From NCBI RefSeq assembly GCF_041248615.1, contig NZ_CP158425.1: a stretch of DNA of 64,000 bases, one strand, 5' to 3'. The number at the start of each line of letters is the position of its first letter. Positions within the stretch are counted from its first letter, which is position 1. The position numbers and the translations under genes are program-made. Positions 1 through 64,000 of the stretch are shown here, piece after piece. This DNA comes from Escherichia coli (lineage in GTDB: Bacteria; Pseudomonadota; Gammaproteobacteria; Enterobacterales; Enterobacteriaceae). The notes beneath the pieces are model-generated. The model did no database searches. It was not told the DNA's origin and was given only the letters and a program-made list of their open reading frames with translations.

Positions 1-551
1 CACACTCAGCCATTAACAACCCTATGATTAACCTTCTGGCGCAGGGTCGTGCAGCGAAAATTGCACTGTTTATTTGCACCCAAACCATCTCCGACTTTAT
101 TGCTGCGGCAAGTGTTGAAACTGCCAATCGAATTACGGGGCTCTGCAACAATTATATAAGCTTGCGAGTCAACGATACTCCTACTCAGACGCTTGTTGTA
201 GAGAACTTTGGTAAGAGTGCGATAAGCACAAATATGGTCACTTATACGACCGGTTCAGAAACATCTTTGCCGCATAATAACTTCTCAGGTTCAATCTCAG
301 AAAGAAAGCAGACAACTTTAGAAGAGAGTATTCCAAAGGATCTCTTGGGTCAGGTCCCTATGTTTCACATAGTTGCCAGGCTTCAAGATGGCAGGAAGGT
401 TGTAGGCCAAATCCCTATTGCTGTTGCTGAGAAACAAATGAAGCCAAACACAACTCTGTCGGAAATGCTTTTCAAGAAGGCCGGAAAAGTTACTTTGCGT
501 CAAAATCTCGATATCAAAAATCTTAATAAATTTCTAAGGAAGTTGCATTGA
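1..551 (+). CDS. C-terminal fragment of a P-loop ATPase (FtsK/HerA/VirD4-like); 5' end lies outside the window
   Basis: Frame of ORF 24..551 is open back to the window edge; GRAAKIALFICTQT resembles the GR-K-G...TQ box that follows Walker B in this ATPase superfamily. Confidence 0.35.
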   Translation, partial: HSAINNPMINLLAQGRAAKIALFICTQTISDFIAAASVETANRITGLCNNYISLRVNDTPTQTLVVENFGKSAISTNMVTYTTGSETSLPHNNFSGSISERKQTTLEESIPKDLLGQVPMFHIVARLQDGRKVVGQIPIAVAEKQMKPNTTLSEMLFKKAGKVTLRQNLDIKNLNKFLRKLH

Positions 552-1660
552 TGGATGAAAAAATTGTCCTGACGCGCCAGCAAATTTTAAGCTCTGCACT
601 AAAAGTCAGCAAATGTCGCTCGCTCGTAAAAAGGCGCTTTCAGTCTTTGGGTTTAAAGTACGCAGATTCTCAGGAAGTTCGAGATCGGCTAACTAAGATA
701 GAAAAAAACGCGTTTCATCATTTGGGAAAATTTTGTCAGAGCAACGATATCGATTCCCTATTCTCCATGGCAAATACCCTGTCTGAGCTTTTCCTTTTAA
801 AGGGAGAGTTGATCACGACTGATCCCTTTGGGGACCGTGAAACCAGCTACTGGTCGGTACCACAAGGTTCATGCCATGAATGGATTCAATCGCTGACCAC
901 CAGCGAAGGTCCTGAACGTAAATTCGTTAGTTTCCGTATTTCTTTCGATAACAATGACGAACGGTGTGATCTTGTAAAGAAGAATGCCCGTATGCTTGGT
1001 TGTTATCTTTTGCCTTATTTCGTCGATTTGACACGCACGGTGGGCGCATTCATTAATTTGCCAGGTAGTGTCTCTTTTAAACAAGTACAGCGCATCAAAC
1101 CCCAGATTCATCCAGAAACAACACATAGTCATATAGTTACTATTGAGGACTCTCCCTTTCTTTCTCGGTTAAAATTTAAAATCATTACTGCCATAGATCG
1201 GCTTCCTGACCCTAATGGCCTTTATACAAACACCTTTAACAGCATTATTGACCGTGCACTGCTGACTCATCTCAAAACCGAACAGGAAAAAATAGATAGT
1301 CCAAGAGTCTGCAAAAATGTGATTTCGGCTTTTGCCGACTCAACTCTTTCTCTGCCGGTGTTTAACATCGGCCTAAACGAGCAGTACAGATACTGGACGC
1401 CGTGGGGCATCAACTTTATAGAATTTTCCCGCCAGGCCGCAAAAGCAAGGACCGCTGTATTTGTTCCTGATGTGGGACAGATCGAGTGGAAAAGCGCAGA
1501 GCATAAAGAACTGGCGGAGTTAAGCCTCATCGACCAAATCATACCTAAACAGTACCACTGGCTCCTGGGTATCCCGACGATGTGGCGTAACAACTATTGC
1601 AATCACGATCAGAGGCTAGCTCTTTTTCGTGAATGGAGGGAAAGCAATGGCTGCGGATAA
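548..1660 (+). CDS. hypothetical protein
   Basis: 370-aa ORF; start overlaps the upstream stop (ATGA), consistent with translational coupling. Confidence 0.5.
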   Translation: MMDEKIVLTRQQILSSALKVSKCRSLVKRRFQSLGLKYADSQEVRDRLTKIEKNAFHHLGKFCQSNDIDSLFSMANTLSELFLLKGELITTDPFGDRETSYWSVPQGSCHEWIQSLTTSEGPERKFVSFRISFDNNDERCDLVKKNARMLGCYLLPYFVDLTRTVGAFINLPGSVSFKQVQRIKPQIHPETTHSHIVTIEDSPFLSRLKFKIITAIDRLPDPNGLYTNTFNSIIDRALLTHLKTEQEKIDSPRVCKNVISAFADSTLSLPVFNIGLNEQYRYWTPWGINFIEFSRQAAKARTAVFVPDVGQIEWKSAEHKELAELSLIDQIIPKQYHWLLGIPTMWRNNYCNHDQRLALFREWRESNGCG

Positions 1661-2309
1661 TACAAGCAGAGCAGCAGTGCTCAGAACAATGCTTTTTTTT
1701 GGCATGGTCATTTATTTTGGTTACAGCCTGGCTTTCCAGAATACTGAGGAGCTCAAATATCAGATTACTCAGGAGGTTAATGCAAGCCGGTCCATCATAT
1801 CAAATGACCGTTGGAAGTCTGTTATTGCAAATAGTGAAGCGACTTTAAATTGGTTGGTACATGACTATAAGTTAATTGACTATCTGAATACTATTCTGAT
1901 CCCTGACACCAAAAAACCAGCCAGAGGTATTAACATTGTTGCTGAAAAATTTACCTCTATTAATTACACTATGGCCAAAAACATACCCCTCTTACTTTAT
2001 CAGTCCATTTTCCGGTGGAACTTAATCCTGGGGTGGCTAATCGTTTTTCTGCCCTATCTATTTGCCATGCTAGCAGATGGAATGTACCAGTGGAAATTGA
2101 AGAGGTACGTATTTGGTAAGGTTACAGTTCAGTTTTATCGTATTTGGTTTCGAGCATTTTGGGTGATCAGTGCTTTAACGATGGTCTACCTGGTCATGCC
2201 GAATATGTCACTATTTAACAATATCGCTCAACTTTTCCCACCAGTCGCTTTATTGATACTGGGAATTGCATTGAATCGCTTGTGGTCTAACTTTCAAAAA
2301 CTCATGTAA
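1629..2309 (+). CDS. integral membrane protein
   Basis: 226-aa ORF with several hydrophobic segments; overlaps the upstream gene. Confidence 0.45.
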   Translation: MNGGKAMAADNTSRAAVLRTMLFFGMVIYFGYSLAFQNTEELKYQITQEVNASRSIISNDRWKSVIANSEATLNWLVHDYKLIDYLNTILIPDTKKPARGINIVAEKFTSINYTMAKNIPLLLYQSIFRWNLILGWLIVFLPYLFAMLADGMYQWKLKRYVFGKVTVQFYRIWFRAFWVISALTMVYLVMPNMSLFNNIAQLFPPVALLILGIALNRLWSNFQKLM

Positions 2310-2319
2310 AGGTGGTCAG

Positions 2320-3501
2320 ATGTTAAGCAGTAAAAAAAGGAAGTCCCCTACAAATATCAAAGAATCGCTCAATGATAACGCTGACCGTTTTTATAAGATG
2401 TTTCGCATTCATACCACGGCAAAAGTTGCTATGTCGCTAATTGCCATGACCGCTGTAGGGTTTTCTTTCTACAATCTTTACGAACAATGGCAGGACGCTG
2501 AAGGGAAGAAAGACCATATAGCTGTAATACGGATTTCTGGCGAGATGGGTACCGGCTCGGAAACGGGCGATGGAACAGTGATCGCAACAGCTCTTGCCAA
2601 AGCTTACAATAATCCCCATGCCAAAGCAGTTATTATCGAGGCAGAGTCAGGTGGTGGTGGTCCCTCTGACGCCATCATTATTTACCGCCAGATAAACGCG
2701 CTTAAAAACCACCAGCCACAGATTGAACGCGTATCAGATGCCGGTTGCTCTCTTTCATCTGTAGCCGCTGACAAGAGTAACAAAACCGGGAGCACAGAAC
2801 GTGGCGATGAAGCACGGTCGAAGCAAAACTCCCTCGAAGTACTCTCCAGCGGTACCGGTCGTTTTTTCTCTGATATCGCAGACTCATATAAACCAATCAT
2901 CGTTAGTGTGAAAGGCATATGCGCATCCGCATGCTATTACGCGGTATCGCCCGCTGATGCAATTTATGCCGACAGTAATGCCCTGATCGGTTCTATCGGT
3001 GTGCGTATGGACCACTGGAATCTGTCAGAGATCATGAGCACAGTAGGCGTCAAGAATGAGCCCCTTACGGCCGGTGAGTTCAAAGATGCTCTTGACCCCT
3101 TCCACCCATTGTCCGATTCAACGAGGGAGTTCATGCAGAAGGAGATCCTGAACACGATGCATGAAAAATTTATAACTGATGTTGAACTTGGACGGGGTAA
3201 AAAGCTTCTCTCGCGTCATGATGCCGATGCTGTTTCTCTCTATTCAGGCCGTGTATGGCCAACACCTCAGGCAGTTAAGTACGGCCTGGTGGATGGAGAT
3301 CTTACGTCAGTAGAGATCCGTACACGTCTTTCAAAAATGTACTCCACTGACACGTTCAAAAACTACAATGAGCCTCATCGTAATCTCCGTTCTGCACTCG
3401 GCATGCTGATGAGCCTGTCTTCAAATATTGAGAGCCTTACCGGTACCACTACCCGCTTGGTAGAATCTGTTAATGCCACCAGCTACCCCTCTGTGAGGTA
3501 A
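2320..3501 (+). CDS. S49-family (SppA-like) serine peptidase, membrane anchored
   Basis: N-terminal TM segment; motifs GICASACYYA and LIGSIGV resemble the SppA active-site region. Confidence 0.55.
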   Translation: MLSSKKRKSPTNIKESLNDNADRFYKMFRIHTTAKVAMSLIAMTAVGFSFYNLYEQWQDAEGKKDHIAVIRISGEMGTGSETGDGTVIATALAKAYNNPHAKAVIIEAESGGGGPSDAIIIYRQINALKNHQPQIERVSDAGCSLSSVAADKSNKTGSTERGDEARSKQNSLEVLSSGTGRFFSDIADSYKPIIVSVKGICASACYYAVSPADAIYADSNALIGSIGVRMDHWNLSEIMSTVGVKNEPLTAGEFKDALDPFHPLSDSTREFMQKEILNTMHEKFITDVELGRGKKLLSRHDADAVSLYSGRVWPTPQAVKYGLVDGDLTSVEIRTRLSKMYSTDTFKNYNEPHRNLRSALGMLMSLSSNIESLTGTTTRLVESVNATSYPSVR

Positions 3502-3502
3502 C

Positions 3503-4234
3503 ATGGATGCTTTCAATCTGCTGTGGAGCATTACGGGGGTAGCTTTCATTATCCTTATTTTCGTCGTGTTGCTGTGTCTGTTGGGTTTTATGACCTCTGC
3601 CATAGCGGAACGGCGGACTGCAAAGGCAATTGAATCTGGGCTTCCTGAAGAAGCTCAGGGGCTACTTAGTGATCTCACCTTTCAGTTGTCGGCTCATAGC
3701 ACTACTCAGGTTGATCACATTCTCGTAGCCCCACATGGTATATACGTCATAGAGCAGAAAAACTACGTAGGCAAGCTCTACGGTACTCTGGAGGAAAGCC
3801 ACTGGCGGAAATGGACTCAGTCCCGAACCCTCAAGTTGCAGAACCCGTTTAAGCAAAACCAGGGGCACATCAGGGCTATTCAGTCTGCTCTTAAGGCTAG
3901 AGAACTGGAATGTATCAATGTCGTCATCATAAACGGACGTTGTAAGTTTGATGGCATCAAGCCGGAATGGTTATGTATGGGGATGGACGATTTTATCCAT
4001 AAAGTCAAACAACGACGAGGGCTACGGTTGTTCACACCGGAGTCTGTTCAGCACATCTGTTCGGTGTTGAAGTCAACAAGGAAGTCGCCAGGGCTCTATA
4101 CGGACCTTACTCATATTCACAACATAACGACAAAGTACAAAGCCCCGATGAAATTCGAGCAACGAGTAACATACATTCTGCTCAACTTTATCCATTATCT
4201 GTGGGCAAGTCTGTTCACTAAGCAGAAGCCTTAG
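3503..4234 (+). CDS. NERD-domain (nuclease-related) protein with N-terminal TM helix
   Basis: HILVAPHGIYVIEQKNYVGKLYG...W fits the NERD pattern; coupled to the upstream stop. Confidence 0.55.
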   Translation: MDAFNLLWSITGVAFIILIFVVLLCLLGFMTSAIAERRTAKAIESGLPEEAQGLLSDLTFQLSAHSTTQVDHILVAPHGIYVIEQKNYVGKLYGTLEESHWRKWTQSRTLKLQNPFKQNQGHIRAIQSALKARELECINVVIINGRCKFDGIKPEWLCMGMDDFIHKVKQRRGLRLFTPESVQHICSVLKSTRKSPGLYTDLTHIHNITTKYKAPMKFEQRVTYILLNFIHYLWASLFTKQKP

Positions 4235-4272
4235 CGCTCTATCATTGGTAAGGCTGTAAAATGTCTGCAAAA

Positions 4273-4306
4273 GGCCCCATCGGTAAATTGTTGGGGCTTT
4301 TTCTTT
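4273..4306 (+). terminator. rho-independent terminator
   Basis: GCCCCA/TGGGGC stem followed by TTTTTCTTT just after the 3503..4234 stop. Confidence 0.5.
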
Positions 4307-4520
4307 GCGTAGTTCTGATACGGTTTATCCTGTGGAGCATTATGGCCACCAGCCAGCTGGTGACTGGCCAACGCTTTGTATGACGTAGCCTACTCAGGGC
4401 AGGCTATTTTAGAGGGACCGATTTTTATCCGGGCTAATTTAGAAAGAGATAATTTGAACTTAGGCGGGCTGACCACCAGCAGAGAGGTAAATCACTAGCC
4501 GGTGATATTGACAGAAGTCG

Positions 4521-4883
4521 TCAGGGGTTTAACGCCGGAATATTTTGCCAGGCCTCCTGCAAGGTCTGCAAGACTTCTACAAGTGATAGTGACGGCCACA
4601 GGACTGTTTCCGTCATTATCACTCCAGGTGGCTCGCACTCTACTGGTACCAGAATTAAAACAACACGAGTTCCTTTTACCTGGTAGGCAAGGTTTACTGC
4701 CGGTTGGCGGTAGGAGGCCAGTACACCCTCACCATATTGAGCAGGGTTACTTGCCCAGTTCCGCACCATTGCATACACCTGAGGCATATACCGACTATCC
4801 AGATCCCCTTTGGGCCGTCTGAACGGCACGATTTCTTCTGAGCGGTAGGTGGTCGTTGTTGTATTGGTTGTCATCTTTGTCAC
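4521..4883 (-). CDS. hypothetical protein
   Basis: 120-aa ORF with GGGGAGGTGA RBS upstream. Confidence 0.45.
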   Translation of the reverse strand: MTKMTTNTTTTTYRSEEIVPFRRPKGDLDSRYMPQVYAMVRNWASNPAQYGEGVLASYRQPAVNLAYQVKGTRVVLILVPVECEPPGVIMTETVLWPSLSLVEVLQTLQEAWQNIPALNP

Positions 4884-4939
4884 CTCCCCTGTTCGTCCAT
4901 TTAGAGTTTTAAGCTGCTTTACACATCACACTCAACTGA

Positions 4940-5224
4940 TTATTTAAGCTGGTCATCGTCTCTGGCCAGCATAGCCCAACCATTCGACTGGTTTTCGCGG
5001 GAGTAAGGATTCATTTCAAAATAACTATCTACCGCGTCGCTGTCCGCAACAGAACTGTTGTTAGCTCTCTTTGAACCCTGAACCACTACAGCATCAACCT
5101 CTGCGGCTTTCCCGTTGCGCTGTACCAGGATTTTAACCGTCTTGGGCTTACGTCTTGCGAGCAGTTTGTTGGCGATAAAAAGCACAACAATCCAGGCCAA
5201 AAGCACGTATAAAAATTTATTCAT
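4940..5224 (-). CDS. small membrane protein
   Basis: 94-aa ORF, N-terminal TM helix, AGGAGG RBS. Confidence 0.5.
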   Translation of the reverse strand: MNKFLYVLLAWIVVLFIANKLLARRKPKTVKILVQRNGKAAEVDAVVVQGSKRANNSSVADSDAVDSYFEMNPYSRENQSNGWAMLARDDDQLK

Positions 5225-5580
5225 AATGCCCTCCTTTGTATGTGATTATTATACCTGCTTCCATTGCAGGCCAAACAGGTTCGGTGTATGAAAAATAGAC
5301 TTCTCTCCGGCGTATAGCAATCTACTTACTGATCTGTTTTCGTATCAAACTGTATGGCATAACCGAGGGGCGTACGTGGTGAGTCAGAAAGTTACTTTTC
5401 CGTAATAGTTAATTTCAGATCCTTCTTCCAGTTACGCTTCAGTATAAAACCGATACCCTCTAATTCAGCATCCTTCACGTTTAATACGCTTCACTTTAAG
5501 GCAGGGCTTTTCGGTTGATATGAATTCTTTTTCCGGTTGCTGGACATGGGTTTCATCCTGATAGTTAAAATTGCAGGCTA

Positions 5581-5883
5581 TCAGTCACCACCACCACCTC
5601 CTCCTCCTCCTCCTCCACCGCCACCATCACAACCACCAGCTATGCTATTTTCACCATTACAATCACCTCCGAGGGGGTTCAAATGGCTGCTCCCCTGTAG
5701 ATGGTGTCCTTGCCAGATCGAACCCGAACCAGCGCCTCCTGAGCGTCTTTGCTTGCCCTGAGGCAATTGTGCAGGCTCACCAGCACCGGCGGTCCCAAAA
5801 ATGTCCCGGGCAATTTTATAAAGAAGGTAAAAAGGTACGCCCAGCATCATAAAAAAGATTACTGAAAATATTACACGTTCCAT
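5581..5883 (-). CDS. small membrane protein with C-terminal poly-Gly tract
   Basis: 100-aa ORF, AGGAGA RBS, TM helix; Gly tract is encoded by a CCN/GGN triplet repeat. Confidence 0.45.
   Translation of the reverse strand: MERVIFSVIFFMMLGVPFYLLYKIARDIFGTAGAGEPAQLPQGKQRRSGGAGSGSIWQGHHLQGSSHLNPLGGDCNGENSIAGGCDGGGGGGGGGGGGGD
5583..5630. repeat. triplet microsatellite (CCA/CCT)n, about 14 units
   Basis: Uninterrupted CCN triplets visible in the sequence. Confidence 0.9.
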
Positions 5884-6315
5884 TGATGATCTCCTGTCTT
5901 GTGAGAGACCAGTTATATCAGGGTGATTCAGTATTTCCGTTTAGAAAAGAGTACTAATTTGGCCCTGTTCGATCTTAATTTGCCATCCGGGAAAAAGTCA
6001 TAGGGATAGGCCTGCCAGAGTCAATAACTTCCAGTGATCTGGAGGAGACCCCGGCTCTCTGAGCCCTCATGGATGGTACGGCTTTACCCCCTGTAAACAG
6101 ATTCACGTTCCGCAGGACAAACATCGACTACTGACGTCTCATATTTGCTGACGCTAATCCGACGTCTCATTGCCGTCTGCTTGTTTTCTTTAAAGGGTGT
6201 ATTAGACGAATATCAAATCGGAATGGTAGGGGATGTGTGGGCACCATGCCCGGCCCTCTTTGAGCATCTGAGAGATTGGAGACCTAGCCGGGTAAGATAG
6301 CTACTTTCTTACGGG

Positions 6316-6684
6316 TTACCCTTCAAATCCAAAGACGAAACGGACGCTGCCGTTCTCCACGTGGAGACGCTTTACTTCTTCGACAAATTCCTGGATCACC
6401 TCTCCGGCGTTATCGGGTGGTATGGCTGACAAAATTTCTTCCGAAGTCAGCCATGAGTATGAATGTTCACCGAATAAATCATCATCTTCGGACGGTATAT
6501 CATCAGGTAATCCGCGTAATGCGTGGATAAAAACTGCTGATGTGCTCGCCCTTTCACGATCTACATCAAATCCGAGCCAGGCAAAGTGGAGATATGATCG
6601 GTCCCCTTTATAATTGCTTGATAAATTAATCCATTTACCAGGCTTTTCTTCCCTTTGAAATCGCCAGCAGATATCAACGCCCAT
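6316..6684 (-). CDS. hypothetical protein
   Basis: 122-aa ORF in a minus-strand gene string. Confidence 0.4.
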   Translation of the reverse strand: MGVDICWRFQREEKPGKWINLSSNYKGDRSYLHFAWLGFDVDRERASTSAVFIHALRGLPDDIPSEDDDLFGEHSYSWLTSEEILSAIPPDNAGEVIQEFVEEVKRLHVENGSVRFVFGFEG

Positions 6685-6848
6685 TAAGAAACTCCATTAC
6701 TATCGTTCGTATGAGATAACTATCATTTCAGAATACTATGACTTCTTCCCGTATAGAACTAATCGCTCACGCCAACTGGGCGAAGCCAACCGGTTCCGCC
6801 ACTTCGCTCATTGGTTTTTAGGCGTAAGCACTGAAGCCAGTCTCCATG

Positions 6849-7391
6849 CTAACTGGCGAGCCTGCGAAAGTCAGACTCGTTGTTATAAAGCGGCATATCG
6901 TAAGCGGTGTCTGAAATGAACATGCGGATCTGCTCAAGCGTCATGCCACAATGAAAACGGTTTACGCTCACATTGGCCCGGGGGAAGTCAGCACAAAACG
7001 CATTCAAAACATTTTCATGGACAATGCCAATGTTGATCAACGCAGCTGGCCCGTTGTCACGGAAGGATACGACACGGAATCCCCCATACCAGCCTGAATG
7101 GGAGAAAAATGAAAATGCGCCGGATGCCAGACCATTAGACAGGTCATAGCGCAATTTCCCGCACAGAGACTGGCTGTCTTTGCTGTACACGCGATTAATG
7201 AAAATACCGGGACCAACTTCTACCGGCTGCTTGTTGCTTGCTAAACACGGAAAGCCCACCAGCGAAACCTCCCTTTCTCCTGACCAGTTTACCTGATACC
7301 CGGCAGTGAGAAAGTCCGTCAGTTCTACGCCAGAAAGAGCATTAATGGCCGCGATATCGGTAGTCAAAATATTTACGTTTTTCATATTCAT
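6849..7391 (-). CDS. hypothetical protein
   Basis: 180-aa ORF. Confidence 0.45.
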   Translation of the reverse strand: MNMKNVNILTTDIAAINALSGVELTDFLTAGYQVNWSGEREVSLVGFPCLASNKQPVEVGPGIFINRVYSKDSQSLCGKLRYDLSNGLASGAFSFFSHSGWYGGFRVVSFRDNGPAALINIGIVHENVLNAFCADFPRANVSVNRFHCGMTLEQIRMFISDTAYDMPLYNNESDFRRLAS

Positions 7392-7452
7392 CTCATCTTT
7401 ATTCTAAAGTGCGTTTTTTGTCTATCAGCCCGAGGATTGAAAATTTGAATAT

Positions 7453-7890
7453 TTAATGTGACAGATAAATACCTGTCACTTTTTCAAAAACAGCCTGTAA
7501 TTGAATATCGAGAGAGTTCATTTTAAAATCCACCAGCTCACCTTTATTATCGCAAACCAAATAAAAATAGGAGTCAAATGCGTCTGTATCTTCATCTTTA
7601 AAAATACGGAAGGAATTAATTTTATCATGCCCTTCAAATTCGGCATGAATACCATAGCGAACCGAGCCGTCATCGAACTGAACAACCCGTCGTACAGAAT
7701 TAATCCGGACGTACTGTTTTAAGGCCCTCGCGAAATCGGCATTTAACGCCAACGCTCGTAAGATTGAATCAGCGGTTTCATTCTGCTTTTTACGATCGTA
7801 TTCAAATATCCCACAGCCGGTGTTACGAAAGACCGGCTGAAGAGCATTAACCAGGTTGAAGGAATCCACGTTTCTGTCGTTTCTGTACAT
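7453..7890 (-). CDS. hypothetical protein
   Basis: 145-aa ORF. Confidence 0.45.
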   Translation of the reverse strand: MYRNDRNVDSFNLVNALQPVFRNTGCGIFEYDRKKQNETADSILRALALNADFARALKQYVRINSVRRVVQFDDGSVRYGIHAEFEGHDKINSFRIFKDEDTDAFDSYFYLVCDNKGELVDFKMNSLDIQLQAVFEKVTGIYLSH

Positions 7891-7934
7891 GAGATATCTC
7901 CTGCCCCTCCGCTATACGAAGGGGCTTGATAGGG

Positions 7935-8231
7935 TTACTGCCAGGCTGCGATCACTTCTTCGCACTGGAAATGAGATAAGCACTGCTGGAGTAGAAGAGC
8001 CAGCACCGCTGTGTTAGGGACGCGATTGTTACACCACGCGTTGAAAAGCAGCTGCCATGGACCGGCATAATACCCGGCCAGTTTCTTTTTTTGTTTAGCT
8101 GTACGGCAGCGGGAAATGGCCTGCTGATAAAGGCTTTCATTCTCATCACCAGCCCGTTTTTGCAGAGTGCGATAAATATACGAATAAAGACTGTCAGAAC
8201 AGTTTGAAGCGTACGCCAGTTGTTTTTTCAT
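7935..8231 (-). CDS. hypothetical protein
   Basis: 98-aa ORF with AGGAGG RBS, perfect TATAAT -10 and the GGTTATTAGC box upstream. Confidence 0.45.
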   Translation of the reverse strand: MKKQLAYASNCSDSLYSYIYRTLQKRAGDENESLYQQAISRCRTAKQKKKLAGYYAGPWQLLFNAWCNNRVPNTAVLALLLQQCLSHFQCEEVIAAWQ

Positions 8232-8284
8232 AATACCTCCTGTTTAGAAGTATTATATGTAAACAGCCTCAGCGGCTAATAACC
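8232..8284 (-). promoter_or_regulatory. promoter with conserved GGTTATTAGC box, 17-bp spacer and TATAAT
   Basis: Minus strand reads GGTTATTAGCC-17nt-TATAAT-RBS-ATG. Confidence 0.5.
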
Positions 8285-8351
8285 CGTAGCAATATAATTT
8301 GCATTTTTTCTATTTCTGAAGACGCTTTTTAAATTAATATTTACTGAGTTA

Positions 8352-8630
8352 TCACAACTTATTATTCTTCCCGTCTGCTGTTTTATTAATCCCCCAGTTA
8401 GTAATCACGCCAAGTCGGCGCAATTTTTCACGTTGTTCATAAATAAAAAAATCGCCAAGGCAGTCTTTTAAAACTTCACTATCCTGATATTTTATTTTTT
8501 GAAGCATCCTCGCAACTATGGCGCGTTTCAGGAATATGGCTGCATCAGACTCAAGCATTTGTGAGGACTGTCTGACGGTCTCCTGCATGTCGACGATACT
8601 GCTGAGCTTTCGTCTGACCACGCTTAGCAT
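8352..8630 (-). CDS. hypothetical protein
   Basis: 92-aa ORF. Confidence 0.35.
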   Translation of the reverse strand: MLSVVRRKLSSIVDMQETVRQSSQMLESDAAIFLKRAIVARMLQKIKYQDSEVLKDCLGDFFIYEQREKLRRLGVITNWGINKTADGKNNKL

Positions 8631-8814
8631 AGTGTCCGGGAACCGCTTAGCGGCTGAATGTAACCCGCAACAACGTTACGCATTGTTTTACTCACTGCAA
8701 TTTTCCATTTAAGTCTGTTTGTTCCACCAGCTGCTAACATCAGCGTTATTCATCCTGAGGTTTCGCCCGCGATTGACAGATCAGAGGCAGCATGGATGAA
8801 ATTGCCAGAGTAGA

Positions 8815-9096
8815 TCACTGCATACGCGAATAGTGGTTTGTATTCAGTTCTGCGTTTGCCTGCTTTTCCAGTGCTGTCATAACCCGGCGGAGCATCGCCA
8901 GAGCCTGAACAGGCGAGCTCCCAAACTGCACTTTCACTTCAGCCGTATCATGATCCTGAATCAGGTCGAGTATATTCACTTCGATCCCTGCCCCGTTTTC
9001 ATCTTTTGCCGTGCACTGAATACTTACCCGGGTCACCGAATCCGTCAGGACTGGCAGTGGGTTAGTTTTGTCTACGTTGATAACAGCCTTCTTCAT
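8815..9096 (-). CDS. hypothetical protein
   Basis: 93-aa ORF immediately downstream of the ParB-like gene. Confidence 0.4.
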   Translation of the reverse strand: MKKAVINVDKTNPLPVLTDSVTRVSIQCTAKDENGAGIEVNILDLIQDHDTAEVKVQFGSSPVQALAMLRRVMTALEKQANAELNTNHYSRMQ

Positions 9097-9161
9097 TGCC
9101 CTGTTTCCCCTTGTCCTGAAAAAGTTACCGACCCGTCCGGATGGAGGGGTCGGTCAGAAAA

Positions 9162-10346
9162 TCATGACTGTCCCTTGTTCATCTTATCAGCATGCTTACG
9201 CAGGTACTCTTTCAGGTCAGCATGAGCGTTGATGATATCGTTCATTTCATCATTGGTCAGAACAAGCGTGTAAGTATCAGTACTGACAGATTCACCTTCT
9301 TTAAGCTTGGCTTCTTCAGCAATACGTTCAAAAATCGGGATCGCGGTGTCTGCAATGACGGTCACAGTCTTTTTGTTCAGAACGCTGGACATGGAAGGTG
9401 CTTTACCTGCCGGGTTCTGTTTAGGAGCGCTGTCCTTTGGAGCTGGAGCCGGTTCCTGTACCGGTGGCGTATCCAGCGTCTCCGTATTGCTTTCATCGTT
9501 CAGTTGATCCGGTACCGGGGTGTTATCGGTAGTATCATCTGCCGGTTGCTCAGCACCGATGTTTTCCGGAGTCTGCGGATCTGCCATGCGCTCTTCTACC
9601 TTGGCAGCTTTGACGAATTTCAGCGTGTTTTTCGTCGCCTTGCCATAGATGGAGATCGCTTTGTTGATGTTATCTACCGCATCCTCACCGCTGTACATAT
9701 ACTCGTCCAGTGCAACGTACATGCTCACCTGATCGCTCACAAGCATGGTCTGTAGTTCAGAAGGCAGGTCCAGTACGCGAACCATCTGGCGAAGATGCTG
9801 CTCTGATTTACCACGTTTTTTTGCCAGTTCCGCAAAGGTCTTAGGCTCTTCTTTATCTTCAACCAGACGCTTAATTGAAAGCGCTTCAGCTACGACAGAC
9901 AGCGCCAGGTTGGAGTTGCCGGTCAGGGTGAAGAGTTCTGCTTTTGAAGCGCTACCGCGAAACTCTTCGCAGCGAATACGAGTAATGCGTTCACGCCCTT
10001 CTGCTTCCAGCTGGCGGTTTGCAATAGCGATGGAACGGATACGGCAAGCCCCCTGACGCAGTACAGGTACGCCATTAACCATCTGAACAACGATAGGCGT
10101 CACGCTGAACGGGTCTTCCATGTAGGCATCGGCCAGGCTGTTCAGGTGTTCCACAACGTGAGGCATTGAATAGTAGAGCTCGCCCATACCGGCCGTGCGG
10201 GTGTTAAAGCCTTCCTGCTCTACAACAACCGAAGGGTCAATGATAAGGCCGTTGCCTTTACGGGCACCGTTACCAGTGCGTTCCAGGTAACCACGAAGGC
10301 TGATTTCGTTGCTGTTGTTTTTTACTTCAGTTTCGATTGCGGACAT
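9162..10346 (-). CDS. ParB N-terminal domain protein (ParB/Srx-like), paralog 1
   Basis: GFNTR and VNGVPVLRQGACR motifs shared with ORFs 58095..59258 and 62469..63524; no ParA partner. Confidence 0.6.
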   Translation of the reverse strand: MSAIETEVKNNSNEISLRGYLERTGNGARKGNGLIIDPSVVVEQEGFNTRTAGMGELYYSMPHVVEHLNSLADAYMEDPFSVTPIVVQMVNGVPVLRQGACRIRSIAIANRQLEAEGRERITRIRCEEFRGSASKAELFTLTGNSNLALSVVAEALSIKRLVEDKEEPKTFAELAKKRGKSEQHLRQMVRVLDLPSELQTMLVSDQVSMYVALDEYMYSGEDAVDNINKAISIYGKATKNTLKFVKAAKVEERMADPQTPENIGAEQPADDTTDNTPVPDQLNDESNTETLDTPPVQEPAPAPKDSAPKQNPAGKAPSMSSVLNKKTVTVIADTAIPIFERIAEEAKLKEGESVSTDTYTLVLTNDEMNDIINAHADLKEYLRKHADKMNKGQS

Positions 10347-10560
10347 TTTTGTTCTCTTTTTTGGTTGGTTGTTTAACTGCGCTACAACACAACAATACCA
10401 GGTTCGACATTTTTCCTAATAGGTTGCGGAGAAGAAAAAGTAACTTTTTTTAAAAATTTTCCTGAGGCAATACTACTCGATCCGTCCGTTTTAAATCTTC
10501 ACAACAGTGGGCCGTTTTTACGTTTAAGCAAAATAACTGGTTCAGAAGGTGACTCAGAGA

Positions 10561-10575
10561 GAAAAGTTACTTTTC
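10561..10575. promoter_or_regulatory. palindromic motif GAAAAGTTACTTTTC (candidate operator)
   Basis: One of at least 14 copies of AAAAGT(A/T)ACTTTT in intergenic DNA; a second copy at 10435-10451. Confidence 0.5.
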
Positions 10576-11447
10576 CGGTTGTCTGGGCCAGTGATGGGAG
10601 AGTGGCAGGACAGGAATGGCTAAACCGGTGCGGGTCTCTTGTAAGTCGCAGGGGATTCAGGAGATATAGAGGTAAACTGGTACGTTCAGTTTTTGGATTG
10701 AGCCGGGCTTTTGGCCCGGGCTTAAGGAAGCAGAAATTTGAACGAACTGGCAGGTAATGCTTTATGCCGCCGACAGCTGGCCGTCAGTGCTTTGCTGTTC
10801 TGGTTTGACAGTTGGGGGATAACCGGCAGTTAGCCGCTGGCATTCCGCATCACAGAAAGCCCTGAGGTTGCTGAAGACGGACTCCATGAAATCAGCATGA
10901 GCATACGAGTCTACAGGACGTGTCTTGTTATCTTTCATCTTGTTCTCCTCAATCATTATTAAAACCAGCGGATTTAGTTTCTGGCGCTCCATCTGCTGAC
11001 CGGCTTTCCCAGAGAGCAGCGATGTGTCGGGTTCTTTTTCTCATTTTATCGTTTTCATCGGGCCCATCCGGGCGTATAAGAGACCGATTTGGCATGTTTA
11101 GGAAACGTACTGGCGTAATTAAAAGCTGAGGTTGGATTTGGAATAAAAGGATGCTTTTCCCGTTTGTCGGGTCTTTCGCCACCGCTGCACGATGATTCTG
11201 TCAGGCATTCTGCGCCCTCCCAGGCTGCACATCTGGAAACAAGCGTTGGGATGTTCCCTTCCCCTGCTCACCGTAGAAAGATCGGCAAGTCCCGACGGTC
11301 GTTCCGTACGAGCCGGGTCCAAATAATGAATAAATAAAACGCCGCTTCAATTGTATTGACAATAGAAGTCAGGAGGATCATAGTGTCATTCATGGTGCGG
11401 CTTTCGCACCACCGCCCCGGCGGTACCGGGCAGAACTGGAGTACCTC

Positions 11448-12392
11448 ATGAAACTTTCCCGTCAGACGACTTCTGATACTTCTGTTGATGGCCGTTCACG
11501 CGCATATGCCTGGGGCCGTGTCCATTATTTCATTATCGAACATGCACCAATGGCTGAGCTGGTCGCTATTGACGAGCTGCTGGAAAAAGCTGGCTGGAGC
11601 AATGACGGCTGTCCGAACTATGAGAAAGATGACGAGTTTGGTAATGCTGGTTACAGCTGTGGTTACTGGATCGATATTGACAGCGTGGGAAGCTTCAAGG
11701 CTGACTACAAACGTCTTAAGGGGGAGATTAGTGCGCATATCGCCTCAAAGGCGGCAGAGGTGGAGATCCGCGTACTGGACTCGATGTCCGACAAAGAATG
11801 TAAAGATGTTGCCTCGGTGGCATCTACTGTTCGCCGTGACTTACGTACGCAGTCCGAATCGCTTCATTCACTGCGTACAATCGTAACGGTTGATCATTAC
11901 AATCCCTATGTGACCACCAGCCGCCCGCTGAGCATTTCCGCCTGGACACTTATCCACGACTGTCTGAAAACAGGCACCATCAATGACGTCTGTTCACGGT
12001 TGAGTTCATTAATCCTGCACTCTGAAGCCGCGATTGCCCGTTGTAAGGGAAGCTCCGACTACTCTTCGGAACACGCTCAGCTATCGTTTTTTGCTGGTAA
12101 CGACTATGTCACCAGACGCACCCTTGTTGATGCAGCTCACGAAGAGGCTCTGCGAATGAACCGCCGCTTTGATGAACGCATTGCAATGAACGCGGATTCT
12201 GATGCCAGAAGGCTCCAGTGCGAATTCAACCTTAGCAACCATGTCGTACAGCGTAGGACCGTTGAATCTGCTCATATCCAGGCACTCAATGAAGACGTCA
12301 CCCGTTCACAGGCGGAACCACGCTGCCCTGGAAAGCTTCTTCTGAATATGACCAGTCATGAGGAAGTGCGGGACTCACTGAGCGCCTGTTAG
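11448..12392 (+). CDS. hypothetical protein
   Basis: 314-aa ORF heading a short plus-strand gene set. Confidence 0.45.
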   Translation: MKLSRQTTSDTSVDGRSRAYAWGRVHYFIIEHAPMAELVAIDELLEKAGWSNDGCPNYEKDDEFGNAGYSCGYWIDIDSVGSFKADYKRLKGEISAHIASKAAEVEIRVLDSMSDKECKDVASVASTVRRDLRTQSESLHSLRTIVTVDHYNPYVTTSRPLSISAWTLIHDCLKTGTINDVCSRLSSLILHSEAAIARCKGSSDYSSEHAQLSFFAGNDYVTRRTLVDAAHEEALRMNRRFDERIAMNADSDARRLQCEFNLSNHVVQRRTVESAHIQALNEDVTRSQAEPRCPGKLLLNMTSHEEVRDSLSAC

Positions 12393-12488
12393 TCCAGCGA
12401 CACCCCCTGCGGCTCTACTACCGGGCCGCAGTCTGCTCCTGCCCAGATGGTGCCAGTGGTGTAATGAATTTGTTTAATAAGGCTAAGT

Positions 12489-13091
12489 ATGATGAATAAA
12501 GAACAACTAATCGACAAACTGGAACGCGTGGTATGTGGTCAGTACTCCTACGAAATGCAGGAGCTTGCGTATTCGGCCCTCTGCTGCATTAAAGGCACCC
12601 CGGACGACTGCGCTAAGTTCCCTGTTACGCGTCCGCTGCCTGACACCTTAGTGGACGTATGGGACGAAATCGGGCAATACCTTGGCACAGGCAAAGCCAT
12701 TGAAACTCGCAGTTGCGGCGTTTCGCTTCTGCTTCATGGACACTGCTACGATTCAAATCATGTGCTTTACTGGCGCAATGCTGGCGCACTTCCAGCAGCT
12801 TGCGATACGCCACTGGCTGGTGGGTCTCGCAAACTGTTCACCTGCTCAGCCTGTGGAGTGGACGGTCTGGATGAACCACCTGAAACCAGTTGCCACTGCT
12901 GCACAGAGGGGGCCCACTGGGTTGAGAGCAGGCTCTTCACCTCCGGGCAGGCAGACCCTGAAGAATTTAGACCCGTGGCGGTCGTGAAAGAGTGTGCAGG
13001 CTCAACGCCGGATGATCGGCTCATCTGGAGTGTGATTGAACAGCTCAACGGCGAACTGGCGGAAGGCGATAAACTATTTAAGCGACGCTGA
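12489..13091 (+). CDS. cysteine-rich hypothetical protein
   Basis: 200-aa ORF with many Cys/His residues. Confidence 0.45.
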   Translation: MMNKEQLIDKLERVVCGQYSYEMQELAYSALCCIKGTPDDCAKFPVTRPLPDTLVDVWDEIGQYLGTGKAIETRSCGVSLLLHGHCYDSNHVLYWRNAGALPAACDTPLAGGSRKLFTCSACGVDGLDEPPETSCHCCTEGAHWVESRLFTSGQADPEEFRPVAVVKECAGSTPDDRLIWSVIEQLNGELAEGDKLFKRR

Positions 13092-13144
13092 CAGATCACG
13101 GCAGCATTTATAACAGACGAACTCCAGAATAATTTAAAGCAACC

Positions 13145-13501
13145 ATGAACATGAAAAAGCCCAAAGCTGCATTACAGAATGCCATGAAAGAAGATGTGCC
13201 AGCTGTGACACAGATTCAGATGCGATCTACGGTTTCCAGAAAGGTTCGCTATGTAAAACAGGCAAATCGAGAGGGTCTGAAATTATCTGAGTGGATGTCG
13301 CGGCATCTCGACGCTGTCTGTGATACCGCAGATGAGATTCATAAAGGCAAACGCTCAACTCCGGTTGCGCCTGGGAAGATTCCCCCAGAGGTATACCAGG
13401 TGATATACGATCAGTGCGGCGGGTTCGTGGAGTGTGATGCTAATGCCCAGGTTATCTGGGAAGCCTGCCGTAATGCCATTCTTAACGGAGACAAAGGGTA
13501 A
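13145..13501 (+). CDS. putative ribbon-helix-helix DNA-binding protein
   Basis: QIQMRSTVSRKVRYVKQANREGLKLSEWM has a beta-strand then helix pattern; paralog of ORF 38999..39256. Confidence 0.4.
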   Translation: MNMKKPKAALQNAMKEDVPAVTQIQMRSTVSRKVRYVKQANREGLKLSEWMSRHLDAVCDTADEIHKGKRSTPVAPGKIPPEVYQVIYDQCGGFVECDANAQVIWEACRNAILNGDKG

Positions 13502-13531
13502 ACGGCAGGTATCGCCTGTCATTTTACCCTT

Positions 13532-13750
13532 GTGAGGACAATACTGATGAACCATGAGAGCCGAACTGTATACCTGAACACGGCCATTGAGGCCCTGCTG
13601 AAAGCTGAGGCGGCTCTGAACGATCTGGCATTAGCCTATGAGCTTAAACCTGATGAAAAGGCAAGCGCATGCCATCCCAGAACCGGCACACTTTCCACTG
13701 CGTCCCAGGTAAAAAAACTCCGCCGTGTCCTTGAGAAGCAGAAGGTATGA
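13532..13750 (+). CDS. hypothetical small protein
   Basis: 72-aa ORF. Confidence 0.3.
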   Translation: MRTILMNHESRTVYLNTAIEALLKAEAALNDLALAYELKPDEKASACHPRTGTLSTASQVKKLRRVLEKQKV

Positions 13751-14063
13751 AGGGCTGCATCAGCCAGGCCCGGATATAAATACATGCTCTGCCAGGTGAG
13801 TACCACTGCCCGGTAGCCGAATGATAAGTTTTGATTTCACGGTTGCAATTTCTCCCTCTGGCATCACTGCTCCACGATGCACCCCGATCAGCTTAGCGTC
13901 TGAAAATGAAGATGCACCGGACCTGCATGAAGCGGAACGGTGCCCAGCTGAGTGTTTGTGGGCACAATGAACCGCAATTTCATGATGGGAATGAAAGATG
14001 GCTGGTGGCCCGCTGATATGAACGCTTACCCTGCATAACGTTACTAACCACAATCTTTTCACT

Positions 14064-14099
14064 AAAAGAAAAAAGGGTTCCTCCGCTTTAGAGGAACCC
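14064..14099 (-). terminator. rho-independent terminator
   Basis: GGGTTCCTC/GAGGAACCC stem with T-run on the minus strand; a second GC-rich hairpin at 14141-14161. Confidence 0.5.
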
Positions 14100-14168
14100 T
14101 TTCAAAAGGTGCCGATGGCATACTAATCCACACCCTGAAAAGAGGGGGGTTGCCCCCCTCTTTGTCAG

Positions 14169-14327
14169 CTACTTACCGGATTCGTAGGCCAGGATAGCAA
14201 ATACCTCCCTTGTTCCGTCTTTCATCCGCAACTCGCAAAGCGAGTTTCGTGTGAGCCAGGTGAATATCAACAGCGTTAAACAAACTATTAATATGCACAA
14301 AACAATGGGTTGGTTCGGCATTTTCAT
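14169..14327 (-). CDS. small membrane protein
   Basis: Hydrophobic 52-aa core of ORF 14169..14468; start uncertain. Confidence 0.3.
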
Positions 14328-14681
14328 GGCCTTCTTCTCCTTGCATTTAAGCAGGCAAGAGGCTACGCTGTGTGTGACTAGCATACAGGGGCCTCGGGTT
14401 AATTGAAAAATTACTCGGGGCTTTCTGCTTTTACCACAGTCAAACAGTGTTACCGCTGGCTGGGGCAAAAGCCTCCAGCACCAGCGTCATTATATCACTC
14501 TGCCCTGATCAGCCAAACACCCTGCCTGCATAAATCATTGATTTATAATTTATTTGACATGAGTCACTTCCGGTTGTCGGAGACAGTCTTTTTACACTAA
14601 AGAAAAGGGTAACGGGCAGCTGCTTGGTCGGAACATACAGTGCAGTTCCTGCCCGTTTAATTTCCGGATGCAATGGTAGGA

Positions 14682-15287
14682 TCAGGAGGCACTGGTTCCG
14701 TTGATTAGGGAAAGCTTATGTGCCTGAATACGGCTGTATTCGAGATGGGATGGAATATTACAGATGCGCTCCAGTCGATCATGCAGCCTCGTGTAGGTCA
14801 GTCGATGAATACCGGACATTTCATCAAGTAGCCAGCGCTTGATGTAAGGGTTACAGGAAAGCCGGGCAAGATCGTCGTCATCCACTTCGTCAAAGAACCA
14901 GTACTGCTCCATCGGGACTACCTGAAATATCCACGGCCGGGGATAGTCCCCTGTGACAACCAAAAACCATGCGAGAAAGCATAGACACAGCTCAACGATC
15001 ATCAGCATCGAAAATTGCGAATAACTTAGACCAGGCACATAGGGTGAACTATCCGCAACATACCCCCTGAACAATTCCGCCACAAGGTAGCCCAATAGCG
15101 ACAAGGCCAGCATCAGGGTCAGGATTAATCCCCCATTAAACGCTACCGAAGCCTTTTGAACCCGATCAGGTGCTGTCCGGCTGCGATAGTTGGTCACTAC
15201 TCTTTCTACAAGTGCCCTTATGGCAGCCTGTTCTTTACTGACATCAGCTCCGGAAAAACCGGACGGGCTTTTATTTAATTCAGTCAT
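14682..15287 (-). CDS. membrane protein
   Basis: 201-aa ORF with three hydrophobic segments. Confidence 0.5.
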   Translation of the reverse strand: MTELNKSPSGFSGADVSKEQAAIRALVERVVTNYRSRTAPDRVQKASVAFNGGLILTLMLALSLLGYLVAELFRGYVADSSPYVPGLSYSQFSMLMIVELCLCFLAWFLVVTGDYPRPWIFQVVPMEQYWFFDEVDDDDLARLSCNPYIKRWLLDEMSGIHRLTYTRLHDRLERICNIPSHLEYSRIQAHKLSLINGTSAS

Positions 15288-15502
15288 ACCCCACTCCTGT
15301 TATGTGCTCTACTGAACAAACACGTAGATCATACAGAGCTCACGGACGCACTCCTGCCAGATAAAGGAGGGAATTTGGCTGTAAGACGGTTAGCCAACAG
15401 TTCAGGTTATGCGTGGGATCCGGCCAGTCAGAAAGGATTCCGTTATTAACAGGCAAGGTTAAAGGCAGATGGACGTTGAAATTGTGGATGCTAAAAGGGG
15501 TA

Positions 15503-15784
15503 TTACTCTTTTTCCTGCATAGCGGCTTTTTCAGCCCGGGTGGCCAGGCGAGCATTTCCGAAAGGTTCACGGACAAGCAGGGGCTTCTCCTTCTTCCAGC
15601 CCCTGATAGCCGTTTCTCCAAAACGACGTGGTGCATTGCCGTTCCAGCGAGCAATCACATGATTATCATGAATTTCTATAATGACAACGGGGTGGACAAT
15701 GACCGTTGTAATGGTGGTATTTCCCATTTTGGTACGGGTTACAGACCAAACCTGCATCCCGGATTCCAGCTGGCTGATTTTCAT
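15503..15784 (-). CDS. hypothetical protein
   Basis: 93-aa ORF with AAGGA RBS; overlapping alternative frames judged less likely. Confidence 0.4.
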   Translation of the reverse strand: MKISQLESGMQVWSVTRTKMGNTTITTVIVHPVVIIEIHDNHVIARWNGNAPRRFGETAIRGWKKEKPLLVREPFGNARLATRAEKAAMQEKE

Positions 15785-16158
15785 ATTATATCCTTAAGCC
15801 AACACGAACTGCGCCACAAAAATTAATGTGGCGCAATTTACCATAAACAATAAACATCAGATACCCGTGAAGAGATTTCCCTTTATTTTAAAATTCTTCT
15901 GGAGAAAAAATGATATTTCCAGAAGAAGTCAGCGAAATTCAGAAACGGCCATCACAATGGTGCTGCGCTGACGCTGGCGTTCTGCCTTGCGCTGCCTGCG
16001 GCGATAGATCTATTTTGCGCTGACGTAAGGGCAGTCCTCACGGGTATACCAGCAGCAGCCGCAAGGTTCGGGCCGGGGTTTTCCGGCAAGTCCAAATGGT
16101 TTCATCAAGTCACCTTTTTAATATTTTTAATGGCAAGATACTTCCCTAACACATTGTT

Positions 16159-16470
16159 TTATCGCATATAACGCTGTTGCATAAACAGATACAGATAACC
16201 CTCAGGAGAAAACATGCAAAGGTTATCAGTGATAACCGCATCCAGATACCGAGTGTCAGTCTGTAAACGTTTTATCACCAGAAAATGTGCTGCCGCAGCC
16301 TTAATGCCAGAACTACCGTTTACAACATTATGTATACCCGCTTCGAATAACGAACGAGCATGAATTACCTTTTCCCGGGCCGCTTCGATCTCCGCATTAA
16401 TAACGCATTGCCGCGCCTGGATGACTGCCTCTCCGGTTAAATCGCGGAAATTCATTAGAGATGTGATCAT
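16159..16470 (-). CDS. hypothetical protein
   Basis: 103-aa ORF preceded by the GGTTATT box and TTATAAT. Confidence 0.45.
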   Translation of the reverse strand: MITSLMNFRDLTGEAVIQARQCVINAEIEAAREKVIHARSLFEAGIHNVVNGSSGIKAAAAHFLVIKRLQTDTRYLDAVITDNLCMFSPEGYLYLFMQQRYMR

Positions 16471-16692
16471 GATTAACTCTCCAGATTATGTGGAATCATT
16501 ATAACAACTGGCATCCCGCCACAAATAACCTGAGAAAAATTCTTTGAAATATTCCTATATATAAGGAATTACAGTCGGAAAAGAAACGATGAAATAGCGC
16601 CGACCGCTTAAAATCGATAAATTAAAATGGACGGCACTGGAATGAAAAACTGAAAGTAGTAAGACCGTAATTATCCTTCACGGATGTAAGCT

Positions 16693-16893
16693 TTATAAGA
16701 GGAGTACTGGCAAAGCTTTGCCAAGTACTTCGGCGGTTGTGTCTACGATTTTACGGATGTCATCGATCTGCGAAGGCTTATTCAACACCACCGTAAAAAG
16801 CTCTCCTTCGTTATCAGCCTGCTCGCAGTTTCCGTATCGGCTCCCGTCGTACAGCTGCACAATACGTGACATAGAAGACTTTGTTTGTTTCAT
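16693..16893 (-). CDS. hypothetical small protein
   Basis: 66-aa ORF. Confidence 0.35.
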   Translation of the reverse strand: MKQTKSSMSRIVQLYDGSRYGNCEQADNEGELFTVVLNKPSQIDDIRKIVDTTAEVLGKALPVLLL

Positions 16894-16932
16894 GGCTTTG
16901 CACCTGCTTTTAGGCAGTTTGGTTACTGGTTA

Positions 16933-17157
16933 TCAGAAGCTGGTTTCATGCGCTTCCGGCTGGGACACGAACTGGTATTTGACGCCGCCAGGCACACCTA
17001 CTGCTTCGGCAATAGAGTCGCAAAGCCGCGATAAATCATTTAGTGTCATCGGATATTCAATATCTACAGAATATAAAGCACCTGCATTTTCAGCATCTTC
17101 GATGTTTTTATACTGGGCACTAAATATAGCAATGGTCTGAATTTCGTGGTTATGCAT
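16933..17157 (-). CDS. hypothetical protein, paralog of 23435..23674
   Basis: Shares EYPMTLNDLSRLCDSIAEAVGVPGG with IEHPMTLNDLSLLCESVADAVGAPGG. Confidence 0.45.
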   Translation of the reverse strand: MHNHEIQTIAIFSAQYKNIEDAENAGALYSVDIEYPMTLNDLSRLCDSIAEAVGVPGGVKYQFVSQPEAHETSF

Positions 17158-17211
17158 GAACCGGTCCTTATTAAATTATAAAAGCCACCCGAGAGTGGCC
17201 TGAGTTGAAAC

Positions 17212-17415
17212 TTAAATCTGTGAAGTATTTTTGAGAGATTTTTTGCGATCCAGATGCCGGGCAACAATGGTTCCGATAACAAGTAGCATGATGACCGCAC
17301 TGAAGAAGGTGCTGTCAGGGACGCCCTGGAAAAAATCACTGAAACTGTAAACAATAAAAATCAATGCGCAAAAATAGAAAACGATACGAACATAAGGGGT
17401 AAAAAACATTTTCAT
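17212..17415 (-). CDS. small membrane protein
   Basis: 67-aa hydrophobic ORF. Confidence 0.4.
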   Translation of the reverse strand: MKMFFTPYVRIVFYFCALIFIVYSFSDFFQGVPDSTFFSAVIMLLVIGTIVARHLDRKKSLKNTSQI

Positions 17416-17594
17416 CGGTTGCCTTCCATTCAGGGAGAATTCTCAGTAATTACATCACACCTGAAGAGAAACTATTTTCGTATAAATGAGCATTTTCGAC
17501 ATATCAGAGGGGGGGTTTACTCATAAATGAGGTAGTAAGGGTCACACTTGAGGTGAAAGTTACTTTCCTGGCTGCGAACGAACTATCTCAAATG

Positions 17595-17888
17595 TTAGAG
17601 GTGTGCGTTCGCCTTGAGAGCCTCATGCCCTGAGGAGCTCAACTTGAGCCGATAGTATAAACCTGGCTCCAGATGGCTTGCTGGCTGGCATAACTCCACG
17701 AGGCCGAGCCGGAACAGGACCGGAGAGCTCCTGCACGTCACATCATCAGGATTCCCCATAAACGTACGCCGTTCTCTGGCCCGTCTGAAATTGCCAGAGA
17801 TATCATAGACCGTGCCGGATGCCATCCGTCGTAACACGTAAATCTGTGCCATTGTAAGCTTCTGGGCGGAACTGCTTAAACCTGACAT
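17595..17888 (-). CDS. hypothetical protein
   Basis: 97-aa ORF. Confidence 0.4.
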   Translation of the reverse strand: MSGLSSSAQKLTMAQIYVLRRMASGTVYDISGNFRRARERRTFMGNPDDVTCRSSPVLFRLGLVELCQPASHLEPGLYYRLKLSSSGHEALKANAHL

Positions 17889-18178
17889 ACCTTCCCCTCC
17901 TTATATAAAACAATCCGCCAGCAGCTCGACTGGCGGACAATGTTTGACTGGCAACAGCAAGGACATACTATTTAGTGACAAGTTTGATCTTGGTTTCACT
18001 CATTCGAAGTCGAAACTCCTGAAAACCCTGCTCTACCGCTAACTCCAGCCACTCAACGGGAATGGTATAGCTACAATCAGACCCACCCAAAGCGGCATCA
18101 CAAGCGTAATCCCAGTCCTCATCCTGAACCGCCCCGGGAATCCTGGAGACTAAACTTCCTGAGAAAGAGGTAAACAGG

Positions 18179-18505
18179 ATGACTAAAAATACTCGTTTTT
18201 CCCCCGAAGTCCGTCAACGGGCAGTCCGTATGGTTCTGGAAAGTCAGAGCGAATATGACTCACAATGGGCGACAATTTGTTCCATTGCTCCAAAGATTGG
18301 CTGTACGCCGGAGACTCTGCGTGTCTGGGTTCGCCAGCATGAGCGGGATACCGGGGGCGGTGATGGAGGGCTCACCACCGCTGAACGTCAGCGTCTGAAA
18401 GAGCTGGAACGTGAAAATCGTGAACTGCGCCGCAGTAACGATATCCTTCGCCAGGCTTCCGCTTATTTTGCGAAGGCGGAGTTCGACCGCCTCTGGAAAA
18501 AATGA
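18179..18505 (+). CDS. IS3-family transposase OrfA
   Basis: 108-aa product recognised from memory as IS629/IS1203 OrfA. Confidence 0.9.
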
Positions 18506-19392
18506 TGCCACTGCTGGATAAGCTGCGTGAGCAGTACGGGGTCGGACCGCTATGCAGCGAACTGCATATTGCCCCGTCAACGTATTACCACTGTCAGCAA
18601 CAGCGACATCATCCGGATAAACGCAGTGCCCGTGCGCAGCGCGATGACTGGCTGAAGAAAGAGATACAGCGCGTATACGATGAAAATCACAAGGTATACG
18701 GTGTGCGTAAAGTCTGGCGTCAGTTGTTACGGGAAGGTATCAGAGTGGCCAGATGCACTGTGGCACGTCTCATGGCGGTTATGGGACTTGCCGGTGTTCT
18801 CCGGGGTAAAAAGGTCCGTACGACCATCAGCCGGAAAGCCGTTGCCGCAGGCGACCGCGTAAACCGTCAGTTCGTGGCAGAACGACCTGACCAGCTGTGG
18901 GTGGCTGATTTTACTTACGTCAGCACATGGCGGGGCTTCGTCTATGTGGCGTTCATCATTGATGTGTTTGCCGGATACATCGTGGGGTGGCGGGTCTCAT
19001 CGTCCATGGAAACGACATTCGTGCTGGATGCACTGGAGCAGGCGTTATGGGCCCGTCGACCGTCCGGCACGGTCCATCACAGTGATAAAGGTTCTCAGTA
19101 TGTATCGCTGGCCTACACACAGCGGCTTAAGGAAGCCGGATTACTGGCATCAACAGGAAGTACAGGCGACTCGTATGACAACGCGATGGCGGAGAGCATC
19201 AATGGTCTTTACAAAGCGGAGGTAATACACCGTAAGAGCTGGAAAAACCGTGCAGAAGTGGAACTGGCCACACTCACGTGGGTGGACTGGTATAACAATC
19301 GACGATTGCTGGAAAGGCTGGGCCATACTCCTCCGGCAGAAGCAGAAAAAGCTTATTATGCTTCCATCGGAAACGATGATCTGGCAGCCTGA
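18502..19392 (+). CDS. IS3-family transposase OrfB (integrase core)
   Basis: 296-aa product; -1 frame relative to orfA with a poly-A stretch at the junction. Confidence 0.9.
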
Positions 19393-19434
19393 GTTCACAG
19401 ATAAAACACTCTCCAGGAAACCCGGGGCGGTTCA

Positions 19435-19772
19435 TCCAGTTTTGGATTCATCCCCTGGGCGTAAGCCACAGTATCGCGGGATGCGGGAGAGCCCTCAAGC
19501 TCAGCATTAGTGATCAGGTATACACCATGACTGTGCGCGAGAAGCACTTTTGGCACCAGATGTGTGCTGGCAATTTTTGAGGATGAGGGAAAGAAAACCC
19601 TACCAGCTTTACGCGCCTCTTCTTCAGTCTGTCCCTCAGCGTTAAGGAGGGCTCCCCCCGGATAGCATGCCGGGTCATAGATCTGATCTGCGGTGACCGA
19701 AAACGTTTTTGCGGTGCGAATTTCTTCGATCAGTTTATTAATATCCGCCATTTCAAATACGAGAGTGGTCAC
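19435..19772 (-). pseudogene. N-terminal part of a gene interrupted by IS629 copy 1 (remainder at 17968-18121)
   Basis: ORF 19395..19772 takes its last 13 codons and stop from the IS; removing the IS and one TCC restores an open frame to a stop at 17968. Confidence 0.4.
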
Positions 19773-19776
19773 AGGC

Positions 19777-20124
19777 TTACTCTCCCTCTTCAGTGGACAA
19801 CATCAGATACTTTGTTGCCAGCAGAAGCTCTCCCACATCCTTGAGGGACAATTCAGCTTTGCCTTCTACGGCAAGCTGCAAGCGCTGTCGAATTGCATGA
19901 ACAGAATCTGAAGATAAAGATGCCATTTTGCGCAAAACGGCATTAGCCTTTTCTACAGCAGGATACAGAATTTCTGAGTTGGTATTATCTTCGTCATTAT
20001 CAAAGATAATTTCAGAATCCATATTGATGTTATCTTCAAGCCAGCTTGAAAGCACTTCAAGTAATGACATCACCTTTTCAATTTGCATATCGCCTCCTCT
20101 GTTAATGTGAAACAAATATAACAA
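19777..20124 (-). CDS. hypothetical protein
   Basis: 115-aa acidic ORF with GAGGAGG RBS. Confidence 0.45.
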   Translation of the reverse strand: MLYLFHINRGGDMQIEKVMSLLEVLSSWLEDNINMDSEIIFDNDEDNTNSEILYPAVEKANAVLRKMASLSSDSVHAIRQRLQLAVEGKAELSLKDVGELLLATKYLMLSTEEGE

Positions 20125-20142
20125 AGTGGCTTACCCGGCTAA

Positions 20143-20198
20143 TAACCTGAGCAGAAAGTTTTCGCACTTTGTTTGAAAACAACTTTTCTGCTCAGGTT
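20143..20198. promoter_or_regulatory. inverted repeat (about 17-bp arms) overlapping the GGTTATTAGC promoter box
   Basis: AACCTGAGCAGAAAGTT ... AACTTTTCTGCTCAGGTT immediately upstream of the 19777..20124 promoter. Confidence 0.45.
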
Positions 20199-20603
20199 AA
20201 TGTTAAAGTCGCTGTGTAAAAGATAAAGGGCACTAAAGATGATTTAAGCATCAAACAGACTAAATCGGATTCCGTCTTTTATATCGCTTTTAAAATAGAA
20301 TGAATGAAATATAAATTTAGCGTTTATGATTGAACGCTGTAGAGGTTGATTTATCCAGTGATATTCAGTTTGGGGCCTTAAAAAGGTTTTATTTTGGATT
20401 CGAATTACAAAGGGAGCACCGACATTTTTCTGGGGGCTCCCGCAGAGAAAAAGCGGTGAGGCTATGAAGACGAAGAGGAGGTATTCGACGAAATACTGTA
20501 TGGCCACAGGAGAGCTTCAGCACCCATATCCTGCCGTCTCGCTCGCCTGTAATGATTTCAACATGTACAACGTCATACCACGTAGTTGTATTTCTCACTT
20601 TGT

Positions 20604-20924
20604 TTATGCTTCCTGACACCGTGTGAACGCAATCTTCGTCTGGATGCGTTCATAGATGGAAAACTGCCTTTCAATGGAACCGGCATTAGACAGTAATTCA
20701 TGAAGCTCAGCAGAGTCTGTATCGGGAACGATAGCTACAGAAACTCCATATCTCCGTCCAATTTTGATTAGGTGCGCAAGCTGTTCTTTTTCGGATTCTG
20801 TGAGCATTGCCAGATCTCTTCCGGACACCTGCTCTATAAACGAACCAAGGTTTTTGGGAAAAAAGGGTTCGGCATCAGAGTTATGTGCTGGGCGCGTCTG
20901 CGGCTTATCGAAGCTATTGGGCAT
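20604..20924 (-). CDS. hypothetical protein
   Basis: 106-aa ORF. Confidence 0.4.
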   Translation of the reverse strand: MPNSFDKPQTRPAHNSDAEPFFPKNLGSFIEQVSGRDLAMLTESEKEQLAHLIKIGRRYGVSVAIVPDTDSAELHELLSNAGSIERQFSIYERIQTKIAFTRCQEA

Positions 20925-21103
20925 GAATAGAACCTATACAGTTAGAGAACTGGAGAATGGATAAAGACTCTATGAAAATCAGTTGTGCTACACTCGAATG
21001 CTAATCAAGCTTTATGATGGCTTTAGTAGGGATGGCCGTCAACTTAAACCGATAAGAAGGGAGCCATTTATCGTTAAAGTAACTTTCCCGGATGATGCTC
21101 TTT

Positions 21104-21331
21104 TTACGAAATAAGTTTCTCACACTCCTGTATAAGAGTCGCCCTGGAACGAGATCGACTGGCTTTGCTTAATGAAGAGCGTAGTTGATGTTCATCAACC
21201 CCATCAGCGATAAACTGACCGATTTTTGTTTCAAGCCGCTGCATTGCCTCGTAAAGCTTGGCATCCGCATTATTTTTAAGAAACCTCAGTATATAATCAG
21301 CAATAATTTGGACGGGAGTGAACTTATACAT
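21104..21331 (-). CDS. hypothetical small protein
   Basis: 75-aa ORF. Confidence 0.3.
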   Translation of the reverse strand: MYKFTPVQIIADYILRFLKNNADAKLYEAMQRLETKIGQFIADGVDEHQLRSSLSKASRSRSRATLIQECEKLIS

Positions 21332-21558
21332 TATGTATCCTTAAGACGTTGTGTTAAATGATTCAAAAAAATTTATAACCAGACGTAAATTATTATACAT
21401 AAGTAAGCACTTTAGCTAACAAGCTGGAGGAGTGAATTTCGGTTAGCAACTATATTTTAGAAGCTGATTGCTGAATAGACAAAGCCCGGCTTACCGGGCA
21501 TTCATTTAATTAGATGCTAGAAATCTGACCCGTCGTCTGACTTTTATTCCAGGCAGAG

Positions 21559-31996: not shown

Positions 31997-32425
31997 TCAA
32001 CCCTTAATGAAATTGTGCCCCCAGGTGTTAGGCTTAAATGCCTGCTCTTTGATATATGTTTTCATTACCTTGCAGGTTTTTTTCAGGGCTTTGGTATTGG
32101 CATCGGTTACTGGGATAAAATGGCGAGAATGACGGTTTTCCCGGTACTGCTTATCAGCGTTTGGGTCAATTGCTTCGCTTTGCAGGAGCCCTTCGTGCCT
32201 GCCAATTACTATTACGTAGTTCATTTCACCTGAAACACGATCCGTGAGTAATTGAAGGGAAATATCAGCTGCTCGCGTGGCCTGGCTTGCAGATATTTTT
32301 GCATGCAAGAAAGCCCCCTTTCTGAATTTGGCCGGAGTTAGCCCTGTAATATCCTCAACACTAAAATTAAGTGAGGAAAGAATTGAAAATAAGTCGCAGC
32401 TAATGACTTCAGTATTATTAGGCAT
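31997..32425 (-). CDS. hypothetical protein
   Basis: 142-aa ORF. Confidence 0.4.
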   Translation of the reverse strand: MPNNTEVISCDLFSILSSLNFSVEDITGLTPAKFRKGAFLHAKISASQATRAADISLQLLTDRVSGEMNYVIVIGRHEGLLQSEAIDPNADKQYRENRHSRHFIPVTDANTKALKKTCKVMKTYIKEQAFKPNTWGHNFIKG

Positions 32426-32519
32426 TTTACCCGTCCCCGTCCATATTCATGATACGGTAATGATACCAGGTCGATATCATTACCTAATAACTTGGTGAAA
32501 GAAAATCTGTAATTTTTAG

Positions 32520-32897
32520 TTAACTAAAATTAATAGTCTCAATACTGCTCAAGAATTCTTTTTTTACGTCCGGTGTAAAAGGTATACGTTCAATGTATTT
32601 ATAAAGTGTCGCAAATGTTTTGGGTTCAATGTTTCGGGAGATAATGTCATCAATCGGATCTTCGAACATATTGATAAAGATATCGACATGCTGCTCTCCG
32701 CTTTCTGATGCCTTTGAAAGAAGACTGACCACTTCAATGTAGCGATTATCCTGCTCTGCAATGAACAACCAGTGCCCTTCGTTAAAGGCGGGTGCAGCGC
32801 TGTAGCGTTTAACAACAATTTCTGAAAGATTATATCCTGCCTGATTCAGCAGATTATTAAAGTTGAGTTGAGTTGAAATCACGTCTAACGTTTTCAT
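32520..32897 (-). CDS. hypothetical protein
   Basis: 125-aa ORF with AAGGAGG RBS, TATAAT and the GGTTATTAGC box upstream. Confidence 0.45.
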   Translation of the reverse strand: MKTLDVISTQLNFNNLLNQAGYNLSEIVVKRYSAAPAFNEGHWLFIAEQDNRYIEVVSLLSKASESGEQHVDIFINMFEDPIDDIISRNIEPKTFATLYKYIERIPFTPDVKKEFLSSIETINFS

Positions 32898-32961
32898 AAA
32901 ACCTCCTTTTCATCTGTACTTATTATACTGTTACCCAACCCCCAGCTAATAACCTCCCAGC
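32898..32961 (-). promoter_or_regulatory. promoter with GGTTATTAGC box and TATAAT
   Basis: Minus strand reads GGAGGTTATTAGCTGG-16nt-TATAAT-RBS-ATG. Confidence 0.5.
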
Positions 32962-33304
32962 AAATTTTCAGAAAAAAAACACCGCCTTTTATTTAAGATT
33001 GAACACATCCTTTTTAAATACCAACAATGATTATGAAACCACAATGTAAGTGAAGCGCCATTATGGAAAAGTAACTTTTGTGCAGCTCATAAATTTTATT
33101 TATTAGTTACGTTCCTTTGTCTTGTGGTCGAAGTTCATCAGGCGAGGCCTAAGAAGAATATGTGTGGTTTCAGCCAATGCGGTGATCGGGCATTATAATT
33201 TGGTCGGGCTATTATACGTGGGTAAAGGTAGTGGTAGGGAGAGGATCAGGTTAAATTGCATTTTCCCGGTTGCCTTCCCTGGCCTACCGGTTTCAGGTCA
33301 GACG

Positions 33305-34486
33305 CTAAGACCAGCGGTAATACTTAAAGTAGTCCTCATTTACAGCCAAAAACTCCCTTAAACCGTTCATTAATCCCTTTTCAAACGCTGTAACGATAAA
33401 CCGGTATCCGTCCAGTGTTTCAATGTAGTAGATCCCGCCCGGTGTTATTCCAACATGCAACACCTCGGCTGTCATCATAAACTGGCCTTCCGGAAAATCA
33501 TGCGACAGGTATATAAAACCCGTCGTGGCCGGTGCGGGTGTGGCATTCACTAAGACACCGTTAAACTGCTGCCCGTGCCTCGCCGGTACAAGCTCACTTC
33601 CCCTGGTTGACTTATCGAGCAGCCCCTTAACATCTTTTTGCTCTTTAGATGAGGTATAGCCCCGCACATCACTCCCATCACCTGGGCGAGAGCCGGTGCC
33701 GACATGTGCAAGACGACGGTAAGCGCTGCGCATATTGATGTGGCAGGATGCCCCGGCTCTACCCTGAAGCCTTACGCCAAAATCTTCGCAAAGTAATAAA
33801 ATCTGACGTAGCTGGTGTTCATACACGGACGCAGAAAGTGAAAGGTTGAAACTGGAAAAGGTCAGTTCTAAAACCTTTTCCCGTTTGTCATTGAAATGTG
33901 CTTCCAGCCTGATGATTGGCTTTTCCGACATTGCAAAAGCTTTGTCCGTTGCTCTGTACCGGCATTCATCTCCGAAACATTCTTCAACAACGCTGGCTAT
34001 AACCGTGTCGTGATCGCCATCTTCCGGAGCTGGCACAAAGATTTCAAATTGTGCCGGTGTCTCCGGCTCCAGCAGAACGGGATATAAACGCGGAGAATTA
34101 AGCAATGCGCATTCAGAATTAATGAGCTTAACCCAGGCGCTTTTGTCGTCCGGATCCTTAAGCTGCTGTCCAAGGTTATCGCAAAAGTCTACTATCTGAC
34201 GGGTATGCTCATCCGTGACTGCACAGATCAGGTTAAGACCATGCGTGGCCATACTCAATTCCCGGGTTCGGGACTGGGAATTGATCGACCAGGGGTTAAG
34301 TGAAAGCGAAATAGGGCTTATGGAAGGGACGACCGTCTCATTCTGCAAATCTGTAAGCTGGCAGTTCGCAGTAGGCTTCGGGGAAAGGGTACTAAATATG
34401 TAACTTGCCTGTTGTTTAGTACTGGCCTGGATATAAAACATCGCGTCCATGCTTGTATCCCGGGATGAAATTGAAAATAGCTTCAT
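33305..34486 (-). CDS. hypothetical protein immediately downstream of the HigB-like gene
   Basis: 393-aa ORF starting 9 nt after the toxin stop; no helix-turn-helix recognisable. Confidence 0.5.
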   Translation of the reverse strand: MKLFSISSRDTSMDAMFYIQASTKQQASYIFSTLSPKPTANCQLTDLQNETVVPSISPISLSLNPWSINSQSRTRELSMATHGLNLICAVTDEHTRQIVDFCDNLGQQLKDPDDKSAWVKLINSECALLNSPRLYPVLLEPETPAQFEIFVPAPEDGDHDTVIASVVEECFGDECRYRATDKAFAMSEKPIIRLEAHFNDKREKVLELTFSSFNLSLSASVYEHQLRQILLLCEDFGVRLQGRAGASCHINMRSAYRRLAHVGTGSRPGDGSDVRGYTSSKEQKDVKGLLDKSTRGSELVPARHGQQFNGVLVNATPAPATTGFIYLSHDFPEGQFMMTAEVLHVGITPGGIYYIETLDGYRFIVTAFEKGLMNGLREFLAVNEDYFKYYRWS

Positions 34487-34494
34487 TTTTAACC

Positions 34495-34791
34495 TTAATG
34501 GATGAGCGATTTATAGTCATGTGCTGACAAATGGACATTATGTGCGCCATCATTCCATTCAAAGAATAATCGATACTTAGAGTTTACTCGAATGGAGGAA
34601 TAACGGTTTGACGTCATTCTTAAGCGTTCATAACGCAAGCTGTTGGATAATAACTCCCGCTCACTCTGGACATTATCCAGCGTTTCGAGTCGACACAGAA
34701 TCGCGTTAATAATTTCAGAAGGAATACCTGCCGTTGTTTTTCCATTACGGAAGAACTTTTCAAGCCGTCTGTCTTTAAATGAATGGATCAT
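34495..34791 (-). CDS. higB: HigB-like (RelE-fold) toxin
   Basis: MIHSFKDRRLEKFF ... SSIRVNSKYRLFFEWNDGAHNVHLSAHDY matches the HigB killer-protein pattern. Confidence 0.65.
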   Translation of the reverse strand: MIHSFKDRRLEKFFRNGKTTAGIPSEIINAILCRLETLDNVQSERELLSNSLRYERLRMTSNRYSSIRVNSKYRLFFEWNDGAHNVHLSAHDYKSLIH

Positions 34792-34840
34792 AGTTCCTCC
34801 GTAATAATTGACCTTAAAATTAAATTAAAAGGGCTTTGAA

Positions 34841-35311
34841 TTAATGAATCCCTAAAATGCGGGCGGCGACTGCCAGCTGCTTATCACTTAACTGACGCTG
34901 GTGGGTTAAAGAAGACTTAAGGCTTTCCAGAAAATTATTACTGCTGGATTGCTGGGTGATTGCATCAACCATTTTTTGATGAGATCTGCACCATGCATTG
35001 AACGCAGAGTTGTGGGCGTTTTCAGTCCTCAAACGCTCGTTTTGCAAGGATGCTGACACTTTGCGGGCAGCTTGAGCATTAATGCGGTACAGCGCATTCA
35101 GCGTGTAAGAAGTGCGGGTCGTTTCGAGGCTGTAACCCGTGGCTTTACAAGCCATACAGCGACTTCTATAAAAATGCTTACGCTCTCCCCGACCATTGCA
35201 TTTATCGCAAAGAATACGAAAAGTATATTCCGCAGTACCTTTTACAGAATCAACACAGCGGATTTTTGCGCTGGAGATTTCAATTCCACTGCGATCATAA
35301 TATTTGGTCAT
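34841..35311 (-). CDS. zinc-ribbon protein with two CxxCxGxG motifs
   Basis: CDKCNGRG and CMACKATG; GGTTATTAGC promoter box upstream. Confidence 0.5.
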   Translation of the reverse strand: MTKYYDRSGIEISSAKIRCVDSVKGTAEYTFRILCDKCNGRGERKHFYRSRCMACKATGYSLETTRTSYTLNALYRINAQAARKVSASLQNERLRTENAHNSAFNAWCRSHQKMVDAITQQSSSNNFLESLKSSLTHQRQLSDKQLAVAARILGIH

Positions 35312-35745
35312 AATGTGATTCCTCCGGTTAGTTCTGGAGTAATCATGACAGAATGAATCTACTGGCTAATAACCTGAGAGTAAATATTTTAAAAAAACAT
35401 TGAGAGAGGGTCTGCAAATTTATACACGAAGGATTCAAATATAATTTTGTTTAAAAAATTAAGAGCATTCTGAAGTAAAAGTGCATCAAAAAGCATTCAT
35501 GGATAAATCATGTACTGGTGCCAGCCATTTAAACGCGGGCATTGTTCCGGAGTGATTAAACGGTTTAGCATCATAGATTAAAACCAAAAGGAAGGCGTCC
35601 TTCCCGTCTCGGGAATATTACTTTCCCGTTTGCAATTTAAGAGCCACTTAATGAGAAAGTAATAATTAAGTCATGCTCAACTCTACATATTACATTGAGG
35701 ATGGCGTAACAGGGTACGGCATACTACCGCACCCTTCTGAAGAGC

Positions 35746-38163
35746 TTATGTTTGAGGGAATTCTATAGCAAATGTGGCCGTGCCAGATTGACCACTTACA
35801 GCGGGAGTAACGGGATACGTGCGCTCTTCACCATTACCAAGATCCAGTGACAGCGATTTAGTTTCACCAGGCTGGACCGTAACTCCGGCAACCGTAACGC
35901 CGAACTGGGCATTTTTCTGAACAGTCAGGGTTCCGTTTAACTGTCCGGTAATGATAGAACCGTCCTGACGCCGCAACACACTGGTTCGGATGATGGCCAG
36001 CGGCGTGTTGTCCGTTGCTTTCAGTGCTACGGCTGTGGCCAGCGTCTTGAGATTATCCAGCATAATCAGATTCGCAGGCTGGTAGGTAAAATTAAGCGTT
36101 TTAGTGGTCCGGTTACCTGATTCGTCAATAGCCAGTGCCTCCAGATGATACATCTGTCCCGATTCGTCAGTGTTGGGGAAGATTCTGGGGTATTCCGGAA
36201 TAAAGACATCCTTGGATAACGGCGTGAATGCCAGGGTGACCTTTTCAGAGTTAGGTCCACCAGCGAGCTGAAGCGATGTCAGGGAAGCATCCCCAGAGGC
36301 ATCAGTAACGCTTATGCGAAGGTTCTCAAGCCCTTTAACCAGTTTTCCTTCTGCGTCTGCGCCATTAAAACTGAACGCGATAACCGGAAGCGTTGAGTCA
36401 ATTTTCAGCGGTGCATTAAGCGTTTTGGTTCCGGTGTTTCCAACAAGATCCGTGGCAGAGACGCTAACCACCGTATAATCCCCGTCCGGTAGACCAGCGT
36501 ATGAGAAGGTGGCGTTTTTGGTTTTATAATCGCTTTCACTGACGGTCACAGGCTTCAGCGTGAAAGGTTCCCCCCGGGCATTTTTAAGGGTGGCTTCGAA
36601 AACTTTGGTATCCCAGTAGCTGATGTTCCAGGCGTTGACGCGATCATTATCGGTGGCCGTCATAGTGATTGTCTTGGAGGCCTTGTTTACCTGAGCGACA
36701 TTAACCACCGGTGGGTTGTTATCCCAGATAACCGTAAAATTACCAGCAAGCGCATCGAATATGCTGTCACCATCTTTTCCCGAGTAAAGGTGCAGATACT
36801 CAAATCCTTTGTCACTGGTGTAGTTGAAGTTAACCGTCATCTCGCATGAACTTTGTCCGATAGGTATAGTGCAGAACCAGGCTGCATTTTTTACCGTTCT
36901 GAACTTTTGCACGTATGGTCGGGGTTCAGCGGTTACCTTTATGCGGCTAATGGTGGCGGTTTTAACGCTGATTGAGGCCTGAGTTAACCACTCACTGGTA
37001 TCACTCCGGTACATCTCTTTAGCCACTATCTTCGGGGCTATTTCCATCGCCGGGGCTGGAGTGAAGTTGAGGGAGTTATGATGAATTCGTCTTACTCCTC
37101 CTGCCAGAGTCTGGAATTCATGATAAGTATCCCCCACATTGGGATATATGTATTTGAAAGTATAAATATTATAAGTGCTATCGGACGTCTGGAAATTCGA
37201 GTCCGCCCAGCCATATTTGGAACCGTTAACAGCAGTAAAGTCACTTTTTTTCCTTAATACCCGTACGGAAATAGGGTTCTGGAAGACGGTCATGCCAGAC
37301 TGATAAGTGACCCATGATCCGGTAGTGGCGTCCTGCACCTGGATGATATCGTCAGGCTTAACCCGATCAATTACGCTTCGGCGGCTTAGTTCGATCCTGT
37401 TTCCCGCTTTGTCATAAAGGTAGATCCCCACTTTATATTCAGAGCGGTTTTCCGGTGCCAGGGCATTGCTGCTTGCGTCGGCGACTTGAACGGTTACGCT
37501 ACCTTCCACTGTATTAATTTCCGCTGGCTTTTTACGCTCCACTCCAGCGGCATCGGTTATGAAATATTCAGCATTAGCAAGCCCGGAACCTTTATCACTC
37601 AGTCCATTAAAGACCAGTGCCTGGACGCTGGCGTACTGCATACCGGCTGGTACTGAAGTGAAGATCGCTTCGCTGCCAAAGTTCCACCCGTTTCTCGTAT
37701 AACTTATGGTACCCGTTGCCGGAGGCGTTCGGTCAATTGCAAGCGGGTAATCCTGCCGGGAGACCTCCTTCCCTTGCAAGTCGGTAATCACCTCTCTGAG
37801 GGTGAAGCTATCTTCTCCCATCGCTGGTACGGTCAGAGTCTTGCCGTAATAATCAAAGCCTGTCGAAGATGTGGTACGGTCATCTACGGTAACCAGGCTG
37901 CTTTTCGTGCTCCAGATGAGGCTCCCGTCACTTTTCAGCAGACTGAGCGTAATATAACGGTCCAGACCGGAAATAACGGCAACGTCAAAGCTCGTTACCG
38001 GATTAATCCATACGGATGCAGGCGATACGGTCTTTTTAACGTTCAGGGTATCTTTAAAGCTGAATTCTGCGATTTCAGCGGAAGCTCCTGCGCTGAAACC
38101 TGCAAATGCAATAAGCAGGGCTAGTTTGATTTTCATGGGTTGTCTCCTGATCAGGTTCCCCAT
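35746..38163 (-). CDS. large secreted protein, paralog A of an about 800-aa family
   Basis: Sec signal peptide ending ASA; conserved LISGLDRY and C-terminal LTVQKNAQFG blocks shared with two other ORFs. Confidence 0.6.
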   Translation of the reverse strand: MGNLIRRQPMKIKLALLIAFAGFSAGASAEIAEFSFKDTLNVKKTVSPASVWINPVTSFDVAVISGLDRYITLSLLKSDGSLIWSTKSSLVTVDDRTTSSTGFDYYGKTLTVPAMGEDSFTLREVITDLQGKEVSRQDYPLAIDRTPPATGTISYTRNGWNFGSEAIFTSVPAGMQYASVQALVFNGLSDKGSGLANAEYFITDAAGVERKKPAEINTVEGSVTVQVADASSNALAPENRSEYKVGIYLYDKAGNRIELSRRSVIDRVKPDDIIQVQDATTGSWVTYQSGMTVFQNPISVRVLRKKSDFTAVNGSKYGWADSNFQTSDSTYNIYTFKYIYPNVGDTYHEFQTLAGGVRRIHHNSLNFTPAPAMEIAPKIVAKEMYRSDTSEWLTQASISVKTATISRIKVTAEPRPYVQKFRTVKNAAWFCTIPIGQSSCEMTVNFNYTSDKGFEYLHLYSGKDGDSIFDALAGNFTVIWDNNPPVVNVAQVNKASKTITMTATDNDRVNAWNISYWDTKVFEATLKNARGEPFTLKPVTVSESDYKTKNATFSYAGLPDGDYTVVSVSATDLVGNTGTKTLNAPLKIDSTLPVIAFSFNGADAEGKLVKGLENLRISVTDASGDASLTSLQLAGGPNSEKVTLAFTPLSKDVFIPEYPRIFPNTDESGQMYHLEALAIDESGNRTTKTLNFTYQPANLIMLDNLKTLATAVALKATDNTPLAIIRTSVLRRQDGSIITGQLNGTLTVQKNAQFGVTVAGVTVQPGETKSLSLDLGNGEERTYPVTPAVSGQSGTATFAIEFPQT

Positions 38164-38270
38164 GATACTTTTTCAGTGTTCGAGATCTTTTCGGGAAAAT
38201 AGCTAATTTTAATGTTTTTCTTTTCTGCCCGGCGGGACTTGTTTTGTTTACGTAAATGCAAAAATACAAG

Positions 38271-38285
38271 AAAAGTTACTTTTTG
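38271..38285. promoter_or_regulatory. palindromic motif AAAAGTTACTTTTTG (candidate operator)
   Basis: About 110 bp upstream of the secreted-protein gene start; followed by GATAGG as in the copy at 53061. Confidence 0.5.
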
Positions 38286-38539
38286 ATAGGGTTAAAATTA
38301 GGTTTTCCCAATTTCCAGAAGCAAGCGAAAGCAGAACTAGCTTAATAGCCATTAAAAACGCCATGCCTATTGATAAATAAAGCTCATTACATTTAATGAT
38401 TAGAGCATTTAAAACTGAATTAGCGAAAGAATTTCGGTTAGCTTTTTATTGCATGAGTGAAACAGTATTAATAATCCGGAGCCATCAGAACGTACTCTAA
38501 AGACTCCGGTATACAGATATCTTGCCAGTAAAAATGGCC

Positions 38540-38791
38540 TTACTCCTCATCATCCCCCAGCGCTTTTTTGATGGCGCGGCGGCGGGCTGCATCACCTACA
38601 CGATATCCGACTGAATATACGTCATTCAACCGGCGCAGAATAAGATTTATTTCCTCATCCTGAATGTAGGCAGGTAAACACAGAACTACGTCGCCATCTT
38701 CATCATAGACTCGAACAACTTCCTTCTGCCCATCTCGCTCGCGAATAATCTGGACATGCTGAACCCTGGTGTAATCTGGGATTACGCTCAT
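38540..38791 (-). CDS. hypothetical protein
   Basis: 83-aa ORF. Confidence 0.4.
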   Translation of the reverse strand: MSVIPDYTRVQHVQIIRERDGQKEVVRVYDEDGDVVLCLPAYIQDEEINLILRRLNDVYSVGYRVGDAARRRAIKKALGDDEE

Positions 38792-38998
38792 TTTAAATAT
38801 CTCTCTTTAATTGTTGTTACCAGTTAGCTATAAGCCGGTTTATTCAGGTACTCAGTGTTCTGCACAGCAATCGCCTGTTCGTGGATCATTAACACTGCTG
38901 GGCGGGCTTTAAGGCGCTTGCTGGTGAGAAAACGCTTCACTTCTTTAAGTTCGCTGCCAGCCGACAGCATATTGAAGACATGCTGTTTGAGACTGTTG

Positions 38999-39256
38999 TT
39001 ATTTTTGGCCACTTGTTTCTCCATCATCTTTGTACATGGTTGTGTCGGGCTGGCCTGCCAGATCACACACGTTATCCATATGCTTTTGGACCCAGTCTGT
39101 TAGACCCAGGCCTTCGGCCTTTGCCTGATTGACGTAACGCAGTTTCCGATCAGGGGTAACCCGCATCTGTAGTTGTGCCGTCGCTGGAACCGCCTCTTTC
39201 AGGGCGTTAAGGCCCCTCTGATCACGGGCCTGATTTGATGGTTTACCGTTTGGCAT
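38999..39256 (-). CDS. putative ribbon-helix-helix DNA-binding protein
   Basis: LQMRVTPDRKLRYVNQAKAEGLGLTDWV; paralog of 13145..13501. Confidence 0.4.
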   Translation of the reverse strand: MPNGKPSNQARDQRGLNALKEAVPATAQLQMRVTPDRKLRYVNQAKAEGLGLTDWVQKHMDNVCDLAGQPDTTMYKDDGETSGQK

Positions 39257-39680
39257 CTGAGGTATCGCTCTCCCGGCGAGCGGTGGACGACTCTAATTCT
39301 TTTGCGATTGCTTTATCTACGGCATCCAGCTGCATAGCAAACTTGATTTCAAGCGAACAGCGTAATGCCTTCAGGGCGCGTTCTTTGGTGCTGTATTGTG
39401 GTATGCCGTTCTGGCTACCATTCATGCCTCGCATGCGGCGGGAGGTTGCATCGACAACCTCTCCCTCTTCCCGTGTGCCGTGAACCGTAGTTCCGCTCCA
39501 TGTCGGATAAACAGTGCCAGTGGCGGTGTTGAAGCTCCAGCCGTTTTGGTATTCCCCCGAGACCTCTGGTACGGGCATATCGCGTTCAACGCTATAGTCA
39601 GACCAGCGTAAAGCGCGGTTTATTCTGGCCTGTGCCACCAGCTCATCATAGGCGGCTTGTTCTTTTTTATTCATCGCCAT
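39243..39680 (-). CDS. hypothetical protein
   Basis: 145-aa ORF. Confidence 0.4.
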   Translation of the reverse strand: MAMNKKEQAAYDELVAQARINRALRWSDYSVERDMPVPEVSGEYQNGWSFNTATGTVYPTWSGTTVHGTREEGEVVDATSRRMRGMNGSQNGIPQYSTKERALKALRCSLEIKFAMQLDAVDKAIAKELESSTARRESDTSDAKR

Positions 39681-39783
39681 TTAGGGCAATCTCCTTAAAG
39701 GGGAATTAGGTGTTATATCGGTACGTAAGTGCTTTTCAGGCCTAATCTCTGACAAGGCCTGATGTGCCAGACTGCCGTTGCAT

Positions 39784-40308
39784 TCACCGTTTTATGGCGG
39801 TTGACTGAGCCTCATTAAGAGCCGCAATTAGTTCAGGCGAAGTCGGCTCCAGATTTTTGGAAGCGTTCAGCAGCTCCTTAAGTGAAGAGATTTCCTTTGG
39901 CTCTACCTGGTTTGCTTCAGGAGCCGTTTTTTGAACTTCATCCAGAGTACGCTGTGCACCGTTATCCAGCACCAGCACACCCCCAGCACGAATTTCTGAA
40001 ATGGTGCGCACCGTATACATCATTTTATCCCAGACACGGCTACCAACCTCGATCCCGGAATCAGCTACTTTTTTTTCATTATGCTTTTGAAAAATTTCTT
40101 CTAACCATGTGGTGAAGCGCTTTCCAAAAGTATTGGCGGCTAAAGAAGTGCAGGAATAAACCTGTTCGACCTGTTTTGTTCCATTTTTATCAGTGAATGT
40201 AATGAGACCGATTCGTCCACTGTTAACAGTGTAAAAGCGAGGTTGAAAGCCAGCTTTGAGAAGGTTTTCAATAGCTGAAAAAAAATCTTTTTTGAGCATC
40301 GGTTTCAA
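39784..40308 (-). CDS. hypothetical protein
   Basis: 174-aa ORF. Confidence 0.45.
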   Translation of the reverse strand: MKPMLKKDFFSAIENLLKAGFQPRFYTVNSGRIGLITFTDKNGTKQVEQVYSCTSLAANTFGKRFTTWLEEIFQKHNEKKVADSGIEVGSRVWDKMMYTVRTISEIRAGGVLVLDNGAQRTLDEVQKTAPEANQVEPKEISSLKELLNASKNLEPTSPELIAALNEAQSTAIKR

Positions 40309-40628
40309 GATGGTTTTCCTTTTATGCCCGGTGCCGCCGGGACGGTGGCATTAAATATACGCCATGTAAGTAAATTAATTTTTACCCATTTGATTGTCAA
40401 TACAAACAAAAAATAAACCATGTTTATTATTTTACCAGCGATGCTATTTTAAAGTCCGTCTAAAATAAAAAACCAAAAAGTTAAATTTGAAGCCATCCTT
40501 CCTAAATTCATTTCTTGCGCATATTAGCCCCTGCTTTAAGTATATAATTTTTGAAAAAGTTGTCTGGAGGTTATTAGCTCGTGCATCTGGATTGTTAATA
40601 TAAAGCCAACACAGAAAAGGAAAACAAA

Positions 40629-41393
40629 ATGTATAAATTAGTATCTCCTCGTGAACTGACTGAGATTATTACCGGTTTACTGCTTAAACCTGAACTCCTT
40701 GGTGAGCTGGACTCACCAGAAAAGCATCGGATGTTTATGGCAGATTTAGGCCGGGTGGTGGCAGAACATTGTGGAGGTCTGGTAAACAGCGTCGTCTTGC
40801 CAGGAGCTGAAGTTACAGTGCCGGATGGGTTACCGCTTAACGGCCAGCCAGTACGTTATCTCGGAATCAAAGAGAGCATCCCTCACCTCCTTGTAGAGCC
40901 TGATGCTTCCTTACCTTCGCTCGCTAAAAACGTCTGGATGTATGCAGATCCTGAAGGCTGGAAAGAACATTTTGGAGCTGAGGAAGACTGCCTTACTCAT
41001 GAAATGATGCAGCTGTTCCGTAAAGGTATCCAGGCTCTTCAGAAGGAGCATGATACCCCTGAAATTAGCCTCACACTTCAGGACTGGCGCCTGGAGGAGG
41101 AAACACTGAGAGAAGAGGACAGTCAGGCCTATCAGGTCAGCGTTACCGGCCAACATAACATCCACTGTGAAGTTGTTAACAAGGAAGGTAACCCCTGTTT
41201 TGGTGTCATGTTCGAAATCGATCAGGGTGTGCCTGCCTTACACATCAACACCGGCGGGGATATGTTGCTCCACATTCATTGCGCCCATAACGGACTCGTT
41301 CTGACCCCTGATGCAAGCGGTCAGCGATTTGAGAAGGCTCCCGTTGACCGCTTCGCTTATAACAGCCCATCCCTGCTGTTGTCTGCCGACTAA
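40629..41393 (+). CDS. hypothetical protein
   Basis: 254-aa ORF, first gene of a plus-strand operon. Confidence 0.45.
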   Translation: MYKLVSPRELTEIITGLLLKPELLGELDSPEKHRMFMADLGRVVAEHCGGLVNSVVLPGAEVTVPDGLPLNGQPVRYLGIKESIPHLLVEPDASLPSLAKNVWMYADPEGWKEHFGAEEDCLTHEMMQLFRKGIQALQKEHDTPEISLTLQDWRLEEETLREEDSQAYQVSVTGQHNIHCEVVNKEGNPCFGVMFEIDQGVPALHINTGGDMLLHIHCAHNGLVLTPDASGQRFEKAPVDRFAYNSPSLLLSAD

Positions 41394-41410
41394 CCAAGGC
41401 CAAATCTGAA

Positions 41411-42235
41411 TTGTCCTGTTTAAGTAACCAACCCGCTGCCGCCAGGCGGGTAAATCCTCTTAATGGAGTTTTAATGCAAATCTCAACTGAAGTTCTGAAC
41501 GTCTTATCTCGCTGCCGTGCTGAAGGGAACTTTCTTTTCCTGGCCGACCAGCTCGACCGCAGCATTTATGTTAAGACAAACAAAGTGCTGGAAGCTGCCG
41601 GTGGCAAATGGAACCGAAAAGAGCAGGCACATATTTTTACGGCGGATGCAGCTGAGCGTATCGAGCAAATCATTCTGACAGGTTCGGTCGACATCCCACG
41701 TGATTTGTTCAATTTCTTCCCTACCCCTGAGAATTTAGTCACAGATATGGTTCTACGCGCTGAACCAGCTGCCGGGGAACGTGTTCTGGAGCCTGAGTTT
41801 GGTGATGGCCGCATTCTGAAAGCCTTAAAACTGGCGGCTCCGGATGCATTGATTACCGGGATCGAATTGAACGATGAGCGATTCCTTGCAGTGAAGAACG
41901 ATAGTGTCCTTAGCACAGGGGCCGAGCTGGTGCATACCGACTTTCTTGGGTACCAGCCCGATGAAACTTTTGATGTTATCGTTATGAATCCACCATTCCT
42001 TAAACGCTCTGACGTTAAACATGTCATGCATGCCATCGCAATGCTCGCTAAGCGAGGTCGCTTACAGGCCATTCTGTCAGCTGGGGTATTGTTCCGGGAA
42101 GACACACTGACAAAAGCGCTCAGGGAGCGAGTCAAACAACTTGGCGGACAAATTTCGCCTCTTCCGGATGATACATTTAGGGAGTCCGGAACAAAGGTCA
42201 AAACAGCCCGCCTTGAAATTGATCTTCGCCGCTAA
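41411..42235 (+). CDS. N6-adenine-type DNA methyltransferase (NPPF motif)
   Basis: LEPEFGDGRIL (motif I), ITGIEL, VIVMNPPF (motif IV); paralogous to the domain in 54842..55840. Confidence 0.55.
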   Translation: MSCLSNQPAAARRVNPLNGVLMQISTEVLNVLSRCRAEGNFLFLADQLDRSIYVKTNKVLEAAGGKWNRKEQAHIFTADAAERIEQIILTGSVDIPRDLFNFFPTPENLVTDMVLRAEPAAGERVLEPEFGDGRILKALKLAAPDALITGIELNDERFLAVKNDSVLSTGAELVHTDFLGYQPDETFDVIVMNPPFLKRSDVKHVMHAIAMLAKRGRLQAILSAGVLFREDTLTKALRERVKQLGGQISPLPDDTFRESGTKVKTARLEIDLRR

Positions 42236-42328
42236 CTGACAAGCAACCGGAAAGAAATCTTAATACGAGTAGCCGGTTAAAGTTACCTGACCGGCTTAAC
42301 TGACTAAATCAATAAAGAGTGAACAGAA

Positions 42329-42592
42329 ATGACGCATACTGCCGTTTCTCAGGCTAATAGTGCTTTGCAGCTACCCACGCTGGAGCATGTCTACGCACTT
42401 CTGAAAGCAAATTGTAAACCTGACCGCTTTGACGGGCGTGACGGACCCGTGTGGGGCCAGGAATACTCGTGGAATCTGGCAAAAGATCGCTTACAGGATC
42501 TGGAGAAATACGGTAAGGCATATGTCTCCCGTCATGAAGACCGTATGGGGGAAGGATTTAGTTTTGGTCCTGACCTGTTAATTATTCGCTAA
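42329..42592 (+). CDS. hypothetical protein
   Basis: 87-aa ORF. Confidence 0.4.
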   Translation: MTHTAVSQANSALQLPTLEHVYALLKANCKPDRFDGRDGPVWGQEYSWNLAKDRLQDLEKYGKAYVSRHEDRMGEGFSFGPDLLIIR

Positions 42593-42612
42593 CGCTCTTA
42601 AGGCCTGATGAT

Positions 42613-43224
42613 ATGGTAAGCACAACTGGAAAAAATATGTTTTCAAAGCCTATGACCACTTTCACACCAGAACGTATTGAACAAATTTTGGAATTTTCCG
42701 AGGGTAGTAACCCAAGCGAAGCAATGAGTCTTAGAGCTGACGAAGTTGCTGTACTGGCACGTATTGGAAAGGCAGTTATGTCGATTGCGCCTGTTTATCA
42801 GTGCGAGTTTTGCCACCATGACGCAACCGGGCAACTTCAGTGGCACTGGGAAGATGTGAACAAAGCTTTTTATGATAAATACGATCCAGACAGACGCGGA
42901 AGACGTCGAATCCTCTATACCGCCCCGCCGATGCCTTTAGTTTCGGCTGACCTGCTTAACATGGCTTCATCTGCTATTGAAGACTTGCTCACTAACAAAG
43001 ACAGAAGTGGTGCGGGAATGTGGAATGACATTCCAGAACAGCTACGACGCGCAGCAGAACTGGTAATGGATAATAGCCGGGCCGCTGAAATAGAAGCGAT
43101 GCTGATGCGTCTTTATGTAGAATGTGACACCGGTGAGCGCAGAGGCAACGGCAGTCAATCTGGCGTAGCAATGCCTTCGTGGCAAACCGTTGAAGAGGCA
43201 CGTGTGTTGCTGGGGGTGAAATGA
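42613..43224 (+). CDS. hypothetical protein
   Basis: 203-aa ORF. Confidence 0.4.
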   Translation: MVSTTGKNMFSKPMTTFTPERIEQILEFSEGSNPSEAMSLRADEVAVLARIGKAVMSIAPVYQCEFCHHDATGQLQWHWEDVNKAFYDKYDPDRRGRRRILYTAPPMPLVSADLLNMASSAIEDLLTNKDRSGAGMWNDIPEQLRRAAELVMDNSRAAEIEAMLMRLYVECDTGERRGNGSQSGVAMPSWQTVEEARVLLGVK

Positions 43225-43688
43225 TGCAGTTCTCGCCAGGGCAGTTTGTAATTCACAACAAGAAGCGCCTTGCGGAACGAAGGTAGACGTACTGACTGAG
43301 GTTCACTCCCCTCTCGACTGGTGGCGTAATACCGCCAGGTTTTGATTCATATATGCCGTCCGTTAACGCATTTATATCTGTCATACCTAATTTATCCTGA
43401 TTCTTTTTTACACAAAGTAAAAGCATCACTTAATGCGATATGTGGATGCCGATAGTTTCAGGCTAATGTTATAAGTTTTGCAATCGTTGCCAGTTTGGAT
43501 ACCACAGCAATGTCAGATGTAATTCCAAAAAGAAAGATTTACGTCCTGAACGCACAATAAGGTTTGTCGAAAGGCAAATTATAGATTTGTAATTTCGAGC
43601 ACCATATGGAGAAGTTTTTTATACTTTTACGAACATAGTGACCTTTAGGAAAAGCTTAAAATAACACCAAACCTAAAGGGGAATAAGA

Positions 43689-46109
43689 ATGAAACATCTC
43701 GCTTTTATTACTGCTGTAGCCGGACTCGGTATGTCTGTTCAGGCCCCAGCTCAGATATATGAATCGGCCTTTAAGGACACGAACGGTATTGAGATCCACG
43801 CCCCGTCTTCTCGTCTTATGCTTAATCCGGCATCACCGGTAACTTTGACACTTATTTCAGGTCTTGATCGTTTCGTTAATGTCAAAGTCACGAAAGACAC
43901 TGGAACTGTCATTCTTAATACTACGACTACACGGACGGGTGTATCAGACCGACTAACAGCTGCTGACGGTAGTGAGTTCTACGGCAAAAAAGTAACTTTG
44001 CCTGCTTTGGGTGAAGGCAAATTTGTCGTTCAGATAAACGTGTTAGATCTCAATCAGAAGCCTGTAGCGACCTATAACTATAACTGGCTAATTGATGTCA
44101 CCCCTCCAGCGGCAAATGCTCTTACCGCTAATACTGGTTCTGGCTCTACCGCTGGTGACGTGTGGAAGCTTGGATTAGAGGCAACGGGGCAGTATGACTT
44201 CACCTCTTCGGGCGTAAGTGATGCAAATGGTATTGATAAGGGCCTAATATATATTTACAGGCAGGACGGTAGCCTCTACAGCACTACACAGATGCAGTAT
44301 GACGTATCCGGCCAAAAGATGTACCACACTTACTCTAAGAATTCAGTTAAGGGAACCGGAATACCAGACAGCAACCTGGATGAAGACTTTACTGCAAAAG
44401 TTGTTATCTTCGATAACGCAGGTAATAGCCGAACGCTGCCAACTCAAAAATTTCGCTACGACAACACGCTGGGTGAGATGACACTGTGGGCCGTTCATGA
44501 TCCAAATACGTCTTCCAGCGTCGTACCCGGGGTTTCTAATTATCCGGCTTACAAAGCCGGTATGGTCGTTAACGAAAACCCTATTCGATTAGTCTACCGG
44601 ATCCCAAAATCTAACTACCGTGCTTATTCAGAAGGTGGGCTTCAGTTCATCAATCAATATTCCGCCCCCAAAGAGATAGCTGTAGACAGCACTTATGCTT
44701 ATGTTGAAATGACTCTTCCCTATGGCTCAATTAATGGGGATATGGCTCGTATGGCGAACTTTGGCCAGTGGGGAGGGTATTATCCGTCATACAGCCTCGT
44801 TCTAAACCCATCTGCAAACCAAACGCCTGCATTTGCGGGTACCTGGGTAGATTTCCTCGATGATAAGGGGAACTGGGTTAAGTGGAAGGATTTTGAGAGT
44901 GTGGCTTCATCACGACTGCCAATTAAAATTTCCCGACTTCGTTTTAACGTTGAAGCCCGGCCCTTTGCACAGGAGATCGGCGGTAAGGCGACCTGCACCA
45001 TTCCGGCAGGAAAAACCTCGTGTGAAGCGCCTGAGACGTTTGATATGGCCTTGGGTACCCAGGGCTACAATAGAATCCTTTACTTCGTTCGCAGCATCAG
45101 CAATCCCATTTTGCGGTCTGAGCAATGGATTATGACACGCTGGAACAATAAACAACTGCCGGTAATAAACTCGATATCATATGACGAGACTAACAAGCAG
45201 CTGGATGTACTGGCGTCACTTGAAGGCGATGGTAACTGGTTCGACTCGGTCTCATTGAGGGAATTTTATCTTTCCGATAAGAACACCGGTACCCGGATGT
45301 CACCAACAGGCGTAATCAAATCTCGTATCTCAGGTAACTACACGATTGCTTATGATTTATCCCGTCAGTCTGAAGGAAAATACAACGTTGAGGTCAACAT
45401 CAGGGACTTCTTCCAGAACCAGACCAATAAAACTTTCGGAGAAATTGCTCTGGATAACACTCCTCCGACAGTGGCCATAACATTCGACGGAAAGCCGGTA
45501 AAAGACGATACGGTAGTGTACGGCCTGGAGAACCTCAGGATCGCTCTGGCAGATAATCTGACAACCCCGAGGATAACCCGTCTTCAGCTCGTAGGTGGCC
45601 CCACAGCTGATAACGTTGAGCTTACGTGGTCACCGGCAGGCAAAGATACATACATGCCTGAGTATCCGAGGCTGTTCCCAAATTTCGAACCATCTGAAAA
45701 TTATTCAATTAGCGTAACAGTTGCCGATAGTCAGTCGAATACCAAAACCTATACTCAGAAGTTCAGTTATCTACCGAATAACCTTGTGCAGTTACATAAT
45801 CTACGCACATTGTCGGTCAGTTCACCTCTCAAAACGACAGATGGCGTACCACTTGCGTACCTGTCCACTAACGTTCTGCGTAAGACAAATGGAGAAATTG
45901 CTAAAGGGGTCCAGAACGCAACGCTGACTGTGCGGAAGGATGCAGCCTTCGGTATTAAATTTAATGGGGCACAGGCGGCTCCAGGCGAGTCAGTTGAGGT
46001 GCAAATAGATATGGGCCAGGGGGATAATCTTCTGTTACCCGTTTATCCTTCCGAAAATGGGAAAGTTGGCACCTCAGAATTCATGATTCAGATCGACGAG
46101 TTGAAGTAA
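43689..46109 (+). CDS. large secreted protein, paralog B of the about 800-aa family
   Basis: Signal peptide ending AQA; same conserved blocks as paralogs A and C. Confidence 0.6.
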   Translation: MKHLAFITAVAGLGMSVQAPAQIYESAFKDTNGIEIHAPSSRLMLNPASPVTLTLISGLDRFVNVKVTKDTGTVILNTTTTRTGVSDRLTAADGSEFYGKKVTLPALGEGKFVVQINVLDLNQKPVATYNYNWLIDVTPPAANALTANTGSGSTAGDVWKLGLEATGQYDFTSSGVSDANGIDKGLIYIYRQDGSLYSTTQMQYDVSGQKMYHTYSKNSVKGTGIPDSNLDEDFTAKVVIFDNAGNSRTLPTQKFRYDNTLGEMTLWAVHDPNTSSSVVPGVSNYPAYKAGMVVNENPIRLVYRIPKSNYRAYSEGGLQFINQYSAPKEIAVDSTYAYVEMTLPYGSINGDMARMANFGQWGGYYPSYSLVLNPSANQTPAFAGTWVDFLDDKGNWVKWKDFESVASSRLPIKISRLRFNVEARPFAQEIGGKATCTIPAGKTSCEAPETFDMALGTQGYNRILYFVRSISNPILRSEQWIMTRWNNKQLPVINSISYDETNKQLDVLASLEGDGNWFDSVSLREFYLSDKNTGTRMSPTGVIKSRISGNYTIAYDLSRQSEGKYNVEVNIRDFFQNQTNKTFGEIALDNTPPTVAITFDGKPVKDDTVVYGLENLRIALADNLTTPRITRLQLVGGPTADNVELTWSPAGKDTYMPEYPRLFPNFEPSENYSISVTVADSQSNTKTYTQKFSYLPNNLVQLHNLRTLSVSSPLKTTDGVPLAYLSTNVLRKTNGEIAKGVQNATLTVRKDAAFGIKFNGAQAAPGESVEVQIDMGQGDNLLLPVYPSENGKVGTSEFMIQIDELK

Positions 46110-46269
46110 CTACCCGGAGCCGACAGTAAAACTGACGGCTTCAATTTTACTGCCCTCCTCGACTCCGATCAGCCAGTACGTCTTCAGAGATTCGCAAGGA
46201 AGAACCGAAAGAAAAGTTACTTTAATCGTACGTTTCCAGCGATGCTTTCAAAAGACAATGCATACTCGT

Positions 46270-48115
46270 TGATTACGACAATGGGAGTGAGTGTCGAACC
46301 CCTTGAGTAAGGATACTTGGTAAATATACAGCCCCGGGGATTCTCTTCCTTCAACCGGGGATGACAACGGGAGTGAGTCCGGCAACTCACACCTGTTGTC
46401 ACTTCTCTGACATATCGTCATACGAGCTTACTCAAGCGCATCCACAAAGATGGGATCGTTTTGAATCTAAACTGGTACTGGTTAGCCAGTCACTTGCATC
46501 TACTCCCCCGTCGATATTTAAGTGACAATTGTAGTGATCTGCAATACTGGTGTCTCAGAAACACTGACGACGGTAGAGACTCAATACCCTAACCCCTGAC
46601 AACAGAAGTGAGCTTAGAGGTGTTACGCTGCTGTCACCTAATGCTTGGGAATTGCCTGACTCACAACCATTGTCATCCGGAGCTACTGATTAACGTTGAA
46701 CCGCTGGACTTTAATGACAGTGGTAGTGATGGATAGGCTCATTTCCATTGTCGTCATTTTATCGGACAAGCCTCTTCGTCCTACAGGTTTAAGCTGACAA
46801 TGGTAGTGATTGGATGATCTCACTACTGTTGTCACTCAGTTCTTTGAGCGGACCCTTCCCTCGGTTGGTCGGCATTAACAACGGTAGTGACTCGATTGGC
46901 TCACTGCCATTGTCATCGTGTAAATGACGTACCTTATCAGCTCAGCTGAAAGCAATGACAACGGTAGTGACTCTAATTGCTCACTGCCATTGTCGTCGTG
47001 TCTATTGAGAGCCTTATCAGTGCACCTGAAAAGCAATGACAACGGTAGTGATTCTAATGGCTCACTACCGTTGTCACCGTGTGTATTGAGAGGATGGTCC
47101 ACCTAACTGGACGTATATGACAATGGTAGTGACTTTAATAGCTCACTACCATTGTCGGTGTGTGAATTGAGAGGATGAGCAGCTCAGCTGTACGTCCATG
47201 ACAATGGTAATGACTTAATGAGCTCACTACCGTTGTCACCCTGTTAATTAAGAGGCTCATCTGCTCTTCTGGAAGGCTATGACAACGGAAGTGACTTGCT
47301 GGGCTCACTGCCATTGTCGCCGTATGAATTGAGAGGATCATCCGCTCTTCTGGATGGCAATGACAACGGTAATGACTTAATAGGCTCACTACCATTGTCA
47401 CCCTGTGAATTGAGAGGATGATCTGCTTAACCAGACGGCCATGACAACGGTAGTGACTTTCTGGGCTCAATACCGTTGTCACCCTGTGAGTTAAGAGGTT
47501 GACCCGCTCTACTGGACGGCCATGACAACGGTAGTCACTTTCTGGGCTCACTACCGTTGTCACCCTGTGAGTTAAGAGGTTGACCCGCTCTACTGGACGG
47601 CCATGACAACGGTAGTCACTTTCTGGGCTCACTACCGTTGTCGCCATATAGAATGAGAGGAGCATCAGCTCAACTGAACGGCAATGACTACAGTAATGAG
47701 CTGGATGAAGCATAACCATTGACATCTGGCCCAACCGGAAGCCGTATTCGCCAATCCAATCGAGATTCACAATGGCCGTGACTCGCCGCATTAAGTTCCG
47801 GTGTCCTCCCAAAGCTGAACGCACACTCGGAGGACAATGACAATGCCAGTAAGGTACACATCATTACCATTGTCACTATAGCTACCAGAGAAGCCGGGAT
47901 TTGAATGTCGATGGTAGTGAGTGGGTCAACTCACTGCCATTGTCACCCCGTTACGATATTTTCCGTTGGATGTACTGGCCAATGAAGTAAAGCGTAGAAA
48001 CCGGGTGTTAACAGGTGACTCAGGAGAAAGCGTTGAATTTCGCAATCTCGATCTACATAGGGTGGTAGAGAACAATGACAACGGTAATGACTTTTGACTC
48101 ATTACCGTTGACGTG
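46270..48115. repeat. array of about 20 palindromic iteron pairs with about 81-bp periodicity (incA-like copy-control region)
   Basis: Units ATGACAACGGTAGTGAC-8nt-CTCACTACCGTTGTCAC recur every 80-81 bp (47118, 47198, 47279, 47360, 47441, 47522, 47603 and others). Confidence 0.7.
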
Positions 48116-48187
48116 AAAGAGCGGGCTGGGACTAACGAAAATCGAAGAAGTAATTTAGCACCCGGAGCCTAAACCGCCGGGTTAACT

Positions 48188-49276
48188 TTAGCTGGCGTTG
48201 CTGTTCTTTTTCTGGCTTCGAAGACTACGAATATAGCGCAGTTCTTCAGCGGTTAAATCATGGACGGTAAGAACATCATCGCCGTCAATCGGGTCAGCTG
48301 GTGGGCATAACTCACCTTCTAAAACAGAAGACCCTGAGTTCTCTTCTTCATCTTCAACCACTTCTAAAGGAGGCTGAGTATTGTTCAAATTCAGATCGGG
48401 ATCCCGCTTATGAATCTGGAAGTATACTTTTCCGTCTTTCTTAATTTCGGTGTACTTGAGGTATCCTATCGATGCCAACTCTTCAAGAGCCTTTCTCACG
48501 GTAGCATTCTGACTATTTGCTCGTGTTTTGAGGTTCAGACGATTTTTCAGCCGAGTAAGGGATATCGGTATAGGATTTGGCGGTAATGACTCTATGAACG
48601 TATAGAGAGCCTGGGCGCTTTCCTTCTTGGCCAACTCCTTAATTGCCTTCAGCTGCATCAAAACCTTATGATCGTATTGATAGAGCTCGAAAATCTTAGG
48701 ATCAACCTGAAGGACAACCTGATCTGATTCCGGGTCTAACAGGGCAGACTGTACCAGATGCGTTGTATAGACTTTGGACGAGTTATTACTGGTGAACGAC
48801 AAGGTAACGGATGCTAACCTGCGTAAGGAGGCGTCTATACGTTTTCTGGACGCTGTAGATGAGCGATAATTTTCAGGCGTACATAGCTTGAGGAATTCAG
48901 TGAATTTTAAGCTTATCGTGTCATTGTTAATCGGATGATTGGCATAGGTTCGAATGATGCCCATCCACGTCTTAAAATCTACTGACATATTAAGACGCTC
49001 ACCGACAATTGAAATATTGGTGAACCCCTCGCTCTCCATTAAAGAGAGCGTCTGTAACTCTTTCGTTGCGTCAAAGCCAACCGTTTTATATTCCCGATTT
49101 TGACGCCCCACACTCTTTGGTGATGGGACGAACAGCCCGAGCCGCATCAAAGCAATAGACTGCACCGTACGGTTGCTGTTAGGACGCAAAATGATGTCTT
49201 TACCTGATTCTTTCTCTCTAACAGAGAAAGCCCTGGTGACCAGGTCCTGCTGCTCAGTATCTTTCTCTTTAGTCAT
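48188..49276 (-). CDS. repA: replication initiator RepA, P1/RepFIB family
   Basis: TVQSIALMRLGLFVP, DFKTWMGII, LYQYDHKVL, ALYTFIESLP and IGYLKY match P1 RepA blocks recalled from memory; iterons on both sides. Confidence 0.85.
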   Translation of the reverse strand: MTKEKDTEQQDLVTRAFSVREKESGKDIILRPNSNRTVQSIALMRLGLFVPSPKSVGRQNREYKTVGFDATKELQTLSLMESEGFTNISIVGERLNMSVDFKTWMGIIRTYANHPINNDTISLKFTEFLKLCTPENYRSSTASRKRIDASLRRLASVTLSFTSNNSSKVYTTHLVQSALLDPESDQVVLQVDPKIFELYQYDHKVLMQLKAIKELAKKESAQALYTFIESLPPNPIPISLTRLKNRLNLKTRANSQNATVRKALEELASIGYLKYTEIKKDGKVYFQIHKRDPDLNLNNTQPPLEVVEDEEENSGSSVLEGELCPPADPIDGDDVLTVHDLTAEELRYIRSLRSQKKNSNAS

Positions 49277-49495
49277 AATTAGTTATCACTGAATGTGTAA
49301 ACAGATTGGTGAATAGTAAGCCCCAGCGAACTCTATGTCACTGGATGGATCATTGTGATGATCCATATCTGTGCATAAGTTCTACCTAAAAAAACGACTC
49401 CACTCATTAAAACTTGGCAAAAACTCTTTGCATACAATGACCTGCAACTCTTATCAACAACGGATCAGATCAAGTTAAAAAGATCTAATGAAAAG

Positions 49496-50020
49496 TCACT
49501 ACTATTGTCGCTCTGATCACTACTGATGTCAAAAAACTCATTACCAACGTTATAATAATCACTACTAATGTCAAAATAATCACTACTGTTGTCACTGATC
49601 ACGTCTCAGGCCTTGTGCCGTCTGGCCTGGAGGCAGCGGGGATCTCTTTTGATCTATCAGGAACACTAAGGTACTAATTATTGGAACTACCTTGTGGAAA
49701 ATGGGGATAAATAAATGCTTAGTTCTTATACAGGTCTCAACTTGCCTCCCTGATAAAAACTGTCGTCAAAGCTAAATCACAGCCACAGGCATTTTCGGTG
49801 GATAAATTTTTGAGAAATAGAAGCATACATGCAGACTCGTGTCGCAAGTAATTGAAAGTAATGATTTATTTAAATAATGCGAGTCACCTTACCTCACAGT
49901 GGAAGTTTAAGTCTAACCTCACTACCATTGTCACTTAAAATCATTACCAACGTCGAAATAGTCTCTACCATTGTCTTTTAAGTCACTCCCGTTGTCACTT
50001 ATGTCGCTACTGTTGTCAGT
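49496..50020. repeat. origin iterons: two sets of five direct repeats (TCACTACNNTTGTC) at 21-22-bp spacing
   Basis: Set 1 starts at 49496, 49517, 49538, 49559, 49580; set 2 at about 49918 to 50004. Confidence 0.7.
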
Positions 50021-50245
50021 GACAATGCTCCAGCCCAGTAACCATGCGGCCTACAGCGTACCGGGATCTTCTTTGTACTCTCTGGCACCTTTGGGATCAT
50101 TTATTGGATCTACATGAGGGATAAAATCTTTTGACGATTTCGTAGTGCAGTTATACCAGCGACTTAGCAAGACAAAAGCTGCAATTTAGTGACGAGTTAC
50201 TAGTCTGCCCAACAAGAGCAATGCAGAGAAGATATGTGGTGAAAT

Positions 50246-50279
50246 GACCATGGTAGTGAGTCTAATCACTACCATGGTC
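50246..50279. repeat. perfect palindrome built from two iteron half-sites
   Basis: GACCATGGTAGTGA-GTCTAA-TCACTACCATGGTC. Confidence 0.6.
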
Positions 50280-50383
50280 CGCAGTAAGCGTTACTTACGC
50301 AATGAACGTCGGACTGATTTGCAACAACATGGGCTACGGCGCATCAGAAGGCGGCCGTTGTGCTTCAGCAAAACAGCCCTGCT

Positions 50384-52840
50384 TTATTTTAATTCTTCAA
50401 TGTTAATCATGAACTCAGATCTGCCAGTAAGGCCGGATACAGCAGGGAAAATAGGAAAGCTACGGCTGTCCCCGAGCCCCAAATCCAGTTGAAGCTCTTT
50501 GCTTTCACCTGGCATCGCAGAAACGCCATTTACAGTCACGCCGAATGCAGCGTCCTTACGGACAGTAAGCACTGCGTCCTGAAGCCCTGTAGCGATTGAA
50601 CCATCCTTTTTACGCAGCTGGCTGGCATACAGAACAGCCAGAGCAGTATTGTCAGATGTTTTGAGAGAAGCATTGACAGCTAAGGTTTTCAGATTCTCTA
50701 GCCTGACGAGATTGTTTGGAAGGTAGTTAAATTCGACTGAGCTTTCTTTAACGTTGTTCATCTCATCTTTGGCCTGAACTGTGAGAGTGTATGTTTCGCC
50801 TTCATTAAGAGACGGAAAGATCTTGGGATAATTAGGTGCATACAGGTTGTTTCCCAGATTCACCCAAGACAATTCCACCGCATCAGAAACAGGGCCACCG
50901 CGAAGAGTCATACGGCTTAAGGATGGTTTAGTTAGAGCATCGGTGAGCTGTATACGGACGTTCTCCAGCCCATATACTGTTACGTTTTTGCTGATCGGTT
51001 TTCCTTCGTAGCTAATACTTACAGATGGTGCTGTATTATCAACGACAACTGTTTGATAAGGGAGGTTACCGGTATTGTTGAATGTATCTTGGGCATTAAT
51101 CACCACGTTATAACTGCCTTCTGGTACCTCTTTCATGTTGAACTCATACGTGTAGTTCCCAGACGCCATATTTCTACCTGTTTGTTTGCCGGTTACGCTT
51201 ATTTCTGCGTTGTTACGGTTTTTATCTGACAACCAAACTCGATTTACATAAACATGGTCGAAATATGAACCATCTCCAGGTTGATTCACGTAAACCTGGA
51301 GAATGTTGGTGGTTTCATTGTAATCAAATCCAGTGACGGAGGGACCCAGTGTATGCCAGGCTATATTCTCCCATATAGGGGCAAAGAAGGTTGCTTCGGT
51401 GGTTGACCTTACTTCATAGCCACTATGAAGATAACCGGTAGTGCCATTTATAATATCCTGGGGCAAAGAGACGGTACAGGTTGTTGAGCCAGCTGGAATA
51501 CTGCATGTTGCTCCGCCAGTGATTTTTTGATCATATGGCCTGGCCTGTACATTGAATCGGATATTAGTAAGTTTTATAGGCATATCAGATGCCTTGAACA
51601 GGTTCCAGTTTACGCTGTTGAACCATGTTCCATCAGCCTTTTGTCGTTCTATGGGTGAACTTCCCCAAGCCGGACTCTTTACAGAGGCAGGATCCCAGTT
51701 GAGCCAGCTGGCATACTGACCAAGATCTCCTCCAGACCATTGATATGTATTCACAGGTCTATAGTAGTTTCCATCTAAGGCACCCTGTGGCAGCTTAACT
51801 TCCACGTAGACATAGGTGGCATCTTCGGAAAGGACCTGTACTCCGCCATAGTTATTGGTAATGCTCATGCCACCATTTCGATATGGCTTCCAGTTAGTTC
51901 TTGGGATACGTATAACCAACTTGTAGGGGTTTTCCAGCACTGTAAGGCCTCGTTTAAACGGGACGTATCCCGAAGAAATGCCGGGTACAACACTGGTGCT
52001 TACACGTGAGTCATGAACTGCAAATGGCGTAAATTCTCCCATTTGATCGTCATATAAAAACCGCTGGGGAGGAATGTTAAGCGTATTTCCTGCCAGGTCC
52101 GTAACGATGAAATTGAAGGTGAATTCTTCATCAAGATCACTTGAGGGCATGCCAGCCTGGGTGTTCATATCTTTAATCCACGGATAGAACGCACGTTTAT
52201 TGGCTGTGTCATAACTCAGGTTATTGTCGGAGACCACAGAACCATTACTTCGTTTAATGACAAGACGGATCTTGTCAATTCCACTAGCATCCTCAATACC
52301 GTCTGCAAATATAGAAAACTGGCCACTACCGCCTCGGCCCAACTCCCAAAGTGGCCCAGAAAGTACCATGTCGTAACCTGCGTTTTGACTCGGATAAATA
52401 CTCTTATAGCGTGGAGGAGTTGTATCAACGATGAAATGATAAGTAGATGTGCTCACTACAGTCTGGCGAATATCCAGAGTTTCATTGACTACAGTAAAGG
52501 TCCCTTCTCCGAGCGCCGGTAGAACCATATCCTTTCCATAGTATTCTGTTCCATCGGCAGCAACGATACGATCTGCAACGCTCGTTTTGGTCGAGACGGA
52601 GGAATACATAACCTTTTTATCGCTGTCTCGTGTGACCGTCACTCGCTCGTACCGATCAAGACCCGATATCAAGTTCAGAGTCAAAACACCAGCGGGATTA
52701 AGATATGTTTGTGTTGCAGGTTTGATATTCCGAACAGCCTTATTGGTATCTGTAAATGAGTAGCTAAATACCTGAGCATGTGCCGAAGATACAGTAGCAA
52801 GGGCAGTTGCAACCATGCAGCCAATTAGAGTTTTACGCAT
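50384..52840 (-). CDS. large secreted protein, paralog C of the about 800-aa family
   Basis: Signal peptide ending AHA; C-terminal LTVRKDAAFG block. Confidence 0.6.
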   Translation of the reverse strand: MRKTLIGCMVATALATVSSAHAQVFSYSFTDTNKAVRNIKPATQTYLNPAGVLTLNLISGLDRYERVTVTRDSDKKVMYSSVSTKTSVADRIVAADGTEYYGKDMVLPALGEGTFTVVNETLDIRQTVVSTSTYHFIVDTTPPRYKSIYPSQNAGYDMVLSGPLWELGRGGSGQFSIFADGIEDASGIDKIRLVIKRSNGSVVSDNNLSYDTANKRAFYPWIKDMNTQAGMPSSDLDEEFTFNFIVTDLAGNTLNIPPQRFLYDDQMGEFTPFAVHDSRVSTSVVPGISSGYVPFKRGLTVLENPYKLVIRIPRTNWKPYRNGGMSITNNYGGVQVLSEDATYVYVEVKLPQGALDGNYYRPVNTYQWSGGDLGQYASWLNWDPASVKSPAWGSSPIERQKADGTWFNSVNWNLFKASDMPIKLTNIRFNVQARPYDQKITGGATCSIPAGSTTCTVSLPQDIINGTTGYLHSGYEVRSTTEATFFAPIWENIAWHTLGPSVTGFDYNETTNILQVYVNQPGDGSYFDHVYVNRVWLSDKNRNNAEISVTGKQTGRNMASGNYTYEFNMKEVPEGSYNVVINAQDTFNNTGNLPYQTVVVDNTAPSVSISYEGKPISKNVTVYGLENVRIQLTDALTKPSLSRMTLRGGPVSDAVELSWVNLGNNLYAPNYPKIFPSLNEGETYTLTVQAKDEMNNVKESSVEFNYLPNNLVRLENLKTLAVNASLKTSDNTALAVLYASQLRKKDGSIATGLQDAVLTVRKDAAFGVTVNGVSAMPGESKELQLDLGLGDSRSFPIFPAVSGLTGRSEFMINIEELK

Positions 52841-53060
52841 ATGATGCTCCGGGAATAGGTTATAGCCTTATTCTACGGATTCAGCCTACAAGGTCCGGTC
52901 GGATAAAGTGATAATTTGCCTGTTAAAAGAGACATCAAGTGAGAAAGCAACCAACGTACAGAATGCAAAATGGCGGCAGTGCATCTGGATGACGCAAAAG
53001 TAACTTTTTGTATCCACTTTTTTGGATTTTAGCCTTCAAAATGAGTATTCAACCAATCAT

Positions 53061-53074
53061 AAAAGTAACTTTTG
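53061..53074. promoter_or_regulatory. palindromic motif AAAAGTAACTTTTG (candidate operator), second copy at 52996-53009
   Basis: Two copies 150-230 bp upstream of the secreted-protein gene start. Confidence 0.5.
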
Positions 53075-53212
53075 ATAGACGCTGCTCCTTTATGTTTGCC
53101 AATTGTGCTGATATGTTTGTAAATTCAAGGAAGCGAGATTTTAAAAGCATCTGTTGAGTCAAATTTATGTAAAATAACAGGGAAACCATCACTTCTAGGT
53201 TGAGGAAACCCA

Positions 53213-53839
53213 ATGTTATACATGCTCTTATGCTGTTTTCTGATGCTCAACAGTACATTCGTTATGTTCAGAGCAATGTCTGCAATAAGTAAAGGATCCG
53301 CTAAAGAAAACCGGTCTGAAATATCGCTGATAGTCCTAGCAACACTTGGAATCGCATCACCATTCATTGTCGCAATGATTACTATTAATGAAAGTATGAC
53401 ATCTAAAACAGTAACAGATTTTTCTTTGGGTGCTCAGTGGTACGGAATGGTTTCAGCGGTAGCGCTAATGGGGTTATATGCTCGACGCGTTTGGAAAGAG
53501 AAGAAGTCCTTATTTACTGGCGCTTTCCTGGCCTCTTCCTTAATGGCCTTTATTTTTACTGACAGCCTTGTTTTCGTATCCCAGAAGGACACCGGCGTTC
53601 TGGCTACTTTCGTACTCGATAAAAACGCTGGAGATATTGATTGTAGTCGCCCGGCTATGATTGTCCATTACAGTAAAGGTGTTCCAACGGACTGGCGTTG
53701 CCCAACCAGTATCATGTTGATGGCGTATTCTTCATATCCTTTTTTACCCTGGCCTGAGTATAGCCATGGTACCAGCCAGTCTCTTACGGTTGTTATTGAT
53801 ACATTTATGGAAAACGCTGTTAATCTCAGCCAAAAATAA
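53213..53839 (+). CDS. integral membrane protein
   Basis: 208-aa ORF with several TM segments. Confidence 0.5.
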   Translation: MLYMLLCCFLMLNSTFVMFRAMSAISKGSAKENRSEISLIVLATLGIASPFIVAMITINESMTSKTVTDFSLGAQWYGMVSAVALMGLYARRVWKEKKSLFTGAFLASSLMAFIFTDSLVFVSQKDTGVLATFVLDKNAGDIDCSRPAMIVHYSKGVPTDWRCPTSIMLMAYSSYPFLPWPEYSHGTSQSLTVVIDTFMENAVNLSQK

Positions 53840-53846
53840 AAAATAA

Positions 53847-53868
53847 ACCTCTCTAGTGAGAGGTTTTA
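53847..53868 (+). terminator. rho-independent terminator between convergent genes
   Basis: ACCTCTC-TAGT-GAGAGGT stem followed by TTTTAT. Confidence 0.55.
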
Positions 53869-53896
53869 TAAACCTGAGCCACCAATCTAATTAACT

Positions 53897-54178
53897 CTAT
53901 ATTTTTGTTTTAGCTTTTTTAAAGATAGACTTACCGAATAAAACAGCAATTATAGAGCAAAGGCCTGGCGTTAGGACAAAAGCTAATAATGCACTGCCAA
54001 AACTTGTCATTTCAGGCACCAGGAACCAGCTGATAGGCCACGTCAGGGCTGGTAAATTTAGCGGATCATAAAGCGCATGTAGAGCGCTTAACACACAGTA
54101 AAGTGCTAAAAAGCAAACTAGATAAACAACGATCCACATTTTAATTTGCTCAGCAATTTCAAATTTTGGACTGCCCAT
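53897..54178 (-). CDS. small membrane protein
   Basis: 93-aa hydrophobic ORF. Confidence 0.4.
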   Translation of the reverse strand: MGSPKFEIAEQIKMWIVVYLVCFLALYCVLSALHALYDPLNLPALTWPISWFLVPEMTSFGSALLAFVLTPGLCSIIAVLFGKSIFKKAKTKI

Positions 54179-54620
54179 GCTTTACCTCAGTGGCTGAATA
54201 TTGATGGTTAATATCTTTAATCACCCGTAAGCACTTAGTGCATACCTTAGTTCGATTTGTCTGCTTGTCCAGAGTGTATTTAACTTCAAGTTGACCTCCA
54301 GCATTAAGCAAAGTGAGCATCTCATCTTCTAACACGCTTCGGTAAATGGTCTTGGCCGAGAGTGTGCCCGGTAAAGAGTACTCAACATAATTGTTTGAAA
54401 CTCTTACCGATTTAGGGATTTTACCACTGAGCTGGGTTTCATTCGTTGAAGGCATTACAGTTACTTTAATCACAGTTGCCGGTGACCAGAAATCCTGATA
54501 ACGCACTTTATGAATTTTATCAGCTCTAAGGCCTAACCACACATTTCCGGCGATAAGAACAATAAGCAATCCATAAACTGATCGTCGAATGTTACGCCTT
54601 TTAATCACAATGTCCCCCAT
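54159..54620 (-). CDS. membrane-anchored hypothetical protein
   Basis: 153-aa ORF with N-terminal TM helix. Confidence 0.45.
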   Translation of the reverse strand: MGDIVIKRRNIRRSVYGLLIVLIAGNVWLGLRADKIHKVRYQDFWSPATVIKVTVMPSTNETQLSGKIPKSVRVSNNYVEYSLPGTLSAKTIYRSVLEDEMLTLLNAGGQLEVKYTLDKQTNRTKVCTKCLRVIKDINHQYSATEVKHGQSKI

Positions 54621-54841
54621 CCCTCAAATATCATTCTAAATAACTGCACCAGGATATCATGAGCGTAATTAATAGAATTCTTCATAACCGGGGTTTTCAG
54701 TTGAGTTTGCGGACTCTTTACTTTGCGGTTTCTCACCCTCTAGTTGAGTATCCCTGACAGGCTTGGATTTACCCATGCTCCTCTGAAAGGTATCCATAAC
54801 AAACTCAATATCTTCTTCTGGCAGGCTGGTGGGTTGGTTGC

Positions 54842-55909
54842 TCATAGGACTTCCTCTTGTTGAATACGTTCGGCGTACAGGATGCGAACCGAAACGGTCG
54901 TGTTTTCAAACTCGTTCTCAAAAACGTCCATCCATTCCGTCCGGAATTCTTCCCCCAAAAGGTTATCGAGCCCCTGAAGAGATAATGGAAGAACGGCTGC
55001 TAGAGATCCCCCGGCTGCGAGATGAGATGCAGCTGCCTGGAGATGCCGCCTGGCCCGGTTATCGGCAAAAGGTGGGTTCATCACGACATAATCAAACTTC
55101 TTCTGTTGATTAGACTTAGACCATGTGAGGAAGTCAGCTTCTGTCGTATCGTATCCCTTAGCCCGGGAGATAAGGCAATTCAAAGTATCAAGCTCGATGC
55201 CAGTAACGATCACACCGGCAGGGAATGATTTAAGCAAATCCGCATGGCCAATATTAGGCTCCAGGAGGGTATCCCCTTCCCCTGCACCAAGCAGGGAAGA
55301 TACATATTCGCTGATTCGGCAAGATGAAGGGTAAAACTGATGCGATACAATATCAGGCATCTCCCCTATCTGGCCGATGTAACGAATAACCTCACACGGA
55401 TCATAGGAAAATGTCACATCGTATTTTGTTACTGTTGCCCCTAAGAACCGAAGGGTGTCAGCGGCAACACTCGAAGATTTGCGTTCGGCGAGAGACCCTA
55501 AAGATGTCCAGCAACTCCATTTATTGTCCCCGTCATTTTTAAACATCAGTTCAGAAAGCTGCATCCGGGTATCAAAGTCGATGCACTGCTTAAGTACAGG
55601 GAATGCCTCCAAAGATTTCTTGCTATGAGCCATACGGTCGGCAGGTAATGCCAGCGGTACGATAGCTGATAAAATATTGTTAAGCCGCTCGGCGATATCA
55701 GGGTGGACGTCAATATGCATTGATCCATTTTTGTAAACCCTGAAACGAATACTGTTGCCATCGATGCAGATCCATTTTCTGAACCCCTCATGTTCGACCA
55801 ACGCCTCAACCAATGATTTGGTGTTATGGATCGCCTTCACCTGTTCGCCACGGAAGAATGCGCATATAACGCGGAGCTCGCTCAGCGGTGAAATGCCAGA
55901 CTCTTTAAA
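54842..55909 (-). pseudogene. C-terminal methyltransferase domain of a gene split by IS629 copy 2
   Basis: EPNIGHADLL, TGIELD and VVMNPPF motifs; no ATG start (track start is GTG); frame open upstream to the IS boundary. Confidence 0.55.
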
Positions 55910-55967
55910 ATCCTGAACCGCCCCGGGAATCCTGGAGACTAAACTTCCTGAGAAAGAGGTAAACAGG

Positions 55968-56294
55968 ATGACTAAAAATACTCGTTTTTCCCCCGAAGTC
56001 CGTCAACGGGCAGTCCGTATGGTTCTGGAAAGTCAGGATGAATATGACTCACAGTGGGCGGCAATTTGTTCCATTGCCCCAAAGATTGGCTGTACGCCGG
56101 AGACTCTGCGTGTCTGGGTTCGCCAGCATGAGCGGGATACCGGGGGCGGTGATGGTGGGCTCACCAGCGCTGAACGTCAGCGTCTGAAAGAGCTGGAACG
56201 TGAAAATCGTGAACTGCGCCGCAGTAACGATATCCTTCGCCAGGCTTCCGCTTATTTTGCGAAGGCGGAGTTCGACCGCCTCTGGAAAAAATGA
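55968..56294 (+). CDS. IS3-family transposase OrfA
   Basis: 108 aa, nearly identical to 18179..18505. Confidence 0.9.
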
Positions 56295-57181
56295 TGCCAC
56301 TGCTGGATAAGCTGCGTGAGCAGTACGGGGTCGGACCGGTATGCAGCGAACTGCATATTGCCCCGTCAACGTATTACCATTGTCAGCAACAGCGACATCA
56401 TCCGGATAAACGCAGTGCCCGTGCGCAGCACGATGACTGGCTGAAGAGAGAGATACAGCGCGTATACGATGAAAATCATCAGGTGTACGGTGTGCGTAAA
56501 GTCTGGCGTCAGTTGTTACGGGAAGGAATCAGGGTGGCCAGATGTACAGTGGCGCGCCTCATGGCGGTTATGGGACTTGCCGGTGTTCTCCGGGGTAAAA
56601 AGGTCCGTACGACCATCAGCCGGAAAGCCGTTGCCGCAGGCGACCGCGTAAACCGTCAGTTCGTGGCAGAACGACCTGACCAGCTGTGGGTGGCTGATTT
56701 TACTTACGTCAGCACATGGCGGGGCTTCGTCTATGTGGCGTTCATCATTGATGTGTTTGCCGGATACATCGTGGGGTGGCGGGTCTCATCGTCCATGGAA
56801 ACGACATTCGTGCTGGATGCACTGGAGCAGGCGTTATGGGCCCGTCGACCGTCCGGCACGGTCCATCACAGTGATAAAGGTTCTCAGTATGTATCGCTGG
56901 CCTACACACAGCGGCTTAAGGAAGCCGGATTACTGGCATCAACAGGAAGTACAGGCGACTCGTATGACAACGCGATGGCGGAGAGCATCAATGGTCTTTA
57001 CAAAGCGGAGGTAATACACCGTAAGAGCTGGAAAAACCGTGCAGAAGTGGAACTGGCCACACTCACGTGGGTGGACTGGTATAACAATCGACGATTGCTG
57101 GAAAGGCTGGGCCATACTCCTCCGGCAGAAGCAGAAAAAGCTTATTATGCTTCCATCGGAAACGATGATCTGGCAGCCTGA
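56291..57181 (+). CDS. IS3-family transposase OrfB
   Basis: 296 aa, nearly identical to 18502..19392. Confidence 0.9.
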
Positions 57182-57223
57182 GTTCACAGATAAAACACTC
57201 TCCAGGAAACCCGGGGCGGTTCA

Positions 57224-57847
57224 ATCCACCCTTAATTTCTGCCAGGGGTATTTAGACGGCTCGCAAACTCCGGTAGTGATCATGCGGGTGGAGAACCCAA
57301 AAGCTTTGTTTGTCTTGTGACTGCGGCTCAGAGACTGGAAGACGTCGTAAACCCTTTCTTTAATAAATTGATTGCGGTCATTAAGCAAAGCAACGACTGT
57401 GCCCACTACAGCGTCAGCTGTGAAATCAGGGATCACCTGAGGCGGCATAATATAACGGTCGGCCGTAAACTGCTTATCCCATTCGTTACGTTTGGCATCC
57501 GACATGATAGGCAAAACATCAGTGAGTGCCATAACGCGTTTCCAGTATTCTGATCTCAGAGCGTTTTCTGCGAACAAGGCATCCGCTTCTGAGATGCTGT
57601 GGTTGTAGCCTGAGAGATAAGAATAAAGTTTCTGGTGATTGTGGGTTTTGAACTGGACAGCCATGAGTTTCAACAAGCAGAGTTCATCATTATAGGACTC
57701 AACAAGATCCGCGATAATGCCGAGCTCTTTGCGCATATCTGGAAGAAATGTTTCAGGAGAGCTAACCACCAGGCTATGAGAGGTTGTTAAAGCCAGTACG
57801 CTGTGACCTGCATTATCGGGTTTAGCTTCAGAATCAAGAGATGACAT
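57224..57847 (-). pseudogene. N-terminal part of the gene split by IS629 copy 2
   Basis: ORF 57221..57847 takes its stop codon from the IS terminus. Confidence 0.5.
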
Positions 57848-57978
57848 TTTACCGGTCCTTTAGAAAAAACTTTTACCAGGATAGCAACGTCGCTCAGTAA
57901 CCTAATAGGTTCAGTGACACGAAAAAGTTTTTTATGTCTCTGAATAAAACTTAAAGATGTCAACTCATAGAAAGAAGC

Positions 57979-58005
57979 AAAAAAAAAGCCCCGCATAAAC
58001 GGGGC
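57979..58005 (-). terminator. rho-independent terminator
   Basis: GCCCCG-CATAAA-CGGGGC stem with a 9-nt T-run on the minus strand, downstream of the ParB-like gene. Confidence 0.6.
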
Positions 58006-58094
58006 AAGAACGATACATGGAGGTTTAAAAAAGGCGGGCAAAAAGCCTGAATCCTTAATGACTCTGACAAAACCAGCACTTTGCCAAAAGTAAA

Positions 58095-59258
58095 TTATTC
58101 TGCGTCCGGCTGTGGGTCAGTATCCTGATCGGTCTCTTCCCCTGCCTTCTTAGCATTTTTTTTACGTGGGTATTTTGGCTTCTCACCATTAAGTTTTGCC
58201 TGACGATTCTCCGCACGGCGAAGCTGCTTGTTCTCTGATTCTGTGATCTCTTTTGAAAGATTTCTCAACATCTCCAGAGTACTGCGGTTCAACGTAATGT
58301 TGATTTCTTCGTCAGCACTTGAATCTGTCAGCTCCGGCAATTCAATATCCCCCAGTTTCTGTAATAAGCTGGTGGTGATGAGTTTGACGCCTTCTACGGC
58401 TTTTGTGGCAATAACCGGCGGAATCCGTGCTGGCTTGAAGTCTGAAGGTCTGACTCGTACCTGACCATGTTGGGTTTTTTTCACCGTGATGCCATTCGCA
58501 TCGGCCTGCTCAAGTTCTGCGATCATCTTCTTGATACGTGAAATTGCTTCTGTTTCGCCGAGCTCATCGATCAGTGAAAGCACGTTAACATACGAAATAG
58601 CGTCAGCATGAATCCATTTCTTGATAACAACAGAACAGGTTGTCAGGCGGATAAGAGAACTGATGGTCGTCGGGCTTTTATTTTCACGTTGAGCAATTCG
58701 TTCGAGTGACCAGCCAGCAAGAGAATGTAGGCGACGATAGGACTCGCCAAGCGCAACAGGAGAAAGCGCAAGACCACGGTTACCATCAATGGTCGCGAGC
58801 TCACAGCCAATTTCATCTTCTTTAATCTCAACGCAAAGGATTGTGATGTCATGATCTTCATCACATGCCATCATTGCGGCTTTTAAACGGCAGTGCCCCT
58901 GGCGAACAAAAGGTACCCCATCAATGACACGTACTCGGATAGGGTCTACATAGTCACCTCGAATGTAGGCATTCTTGATGTTGTAGATGTGTTCTTCAAC
59001 CTCAGGGAGCTTATAGTAATCGTCACCCATTCCCATTTCGCGGGAGTTGAAGCCTGGCGTGACCTGAATTACTGAAGGGTGGATAGCCCATGCTTTCTGG
59101 TCACTTACTTCAGTACAAAGTTCAGGGTTTGCATCACGGAACTGTTTAAGCCCAGTGACGTAACGGCCTGTGCCAGTAACTACTGAAAAGGCAACATGGG
59201 CCGTTTTAAAGACCTTGTCATTAGCTTGCTGTGTAGGTTCTGTCAGTAAAACACTCAT
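58095..59258 (-). CDS. ParB N-terminal domain protein, paralog 2
   Basis: GFNSR and IDGVPFVRQGHCR motifs; upstream of the IS-split methyltransferase gene. Confidence 0.6.
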   Translation of the reverse strand: MSVLLTEPTQQANDKVFKTAHVAFSVVTGTGRYVTGLKQFRDANPELCTEVSDQKAWAIHPSVIQVTPGFNSREMGMGDDYYKLPEVEEHIYNIKNAYIRGDYVDPIRVRVIDGVPFVRQGHCRLKAAMMACDEDHDITILCVEIKEDEIGCELATIDGNRGLALSPVALGESYRRLHSLAGWSLERIAQRENKSPTTISSLIRLTTCSVVIKKWIHADAISYVNVLSLIDELGETEAISRIKKMIAELEQADANGITVKKTQHGQVRVRPSDFKPARIPPVIATKAVEGVKLITTSLLQKLGDIELPELTDSSADEEINITLNRSTLEMLRNLSKEITESENKQLRRAENRQAKLNGEKPKYPRKKNAKKAGEETDQDTDPQPDAE

Positions 59259-59606
59259 AGGGGCTCCGTTACATTTTTCTGCTTACTTTCTGCGTAGCGG
59301 GGATACTACCGAAAAAAAAATTCATAATTTTTCGCAAAAAAGGTACTTTTTGAGCCTATTCTGATTTTTTACAAAAAAAGGTGGCTCCCCATTACTTGTG
59401 ATGGCATAAAAATCGCTTCATAAACAAATACATAAATCCAAAACATAAAGTTCAGGTATAAGTGAGGAAAAATCTTATAAATCCGAAATGCTGAAAGTCA
59501 AAACTGTGCGTCTTAAACAACTTTTTTTTGCTCCCTAAGTTATTAGTTAAAGCCCGTGGTTAGGTACGATACCAGCACCTAAATTTCTCTCTCAGGTATA
59601 GACACT

Positions 59607-60440
59607 TTGACTCGACATCTCAGACACATGCCGATAATCAAATGGGCTGGTGGAAAAACGAAACTGATGCCTTTCATCAGCCATCACTACCCACACGATC
59701 ATAGTTGCCGGTGGGTAGAACCCTTTATAGGCGGTGGTGCCGTTTTTCTGAACATGTTTGCACAAAATGCATTGCTTGCAGATAGCAATCCAGACTTGAT
59801 CAACCTATACAGGACTATTCAAAGACAGAAAACTAACTTTATAAATCAGGTCCAAAACTTGGCGGATAAAACCTTTGTCGAAAAGGACTACTATGAGATG
59901 AGGGACCGTTTCAACAAAACCTGTATTTCTGGTCAATCGCTTCAAAGAGCGGCTTTGTTTTACTCCCTGAATCGCCTGGGCTATAACGGTATGTGCCGCT
60001 ATAACTCAGAAAGAATCTATTCAGTGCCGTGGGGGAAACATACAGAACTGAAGCTTGACCTCAATAAAATAGACTACCTTTCATTTCGTCTTTCAGGTAT
60101 TGAACTGATCACCGCTGGTTTTGAGGAGACTCTGGCCGCAACCGGTGAAGGAGATCAGATTTACTGTGATCCGCCATATGACAAAACAAGCAAAACTAGT
60201 TTTGTCAGTTACGATGGTAAACCGTTCAGCCAAAGCGACCACGTGCTGTTAGCAAATATGCTCGTTGACGCTCACAGAAAAGGCGCTGCTGTTGCGATAT
60301 CAAATAGCCTGACATCATTCACTTTGGGCCTCTATGAAGAGCGTGGATTCGTCATACACAGACTCAGCGCTTACCGATCCGTAGGAAGTAAGCCGAATAC
60401 ACGGAAAACGGAAACAGAAATACTGGCCGTGCTGAAATAG
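59607..60440 (+). CDS. Dam-like (D12 class) N6-adenine DNA methyltransferase
   Basis: IKWAGGK and DPPY motifs. Confidence 0.8.
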   Translation: MTRHLRHMPIIKWAGGKTKLMPFISHHYPHDHSCRWVEPFIGGGAVFLNMFAQNALLADSNPDLINLYRTIQRQKTNFINQVQNLADKTFVEKDYYEMRDRFNKTCISGQSLQRAALFYSLNRLGYNGMCRYNSERIYSVPWGKHTELKLDLNKIDYLSFRLSGIELITAGFEETLAATGEGDQIYCDPPYDKTSKTSFVSYDGKPFSQSDHVLLANMLVDAHRKGAAVAISNSLTSFTLGLYEERGFVIHRLSAYRSVGSKPNTRKTETEILAVLK

Positions 60441-60448
60441 AGTAAATT

Positions 60449-61116
60449 CTAATCAACTAGGCTAATCCATTCCTCAAAAGTTAATACCTCAGGGTAAGTT
60501 CGTTGAACATAAGGTATAAACTGAAGCTCTTCTATTCTCCGGTCGCCCCTCTTTCCTTCGCAAATAAATGAAATGAGTCCTTGCTGAGAAAGGCCAGTAA
60601 GGACGCTCATAAGTCTTATATTTAGACTTTTAAGCTGTAAGTCGTTATTAATGTCCTCCACTTTATGAGAGCTCTGGCCTGAACGTTTAAGATACTCGTA
60701 AACCATGAAATTCGAATTTCGTCGTTTTAACAATTTTTCGGTTATGCATTCCTGAATGAAGTCGCCAAGAGCATCTAAAAGCGGACTGAGAACTACCGGG
60801 AAAGTTAATGTGTAACTTTGAGAAGTTTTAGACAAAGTGAATGAGTTTAGAAAGCTAAAGTTTAGTCTCTTTTTTGAATATGGAACATAAGCGACAAGAG
60901 TAGTCGACATAACAGTAAGTAAAGCTTCAAGATGGTTCACTGTTATTAAAGTGGTTTTATCTGTATTTCTAAGATTATGGAAATCAATAAACGCTACTCT
61001 TGAACGGCTAAGCCAATCTTGTACTTTAATGTCGATAGAAAATTGCGAGATATGATTTGAACATTCATTTTGGGTGATAGGGCATGCAGACGAAAGATGG
61101 TTATGGATTATCATGC
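60449..61116 (-). CDS. hypothetical protein convergent with the Dam-like gene
   Basis: AT-rich ORF; start set at the internal Met because the longer track ORF runs through the upstream palindromic motif at 61201. Confidence 0.35.
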
Positions 61117-61537
61117 ATAGCACAAAAAAAGGAAAACGGCAGGCTGTGGGGCATTGAAAACCGGTTAAAGAAAGCTTAGACGTTTCATATGCGCTTACCG
61201 GAAAAGTAACTTTTCTTAACGTTGGCTTTGACGATGTTCTTGCATTTTTACAAATGAAACCGAGACCCAGATCATTGTGCATTTTAAAGTCCATCTCCAT
61301 CATCACCTTTTAGCCTTAACTGTATGGTATTGGTATACAAAAAATTAAAATTATAATTAATAAGATTATCATTTTTTTACAATAGAAAAGGTTCTGATAG
61401 AGGGGAATTTAAATGTAAAAGATTTATACTCGCAGATCTTTATGAGGGATAAAACCCATTGCGTAAGCAACAATATTACGTGAGTGAGTCCTAACGACAG
61501 TTAAAGTCTTGGCTCTATATTTAAGCAGCAAAAACAT

Positions 61538-62254
61538 TTAACTGTCTTGGAGTTTATTTAACTTAAAAACTGTTATTGCAGCATAATTTTTCGAATCAAA
61601 TTCATAGAATTTTCTGACTTTTCCAGTCAAATGATAACGTTCACCCAATAAAATGTGATCCTGTTTATCGGCCGTTAAAGCGATCCCGTCATTTCTAACT
61701 TTACCAGTAAATGTAAAAAAATAACTCCCTTTACTTTTTGCGTACGCGGCCCTGACTTCAGTAAATGTTAGTTCAATGCTTATGACCTGGCCGATATTGT
61801 AGCTATGTTTTAAAATTTCTTGTTCATTTTCCGGAGTTTCAGACAACATCACATCAAAAGTTGTAAAGAAACAATCCAGCTGGCGTTCTGTCAAGAAACG
61901 GTTATTGTCTAATTGCGCCAATATACTATTAGAAAACTTAGTGTTAGCCTTTTTTGCTTTCTCAATAAGGACGTGGTTTCTGGATTTCCATGCTTCGAGT
62001 GTTGGGTTAACACGCAGTTCCGGAATGTTATCGAGAAAGGTAATTGGCTCTAGTGCCACTAATTTTTCAATAATGGGTCCAACTGTTTGTACCCCATGAC
62101 ACTTTTCACATAAATCAGCCCCTTTGTGGCCTGTGCCCGCACATTCGTTACATTCTCTTTCGATAGGTGCATAATAATTTCCATCTCCGTTAAGTGATAC
62201 ATTCACTGAGGCTGGTACCATATGACCATCAAGAGTAAAGAAAAGAGATTTCAT
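61538..62254 (-). CDS. zinc-finger protein with two CxxCxGxG motifs
   Basis: CNECAGTG and CEKCHGVQ in a 238-aa AT-rich ORF. Confidence 0.45.
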   Translation of the reverse strand: MKSLFFTLDGHMVPASVNVSLNGDGNYYAPIERECNECAGTGHKGADLCEKCHGVQTVGPIIEKLVALEPITFLDNIPELRVNPTLEAWKSRNHVLIEKAKKANTKFSNSILAQLDNNRFLTERQLDCFFTTFDVMLSETPENEQEILKHSYNIGQVISIELTFTEVRAAYAKSKGSYFFTFTGKVRNDGIALTADKQDHILLGERYHLTGKVRKFYEFDSKNYAAITVFKLNKLQDS

Positions 62255-62451
62255 TTTCGAAACACCTCCAAACGTGCCTCTACGATTGCTACAGCTTCTT
62301 TCACAGTTTTTTCATAGTGGTCATGCCCTTCAGGAAATTGATCAAAACGTTTACCGTGTTCTAACTCTTCCATGTTGCGTTTAAGGACTTCATGAGTTAG
62401 AAGCAAATCACTATAATTATCGATAAGAGTCAGCTTTATAGGTTTAATCAC
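62251..62451 (-). CDS. hypothetical small protein
   Basis: 66-aa ORF overlapping the next start (ATGA). Confidence 0.35.
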   Translation of the reverse strand: MIKPIKLTLIDNYSDLLLTHEVLKRNMEELEHGKRFDQFPEGHDHYEKTVKEAVAIVEARLEVFRK

Positions 62452-62468
62452 TCAACTAATCCTCGTTT

Positions 62469-63524
62469 TTAATATTCCTTAAGGAGATCTCGAATTTCCA
62501 GAAGCTCTTCTAATTTTGGTTTAGAAACAATGATTGCTGTATTTTCGTCGTTAAGTAAAGACAATAAAATATTTAGCTTTTCATCATTCAAGATTATTTG
62601 AACACCATCATTGGAAAATATTACATTATTACTATTAACATTTTTGAACAAGTGTGCACTATCTCTACCAAATTTTAGTTCTGTTTGAGTATTCGTTATA
62701 GATTCCGTATGTGTACTTTCCACAAGCTCAAGAAATTCAGATTTTAGCCGTTCTGTTTTCTTATGCGAGAGGCGCTTAATACCCAAAGTCTTACGAGTGA
62801 CTGCCGAATTTTTCTTTTCTGGTCCGCCTTTATTTAAGGTGTCTGGTCCTGCTCCAGCTGCATTGTGTTCAGGTATGCCTACAATTTTGCTCGTTGTAGT
62901 CTCAATATTCTTAACGCCAGGTAAGAAACCTTCTATATGTTTTAAAACCATTTTGTGATCGTTGGAATATTTTAACATTATTTCAATGGCGAGCGTTTTT
63001 TTGATTAGATTTAGGCTAATCAAACGTTGAAGCTCTAATGGCATATCAAGGATTTTTAGCATATTACGAATTGCGGTAGTTGATCGTTGATATCGCATTG
63101 CTAGTTCTTCAACCGAATACCCGAGACTAACAGCATGAGCTAATGCATGAGCTTGCCCAACCGGATTTAGCCCATTGCTTCTGTTACCATCGAGGTTCTC
63201 AAGGTATTCTTCAATTTCGTTTTTATAATCGATTAGGATAACAGATAATTTTGGAATATTAGCACCTTCAGAAATTGCTAATTTTAAGCCATGAAAACGA
63301 GTATGACCTTGACGAACTAAATATTTACCTTTTCTTTTTACGACCTTGATCATATCAACCTGCCTTCCTTCCTTAAAGGCTTGTTTGATTGACACAATCA
63401 TCGACTTGACAGGTTCTTGTTCGTAACACAAATCTCCGATTACCGCCTCTCGGGGATTAAATCCCTTTTCAATTTCAACTAGATTAGTATCCACTTCAAT
63501 GACTGTATGTTTGCTGTTGTTCAT
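62469..63524 (-). CDS. ParB N-terminal domain protein, paralog 3
   Basis: GFNPR and YLVRQGHTR motifs; AT-rich. Confidence 0.55.
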   Translation of the reverse strand: MNNSKHTVIEVDTNLVEIEKGFNPREAVIGDLCYEQEPVKSMIVSIKQAFKEGRQVDMIKVVKRKGKYLVRQGHTRFHGLKLAISEGANIPKLSVILIDYKNEIEEYLENLDGNRSNGLNPVGQAHALAHAVSLGYSVEELAMRYQRSTTAIRNMLKILDMPLELQRLISLNLIKKTLAIEIMLKYSNDHKMVLKHIEGFLPGVKNIETTTSKIVGIPEHNAAGAGPDTLNKGGPEKKNSAVTRKTLGIKRLSHKKTERLKSEFLELVESTHTESITNTQTELKFGRDSAHLFKNVNSNNVIFSNDGVQIILNDEKLNILLSLLNDENTAIIVSKPKLEELLEIRDLLKEY

Positions 63525-64000
63525 ATCTTCCTCCTGTTTACTACATGATACATGAACCTCAAATTTGCCAAATAGGGCTGATACATCTAAAAGGTAAACT
63601 CAAAAAATTTGCTTAATAAAATTAAAATAAAAACTGTCTTGAATAAAACAATGATAGTAGACCCTCGTTCATTTCCGTTTGCGATCTGTAGATATTGTTA
63701 AAGGAGCGCTATTCCTTGTTTTATATGGACTTATCATTGTTTTCAACAGGATAGATCAATTCTTTAGATCACTAAAGATCAATAGAGTTCAAGTAAAGAT
63801 CACGGCATCTTTAACTCATTGATTATAGTGACTTTATGAAAGGATCCGGCATTCGGATGCATGCGAAAAGCATTTGAATGAATAAGGAAGGCATTTACTG
63901 GAATGCTTATGGCATTTAGGTTAATGCGTAAAAAGCATTTGCAAGAATATGTTATAAACAGTTTGCCAAATGAAAATCTTATCACCGACGAGTTAAGTTA

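Follow-up and report, generated by a model that had tools for sequence, protein, structure and literature searches.

The last 64 kb of plasmid p14408_M1 (IncHI2) from Escherichia coli NRZ14408, all 64,000 nucleotides of which are referred to here as the window, contain two minus-strand open reading frames with an insertion sequence (IS) between them. This arrangement raises the question whether they are two genes with a mobile element in the middle or the halves of one gene broken by transposition. A preceding sequence-only reading had favored the second view, proposing that a methyltransferase gene of about 563 codons, located just downstream of a ParB-like gene, was recently inactivated and that its frame is restored if the element is removed together with one copy of the flanking tetranucleotide. 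Positions of all relevant features are collected in Table 1.

Table 1. Features of the interrupted locus (positions within the window)
Feature	Position	Strand	Comment
Conserved 58-aa ORF	54669..54845	-	ATG overlaps the methyltransferase stop (ATGA)
3' fragment of the DUF4942-methyltransferase gene	54842..55909	-	codons 209-563 + stop; rest of DUF4942, middle region, C-terminal methyltransferase domain
Target-site duplication ATCC, left copy	55910..55913	.	single ATCC here in the intact relative
IS3-family insertion sequence, IS629/IS1203 type	55914..57223	+	1310 bp; assigned by boundaries, inverted repeats, ORFs
IS orfA	55968-56294	+	overlaps orfB; programmed -1 frameshift joins both
IS orfB	56291-57181	+	overlaps orfA
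Target-site duplication ATCC, right copy	57224..57227	.	single ATCC in the intact relative
5' fragment of the DUF4942-methyltransferase gene	57224..57847	-	codons 1-208; has a PGAP entry of its own ('DUF4942 domain-containing protein', WP_192473884.1)
Terminator-like GC-rich hairpin followed by T9	57988..58005	-	between ParB-like gene and methyltransferase start; consensus scan only
ParB-like gene, 387 aa	58095..59258	-	directly upstream of the methyltransferase gene; HTH_ParB

Both the borders of the element and the ATCC on its two sides, as initially proposed, were borne out by the sequence. The element begins with TGAACCGCCCCGGG at position 55914 and finishes with CCCGGGGCGGTTCA at position 57223; its termini are TG...CA and its inverted repeats are imperfect (first 14 bases identical, 23/25 matching). 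PGAP describes it as an IS3 family transposase with programmed frameshift and AL1L pseudoknot, and Pfam domains HTH_Tnp_1, HTH_21 and rve (DDE) are listed for the transposase product. Copies 100% identical to it abound in E. coli, on chromosomes as well as on plasmids, and are named only 'IS3 family', while the PGAP name for copies with ~99% identity is 'IS1203 family'. The element is assigned here to the IS629/IS1203 isoform group, even if its own PGAP label is merely 'IS3 family'. Target-site duplications of IS629 are 3-4 bp long (PMC3271280), and the 4-bp ATCC fits this size. A second IS copy is present in the same window and differs from the first one at 21 positions. Both copies were inserted at (A)TCC, which is an observation on two cases only.

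The minus-strand ORF at 57221-57847 encodes 208 amino acids and ends in a TGA made up of the final three IS bases (57221-57223) read on the opposite strand, while the downstream ORF (54842-55840, 332 aa, 'methyltransferase' WP_251002580.1 in PGAP) has no ATG and begins at an internal GTG, both in agreement with the sequence-only reading. In silico excision of the IS with one ATCC gave an uninterrupted minus-strand ORF of 563 codons containing ...KLRVD-FKESGISPLSELRVICAFFRGEQ-VKAIHN..., and excision of the IS alone, or together with 3 or 5 further bases, led to a stop within ~10 codons. A search with the excision product revealed the uninterrupted homolog: in plasmid pMS8345A the gene is one 1692-bp CDS for a 563-aa 'DUF4942 domain-containing protein' (WP_032084800.1), and neither the excised gene (1692 bp) nor the 2187 bp that include its flanks have a single mismatch to this locus. 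Since the product is identical to an intact gene, the restored frame is not a chance one.

The possibility that a DUF4942 protein and a methyltransferase are naturally encoded by separate genes, with the IS merely lying between them, could be suggested by PGAP, where the two fragments have individual WP accessions and carry no pseudogene flag, and by the existence of short proteins having only the N-terminal region. Such proteins make up 11 of the 150 best representatives (328-430 aa), and two stand-alone phage proteins (247 and 271 aa) share the fold of this region. For the locus studied this possibility is refuted by the identity to the single CDS of pMS8345A. Besides, the interruption lies within DUF4942 (aa 96-290) rather than between domains, the stop of the upstream ORF is derived from the IS, the downstream ORF lacks ATG, and both close and distant homologs are all fused; its probability is thus practically negligible.

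Homologs with 23-99% identity span both halves at all levels of divergence. Neither a lack of such homologs nor separate genes in intact relatives, named beforehand as grounds against the sequence-only reading, was observed. One set of homologs comprises 26 clusters of 518-570 aa, except one 430-aa entry named partial, and 34 full-length homologs belong to phages. Along its full length the protein is matched by PHROG 6263 ('DNA methyltransferase', E 9.5e-113). Of the 150 best representatives 139 reach a length of 490 aa or more, and NPP(F/Y/W) lies near the C-terminus in 136 of the 139; the family as a whole comprises at least 2005 clusters at 50% identity. In complete E. coli genomes 271 records contain the 3' part of the gene, and at identity of at least 95% the gene was found in 1109 PLSDB plasmids from Escherichia, Salmonella, Enterobacter, Klebsiella and others. 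Of the 40 PLSDB matches listed, 38 are single and uninterrupted over 1692 bp, the rest being p14408_M1 itself and a 10% partial match. The gene is part of the IncHI2 backbone and remains at least 98.8% identical across genera. Comparison with a 70%-identical homolog gave pN of 0.13-0.23 and pS of 0.69-0.78 in all three gene segments, which points to purifying selection. Carriers of the gene are conjugative plasmids, phage-plasmids and early regions of prophages, usually with other orphan methyltransferases beside it.

The exact IS junction is unique to p14408_M1 among complete E. coli genomes and PLSDB. The idea that the insertion is private had nevertheless to be softened, since 7-9 further contigs with the identical allele came to light in an exact-protein look-up; the accessions of these other assemblies were not found in any paper. 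The same junction with its flanks is reproduced with 0 mismatches over 6.6 kb in GCA_014857585.1, GCA_014840025.1, GCA_014857655.1 and run SRR11454060. This bears on the suspicion that the IS was placed here by repeat collapse or misjoin while the actual plasmid has an unbroken gene, a suspicion which may be fed by deposition of the p14408_M1 record as linear, and by the multi-copy nature of the IS in E. coli with its second copy in the same window. However, the independent assemblies agree, the two copies of the window are distinguishable by their 21 differing positions, and the element is bordered by a perfect duplication whose 4 bp agree with the size known for IS629, so that an assembly error is extremely improbable.

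Knock-out of one 563-aa IncHI2 backbone gene, encoding an N6-adenine-type methyltransferase, by an IS629/IS1203-type element is therefore considered a highly probable explanation of the locus as a whole. In this scenario the element transposed into codon 208/209 and duplicated 4 bp (ATCC), cutting the protein within DUF4942, so that residues 1-208 are followed by the stop supplied by the IS, and the remaining 355 codons with the whole catalytic domain are stripped of promoter, ribosome-binding site and start codon. Because of this loss the disrupted gene is almost certainly null. The event is also recent, as had been claimed, because no other mutation has accumulated: there are 0 mismatches over 2187 bp, the duplication is perfect and the IS is intact. 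Some expression of the C-terminal 332 aa, starting at the internal GTG, may persist. However, prediction on the minus strand near 55800-56100 gave no outward promoter from the IS, and most of the conserved N-terminal region is missing in the fragment.

The gene has been interrupted more than once. At least four other independent IS disruptions were registered, at codons 55, 224, about 267 and 300, and the elements responsible include IS1203, an IS3-family copy in opposite orientation and IS1A. They occupy different codons and have different duplications, so a site-specific insertion hot spot was rejected. One can suppose that loss of the methyltransferase is positively selected in some hosts, as it may be costly or attract modification-dependent restriction, and that the IS is adaptive. 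The independent disruptions by different elements fit this supposition, as may a 90% cluster of N-terminal fragments with 91 members of various lengths, many of which are named 'partial' by NCBI; promiscuous methylation of the M.EcoGIX type is known to sensitize DNA to EcoKMrr (PMC7736820). On the other hand, about five disrupted copies were found among 271 E. coli records, a count to be taken as a lower bound, and the gene otherwise shows high conservation across genera and is under purifying selection. In other plasmids ISs also reside in the neighboring backbone (dam gene, intergenic DNA, the 58-aa ORF), which fits random insertion into dispensable DNA. Adaptive loss is thus unlikely, and the case is an ordinary IS knock-out.

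Assignment of the reconstructed protein to methyltransferases, made originally from the sequence, was corroborated by Pfam models MTS (24.9 bits against a cutoff of 23) and N6_Mtase, by an invariant NPPF motif and by the fold. DUF4942 (PF13708) is matched with 79.9 bits at a cutoff of 25. Motif I (LEPNIGHADL) lies at about aa 423-432 and motif IV (NPPF) at aa 486-489; AdoMet-binding motifs I-III precede motif IV, and the fold is of the class I Rossmann type. Across 22 sequences there is no variation at residues E425, G429, E447, D467, F468, N486, P487 and P488. Motif I of the IncHI2 protein differs from the family consensus LEPSAGQGGL. Based on this one can assume that the C-terminal ~160 aa form an S-adenosylmethionine-dependent amino-methyltransferase domain of N6-adenine type with the order I-II-III-IV and catalytic NPPF, and that the conserved N-terminal ~370 aa, including DUF4942, presumably give substrate recognition. 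No target-recognition domain of known type is recognizable in the protein, and no solved structural relative was found for the N-terminal region. Most likely the enzyme would methylate DNA of its own element, for protection from restriction by the host or as an epigenetic mark. The substrate may also be RNA rather than DNA, since the best structural match is METTL5, an rRNA m6A methyltransferase. PADLOC defence-system models gave only weak generic methyltransferase matches (E from 1e-5 to 4e-7). A literature search on the DUF4942/methyltransferase family found no member with a described activity, substrate or target motif, and in at least two papers mentioning DUF4942 the term serves as an annotation label only; search for IncHI2 in combination with methyltransferases or anti-restriction yielded nothing on this gene.

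The location immediately downstream of the ParB-like gene was confirmed, with a terminator-like hairpin between the two genes. The ParB-like protein matches PHROG 1033 (ParB-like, 3.3e-28), and TIGR00180 below its cutoff; its gene is distinct from the main partition genes parA/parB of the plasmid, which are located elsewhere (record 15974-18228). A ParB-like homolog with 43.6% identity occupies the same position in a diverged plasmid, and the pairing with the methyltransferase is kept in IncHI-like relatives at 47-70% identity. On its other side the methyltransferase gene is followed by the 58-aa ORF, which is present as an ORF of 56-58 aa also in relatives at 54-70% identity. It is probably co-transcribed with the methyltransferase gene and for this reason would be exposed to polarity of the IS. 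On a larger scale the methyltransferase gene sits between repHI2 and a RepB-family replication gene adjoining Tra2, ~50 kb from the Tra1 end. It is tempting, though rather doubtful, to see here an uncharacterized methyltransferase family of mobile elements, always paired with an orphan ParB-like gene on IncHI-type plasmids and acting as a new plasmid-establishment or anti-restriction methylase. Within this idea the ParB-like protein could recruit the enzyme in cis, or else the enzyme, like M.EcoGIX, could have a promiscuous or single-strand activity.

Among the main vehicles of mcr-1, mcr-9 and ESBL genes are the IncHI2 plasmids, whose backbone encodes at least four methyltransferases. Since the disrupted plasmid persists in several assemblies, this conserved backbone gene is dispensable for plasmid maintenance. 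With one allele disrupted naturally and hundreds left intact, the methylation motif and anti-restriction or transfer phenotypes could be approached at low cost. If the family does represent a novel methylase, the knock-outs on near-identical plasmids (p14408_M1 and at least four others) would be ready isogenic controls. RefSeq proteins WP_192473884.1 and WP_251002580.1, in turn, are the halves of one IS-disrupted pseudogene, and their annotation should be corrected.

The inserted element shares the following features with the IS629/IS1203/IS3411 isoform group: a length of 1310 bp, TG...CA ends, overlapping orfA and orfB with -1 frameshift and AL1L pseudoknot, rve (DDE) transposase, a duplication within 3-4 bp and multi-copy, widespread occurrence in E. 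coli. The mechanism does not differ from other cases of insertional inactivation by this group, and only the target, a methyltransferase gene of the IncHI2 backbone, is particular. Compared with gamma-type N6-adenine DNA methyltransferases (M.TaqI, M.BseCI, CamA, type I HsdM) the target protein has no C-terminal target-recognition domain, because only ~75 aa follow NPPF; its core is preceded by a conserved region of ~370 aa instead, and sequence similarity to these enzymes is below significance (E 0.57). Like M.EcoGIX and M.BceJIII, it would be an orphan adenine methyltransferase of conjugative plasmids with a ParB homolog nearby (Fomenkov et al. 2020, PMC7736820). Those enzymes are single-strand-specific, with a proposed role in shielding incoming plasmid DNA from restriction, and belong to the beta-class with DPPY motif, their genes being part of the leading region and always oriented the same way with respect to oriT (PMC7736820). 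In the IncHI2 enzyme, in contrast, the catalytic motif is NPPF and motif I precedes motif IV. The gene lies between repHI2 and the RepB-family gene. Membership of the enzyme in the M.EcoGIX/ParB-methylase family was rejected on account of the different class and motif. The rRNA m6A enzymes of METTL5/PH1948 type, finally, are single-domain proteins of ~200 aa acting on ribosomal RNA, with METTL5 requiring TRMT112, and unlike the IncHI2 protein they have neither the N-terminal DUF4942 region nor association with mobile elements.

The insertion element (IS3 family, IS629/IS1203 type) found in the DUF4942-methyltransferase gene has inverted repeats that are perfect over the first 14 bases and match at 23 of the first 25, and is transcribed in the direction opposite to that of the gene. 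Its bounds, the ATCC flanks, the stop codon provided by the element and the lack of an ATG downstream had been described in the sequence-only reading, and direct inspection of sequence and ORFs found this description exact. In-silico removal of the IS together with one ATCC gave a single 563-aa ORF, as had been claimed, while removal of the IS alone, or with 3 or 5 extra bases, led to a stop within approximately 10 codons. Many IncHI2 plasmids lack the IS but match its flanks, the matching span being shorter by exactly 1314 bp. An uninterrupted 563-aa homolog, which the same reading had proposed to look for, is WP_032084800.1, encoded by one 1692-bp CDS in the IncHI2 plasmid pMS8345A. The excision product is identical to this locus at 1692 of 1692 bases of the gene, and over 2187 bp with flanks there are 0 mismatches; pMS8345A has the ATCC once at the insertion site. 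Therefore the two ORFs together make up a single gene, which was split by a simple transposition with a 4-bp duplication; this fits the 3–4 bp reported for IS629 (PMC3271280). Both fragments (228915–231920 in NZ_LT599829.1) have ordinary protein accessions from PGAP, the NCBI annotation pipeline, and carry no pseudogene flag. The annotation is hereby corrected: two RefSeq “proteins”, WP_192473884.1 and WP_251002580.1, are one pseudogene. The 90% cluster of N-terminal fragments contains 91 members of varied length, many of them named “partial” by NCBI.

Table. Features of the disrupted locus and of its surroundings (window positions)
Feature	Position	Strand	Remarks
Split gene, both fragments	54842–57847	−	
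IS element	55914–57223		1310 bp; begins TGAACCGCCCCGGG, finishes CCCGGGGCGGTTCA; direct reading
IS ORF, 108 aa	55968–56294	+	ORF listing; overlaps 296-aa ORF
IS ORF, 296 aa	56291–57181	+	ORF listing; overlaps 108-aa ORF
ATCC copies abutting IS	55910–55913 and 57224–57227		direct reading
208-aa ORF (5′ fragment)	ATG at 57847	−	TGA made by last three IS bases; ORF listing; PGAP “DUF4942 domain-containing protein”, WP_192473884.1
332-aa ORF (3′ fragment)	55840–54842	−	internal GTG start; PGAP “methyltransferase”, WP_251002580.1
58-aa ORF	54669–54845	−	ATG overlaps methyltransferase stop (ATGA)
Terminator-like hairpin, strong	57988–58005	−	GCCCCGTTTATGCGGGGC then T9; between ParB-like gene and methyltransferase start
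“Site-specific DNA-methyltransferase”, 416 aa	29492–30742	−	
“Methyltransferase”, 253 aa	41474–42235	+	
Dam-family enzyme	59607–60440	+	TIGR00571, 228 bits
Ig-like proteins, about 800 aa	35746–38136; 43689–46109; 50384–52840	−; +; −	
Second IS629/IS1203-type copy	18125–19434	+	TCC duplication

The reconstructed protein matches Pfam DUF4942 at aa 96–290 (79.9 bits, cutoff 25), so that the IS cuts within this domain, and the “methyltransferase small domain” MTS at aa 474–532 (24.9 bits, cutoff 23), with weaker matches to N6_Mtase and Eco57I. That one methyltransferase had been split agrees with its relatives: homologs of 26 clusters (23–99% identity; 518–570 aa, except one 430-aa entry named partial) cover both halves, and invariant residues occur in both. 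Those of the catalytic part are E425 and G429 (motif I), E447 (motif II), D467 and F468 (motif III) and N486, P487 and P488 (motif IV), and among those of the N-terminal part are W102, W123, R158, R165 and L173-S174-x-x-H177-x-T179-N180. The profile of the N-terminal 368 aa collected 2005 clusters (50% identity) at E ≤ 1e-3, 434 of them at E ≤ 1e-30; among the best 150, 139 reach a length of 490 aa or more, with NPP(F/Y/W) present within the last 140 residues in 136 of these 139. The full length also matches PHROG 6263, “DNA methyltransferase” (E 9.5e-113), and full-length homologs are encoded in 34 phage records. Comparison with a 70%-identical homolog gave pN of 0.13–0.23, far under the saturated pS of 0.69–0.78, and this was so for each of three segments (N-terminal fragment, middle, methyltransferase domain). 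The finding also points to a widespread, uncharacterised methyltransferase family with natural knock-outs on clinically important plasmids.

Modelled at full length with AlphaFold2 (pLDDT 80, pTM 0.71), the protein matched solved structures only via its C-terminal Rossmann domain. The matches are amino-methyltransferases, mainly N6-adenine: METTL5 (19.3), M.BseCI (18.5), PH1948 (18.1), M.TaqI (18.0; 26% identity over 151 residues), type I HsdM subunits (~17) and CamA (16.2). Sequence alignment with M.TaqI is weak (E 0.57), and motifs I, II and IV line up in it. The N-terminal region modelled alone reached pLDDT 79; its sequence matched none in the PDB, and its only resemblance in a viral library was to two stand-alone phage proteins, both uncharacterised. 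The protein therefore consists of a gamma-like adenine-type methyltransferase core that follows a large conserved region of unassigned fold. We infer that this N-terminal region recognises the substrate.

Judging from the sequence, we conclude that the disrupted allele is almost certainly null: two thirds of the protein are missing from the 208-aa product, the IS is transcribed oppositely, and the 3′ fragment has neither an ATG, nor a promoter predicted by consensus scan, nor most of the conserved N-terminal region. The same features uphold the inactivation proposed earlier, and a polar effect of the IS on the 58-aa ORF can be inferred as well. The finding is real and was correctly interpreted, but the event is an ordinary knock-out by an IS.

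At 100% identity, the window corresponds to the final 64 kb of NZ_LT599829.1, the 238-kb IncHI2 plasmid p14408_M1 of E. coli NRZ14408. It starts at the end of Tra1; repHI2 lies ~6 kb from the locus on one side, and a RepB-family replication gene with Tra2 transfer genes on the other, across the ends of the record. The 3′ part of the gene was registered in 271 records of 269 complete E. coli genomes, nearly all plasmids, and the whole gene (≥95% identity) in 1109 PLSDB plasmids (Escherichia 374, Salmonella 336, Enterobacter 264, Klebsiella 62, and others). Uninterrupted 1692-bp matches made up 38 of 40 sampled PLSDB rows, the remainder being p14408_M1 itself, in two pieces, and one 10% partial. 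This is a core gene of the IncHI2 backbone. Among complete E. coli genomes, and likewise in PLSDB, NZ_LT599829.1 alone has the exact IS/gene junction. Looked up by exact match, the 208-aa fragment nevertheless turned up on 9 contigs of other public assemblies, and the 332-aa fragment is also on record for a 283-kb contig. The 9 contigs belong to GCA_014857585.1 (238,070-bp contig), GCA_014840025.1 (CP061908.1, 120 kb), SRR11454060 and GCA_014857655.1; in the four of them that were compared the disrupted allele is identical, with 0 mismatches to the window over up to 6.6 kb. Given these identical flanks in several assemblies, the allele represents either a small lineage or a repeatedly sequenced strain; derivatives or a circulating plasmid lineage could also account for it. 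Since the disrupted allele persists in several assemblies, maintenance of the plasmid does not require the gene.

The gene was independently disrupted in at least four other IncHI2 plasmids: by IS1203 at codon 300 (ETEC1706), by IS3-family copies at codon 55 (23CRST035) and, in opposite orientation, codon 224 (EC20017429), and by IS1A at approximately codon 267 (PEC209). In neighbouring DNA, elements occupy dam (pMADE-1), the 58-aa ORF (pCFSAN061772_02), the interval between the ParB-like and methyltransferase genes (pCFSAN061771_02) and, in ET881 and M160133, the very 3′ end of the methyltransferase gene. A site-specific hot spot is ruled out by the differing positions, and the frequency of about 5 disrupted copies among 271 records, a count that is not exhaustive, is compatible with random insertion into dispensable DNA. 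Chromosomes and plasmids of E. coli widely carry copies 100% identical to the IS, which disrupt a great variety of genes. The two copies of the window differ at 21 positions (98.4% identical), which means that neither arose freshly from the other. The second one is flanked by a 3-bp duplication (...CATCC/IS/TCCAG...; flanks inspected over 17000–20200); both copies lie at (A)TCC targets. Removal of the second copy with one TCC gives a ~157-aa minus-strand ORF (MADINKLIEEIR...) directly downstream of a DUF957 gene; the remnant is annotated by PGAP as hypothetical protein WP_251002579.1.

The position downstream of a ParB-like gene, pointed out earlier, is retained in IncHI-like relatives of 47–70% identity, whose module comprises dam (opposite strand), the ParB-like gene (365–385 aa), the DUF4942-methyltransferase, a 56–58 aa ORF and an 818-aa Ig-like protein. 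The ParB-like protein is not the partition ParB of the plasmid, which sits with ParA elsewhere. Because of the terminator-like hairpin between them, the ParB-like and methyltransferase genes may not be organised as a simple operon; the 140 bp that precede the methyltransferase ATG gave no consensus promoter. The small ORF keeps its position in relatives of 54–70% identity, and no Pfam match was found for the 58-aa product. Three Ig-like paralogs are present in the window (DUF4165, Big_3_2 and Big_3_3 in relatives), and one of them is conserved next to the module in diverged IncHI-like plasmids. With three further methyltransferase genes on the backbone, the plasmid has four orphan-looking methylases.

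In more distant relatives (28–35% identity) the ParB-like neighbour is absent, and the gene resides either in the early regions of prophages, next to a C5-methylase, a PAPS-reductase-like gene, DnaT and RusA, or on other mobile DNA. In one distant relative (L014, 28% identity; 4075–5829, 10093–13710) it directly follows the gene for a protein of 584 aa whose N-terminus is Cys-rich and which gave no Pfam hit but looks CoiA- or nuclease-like; type IV CRISPR-Cas genes (Csf3, DinG-like helicase, Csy4) lie near. The methyltransferase and the 584-aa protein could form a restriction-modification-like pair on a plasmid. The overall setting would be typical of orphan methylases protecting or marking mobile DNA. 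The best-studied analogue, M.EcoGIX, methylates the single strand as it comes in and thereby guards an IncI plasmid during entry; as a leading-region enzyme of the beta class with DPPY it is rejected as a relative (PMC7736820).

What the first reader, a model, noticed from the sequence alone, without database searches (positions are those of the whole stretch)
59607..63540. Dam-like methyltransferase convergent with an AT-rich block that holds a possible partner gene, a zinc-finger protein and the third ParB-like gene
The Dam-like gene ends 9 bp from the stop of a convergent ORF of about 220 aa (60449..61116). From 60449 to about 63540 the sequence is markedly AT-rich compared with the rest of the window, which suggests separate acquisition. 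The arrangement could be a GATC-type restriction-modification pair, which would be notable in a normally Dam-positive host, or an orphan anti-restriction methylase beside an unrelated operon.
Basis: inference. Interest (0 to 1): 0.45.

Follow-up and report, generated by a model that had tools for sequence, protein, structure and literature searches.

The report
Orphan Dam methylase beside Rep-like protein
The Dam-like gene is a solitary DNA methylase in the conserved backbone of IncHI resistance plasmids, and the gene facing it is predicted to be a DNA-binding protein shaped like a plasmid replication initiator rather than a restriction enzyme, so there is no sign of a restriction-modification pair here.

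Summary
A Dam-family gene (59628-60440, +) ends 8 bp from a convergent ORF, and 60449-63540 is the most AT-rich 3 kb of the window (36.3% vs 45.7% GC).

The restriction-modification reading is not supported.
- The convergent ORF is 277 aa (60449-61282), not about 220 aa. It matches no nuclease or defence model.
- No [D/E]xK motif is conserved in the family.

The window is IncHI2 plasmid backbone, found in more than 1,100 records. The whole block sits beside the RepHIA iteron origin and keeps its gene order in relatives where the ORF is only 28-30% identical. The low GC is kept too, so this is old backbone and not a recent import.

In the IncHI1 plasmid R27, the ORF's homologue R0040 rises 18.6-fold when transfer is derepressed.

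Two further features turned up: a 22-nt non-coding element conserved upstream of the ORF, and a GATC-repeat array in the origin.

Verdict: an already annotated orphan Dam next to an uncharacterised Rep-like protein family found only in IncHI-type plasmids. Modest interest.

The parts
59628..60440 (+). Solitary Dam-family (D12-class) N6-adenine DNA methyltransferase, probably GATC-specific. The ORF extends upstream to a TTG at 59607.
   Evidence: PF02086 E=1.1e-48 and TIGR00571 228 bits. It aligns end to end with E. coli Dam and DpnM. The DPPY motif and EcoDam positions K9, Y119, N120, R124 and P134 are conserved. It is annotated as Dam family in plasmid records.
60449..61282 (-). 'ORF X': a 277-aa protein of a narrow family seen only in IncHI-type plasmid contexts. 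It is predicted to be two basic winged-helix domains arranged as in RepE/RepA. It is not a nuclease.
61479..61500 (-). Conserved single-copy non-coding element CTGTCGTTAGGACTCACTCACG, about 195 nt upstream of ORF X and just after the zinc-finger gene. Possibly an operator or other regulatory site.
   Evidence: The 12-nt core GACYCACTCACG is exact and single-copy in the seven loci fetched at that point, L001-L007. One match in the window against 0.02 expected. No Rfam hit and no convincing RNA fold.
61538..62254 (-). 238-aa protein with one DnaJ-type CxxCxGxG zinc-binding motif. The rest is of unknown function.
   Evidence: PF00684 E=7.8e-4, below the cut-off. PGAP name 'zinc finger-like domain-containing protein'. 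No solved relative.
62251..62451 (-). 66-aa protein of unknown function. It overlaps the zinc-finger gene start by 4 nt, which suggests an operon.
   Evidence: ORF list. Conserved as a 66-69-aa gene in L002, L003, L005 and L007.
62469..63524 (-). ParB-like protein (N-terminal ParB/Srx-type domain plus HTH), the third paralogue in the window. No ParA partner is adjacent.
   Evidence: PF17762 26.9 bits (cut-off 22.6), phrog_1033 E=1.9e-25, and TIGR00180 below its cut-off. Weak similarity to Noc and Spo0J. Paralogy is shown.
63683..63950 (.). RepHIA origin region between the ParB-like gene and repHIA, whose start is at window position 64001. It holds six GATC sites in 160 bp (four with an A-GATC-A core), then iteron-like AAAAGCATTTG / GGCATTTA repeats.
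   Evidence: The equivalent arrays are conserved in L003 (4x TGATCT plus AAATGCTTTT repeats) and L005 (6x GATCTC at about 11-bp period plus ACGGACACTkTGACCA repeats).
58095..59258 (-). ParB-like paralogue #2, divergent from the Dam gene. In intact relatives it heads an operon with a DUF4942/N6-MTase-like protein.
   Evidence: Its R27 homologue R0042 is highly expressed.

Best explanation
The region is conserved IncHI-plasmid backbone lying next to the RepHIA iteron replicon.

Shown by sequence or by prediction:
- The + strand gene encodes a solitary Dam-family m6A methyltransferase with an intact catalytic motif and the GATC-contact residues of E. coli Dam.
- The convergent gene (ORF X) encodes a basic, two-domain winged-helix protein. 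Its predicted architecture is that of iteron-plasmid initiators (RepE, RepA, RctB domains 2-3).
- ORF X has no nuclease features.
- The low GC content is an old, inherited property of this backbone segment.

Inferred:
- The methylase keeps plasmid GATC sites methylated independently of the host. That would protect the plasmid from GATC-cutting enzymes in hosts that lack Dam. It would also keep the GATC-rich RepHIA origin methylated.
- ORF X is a sequence-specific DNA-binding factor derived from, or convergent with, a Rep protein. It acts as a regulator or accessory factor and not as the initiator.
- ORF X has its own control region, the conserved 22-nt element, and is switched on together with the transfer genes.
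For: Context
- More than 1,100 plasmid records are at least 95% identical. The annotation places the block between repHI2 and repHIA next to the trh transfer genes.

Dam
- Family scores are above cut-off.
- It aligns over its full length with EcoDam and DpnM.
- DPPY and positions K9, Y119, N120, R124 and P134 are kept.
- No restriction-enzyme model hits any neighbour.

ORF X
- Conservation is full-length and protein-like.
- All five models agree, with pLDDT 83 and pTM 0.83.
- In Foldseek the only hit with E <= 0.001 is RepE (E=8.5e-4, prob 0.99, 213 columns). The Rep WH1 domains of MSBI1.176 (E=5e-3, prob 0.99) and pPS10 RepA (E=0.13, prob 0.82) rank just below it.
- Both domains are basic and no [DE]xK motif is conserved.

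Synteny and composition
- The gene order ParB-like, 66 aa, zinc-finger, ORF X, then convergent Dam is kept at 62%, 43% and 28-30% ORF X identity.
- The GC dip is kept: 41.2 vs 49.5%, 40.5 vs 46.9% and 40.0 vs 44.3%.

Other points
- A bona fide Rep_3 initiator with its own iterons sits beside the block in the four lineages where that flank was sequenced, so ORF X need not be the initiator.
- Expression in R27: R0040 rises from 168 to 3113 (18.6-fold) in the transfer-derepressed htdA mutant at 25 °C. The tra genes mostly rise 8-28-fold and the neighbouring genes 3-8-fold (PMC7366339).
Against: - The fold assignment rests on a predicted structure from a 12-sequence alignment.
- Profile-profile comparison with Rep_3 is not significant (hhalign E=0.069).
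- No binding site for ORF X has been identified, and no RepHIA-type iterons lie near it.
- The htdA derepression in R27 is plasmid-wide (139 of 181 genes), and the data are for a 62%-identical homologue.
- GATC specificity of the methylase is inferred from conserved residues only.
- A nuclease with an unrecognised active site cannot be formally excluded by computation.
Confidence: 0.75

Rival explanations
1. The Dam-like gene and ORF X form a type II restriction-modification pair that acts on GATC, with ORF X as the endonuclease.
For: The two genes are tightly convergent, 8 bp apart. Their adjacency is conserved in all intact relatives. The methylase scores about equally on PADLOC 'type II MTase' and 'orphan MTase' models.
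Against: ORF X has no hit to any restriction enzyme, nuclease or defence model. All 277 residues are taken up by two winged-helix-type domains that match Rep proteins and repressors. The only restriction enzyme listed, FokI, is not significant (E=1.4, prob 0.08) and the match reflects its winged-helix recognition domain. No [DE]xK motif is conserved. Adjacency is uninformative because the whole 8-gene block is syntenic. In Photorhabdus the methylase is a frameshifted pseudogene while ORF X is intact, although a Dam-positive host would mask this. GATC is not avoided in the window (225 observed, 253 expected).
Confidence: 0.03
2. ORF X is a functional replication initiator of an unrecognised additional replicon of IncHI plasmids.
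For: It has a RepE/RepA-like two-domain fold. It lies in AT-rich DNA near replicon genes.
Against: There is no iteron array or other repeat family around the gene. It is not a sequence-level member of Rep_3. A canonical Rep_3 gene with its own iterons and GATC-rich unwinding region is always next to the block. Its expression follows the transfer regulon rather than the rep genes: R0040 rises 18.6-fold against 2.2-fold for repHIA.
Confidence: 0.07
3. ORF X is a kleisin- or ScpB-like winged-helix adaptor that works with the ParB-like proteins of the block in DNA condensation or segregation.
Against: These matches are short (55-93 residues) and typical of any winged-helix domain. No SMC, Mks or Jet ATPase gene is in the block or its flanks. 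The longest and most probable matches are to Rep proteins.
Confidence: 0.05

Closest known systems
E. coli Dam and DpnM (M.DpnIIA), D12-class GATC N6-adenine methyltransferases
   Same: Alignment over the full length at about 33% identity to EcoDam. The FxGxG and DPPY motifs and the DNA-contact positions K9, Y119, N120, R124 and P134 are the same.
   Different: It is plasmid-borne and not the chromosomal orthologue: the NF008152 equivalog scores 169 bits against a cut-off of 441. L122M, R137K and Y138H are substituted. No cognate endonuclease is present, unlike DpnM.
Orphan methyltransferases of conjugative plasmids and phages (anti-restriction role)
   Same: It is a solitary MTase on a conjugative plasmid, close to ParB-like genes and a second MTase-like gene (DUF4942). 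Orphan MTases are described as common plasmid establishment genes (PMC11541004).
   Different: That study concerns leading regions next to oriT. I did not show this block to be a leading region. It lies beside the RepHIA replicon and the trhA-trhB (Mpf) transfer genes.
RepE (F plasmid), RepA (pPS10) and other iteron-plasmid initiators (Rep_3, WH1-WH2)
   Same: ORF X has the same predicted two-domain winged-helix architecture. RepE is aligned over 213 of 222 residues, and the WH1 domains over about 110 of 125-129 residues.
   Different: There is no significant sequence or profile similarity, no adjacent iterons, and global TM-scores are low. ORF X carries a highly conserved N-terminal extension (residues 1-45).
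RctB of Vibrio cholerae chromosome 2
   Different: No evidence links ORF X to the GATC repeats. These repeats have the layout of oriC-type unwinding 13-mers belonging to the RepHIA origin, which has its own initiator.

Membership tests
Type II restriction-modification system (GATC type, DpnII/MboI-like) | A methyltransferase of matching specificity | tested here: met
   A Dam-family D12 MTase with the EcoDam GATC-contact residues conserved. Specificity is inferred, not measured.
Type II restriction-modification system (GATC type, DpnII/MboI-like) | A neighbouring endonuclease with a nuclease fold or catalytic motif | tested here: not met
   ORF X has no Pfam, NCBIfam, PADLOC or PHROG hit. Its predicted fold is a tandem winged helix. 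No [DE]xK motif is conserved. No other neighbour matches a nuclease.
Type II restriction-modification system (GATC type, DpnII/MboI-like) | GATC-dependent restriction in cells carrying the pair | not testable with these tools
   This needs cloning in a dam-negative host and phage or plasmid restriction assays.
Dam family / D12-class N6-adenine DNA methyltransferase | Family models above curated cut-offs | tested here: met
   PF02086 scores 166.6 bits (cut-off 22). TIGR00571 scores 228.1 bits (cut-off 114.85).
Dam family / D12-class N6-adenine DNA methyltransferase | Catalytic DPPY motif and SAM-binding FxGxG motif | tested here: met
   D181-P-P-Y184 aligns with EcoDam DPPY. The sequence EPFIGGGAVF is present.
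Dam family / D12-class N6-adenine DNA methyltransferase | Orthology with chromosomal E. coli-type Dam | tested here: not met
   The NF008152 equivalog scores 169 bits against a cut-off of 441. Identity to EcoDam is about 33%.
Dam family / D12-class N6-adenine DNA methyltransferase | m6A methylation of GATC | not testable with these tools
   This needs a methylome of a dam-negative host carrying the gene.
Rep_3 iteron-plasmid initiators (RepE/RepA/pi) | Tandem WH1-WH2 winged-helix fold | tested here: met
Rep_3 iteron-plasmid initiators (RepE/RepA/pi) | Sequence membership (PF01051/PF21205) | tested here: not met
   No Pfam hit. A profile search against the PDB finds nothing. hhalign against a 23-sequence Rep_3 alignment gives E=0.069.
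Rep_3 iteron-plasmid initiators (RepE/RepA/pi) | Iterons next to the gene | tested here: not met
   There is no repeat family around ORF X, and no RepHIA iteron core near it.
Rep_3 iteron-plasmid initiators (RepE/RepA/pi) | Supports autonomous replication | not testable with these tools
   This needs a replication assay.
ParB partition proteins (for 62469-63524) | ParB N-terminal domain plus HTH | tested here: inconclusive
   PF17762 HTH_ParB scores 26.9 bits (cut-off 22.6) and so is met. TIGR00180 scores 33.9 bits against a cut-off of 58.45 and so is not met. phrog_1033 gives E=1.9e-25.
ParB partition proteins (for 62469-63524) | Adjacent ParA/ParM-type ATPase partner | tested here: not met
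   None is present in the block or its annotated flanks. In R27 the real parA/parB and parM/parR genes are elsewhere (R0013-R0020).

The most novel reading that the evidence does not exclude
ORF X is a Rep-derived DNA-binding factor that is switched on with the transfer genes and works together with the adjacent Dam. For example, like RctB, it might bind the GATC-containing repeats of the RepHIA origin, or its own conserved 22-nt element, in a methylation-dependent way. That would gate plasmid replication or establishment around conjugation.
Probability: 0.07. Interest if true: 0.6.

Novelty: new member of a known kind. Interest (0 to 1): 0.25.

Why it matters
IncHI2 plasmids are major carriers of mcr-1 and other multidrug resistance genes.

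Showing that this block is not a restriction-modification system removes a tempting mis-annotation.

It also gives a first structural hypothesis for a 'hypothetical protein' present in about 1,390 sequenced plasmids: a Rep-like winged-helix DNA binder that is co-induced with transfer. Its conserved upstream element and the neighbouring Dam gene and GATC-rich origin can be tested directly.

The practical gain is modest, because the methylase itself is already annotated and orphan plasmid methylases are a known class.

Tried and rejected
- Nuclease or defence identity of ORF X: four HMM libraries gave nothing.
- Sequence link of the ORF X profile to any solved structure: only chance-level hits.
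- Remote homology to Rep_3 by hhalign: E=0.069. The aligned stretch is sensible but not significant, so I claim fold resemblance only.
- Widening the family: an exhaustive single-sequence search and a profile search found no new relatives. The one extra hit, P0138, is a rearranged fusion on a short contig.
- Iterons or shared motifs between the ORF X and repHIA upstream regions: none beyond chance. A 15-nt inverted match (61360-61374 / 63968-63982) is at the level I estimate to be expected by chance in AT-rich DNA, and no shared word longer than 11 nt between the two upstream regions appeared in the window or any relative.
- Promoter and terminator scan of 59200-64000: counts no higher than in shuffled sequence.
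- Rfam and a consensus RNA fold for the conserved 22-nt element: no family, and only -2.96 kcal/mol.
- The idea that every ParB-like paralogue sits beside an MTase: rejected, because the first paralogue (9162-10346) has no such neighbour.
- The idea that L005 lacks a Rep gene, which would have made ORF X a candidate initiator: rejected, because its 543-aa protein is a distant Rep_3 homologue.
- AFDB50 fold search: the library was unavailable.
- Literature: no paper in the held library describes the IncHI Dam or ORF X beyond gene tables.
Full report
**Observation**

The ORF list shows a + strand ORF from 59607 (TTG) to 60440, and a convergent - strand ORF whose stop codon is at 60449. The sequence shows 8 bp between the two stop codons. 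Public annotation starts the first gene at the ATG at 59628 (270 aa). It gives the convergent gene as 60449-61282, or 277 aa.

Those residues include columns that are invariant across homologues, and they are modelled with reasonable confidence.

The AT-richness is real. 60449-63540 is 36.3% GC against 45.7% for the window, and it is the lowest 3-kb stretch in the window. The zinc-finger gene (61538-62254), a 66-aa gene (62251-62451) and a ParB-like gene (62469-63524) are all present. The ParB-like gene is indeed the third paralogue in the window.

**Where this is**

The 4.3-kb region matches 1,115 plasmid records at 95% identity or more. They come from Escherichia, Salmonella, Enterobacter and Klebsiella and are mostly conjugative.

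In an annotated IncHI2 record the order is: repHI2, a large Ig-like protein, small hypotheticals, a DUF4942 protein, ParB-like, Dam, ORF X, zinc-finger, 66 aa, ParB-like, repHIA (Rep_3 family), then trhA/L/E/K/B. The window ends exactly at the repHIA start codon. RepHI2 lies at 48386-49240.

**The methylase**

- It passes Pfam PF02086 and NCBIfam TIGR00571 'dam' well above their cut-offs. It falls far below the equivalog for chromosomal Dam.
- It aligns end to end with E. coli Dam and DpnM structures.
- An alignment to EcoDam shows DPPY and positions K9, Y119, N120, R124 and P134 conserved, with L122M, R137K and Y138H substituted. That these positions contact the GATC site is from my knowledge of the EcoDam-DNA structures. 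GATC specificity is therefore likely but untested.
- GATC is not avoided in the window: 225 observed against 253 expected.

**The convergent ORF (ORF X)**

It matches nothing in Pfam, NCBIfam, PADLOC or PHROGs.

Its family is tiny. A word-indexed search found 14 hits, an exhaustive search of 1.84 billion representatives found 8, and a profile search added no real relative. In the plasmid collection it occurs in 1,393 records, always as 'hypothetical protein'. The two main identity tiers are about 95-100% (IncHI2) and about 62% (IncHI1-like). Conservation runs the full length and looks like a real protein.

Adding three distant members (43%, 39% and 28% identical) raised the AlphaFold model from pLDDT 69.6 to 83.1, with pTM 0.83 and all five models in agreement.

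- Foldseek, an independent method, ranks RepE first (E=8.5e-4, probability 0.99, 213 aligned columns), followed by the Rep WH1 domains.
- FokI appears only at E=1.4 and probability 0.08. That is what its winged-helix recognition domain would give.
- Both ORF X domains are basic (pI 9.4 and 9.6), and no [D/E]xK motif is conserved.

Sequence-profile comparison with a 23-member Rep_3 alignment is not significant (E=0.069). I therefore claim fold resemblance, not family membership.

**Is the pair linked?**

Gene neighbourhoods of homologues at 62%, 43% and 28-30% identity all show the same eight-gene order, including the convergent D12 methylase. Because the whole block is syntenic, adjacency says nothing specific about a Dam-ORF X partnership.

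In a Photorhabdus plasmid the methylase is broken into out-of-frame pieces while ORF X is intact. This argues against an obligatory pair, although a Dam-positive host would mask the loss.

No other neighbour resembles a nuclease. The DUF4942 protein carries a weak C-terminal N6-MTase-like domain.

**The AT-rich block**

The same block is GC-poor relative to its flanks in every relative examined: 41.2 vs 49.5%, 40.5 vs 46.9% and 40.0 vs 44.3%. The composition dip is therefore older than the split of these plasmid lineages. It is not a sign of recent acquisition.

The block abuts the RepHIA origin. The 476-bp intergenic region before repHIA holds six GATC sites in 160 bp and iteron-like repeats. 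The relatives have the same layout. L005 shows six GATCTC units at about 11-bp period, next to an A/T-rich tract and three iteron-like repeats. This resembles the GATC-containing unwinding repeats of oriC-type origins (my knowledge). L005's 543-aa neighbour is a distant Rep_3 homologue, so each lineage has its own proper initiator.

**Expression evidence from a relative**

In the IncHI1 plasmid R27 the block corresponds to R0036 (repHIA) through R0043, and R0040 is the ORF X homologue by synteny.

- All of R0037-R0041 are low in the wild type.
- In the transfer-derepressed htdA mutant at 25 °C, R0040 rises 18.6-fold (168 to 3113) and the Dam gene R0041 rises 7.8-fold. The other block genes rise 3-7-fold and the tra genes mostly 8-28-fold.
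- Nothing changes at 37 °C.
- The derepression is plasmid-wide, affecting 139 of 181 genes. The result is therefore suggestive, not specific.
- The annotation column of Table S4 is shifted in the text copy, so I relied on gene IDs and cross-checked the numbers against Table S3.

**A conserved non-coding element**

About 195-250 nt upstream of ORF X, just after the zinc-finger gene, lies a 22-nt element, CTGyCG-N4-GACyCACTCACG. It is nearly invariant in the five lineages aligned. Its 12-nt core is exact and single-copy in the seven loci fetched at that point (L001-L007). It has no Rfam match and no convincing RNA structure. It is probably a DNA-level regulatory site, but its partner is unknown.

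**Mechanism, with what is shown and what is inferred**

Shown by sequence or prediction:
- The methylase is solitary and of the Dam family.
- ORF X is a basic tandem winged-helix protein with Rep-like architecture and no nuclease features.
- The block is ancient IncHI backbone next to an iteron origin with a GATC array.

Inferred:
- The methylase keeps plasmid GATC sites, including those of the origin, methylated independently of the host. This would matter in recipients that lack Dam or that carry GATC-cutting enzymes. Orphan methylases are a recognised plasmid strategy (PMC11541004).
- ORF X is a DNA-binding regulator or accessory factor that is expressed with the transfer genes.

The most novel reading I cannot exclude is that ORF X reads methylated GATC repeats, as RctB does at Vibrio ori2 (PMC6090056). 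I give it about 7%.

**Verdict**

The restriction-modification hypothesis is not supported, and the 'orphan methylase beside another operon' alternative is. The methylase is already annotated. The fold assignment for ORF X, its conserved upstream element and its transfer-linked induction are new but modest observations. Interest 0.25.

Noticed in passing
window 61479-61500 (- strand): A 22-nt non-coding element (CTGTCGTTAGGACTCACTCACG) upstream of ORF X. Its 12-nt core is exact and single-copy in the seven loci fetched at that point (L001-L007), even where the flanking proteins are only 28-30% identical. It has no Rfam match and no convincing RNA fold, and its function is unknown.
   Followed up: partly
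window 63683-63950: The RepHIA origin region has six GATC sites in 160 bp (four with an A-GATC-A core) followed by iteron-like AAAAGCATTTG / GGCATTTA repeats. Equivalent GATC arrays are conserved in L003 (5341-5429) and L005 (2419-2476, six GATCTC at about 11-bp period). A plasmid Dam gene lies 3.2 kb away.
   Followed up: partly
window about 55.9-57.2 kb (IS orfB at 56291-57181 on the + strand; DUF4942 fragment at 57221-57847 on the - strand): An IS3-family element of about 1.3 kb splits the DUF4942/N6-MTase-like gene, which is intact (563 aa) in other IncHI2 plasmids. The 3' part of the gene resumes near 54842-55886.
   Followed up: partly
L002 4770-5675 (Photorhabdus tasmaniensis contig): The Dam homologue is a frameshifted pseudogene, with a 189-aa N-terminal piece and a 60-aa C-terminal piece, while ORF X (63% identical) is intact. 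A DDE_3 transposase gene is inserted between the zinc-finger gene and ORF X.
   Followed up: yes
L008 1446-2645: On one 5.6-kb metagenomic contig, the first ~95 residues of a P0017-type ORF X are fused to an unrelated PF01555 N4/N6 methyltransferase. This is probably a rearrangement or an assembly chimera.
   Followed up: partly
L005 2220-5593: A divergent relative has a 543-aa protein that is a distant Rep_3 homologue (23% identity to RepHIA, E=7e-11) with no Pfam hit. It has its own iteron-like repeats (ACGGACACTkTGACCA) and about 1.3 kb of apparently non-coding DNA between the origin and the gene.
   Followed up: partly
window 60600-61400: There is a strong positive GC skew on the + strand (up to +0.27 at 60800-61199) over the 5' half of ORF X. 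It is unexplained.
   Followed up: no
R27 literature (PMC7366339, Table S4): In the held text copy, the gene-function column of Table S4 is shifted by one to two rows relative to Table S3. For example, 'DNA adenine methylase' is printed beside R0040 instead of R0041. The gene IDs and numbers agree between the two tables.
   Followed up: yes
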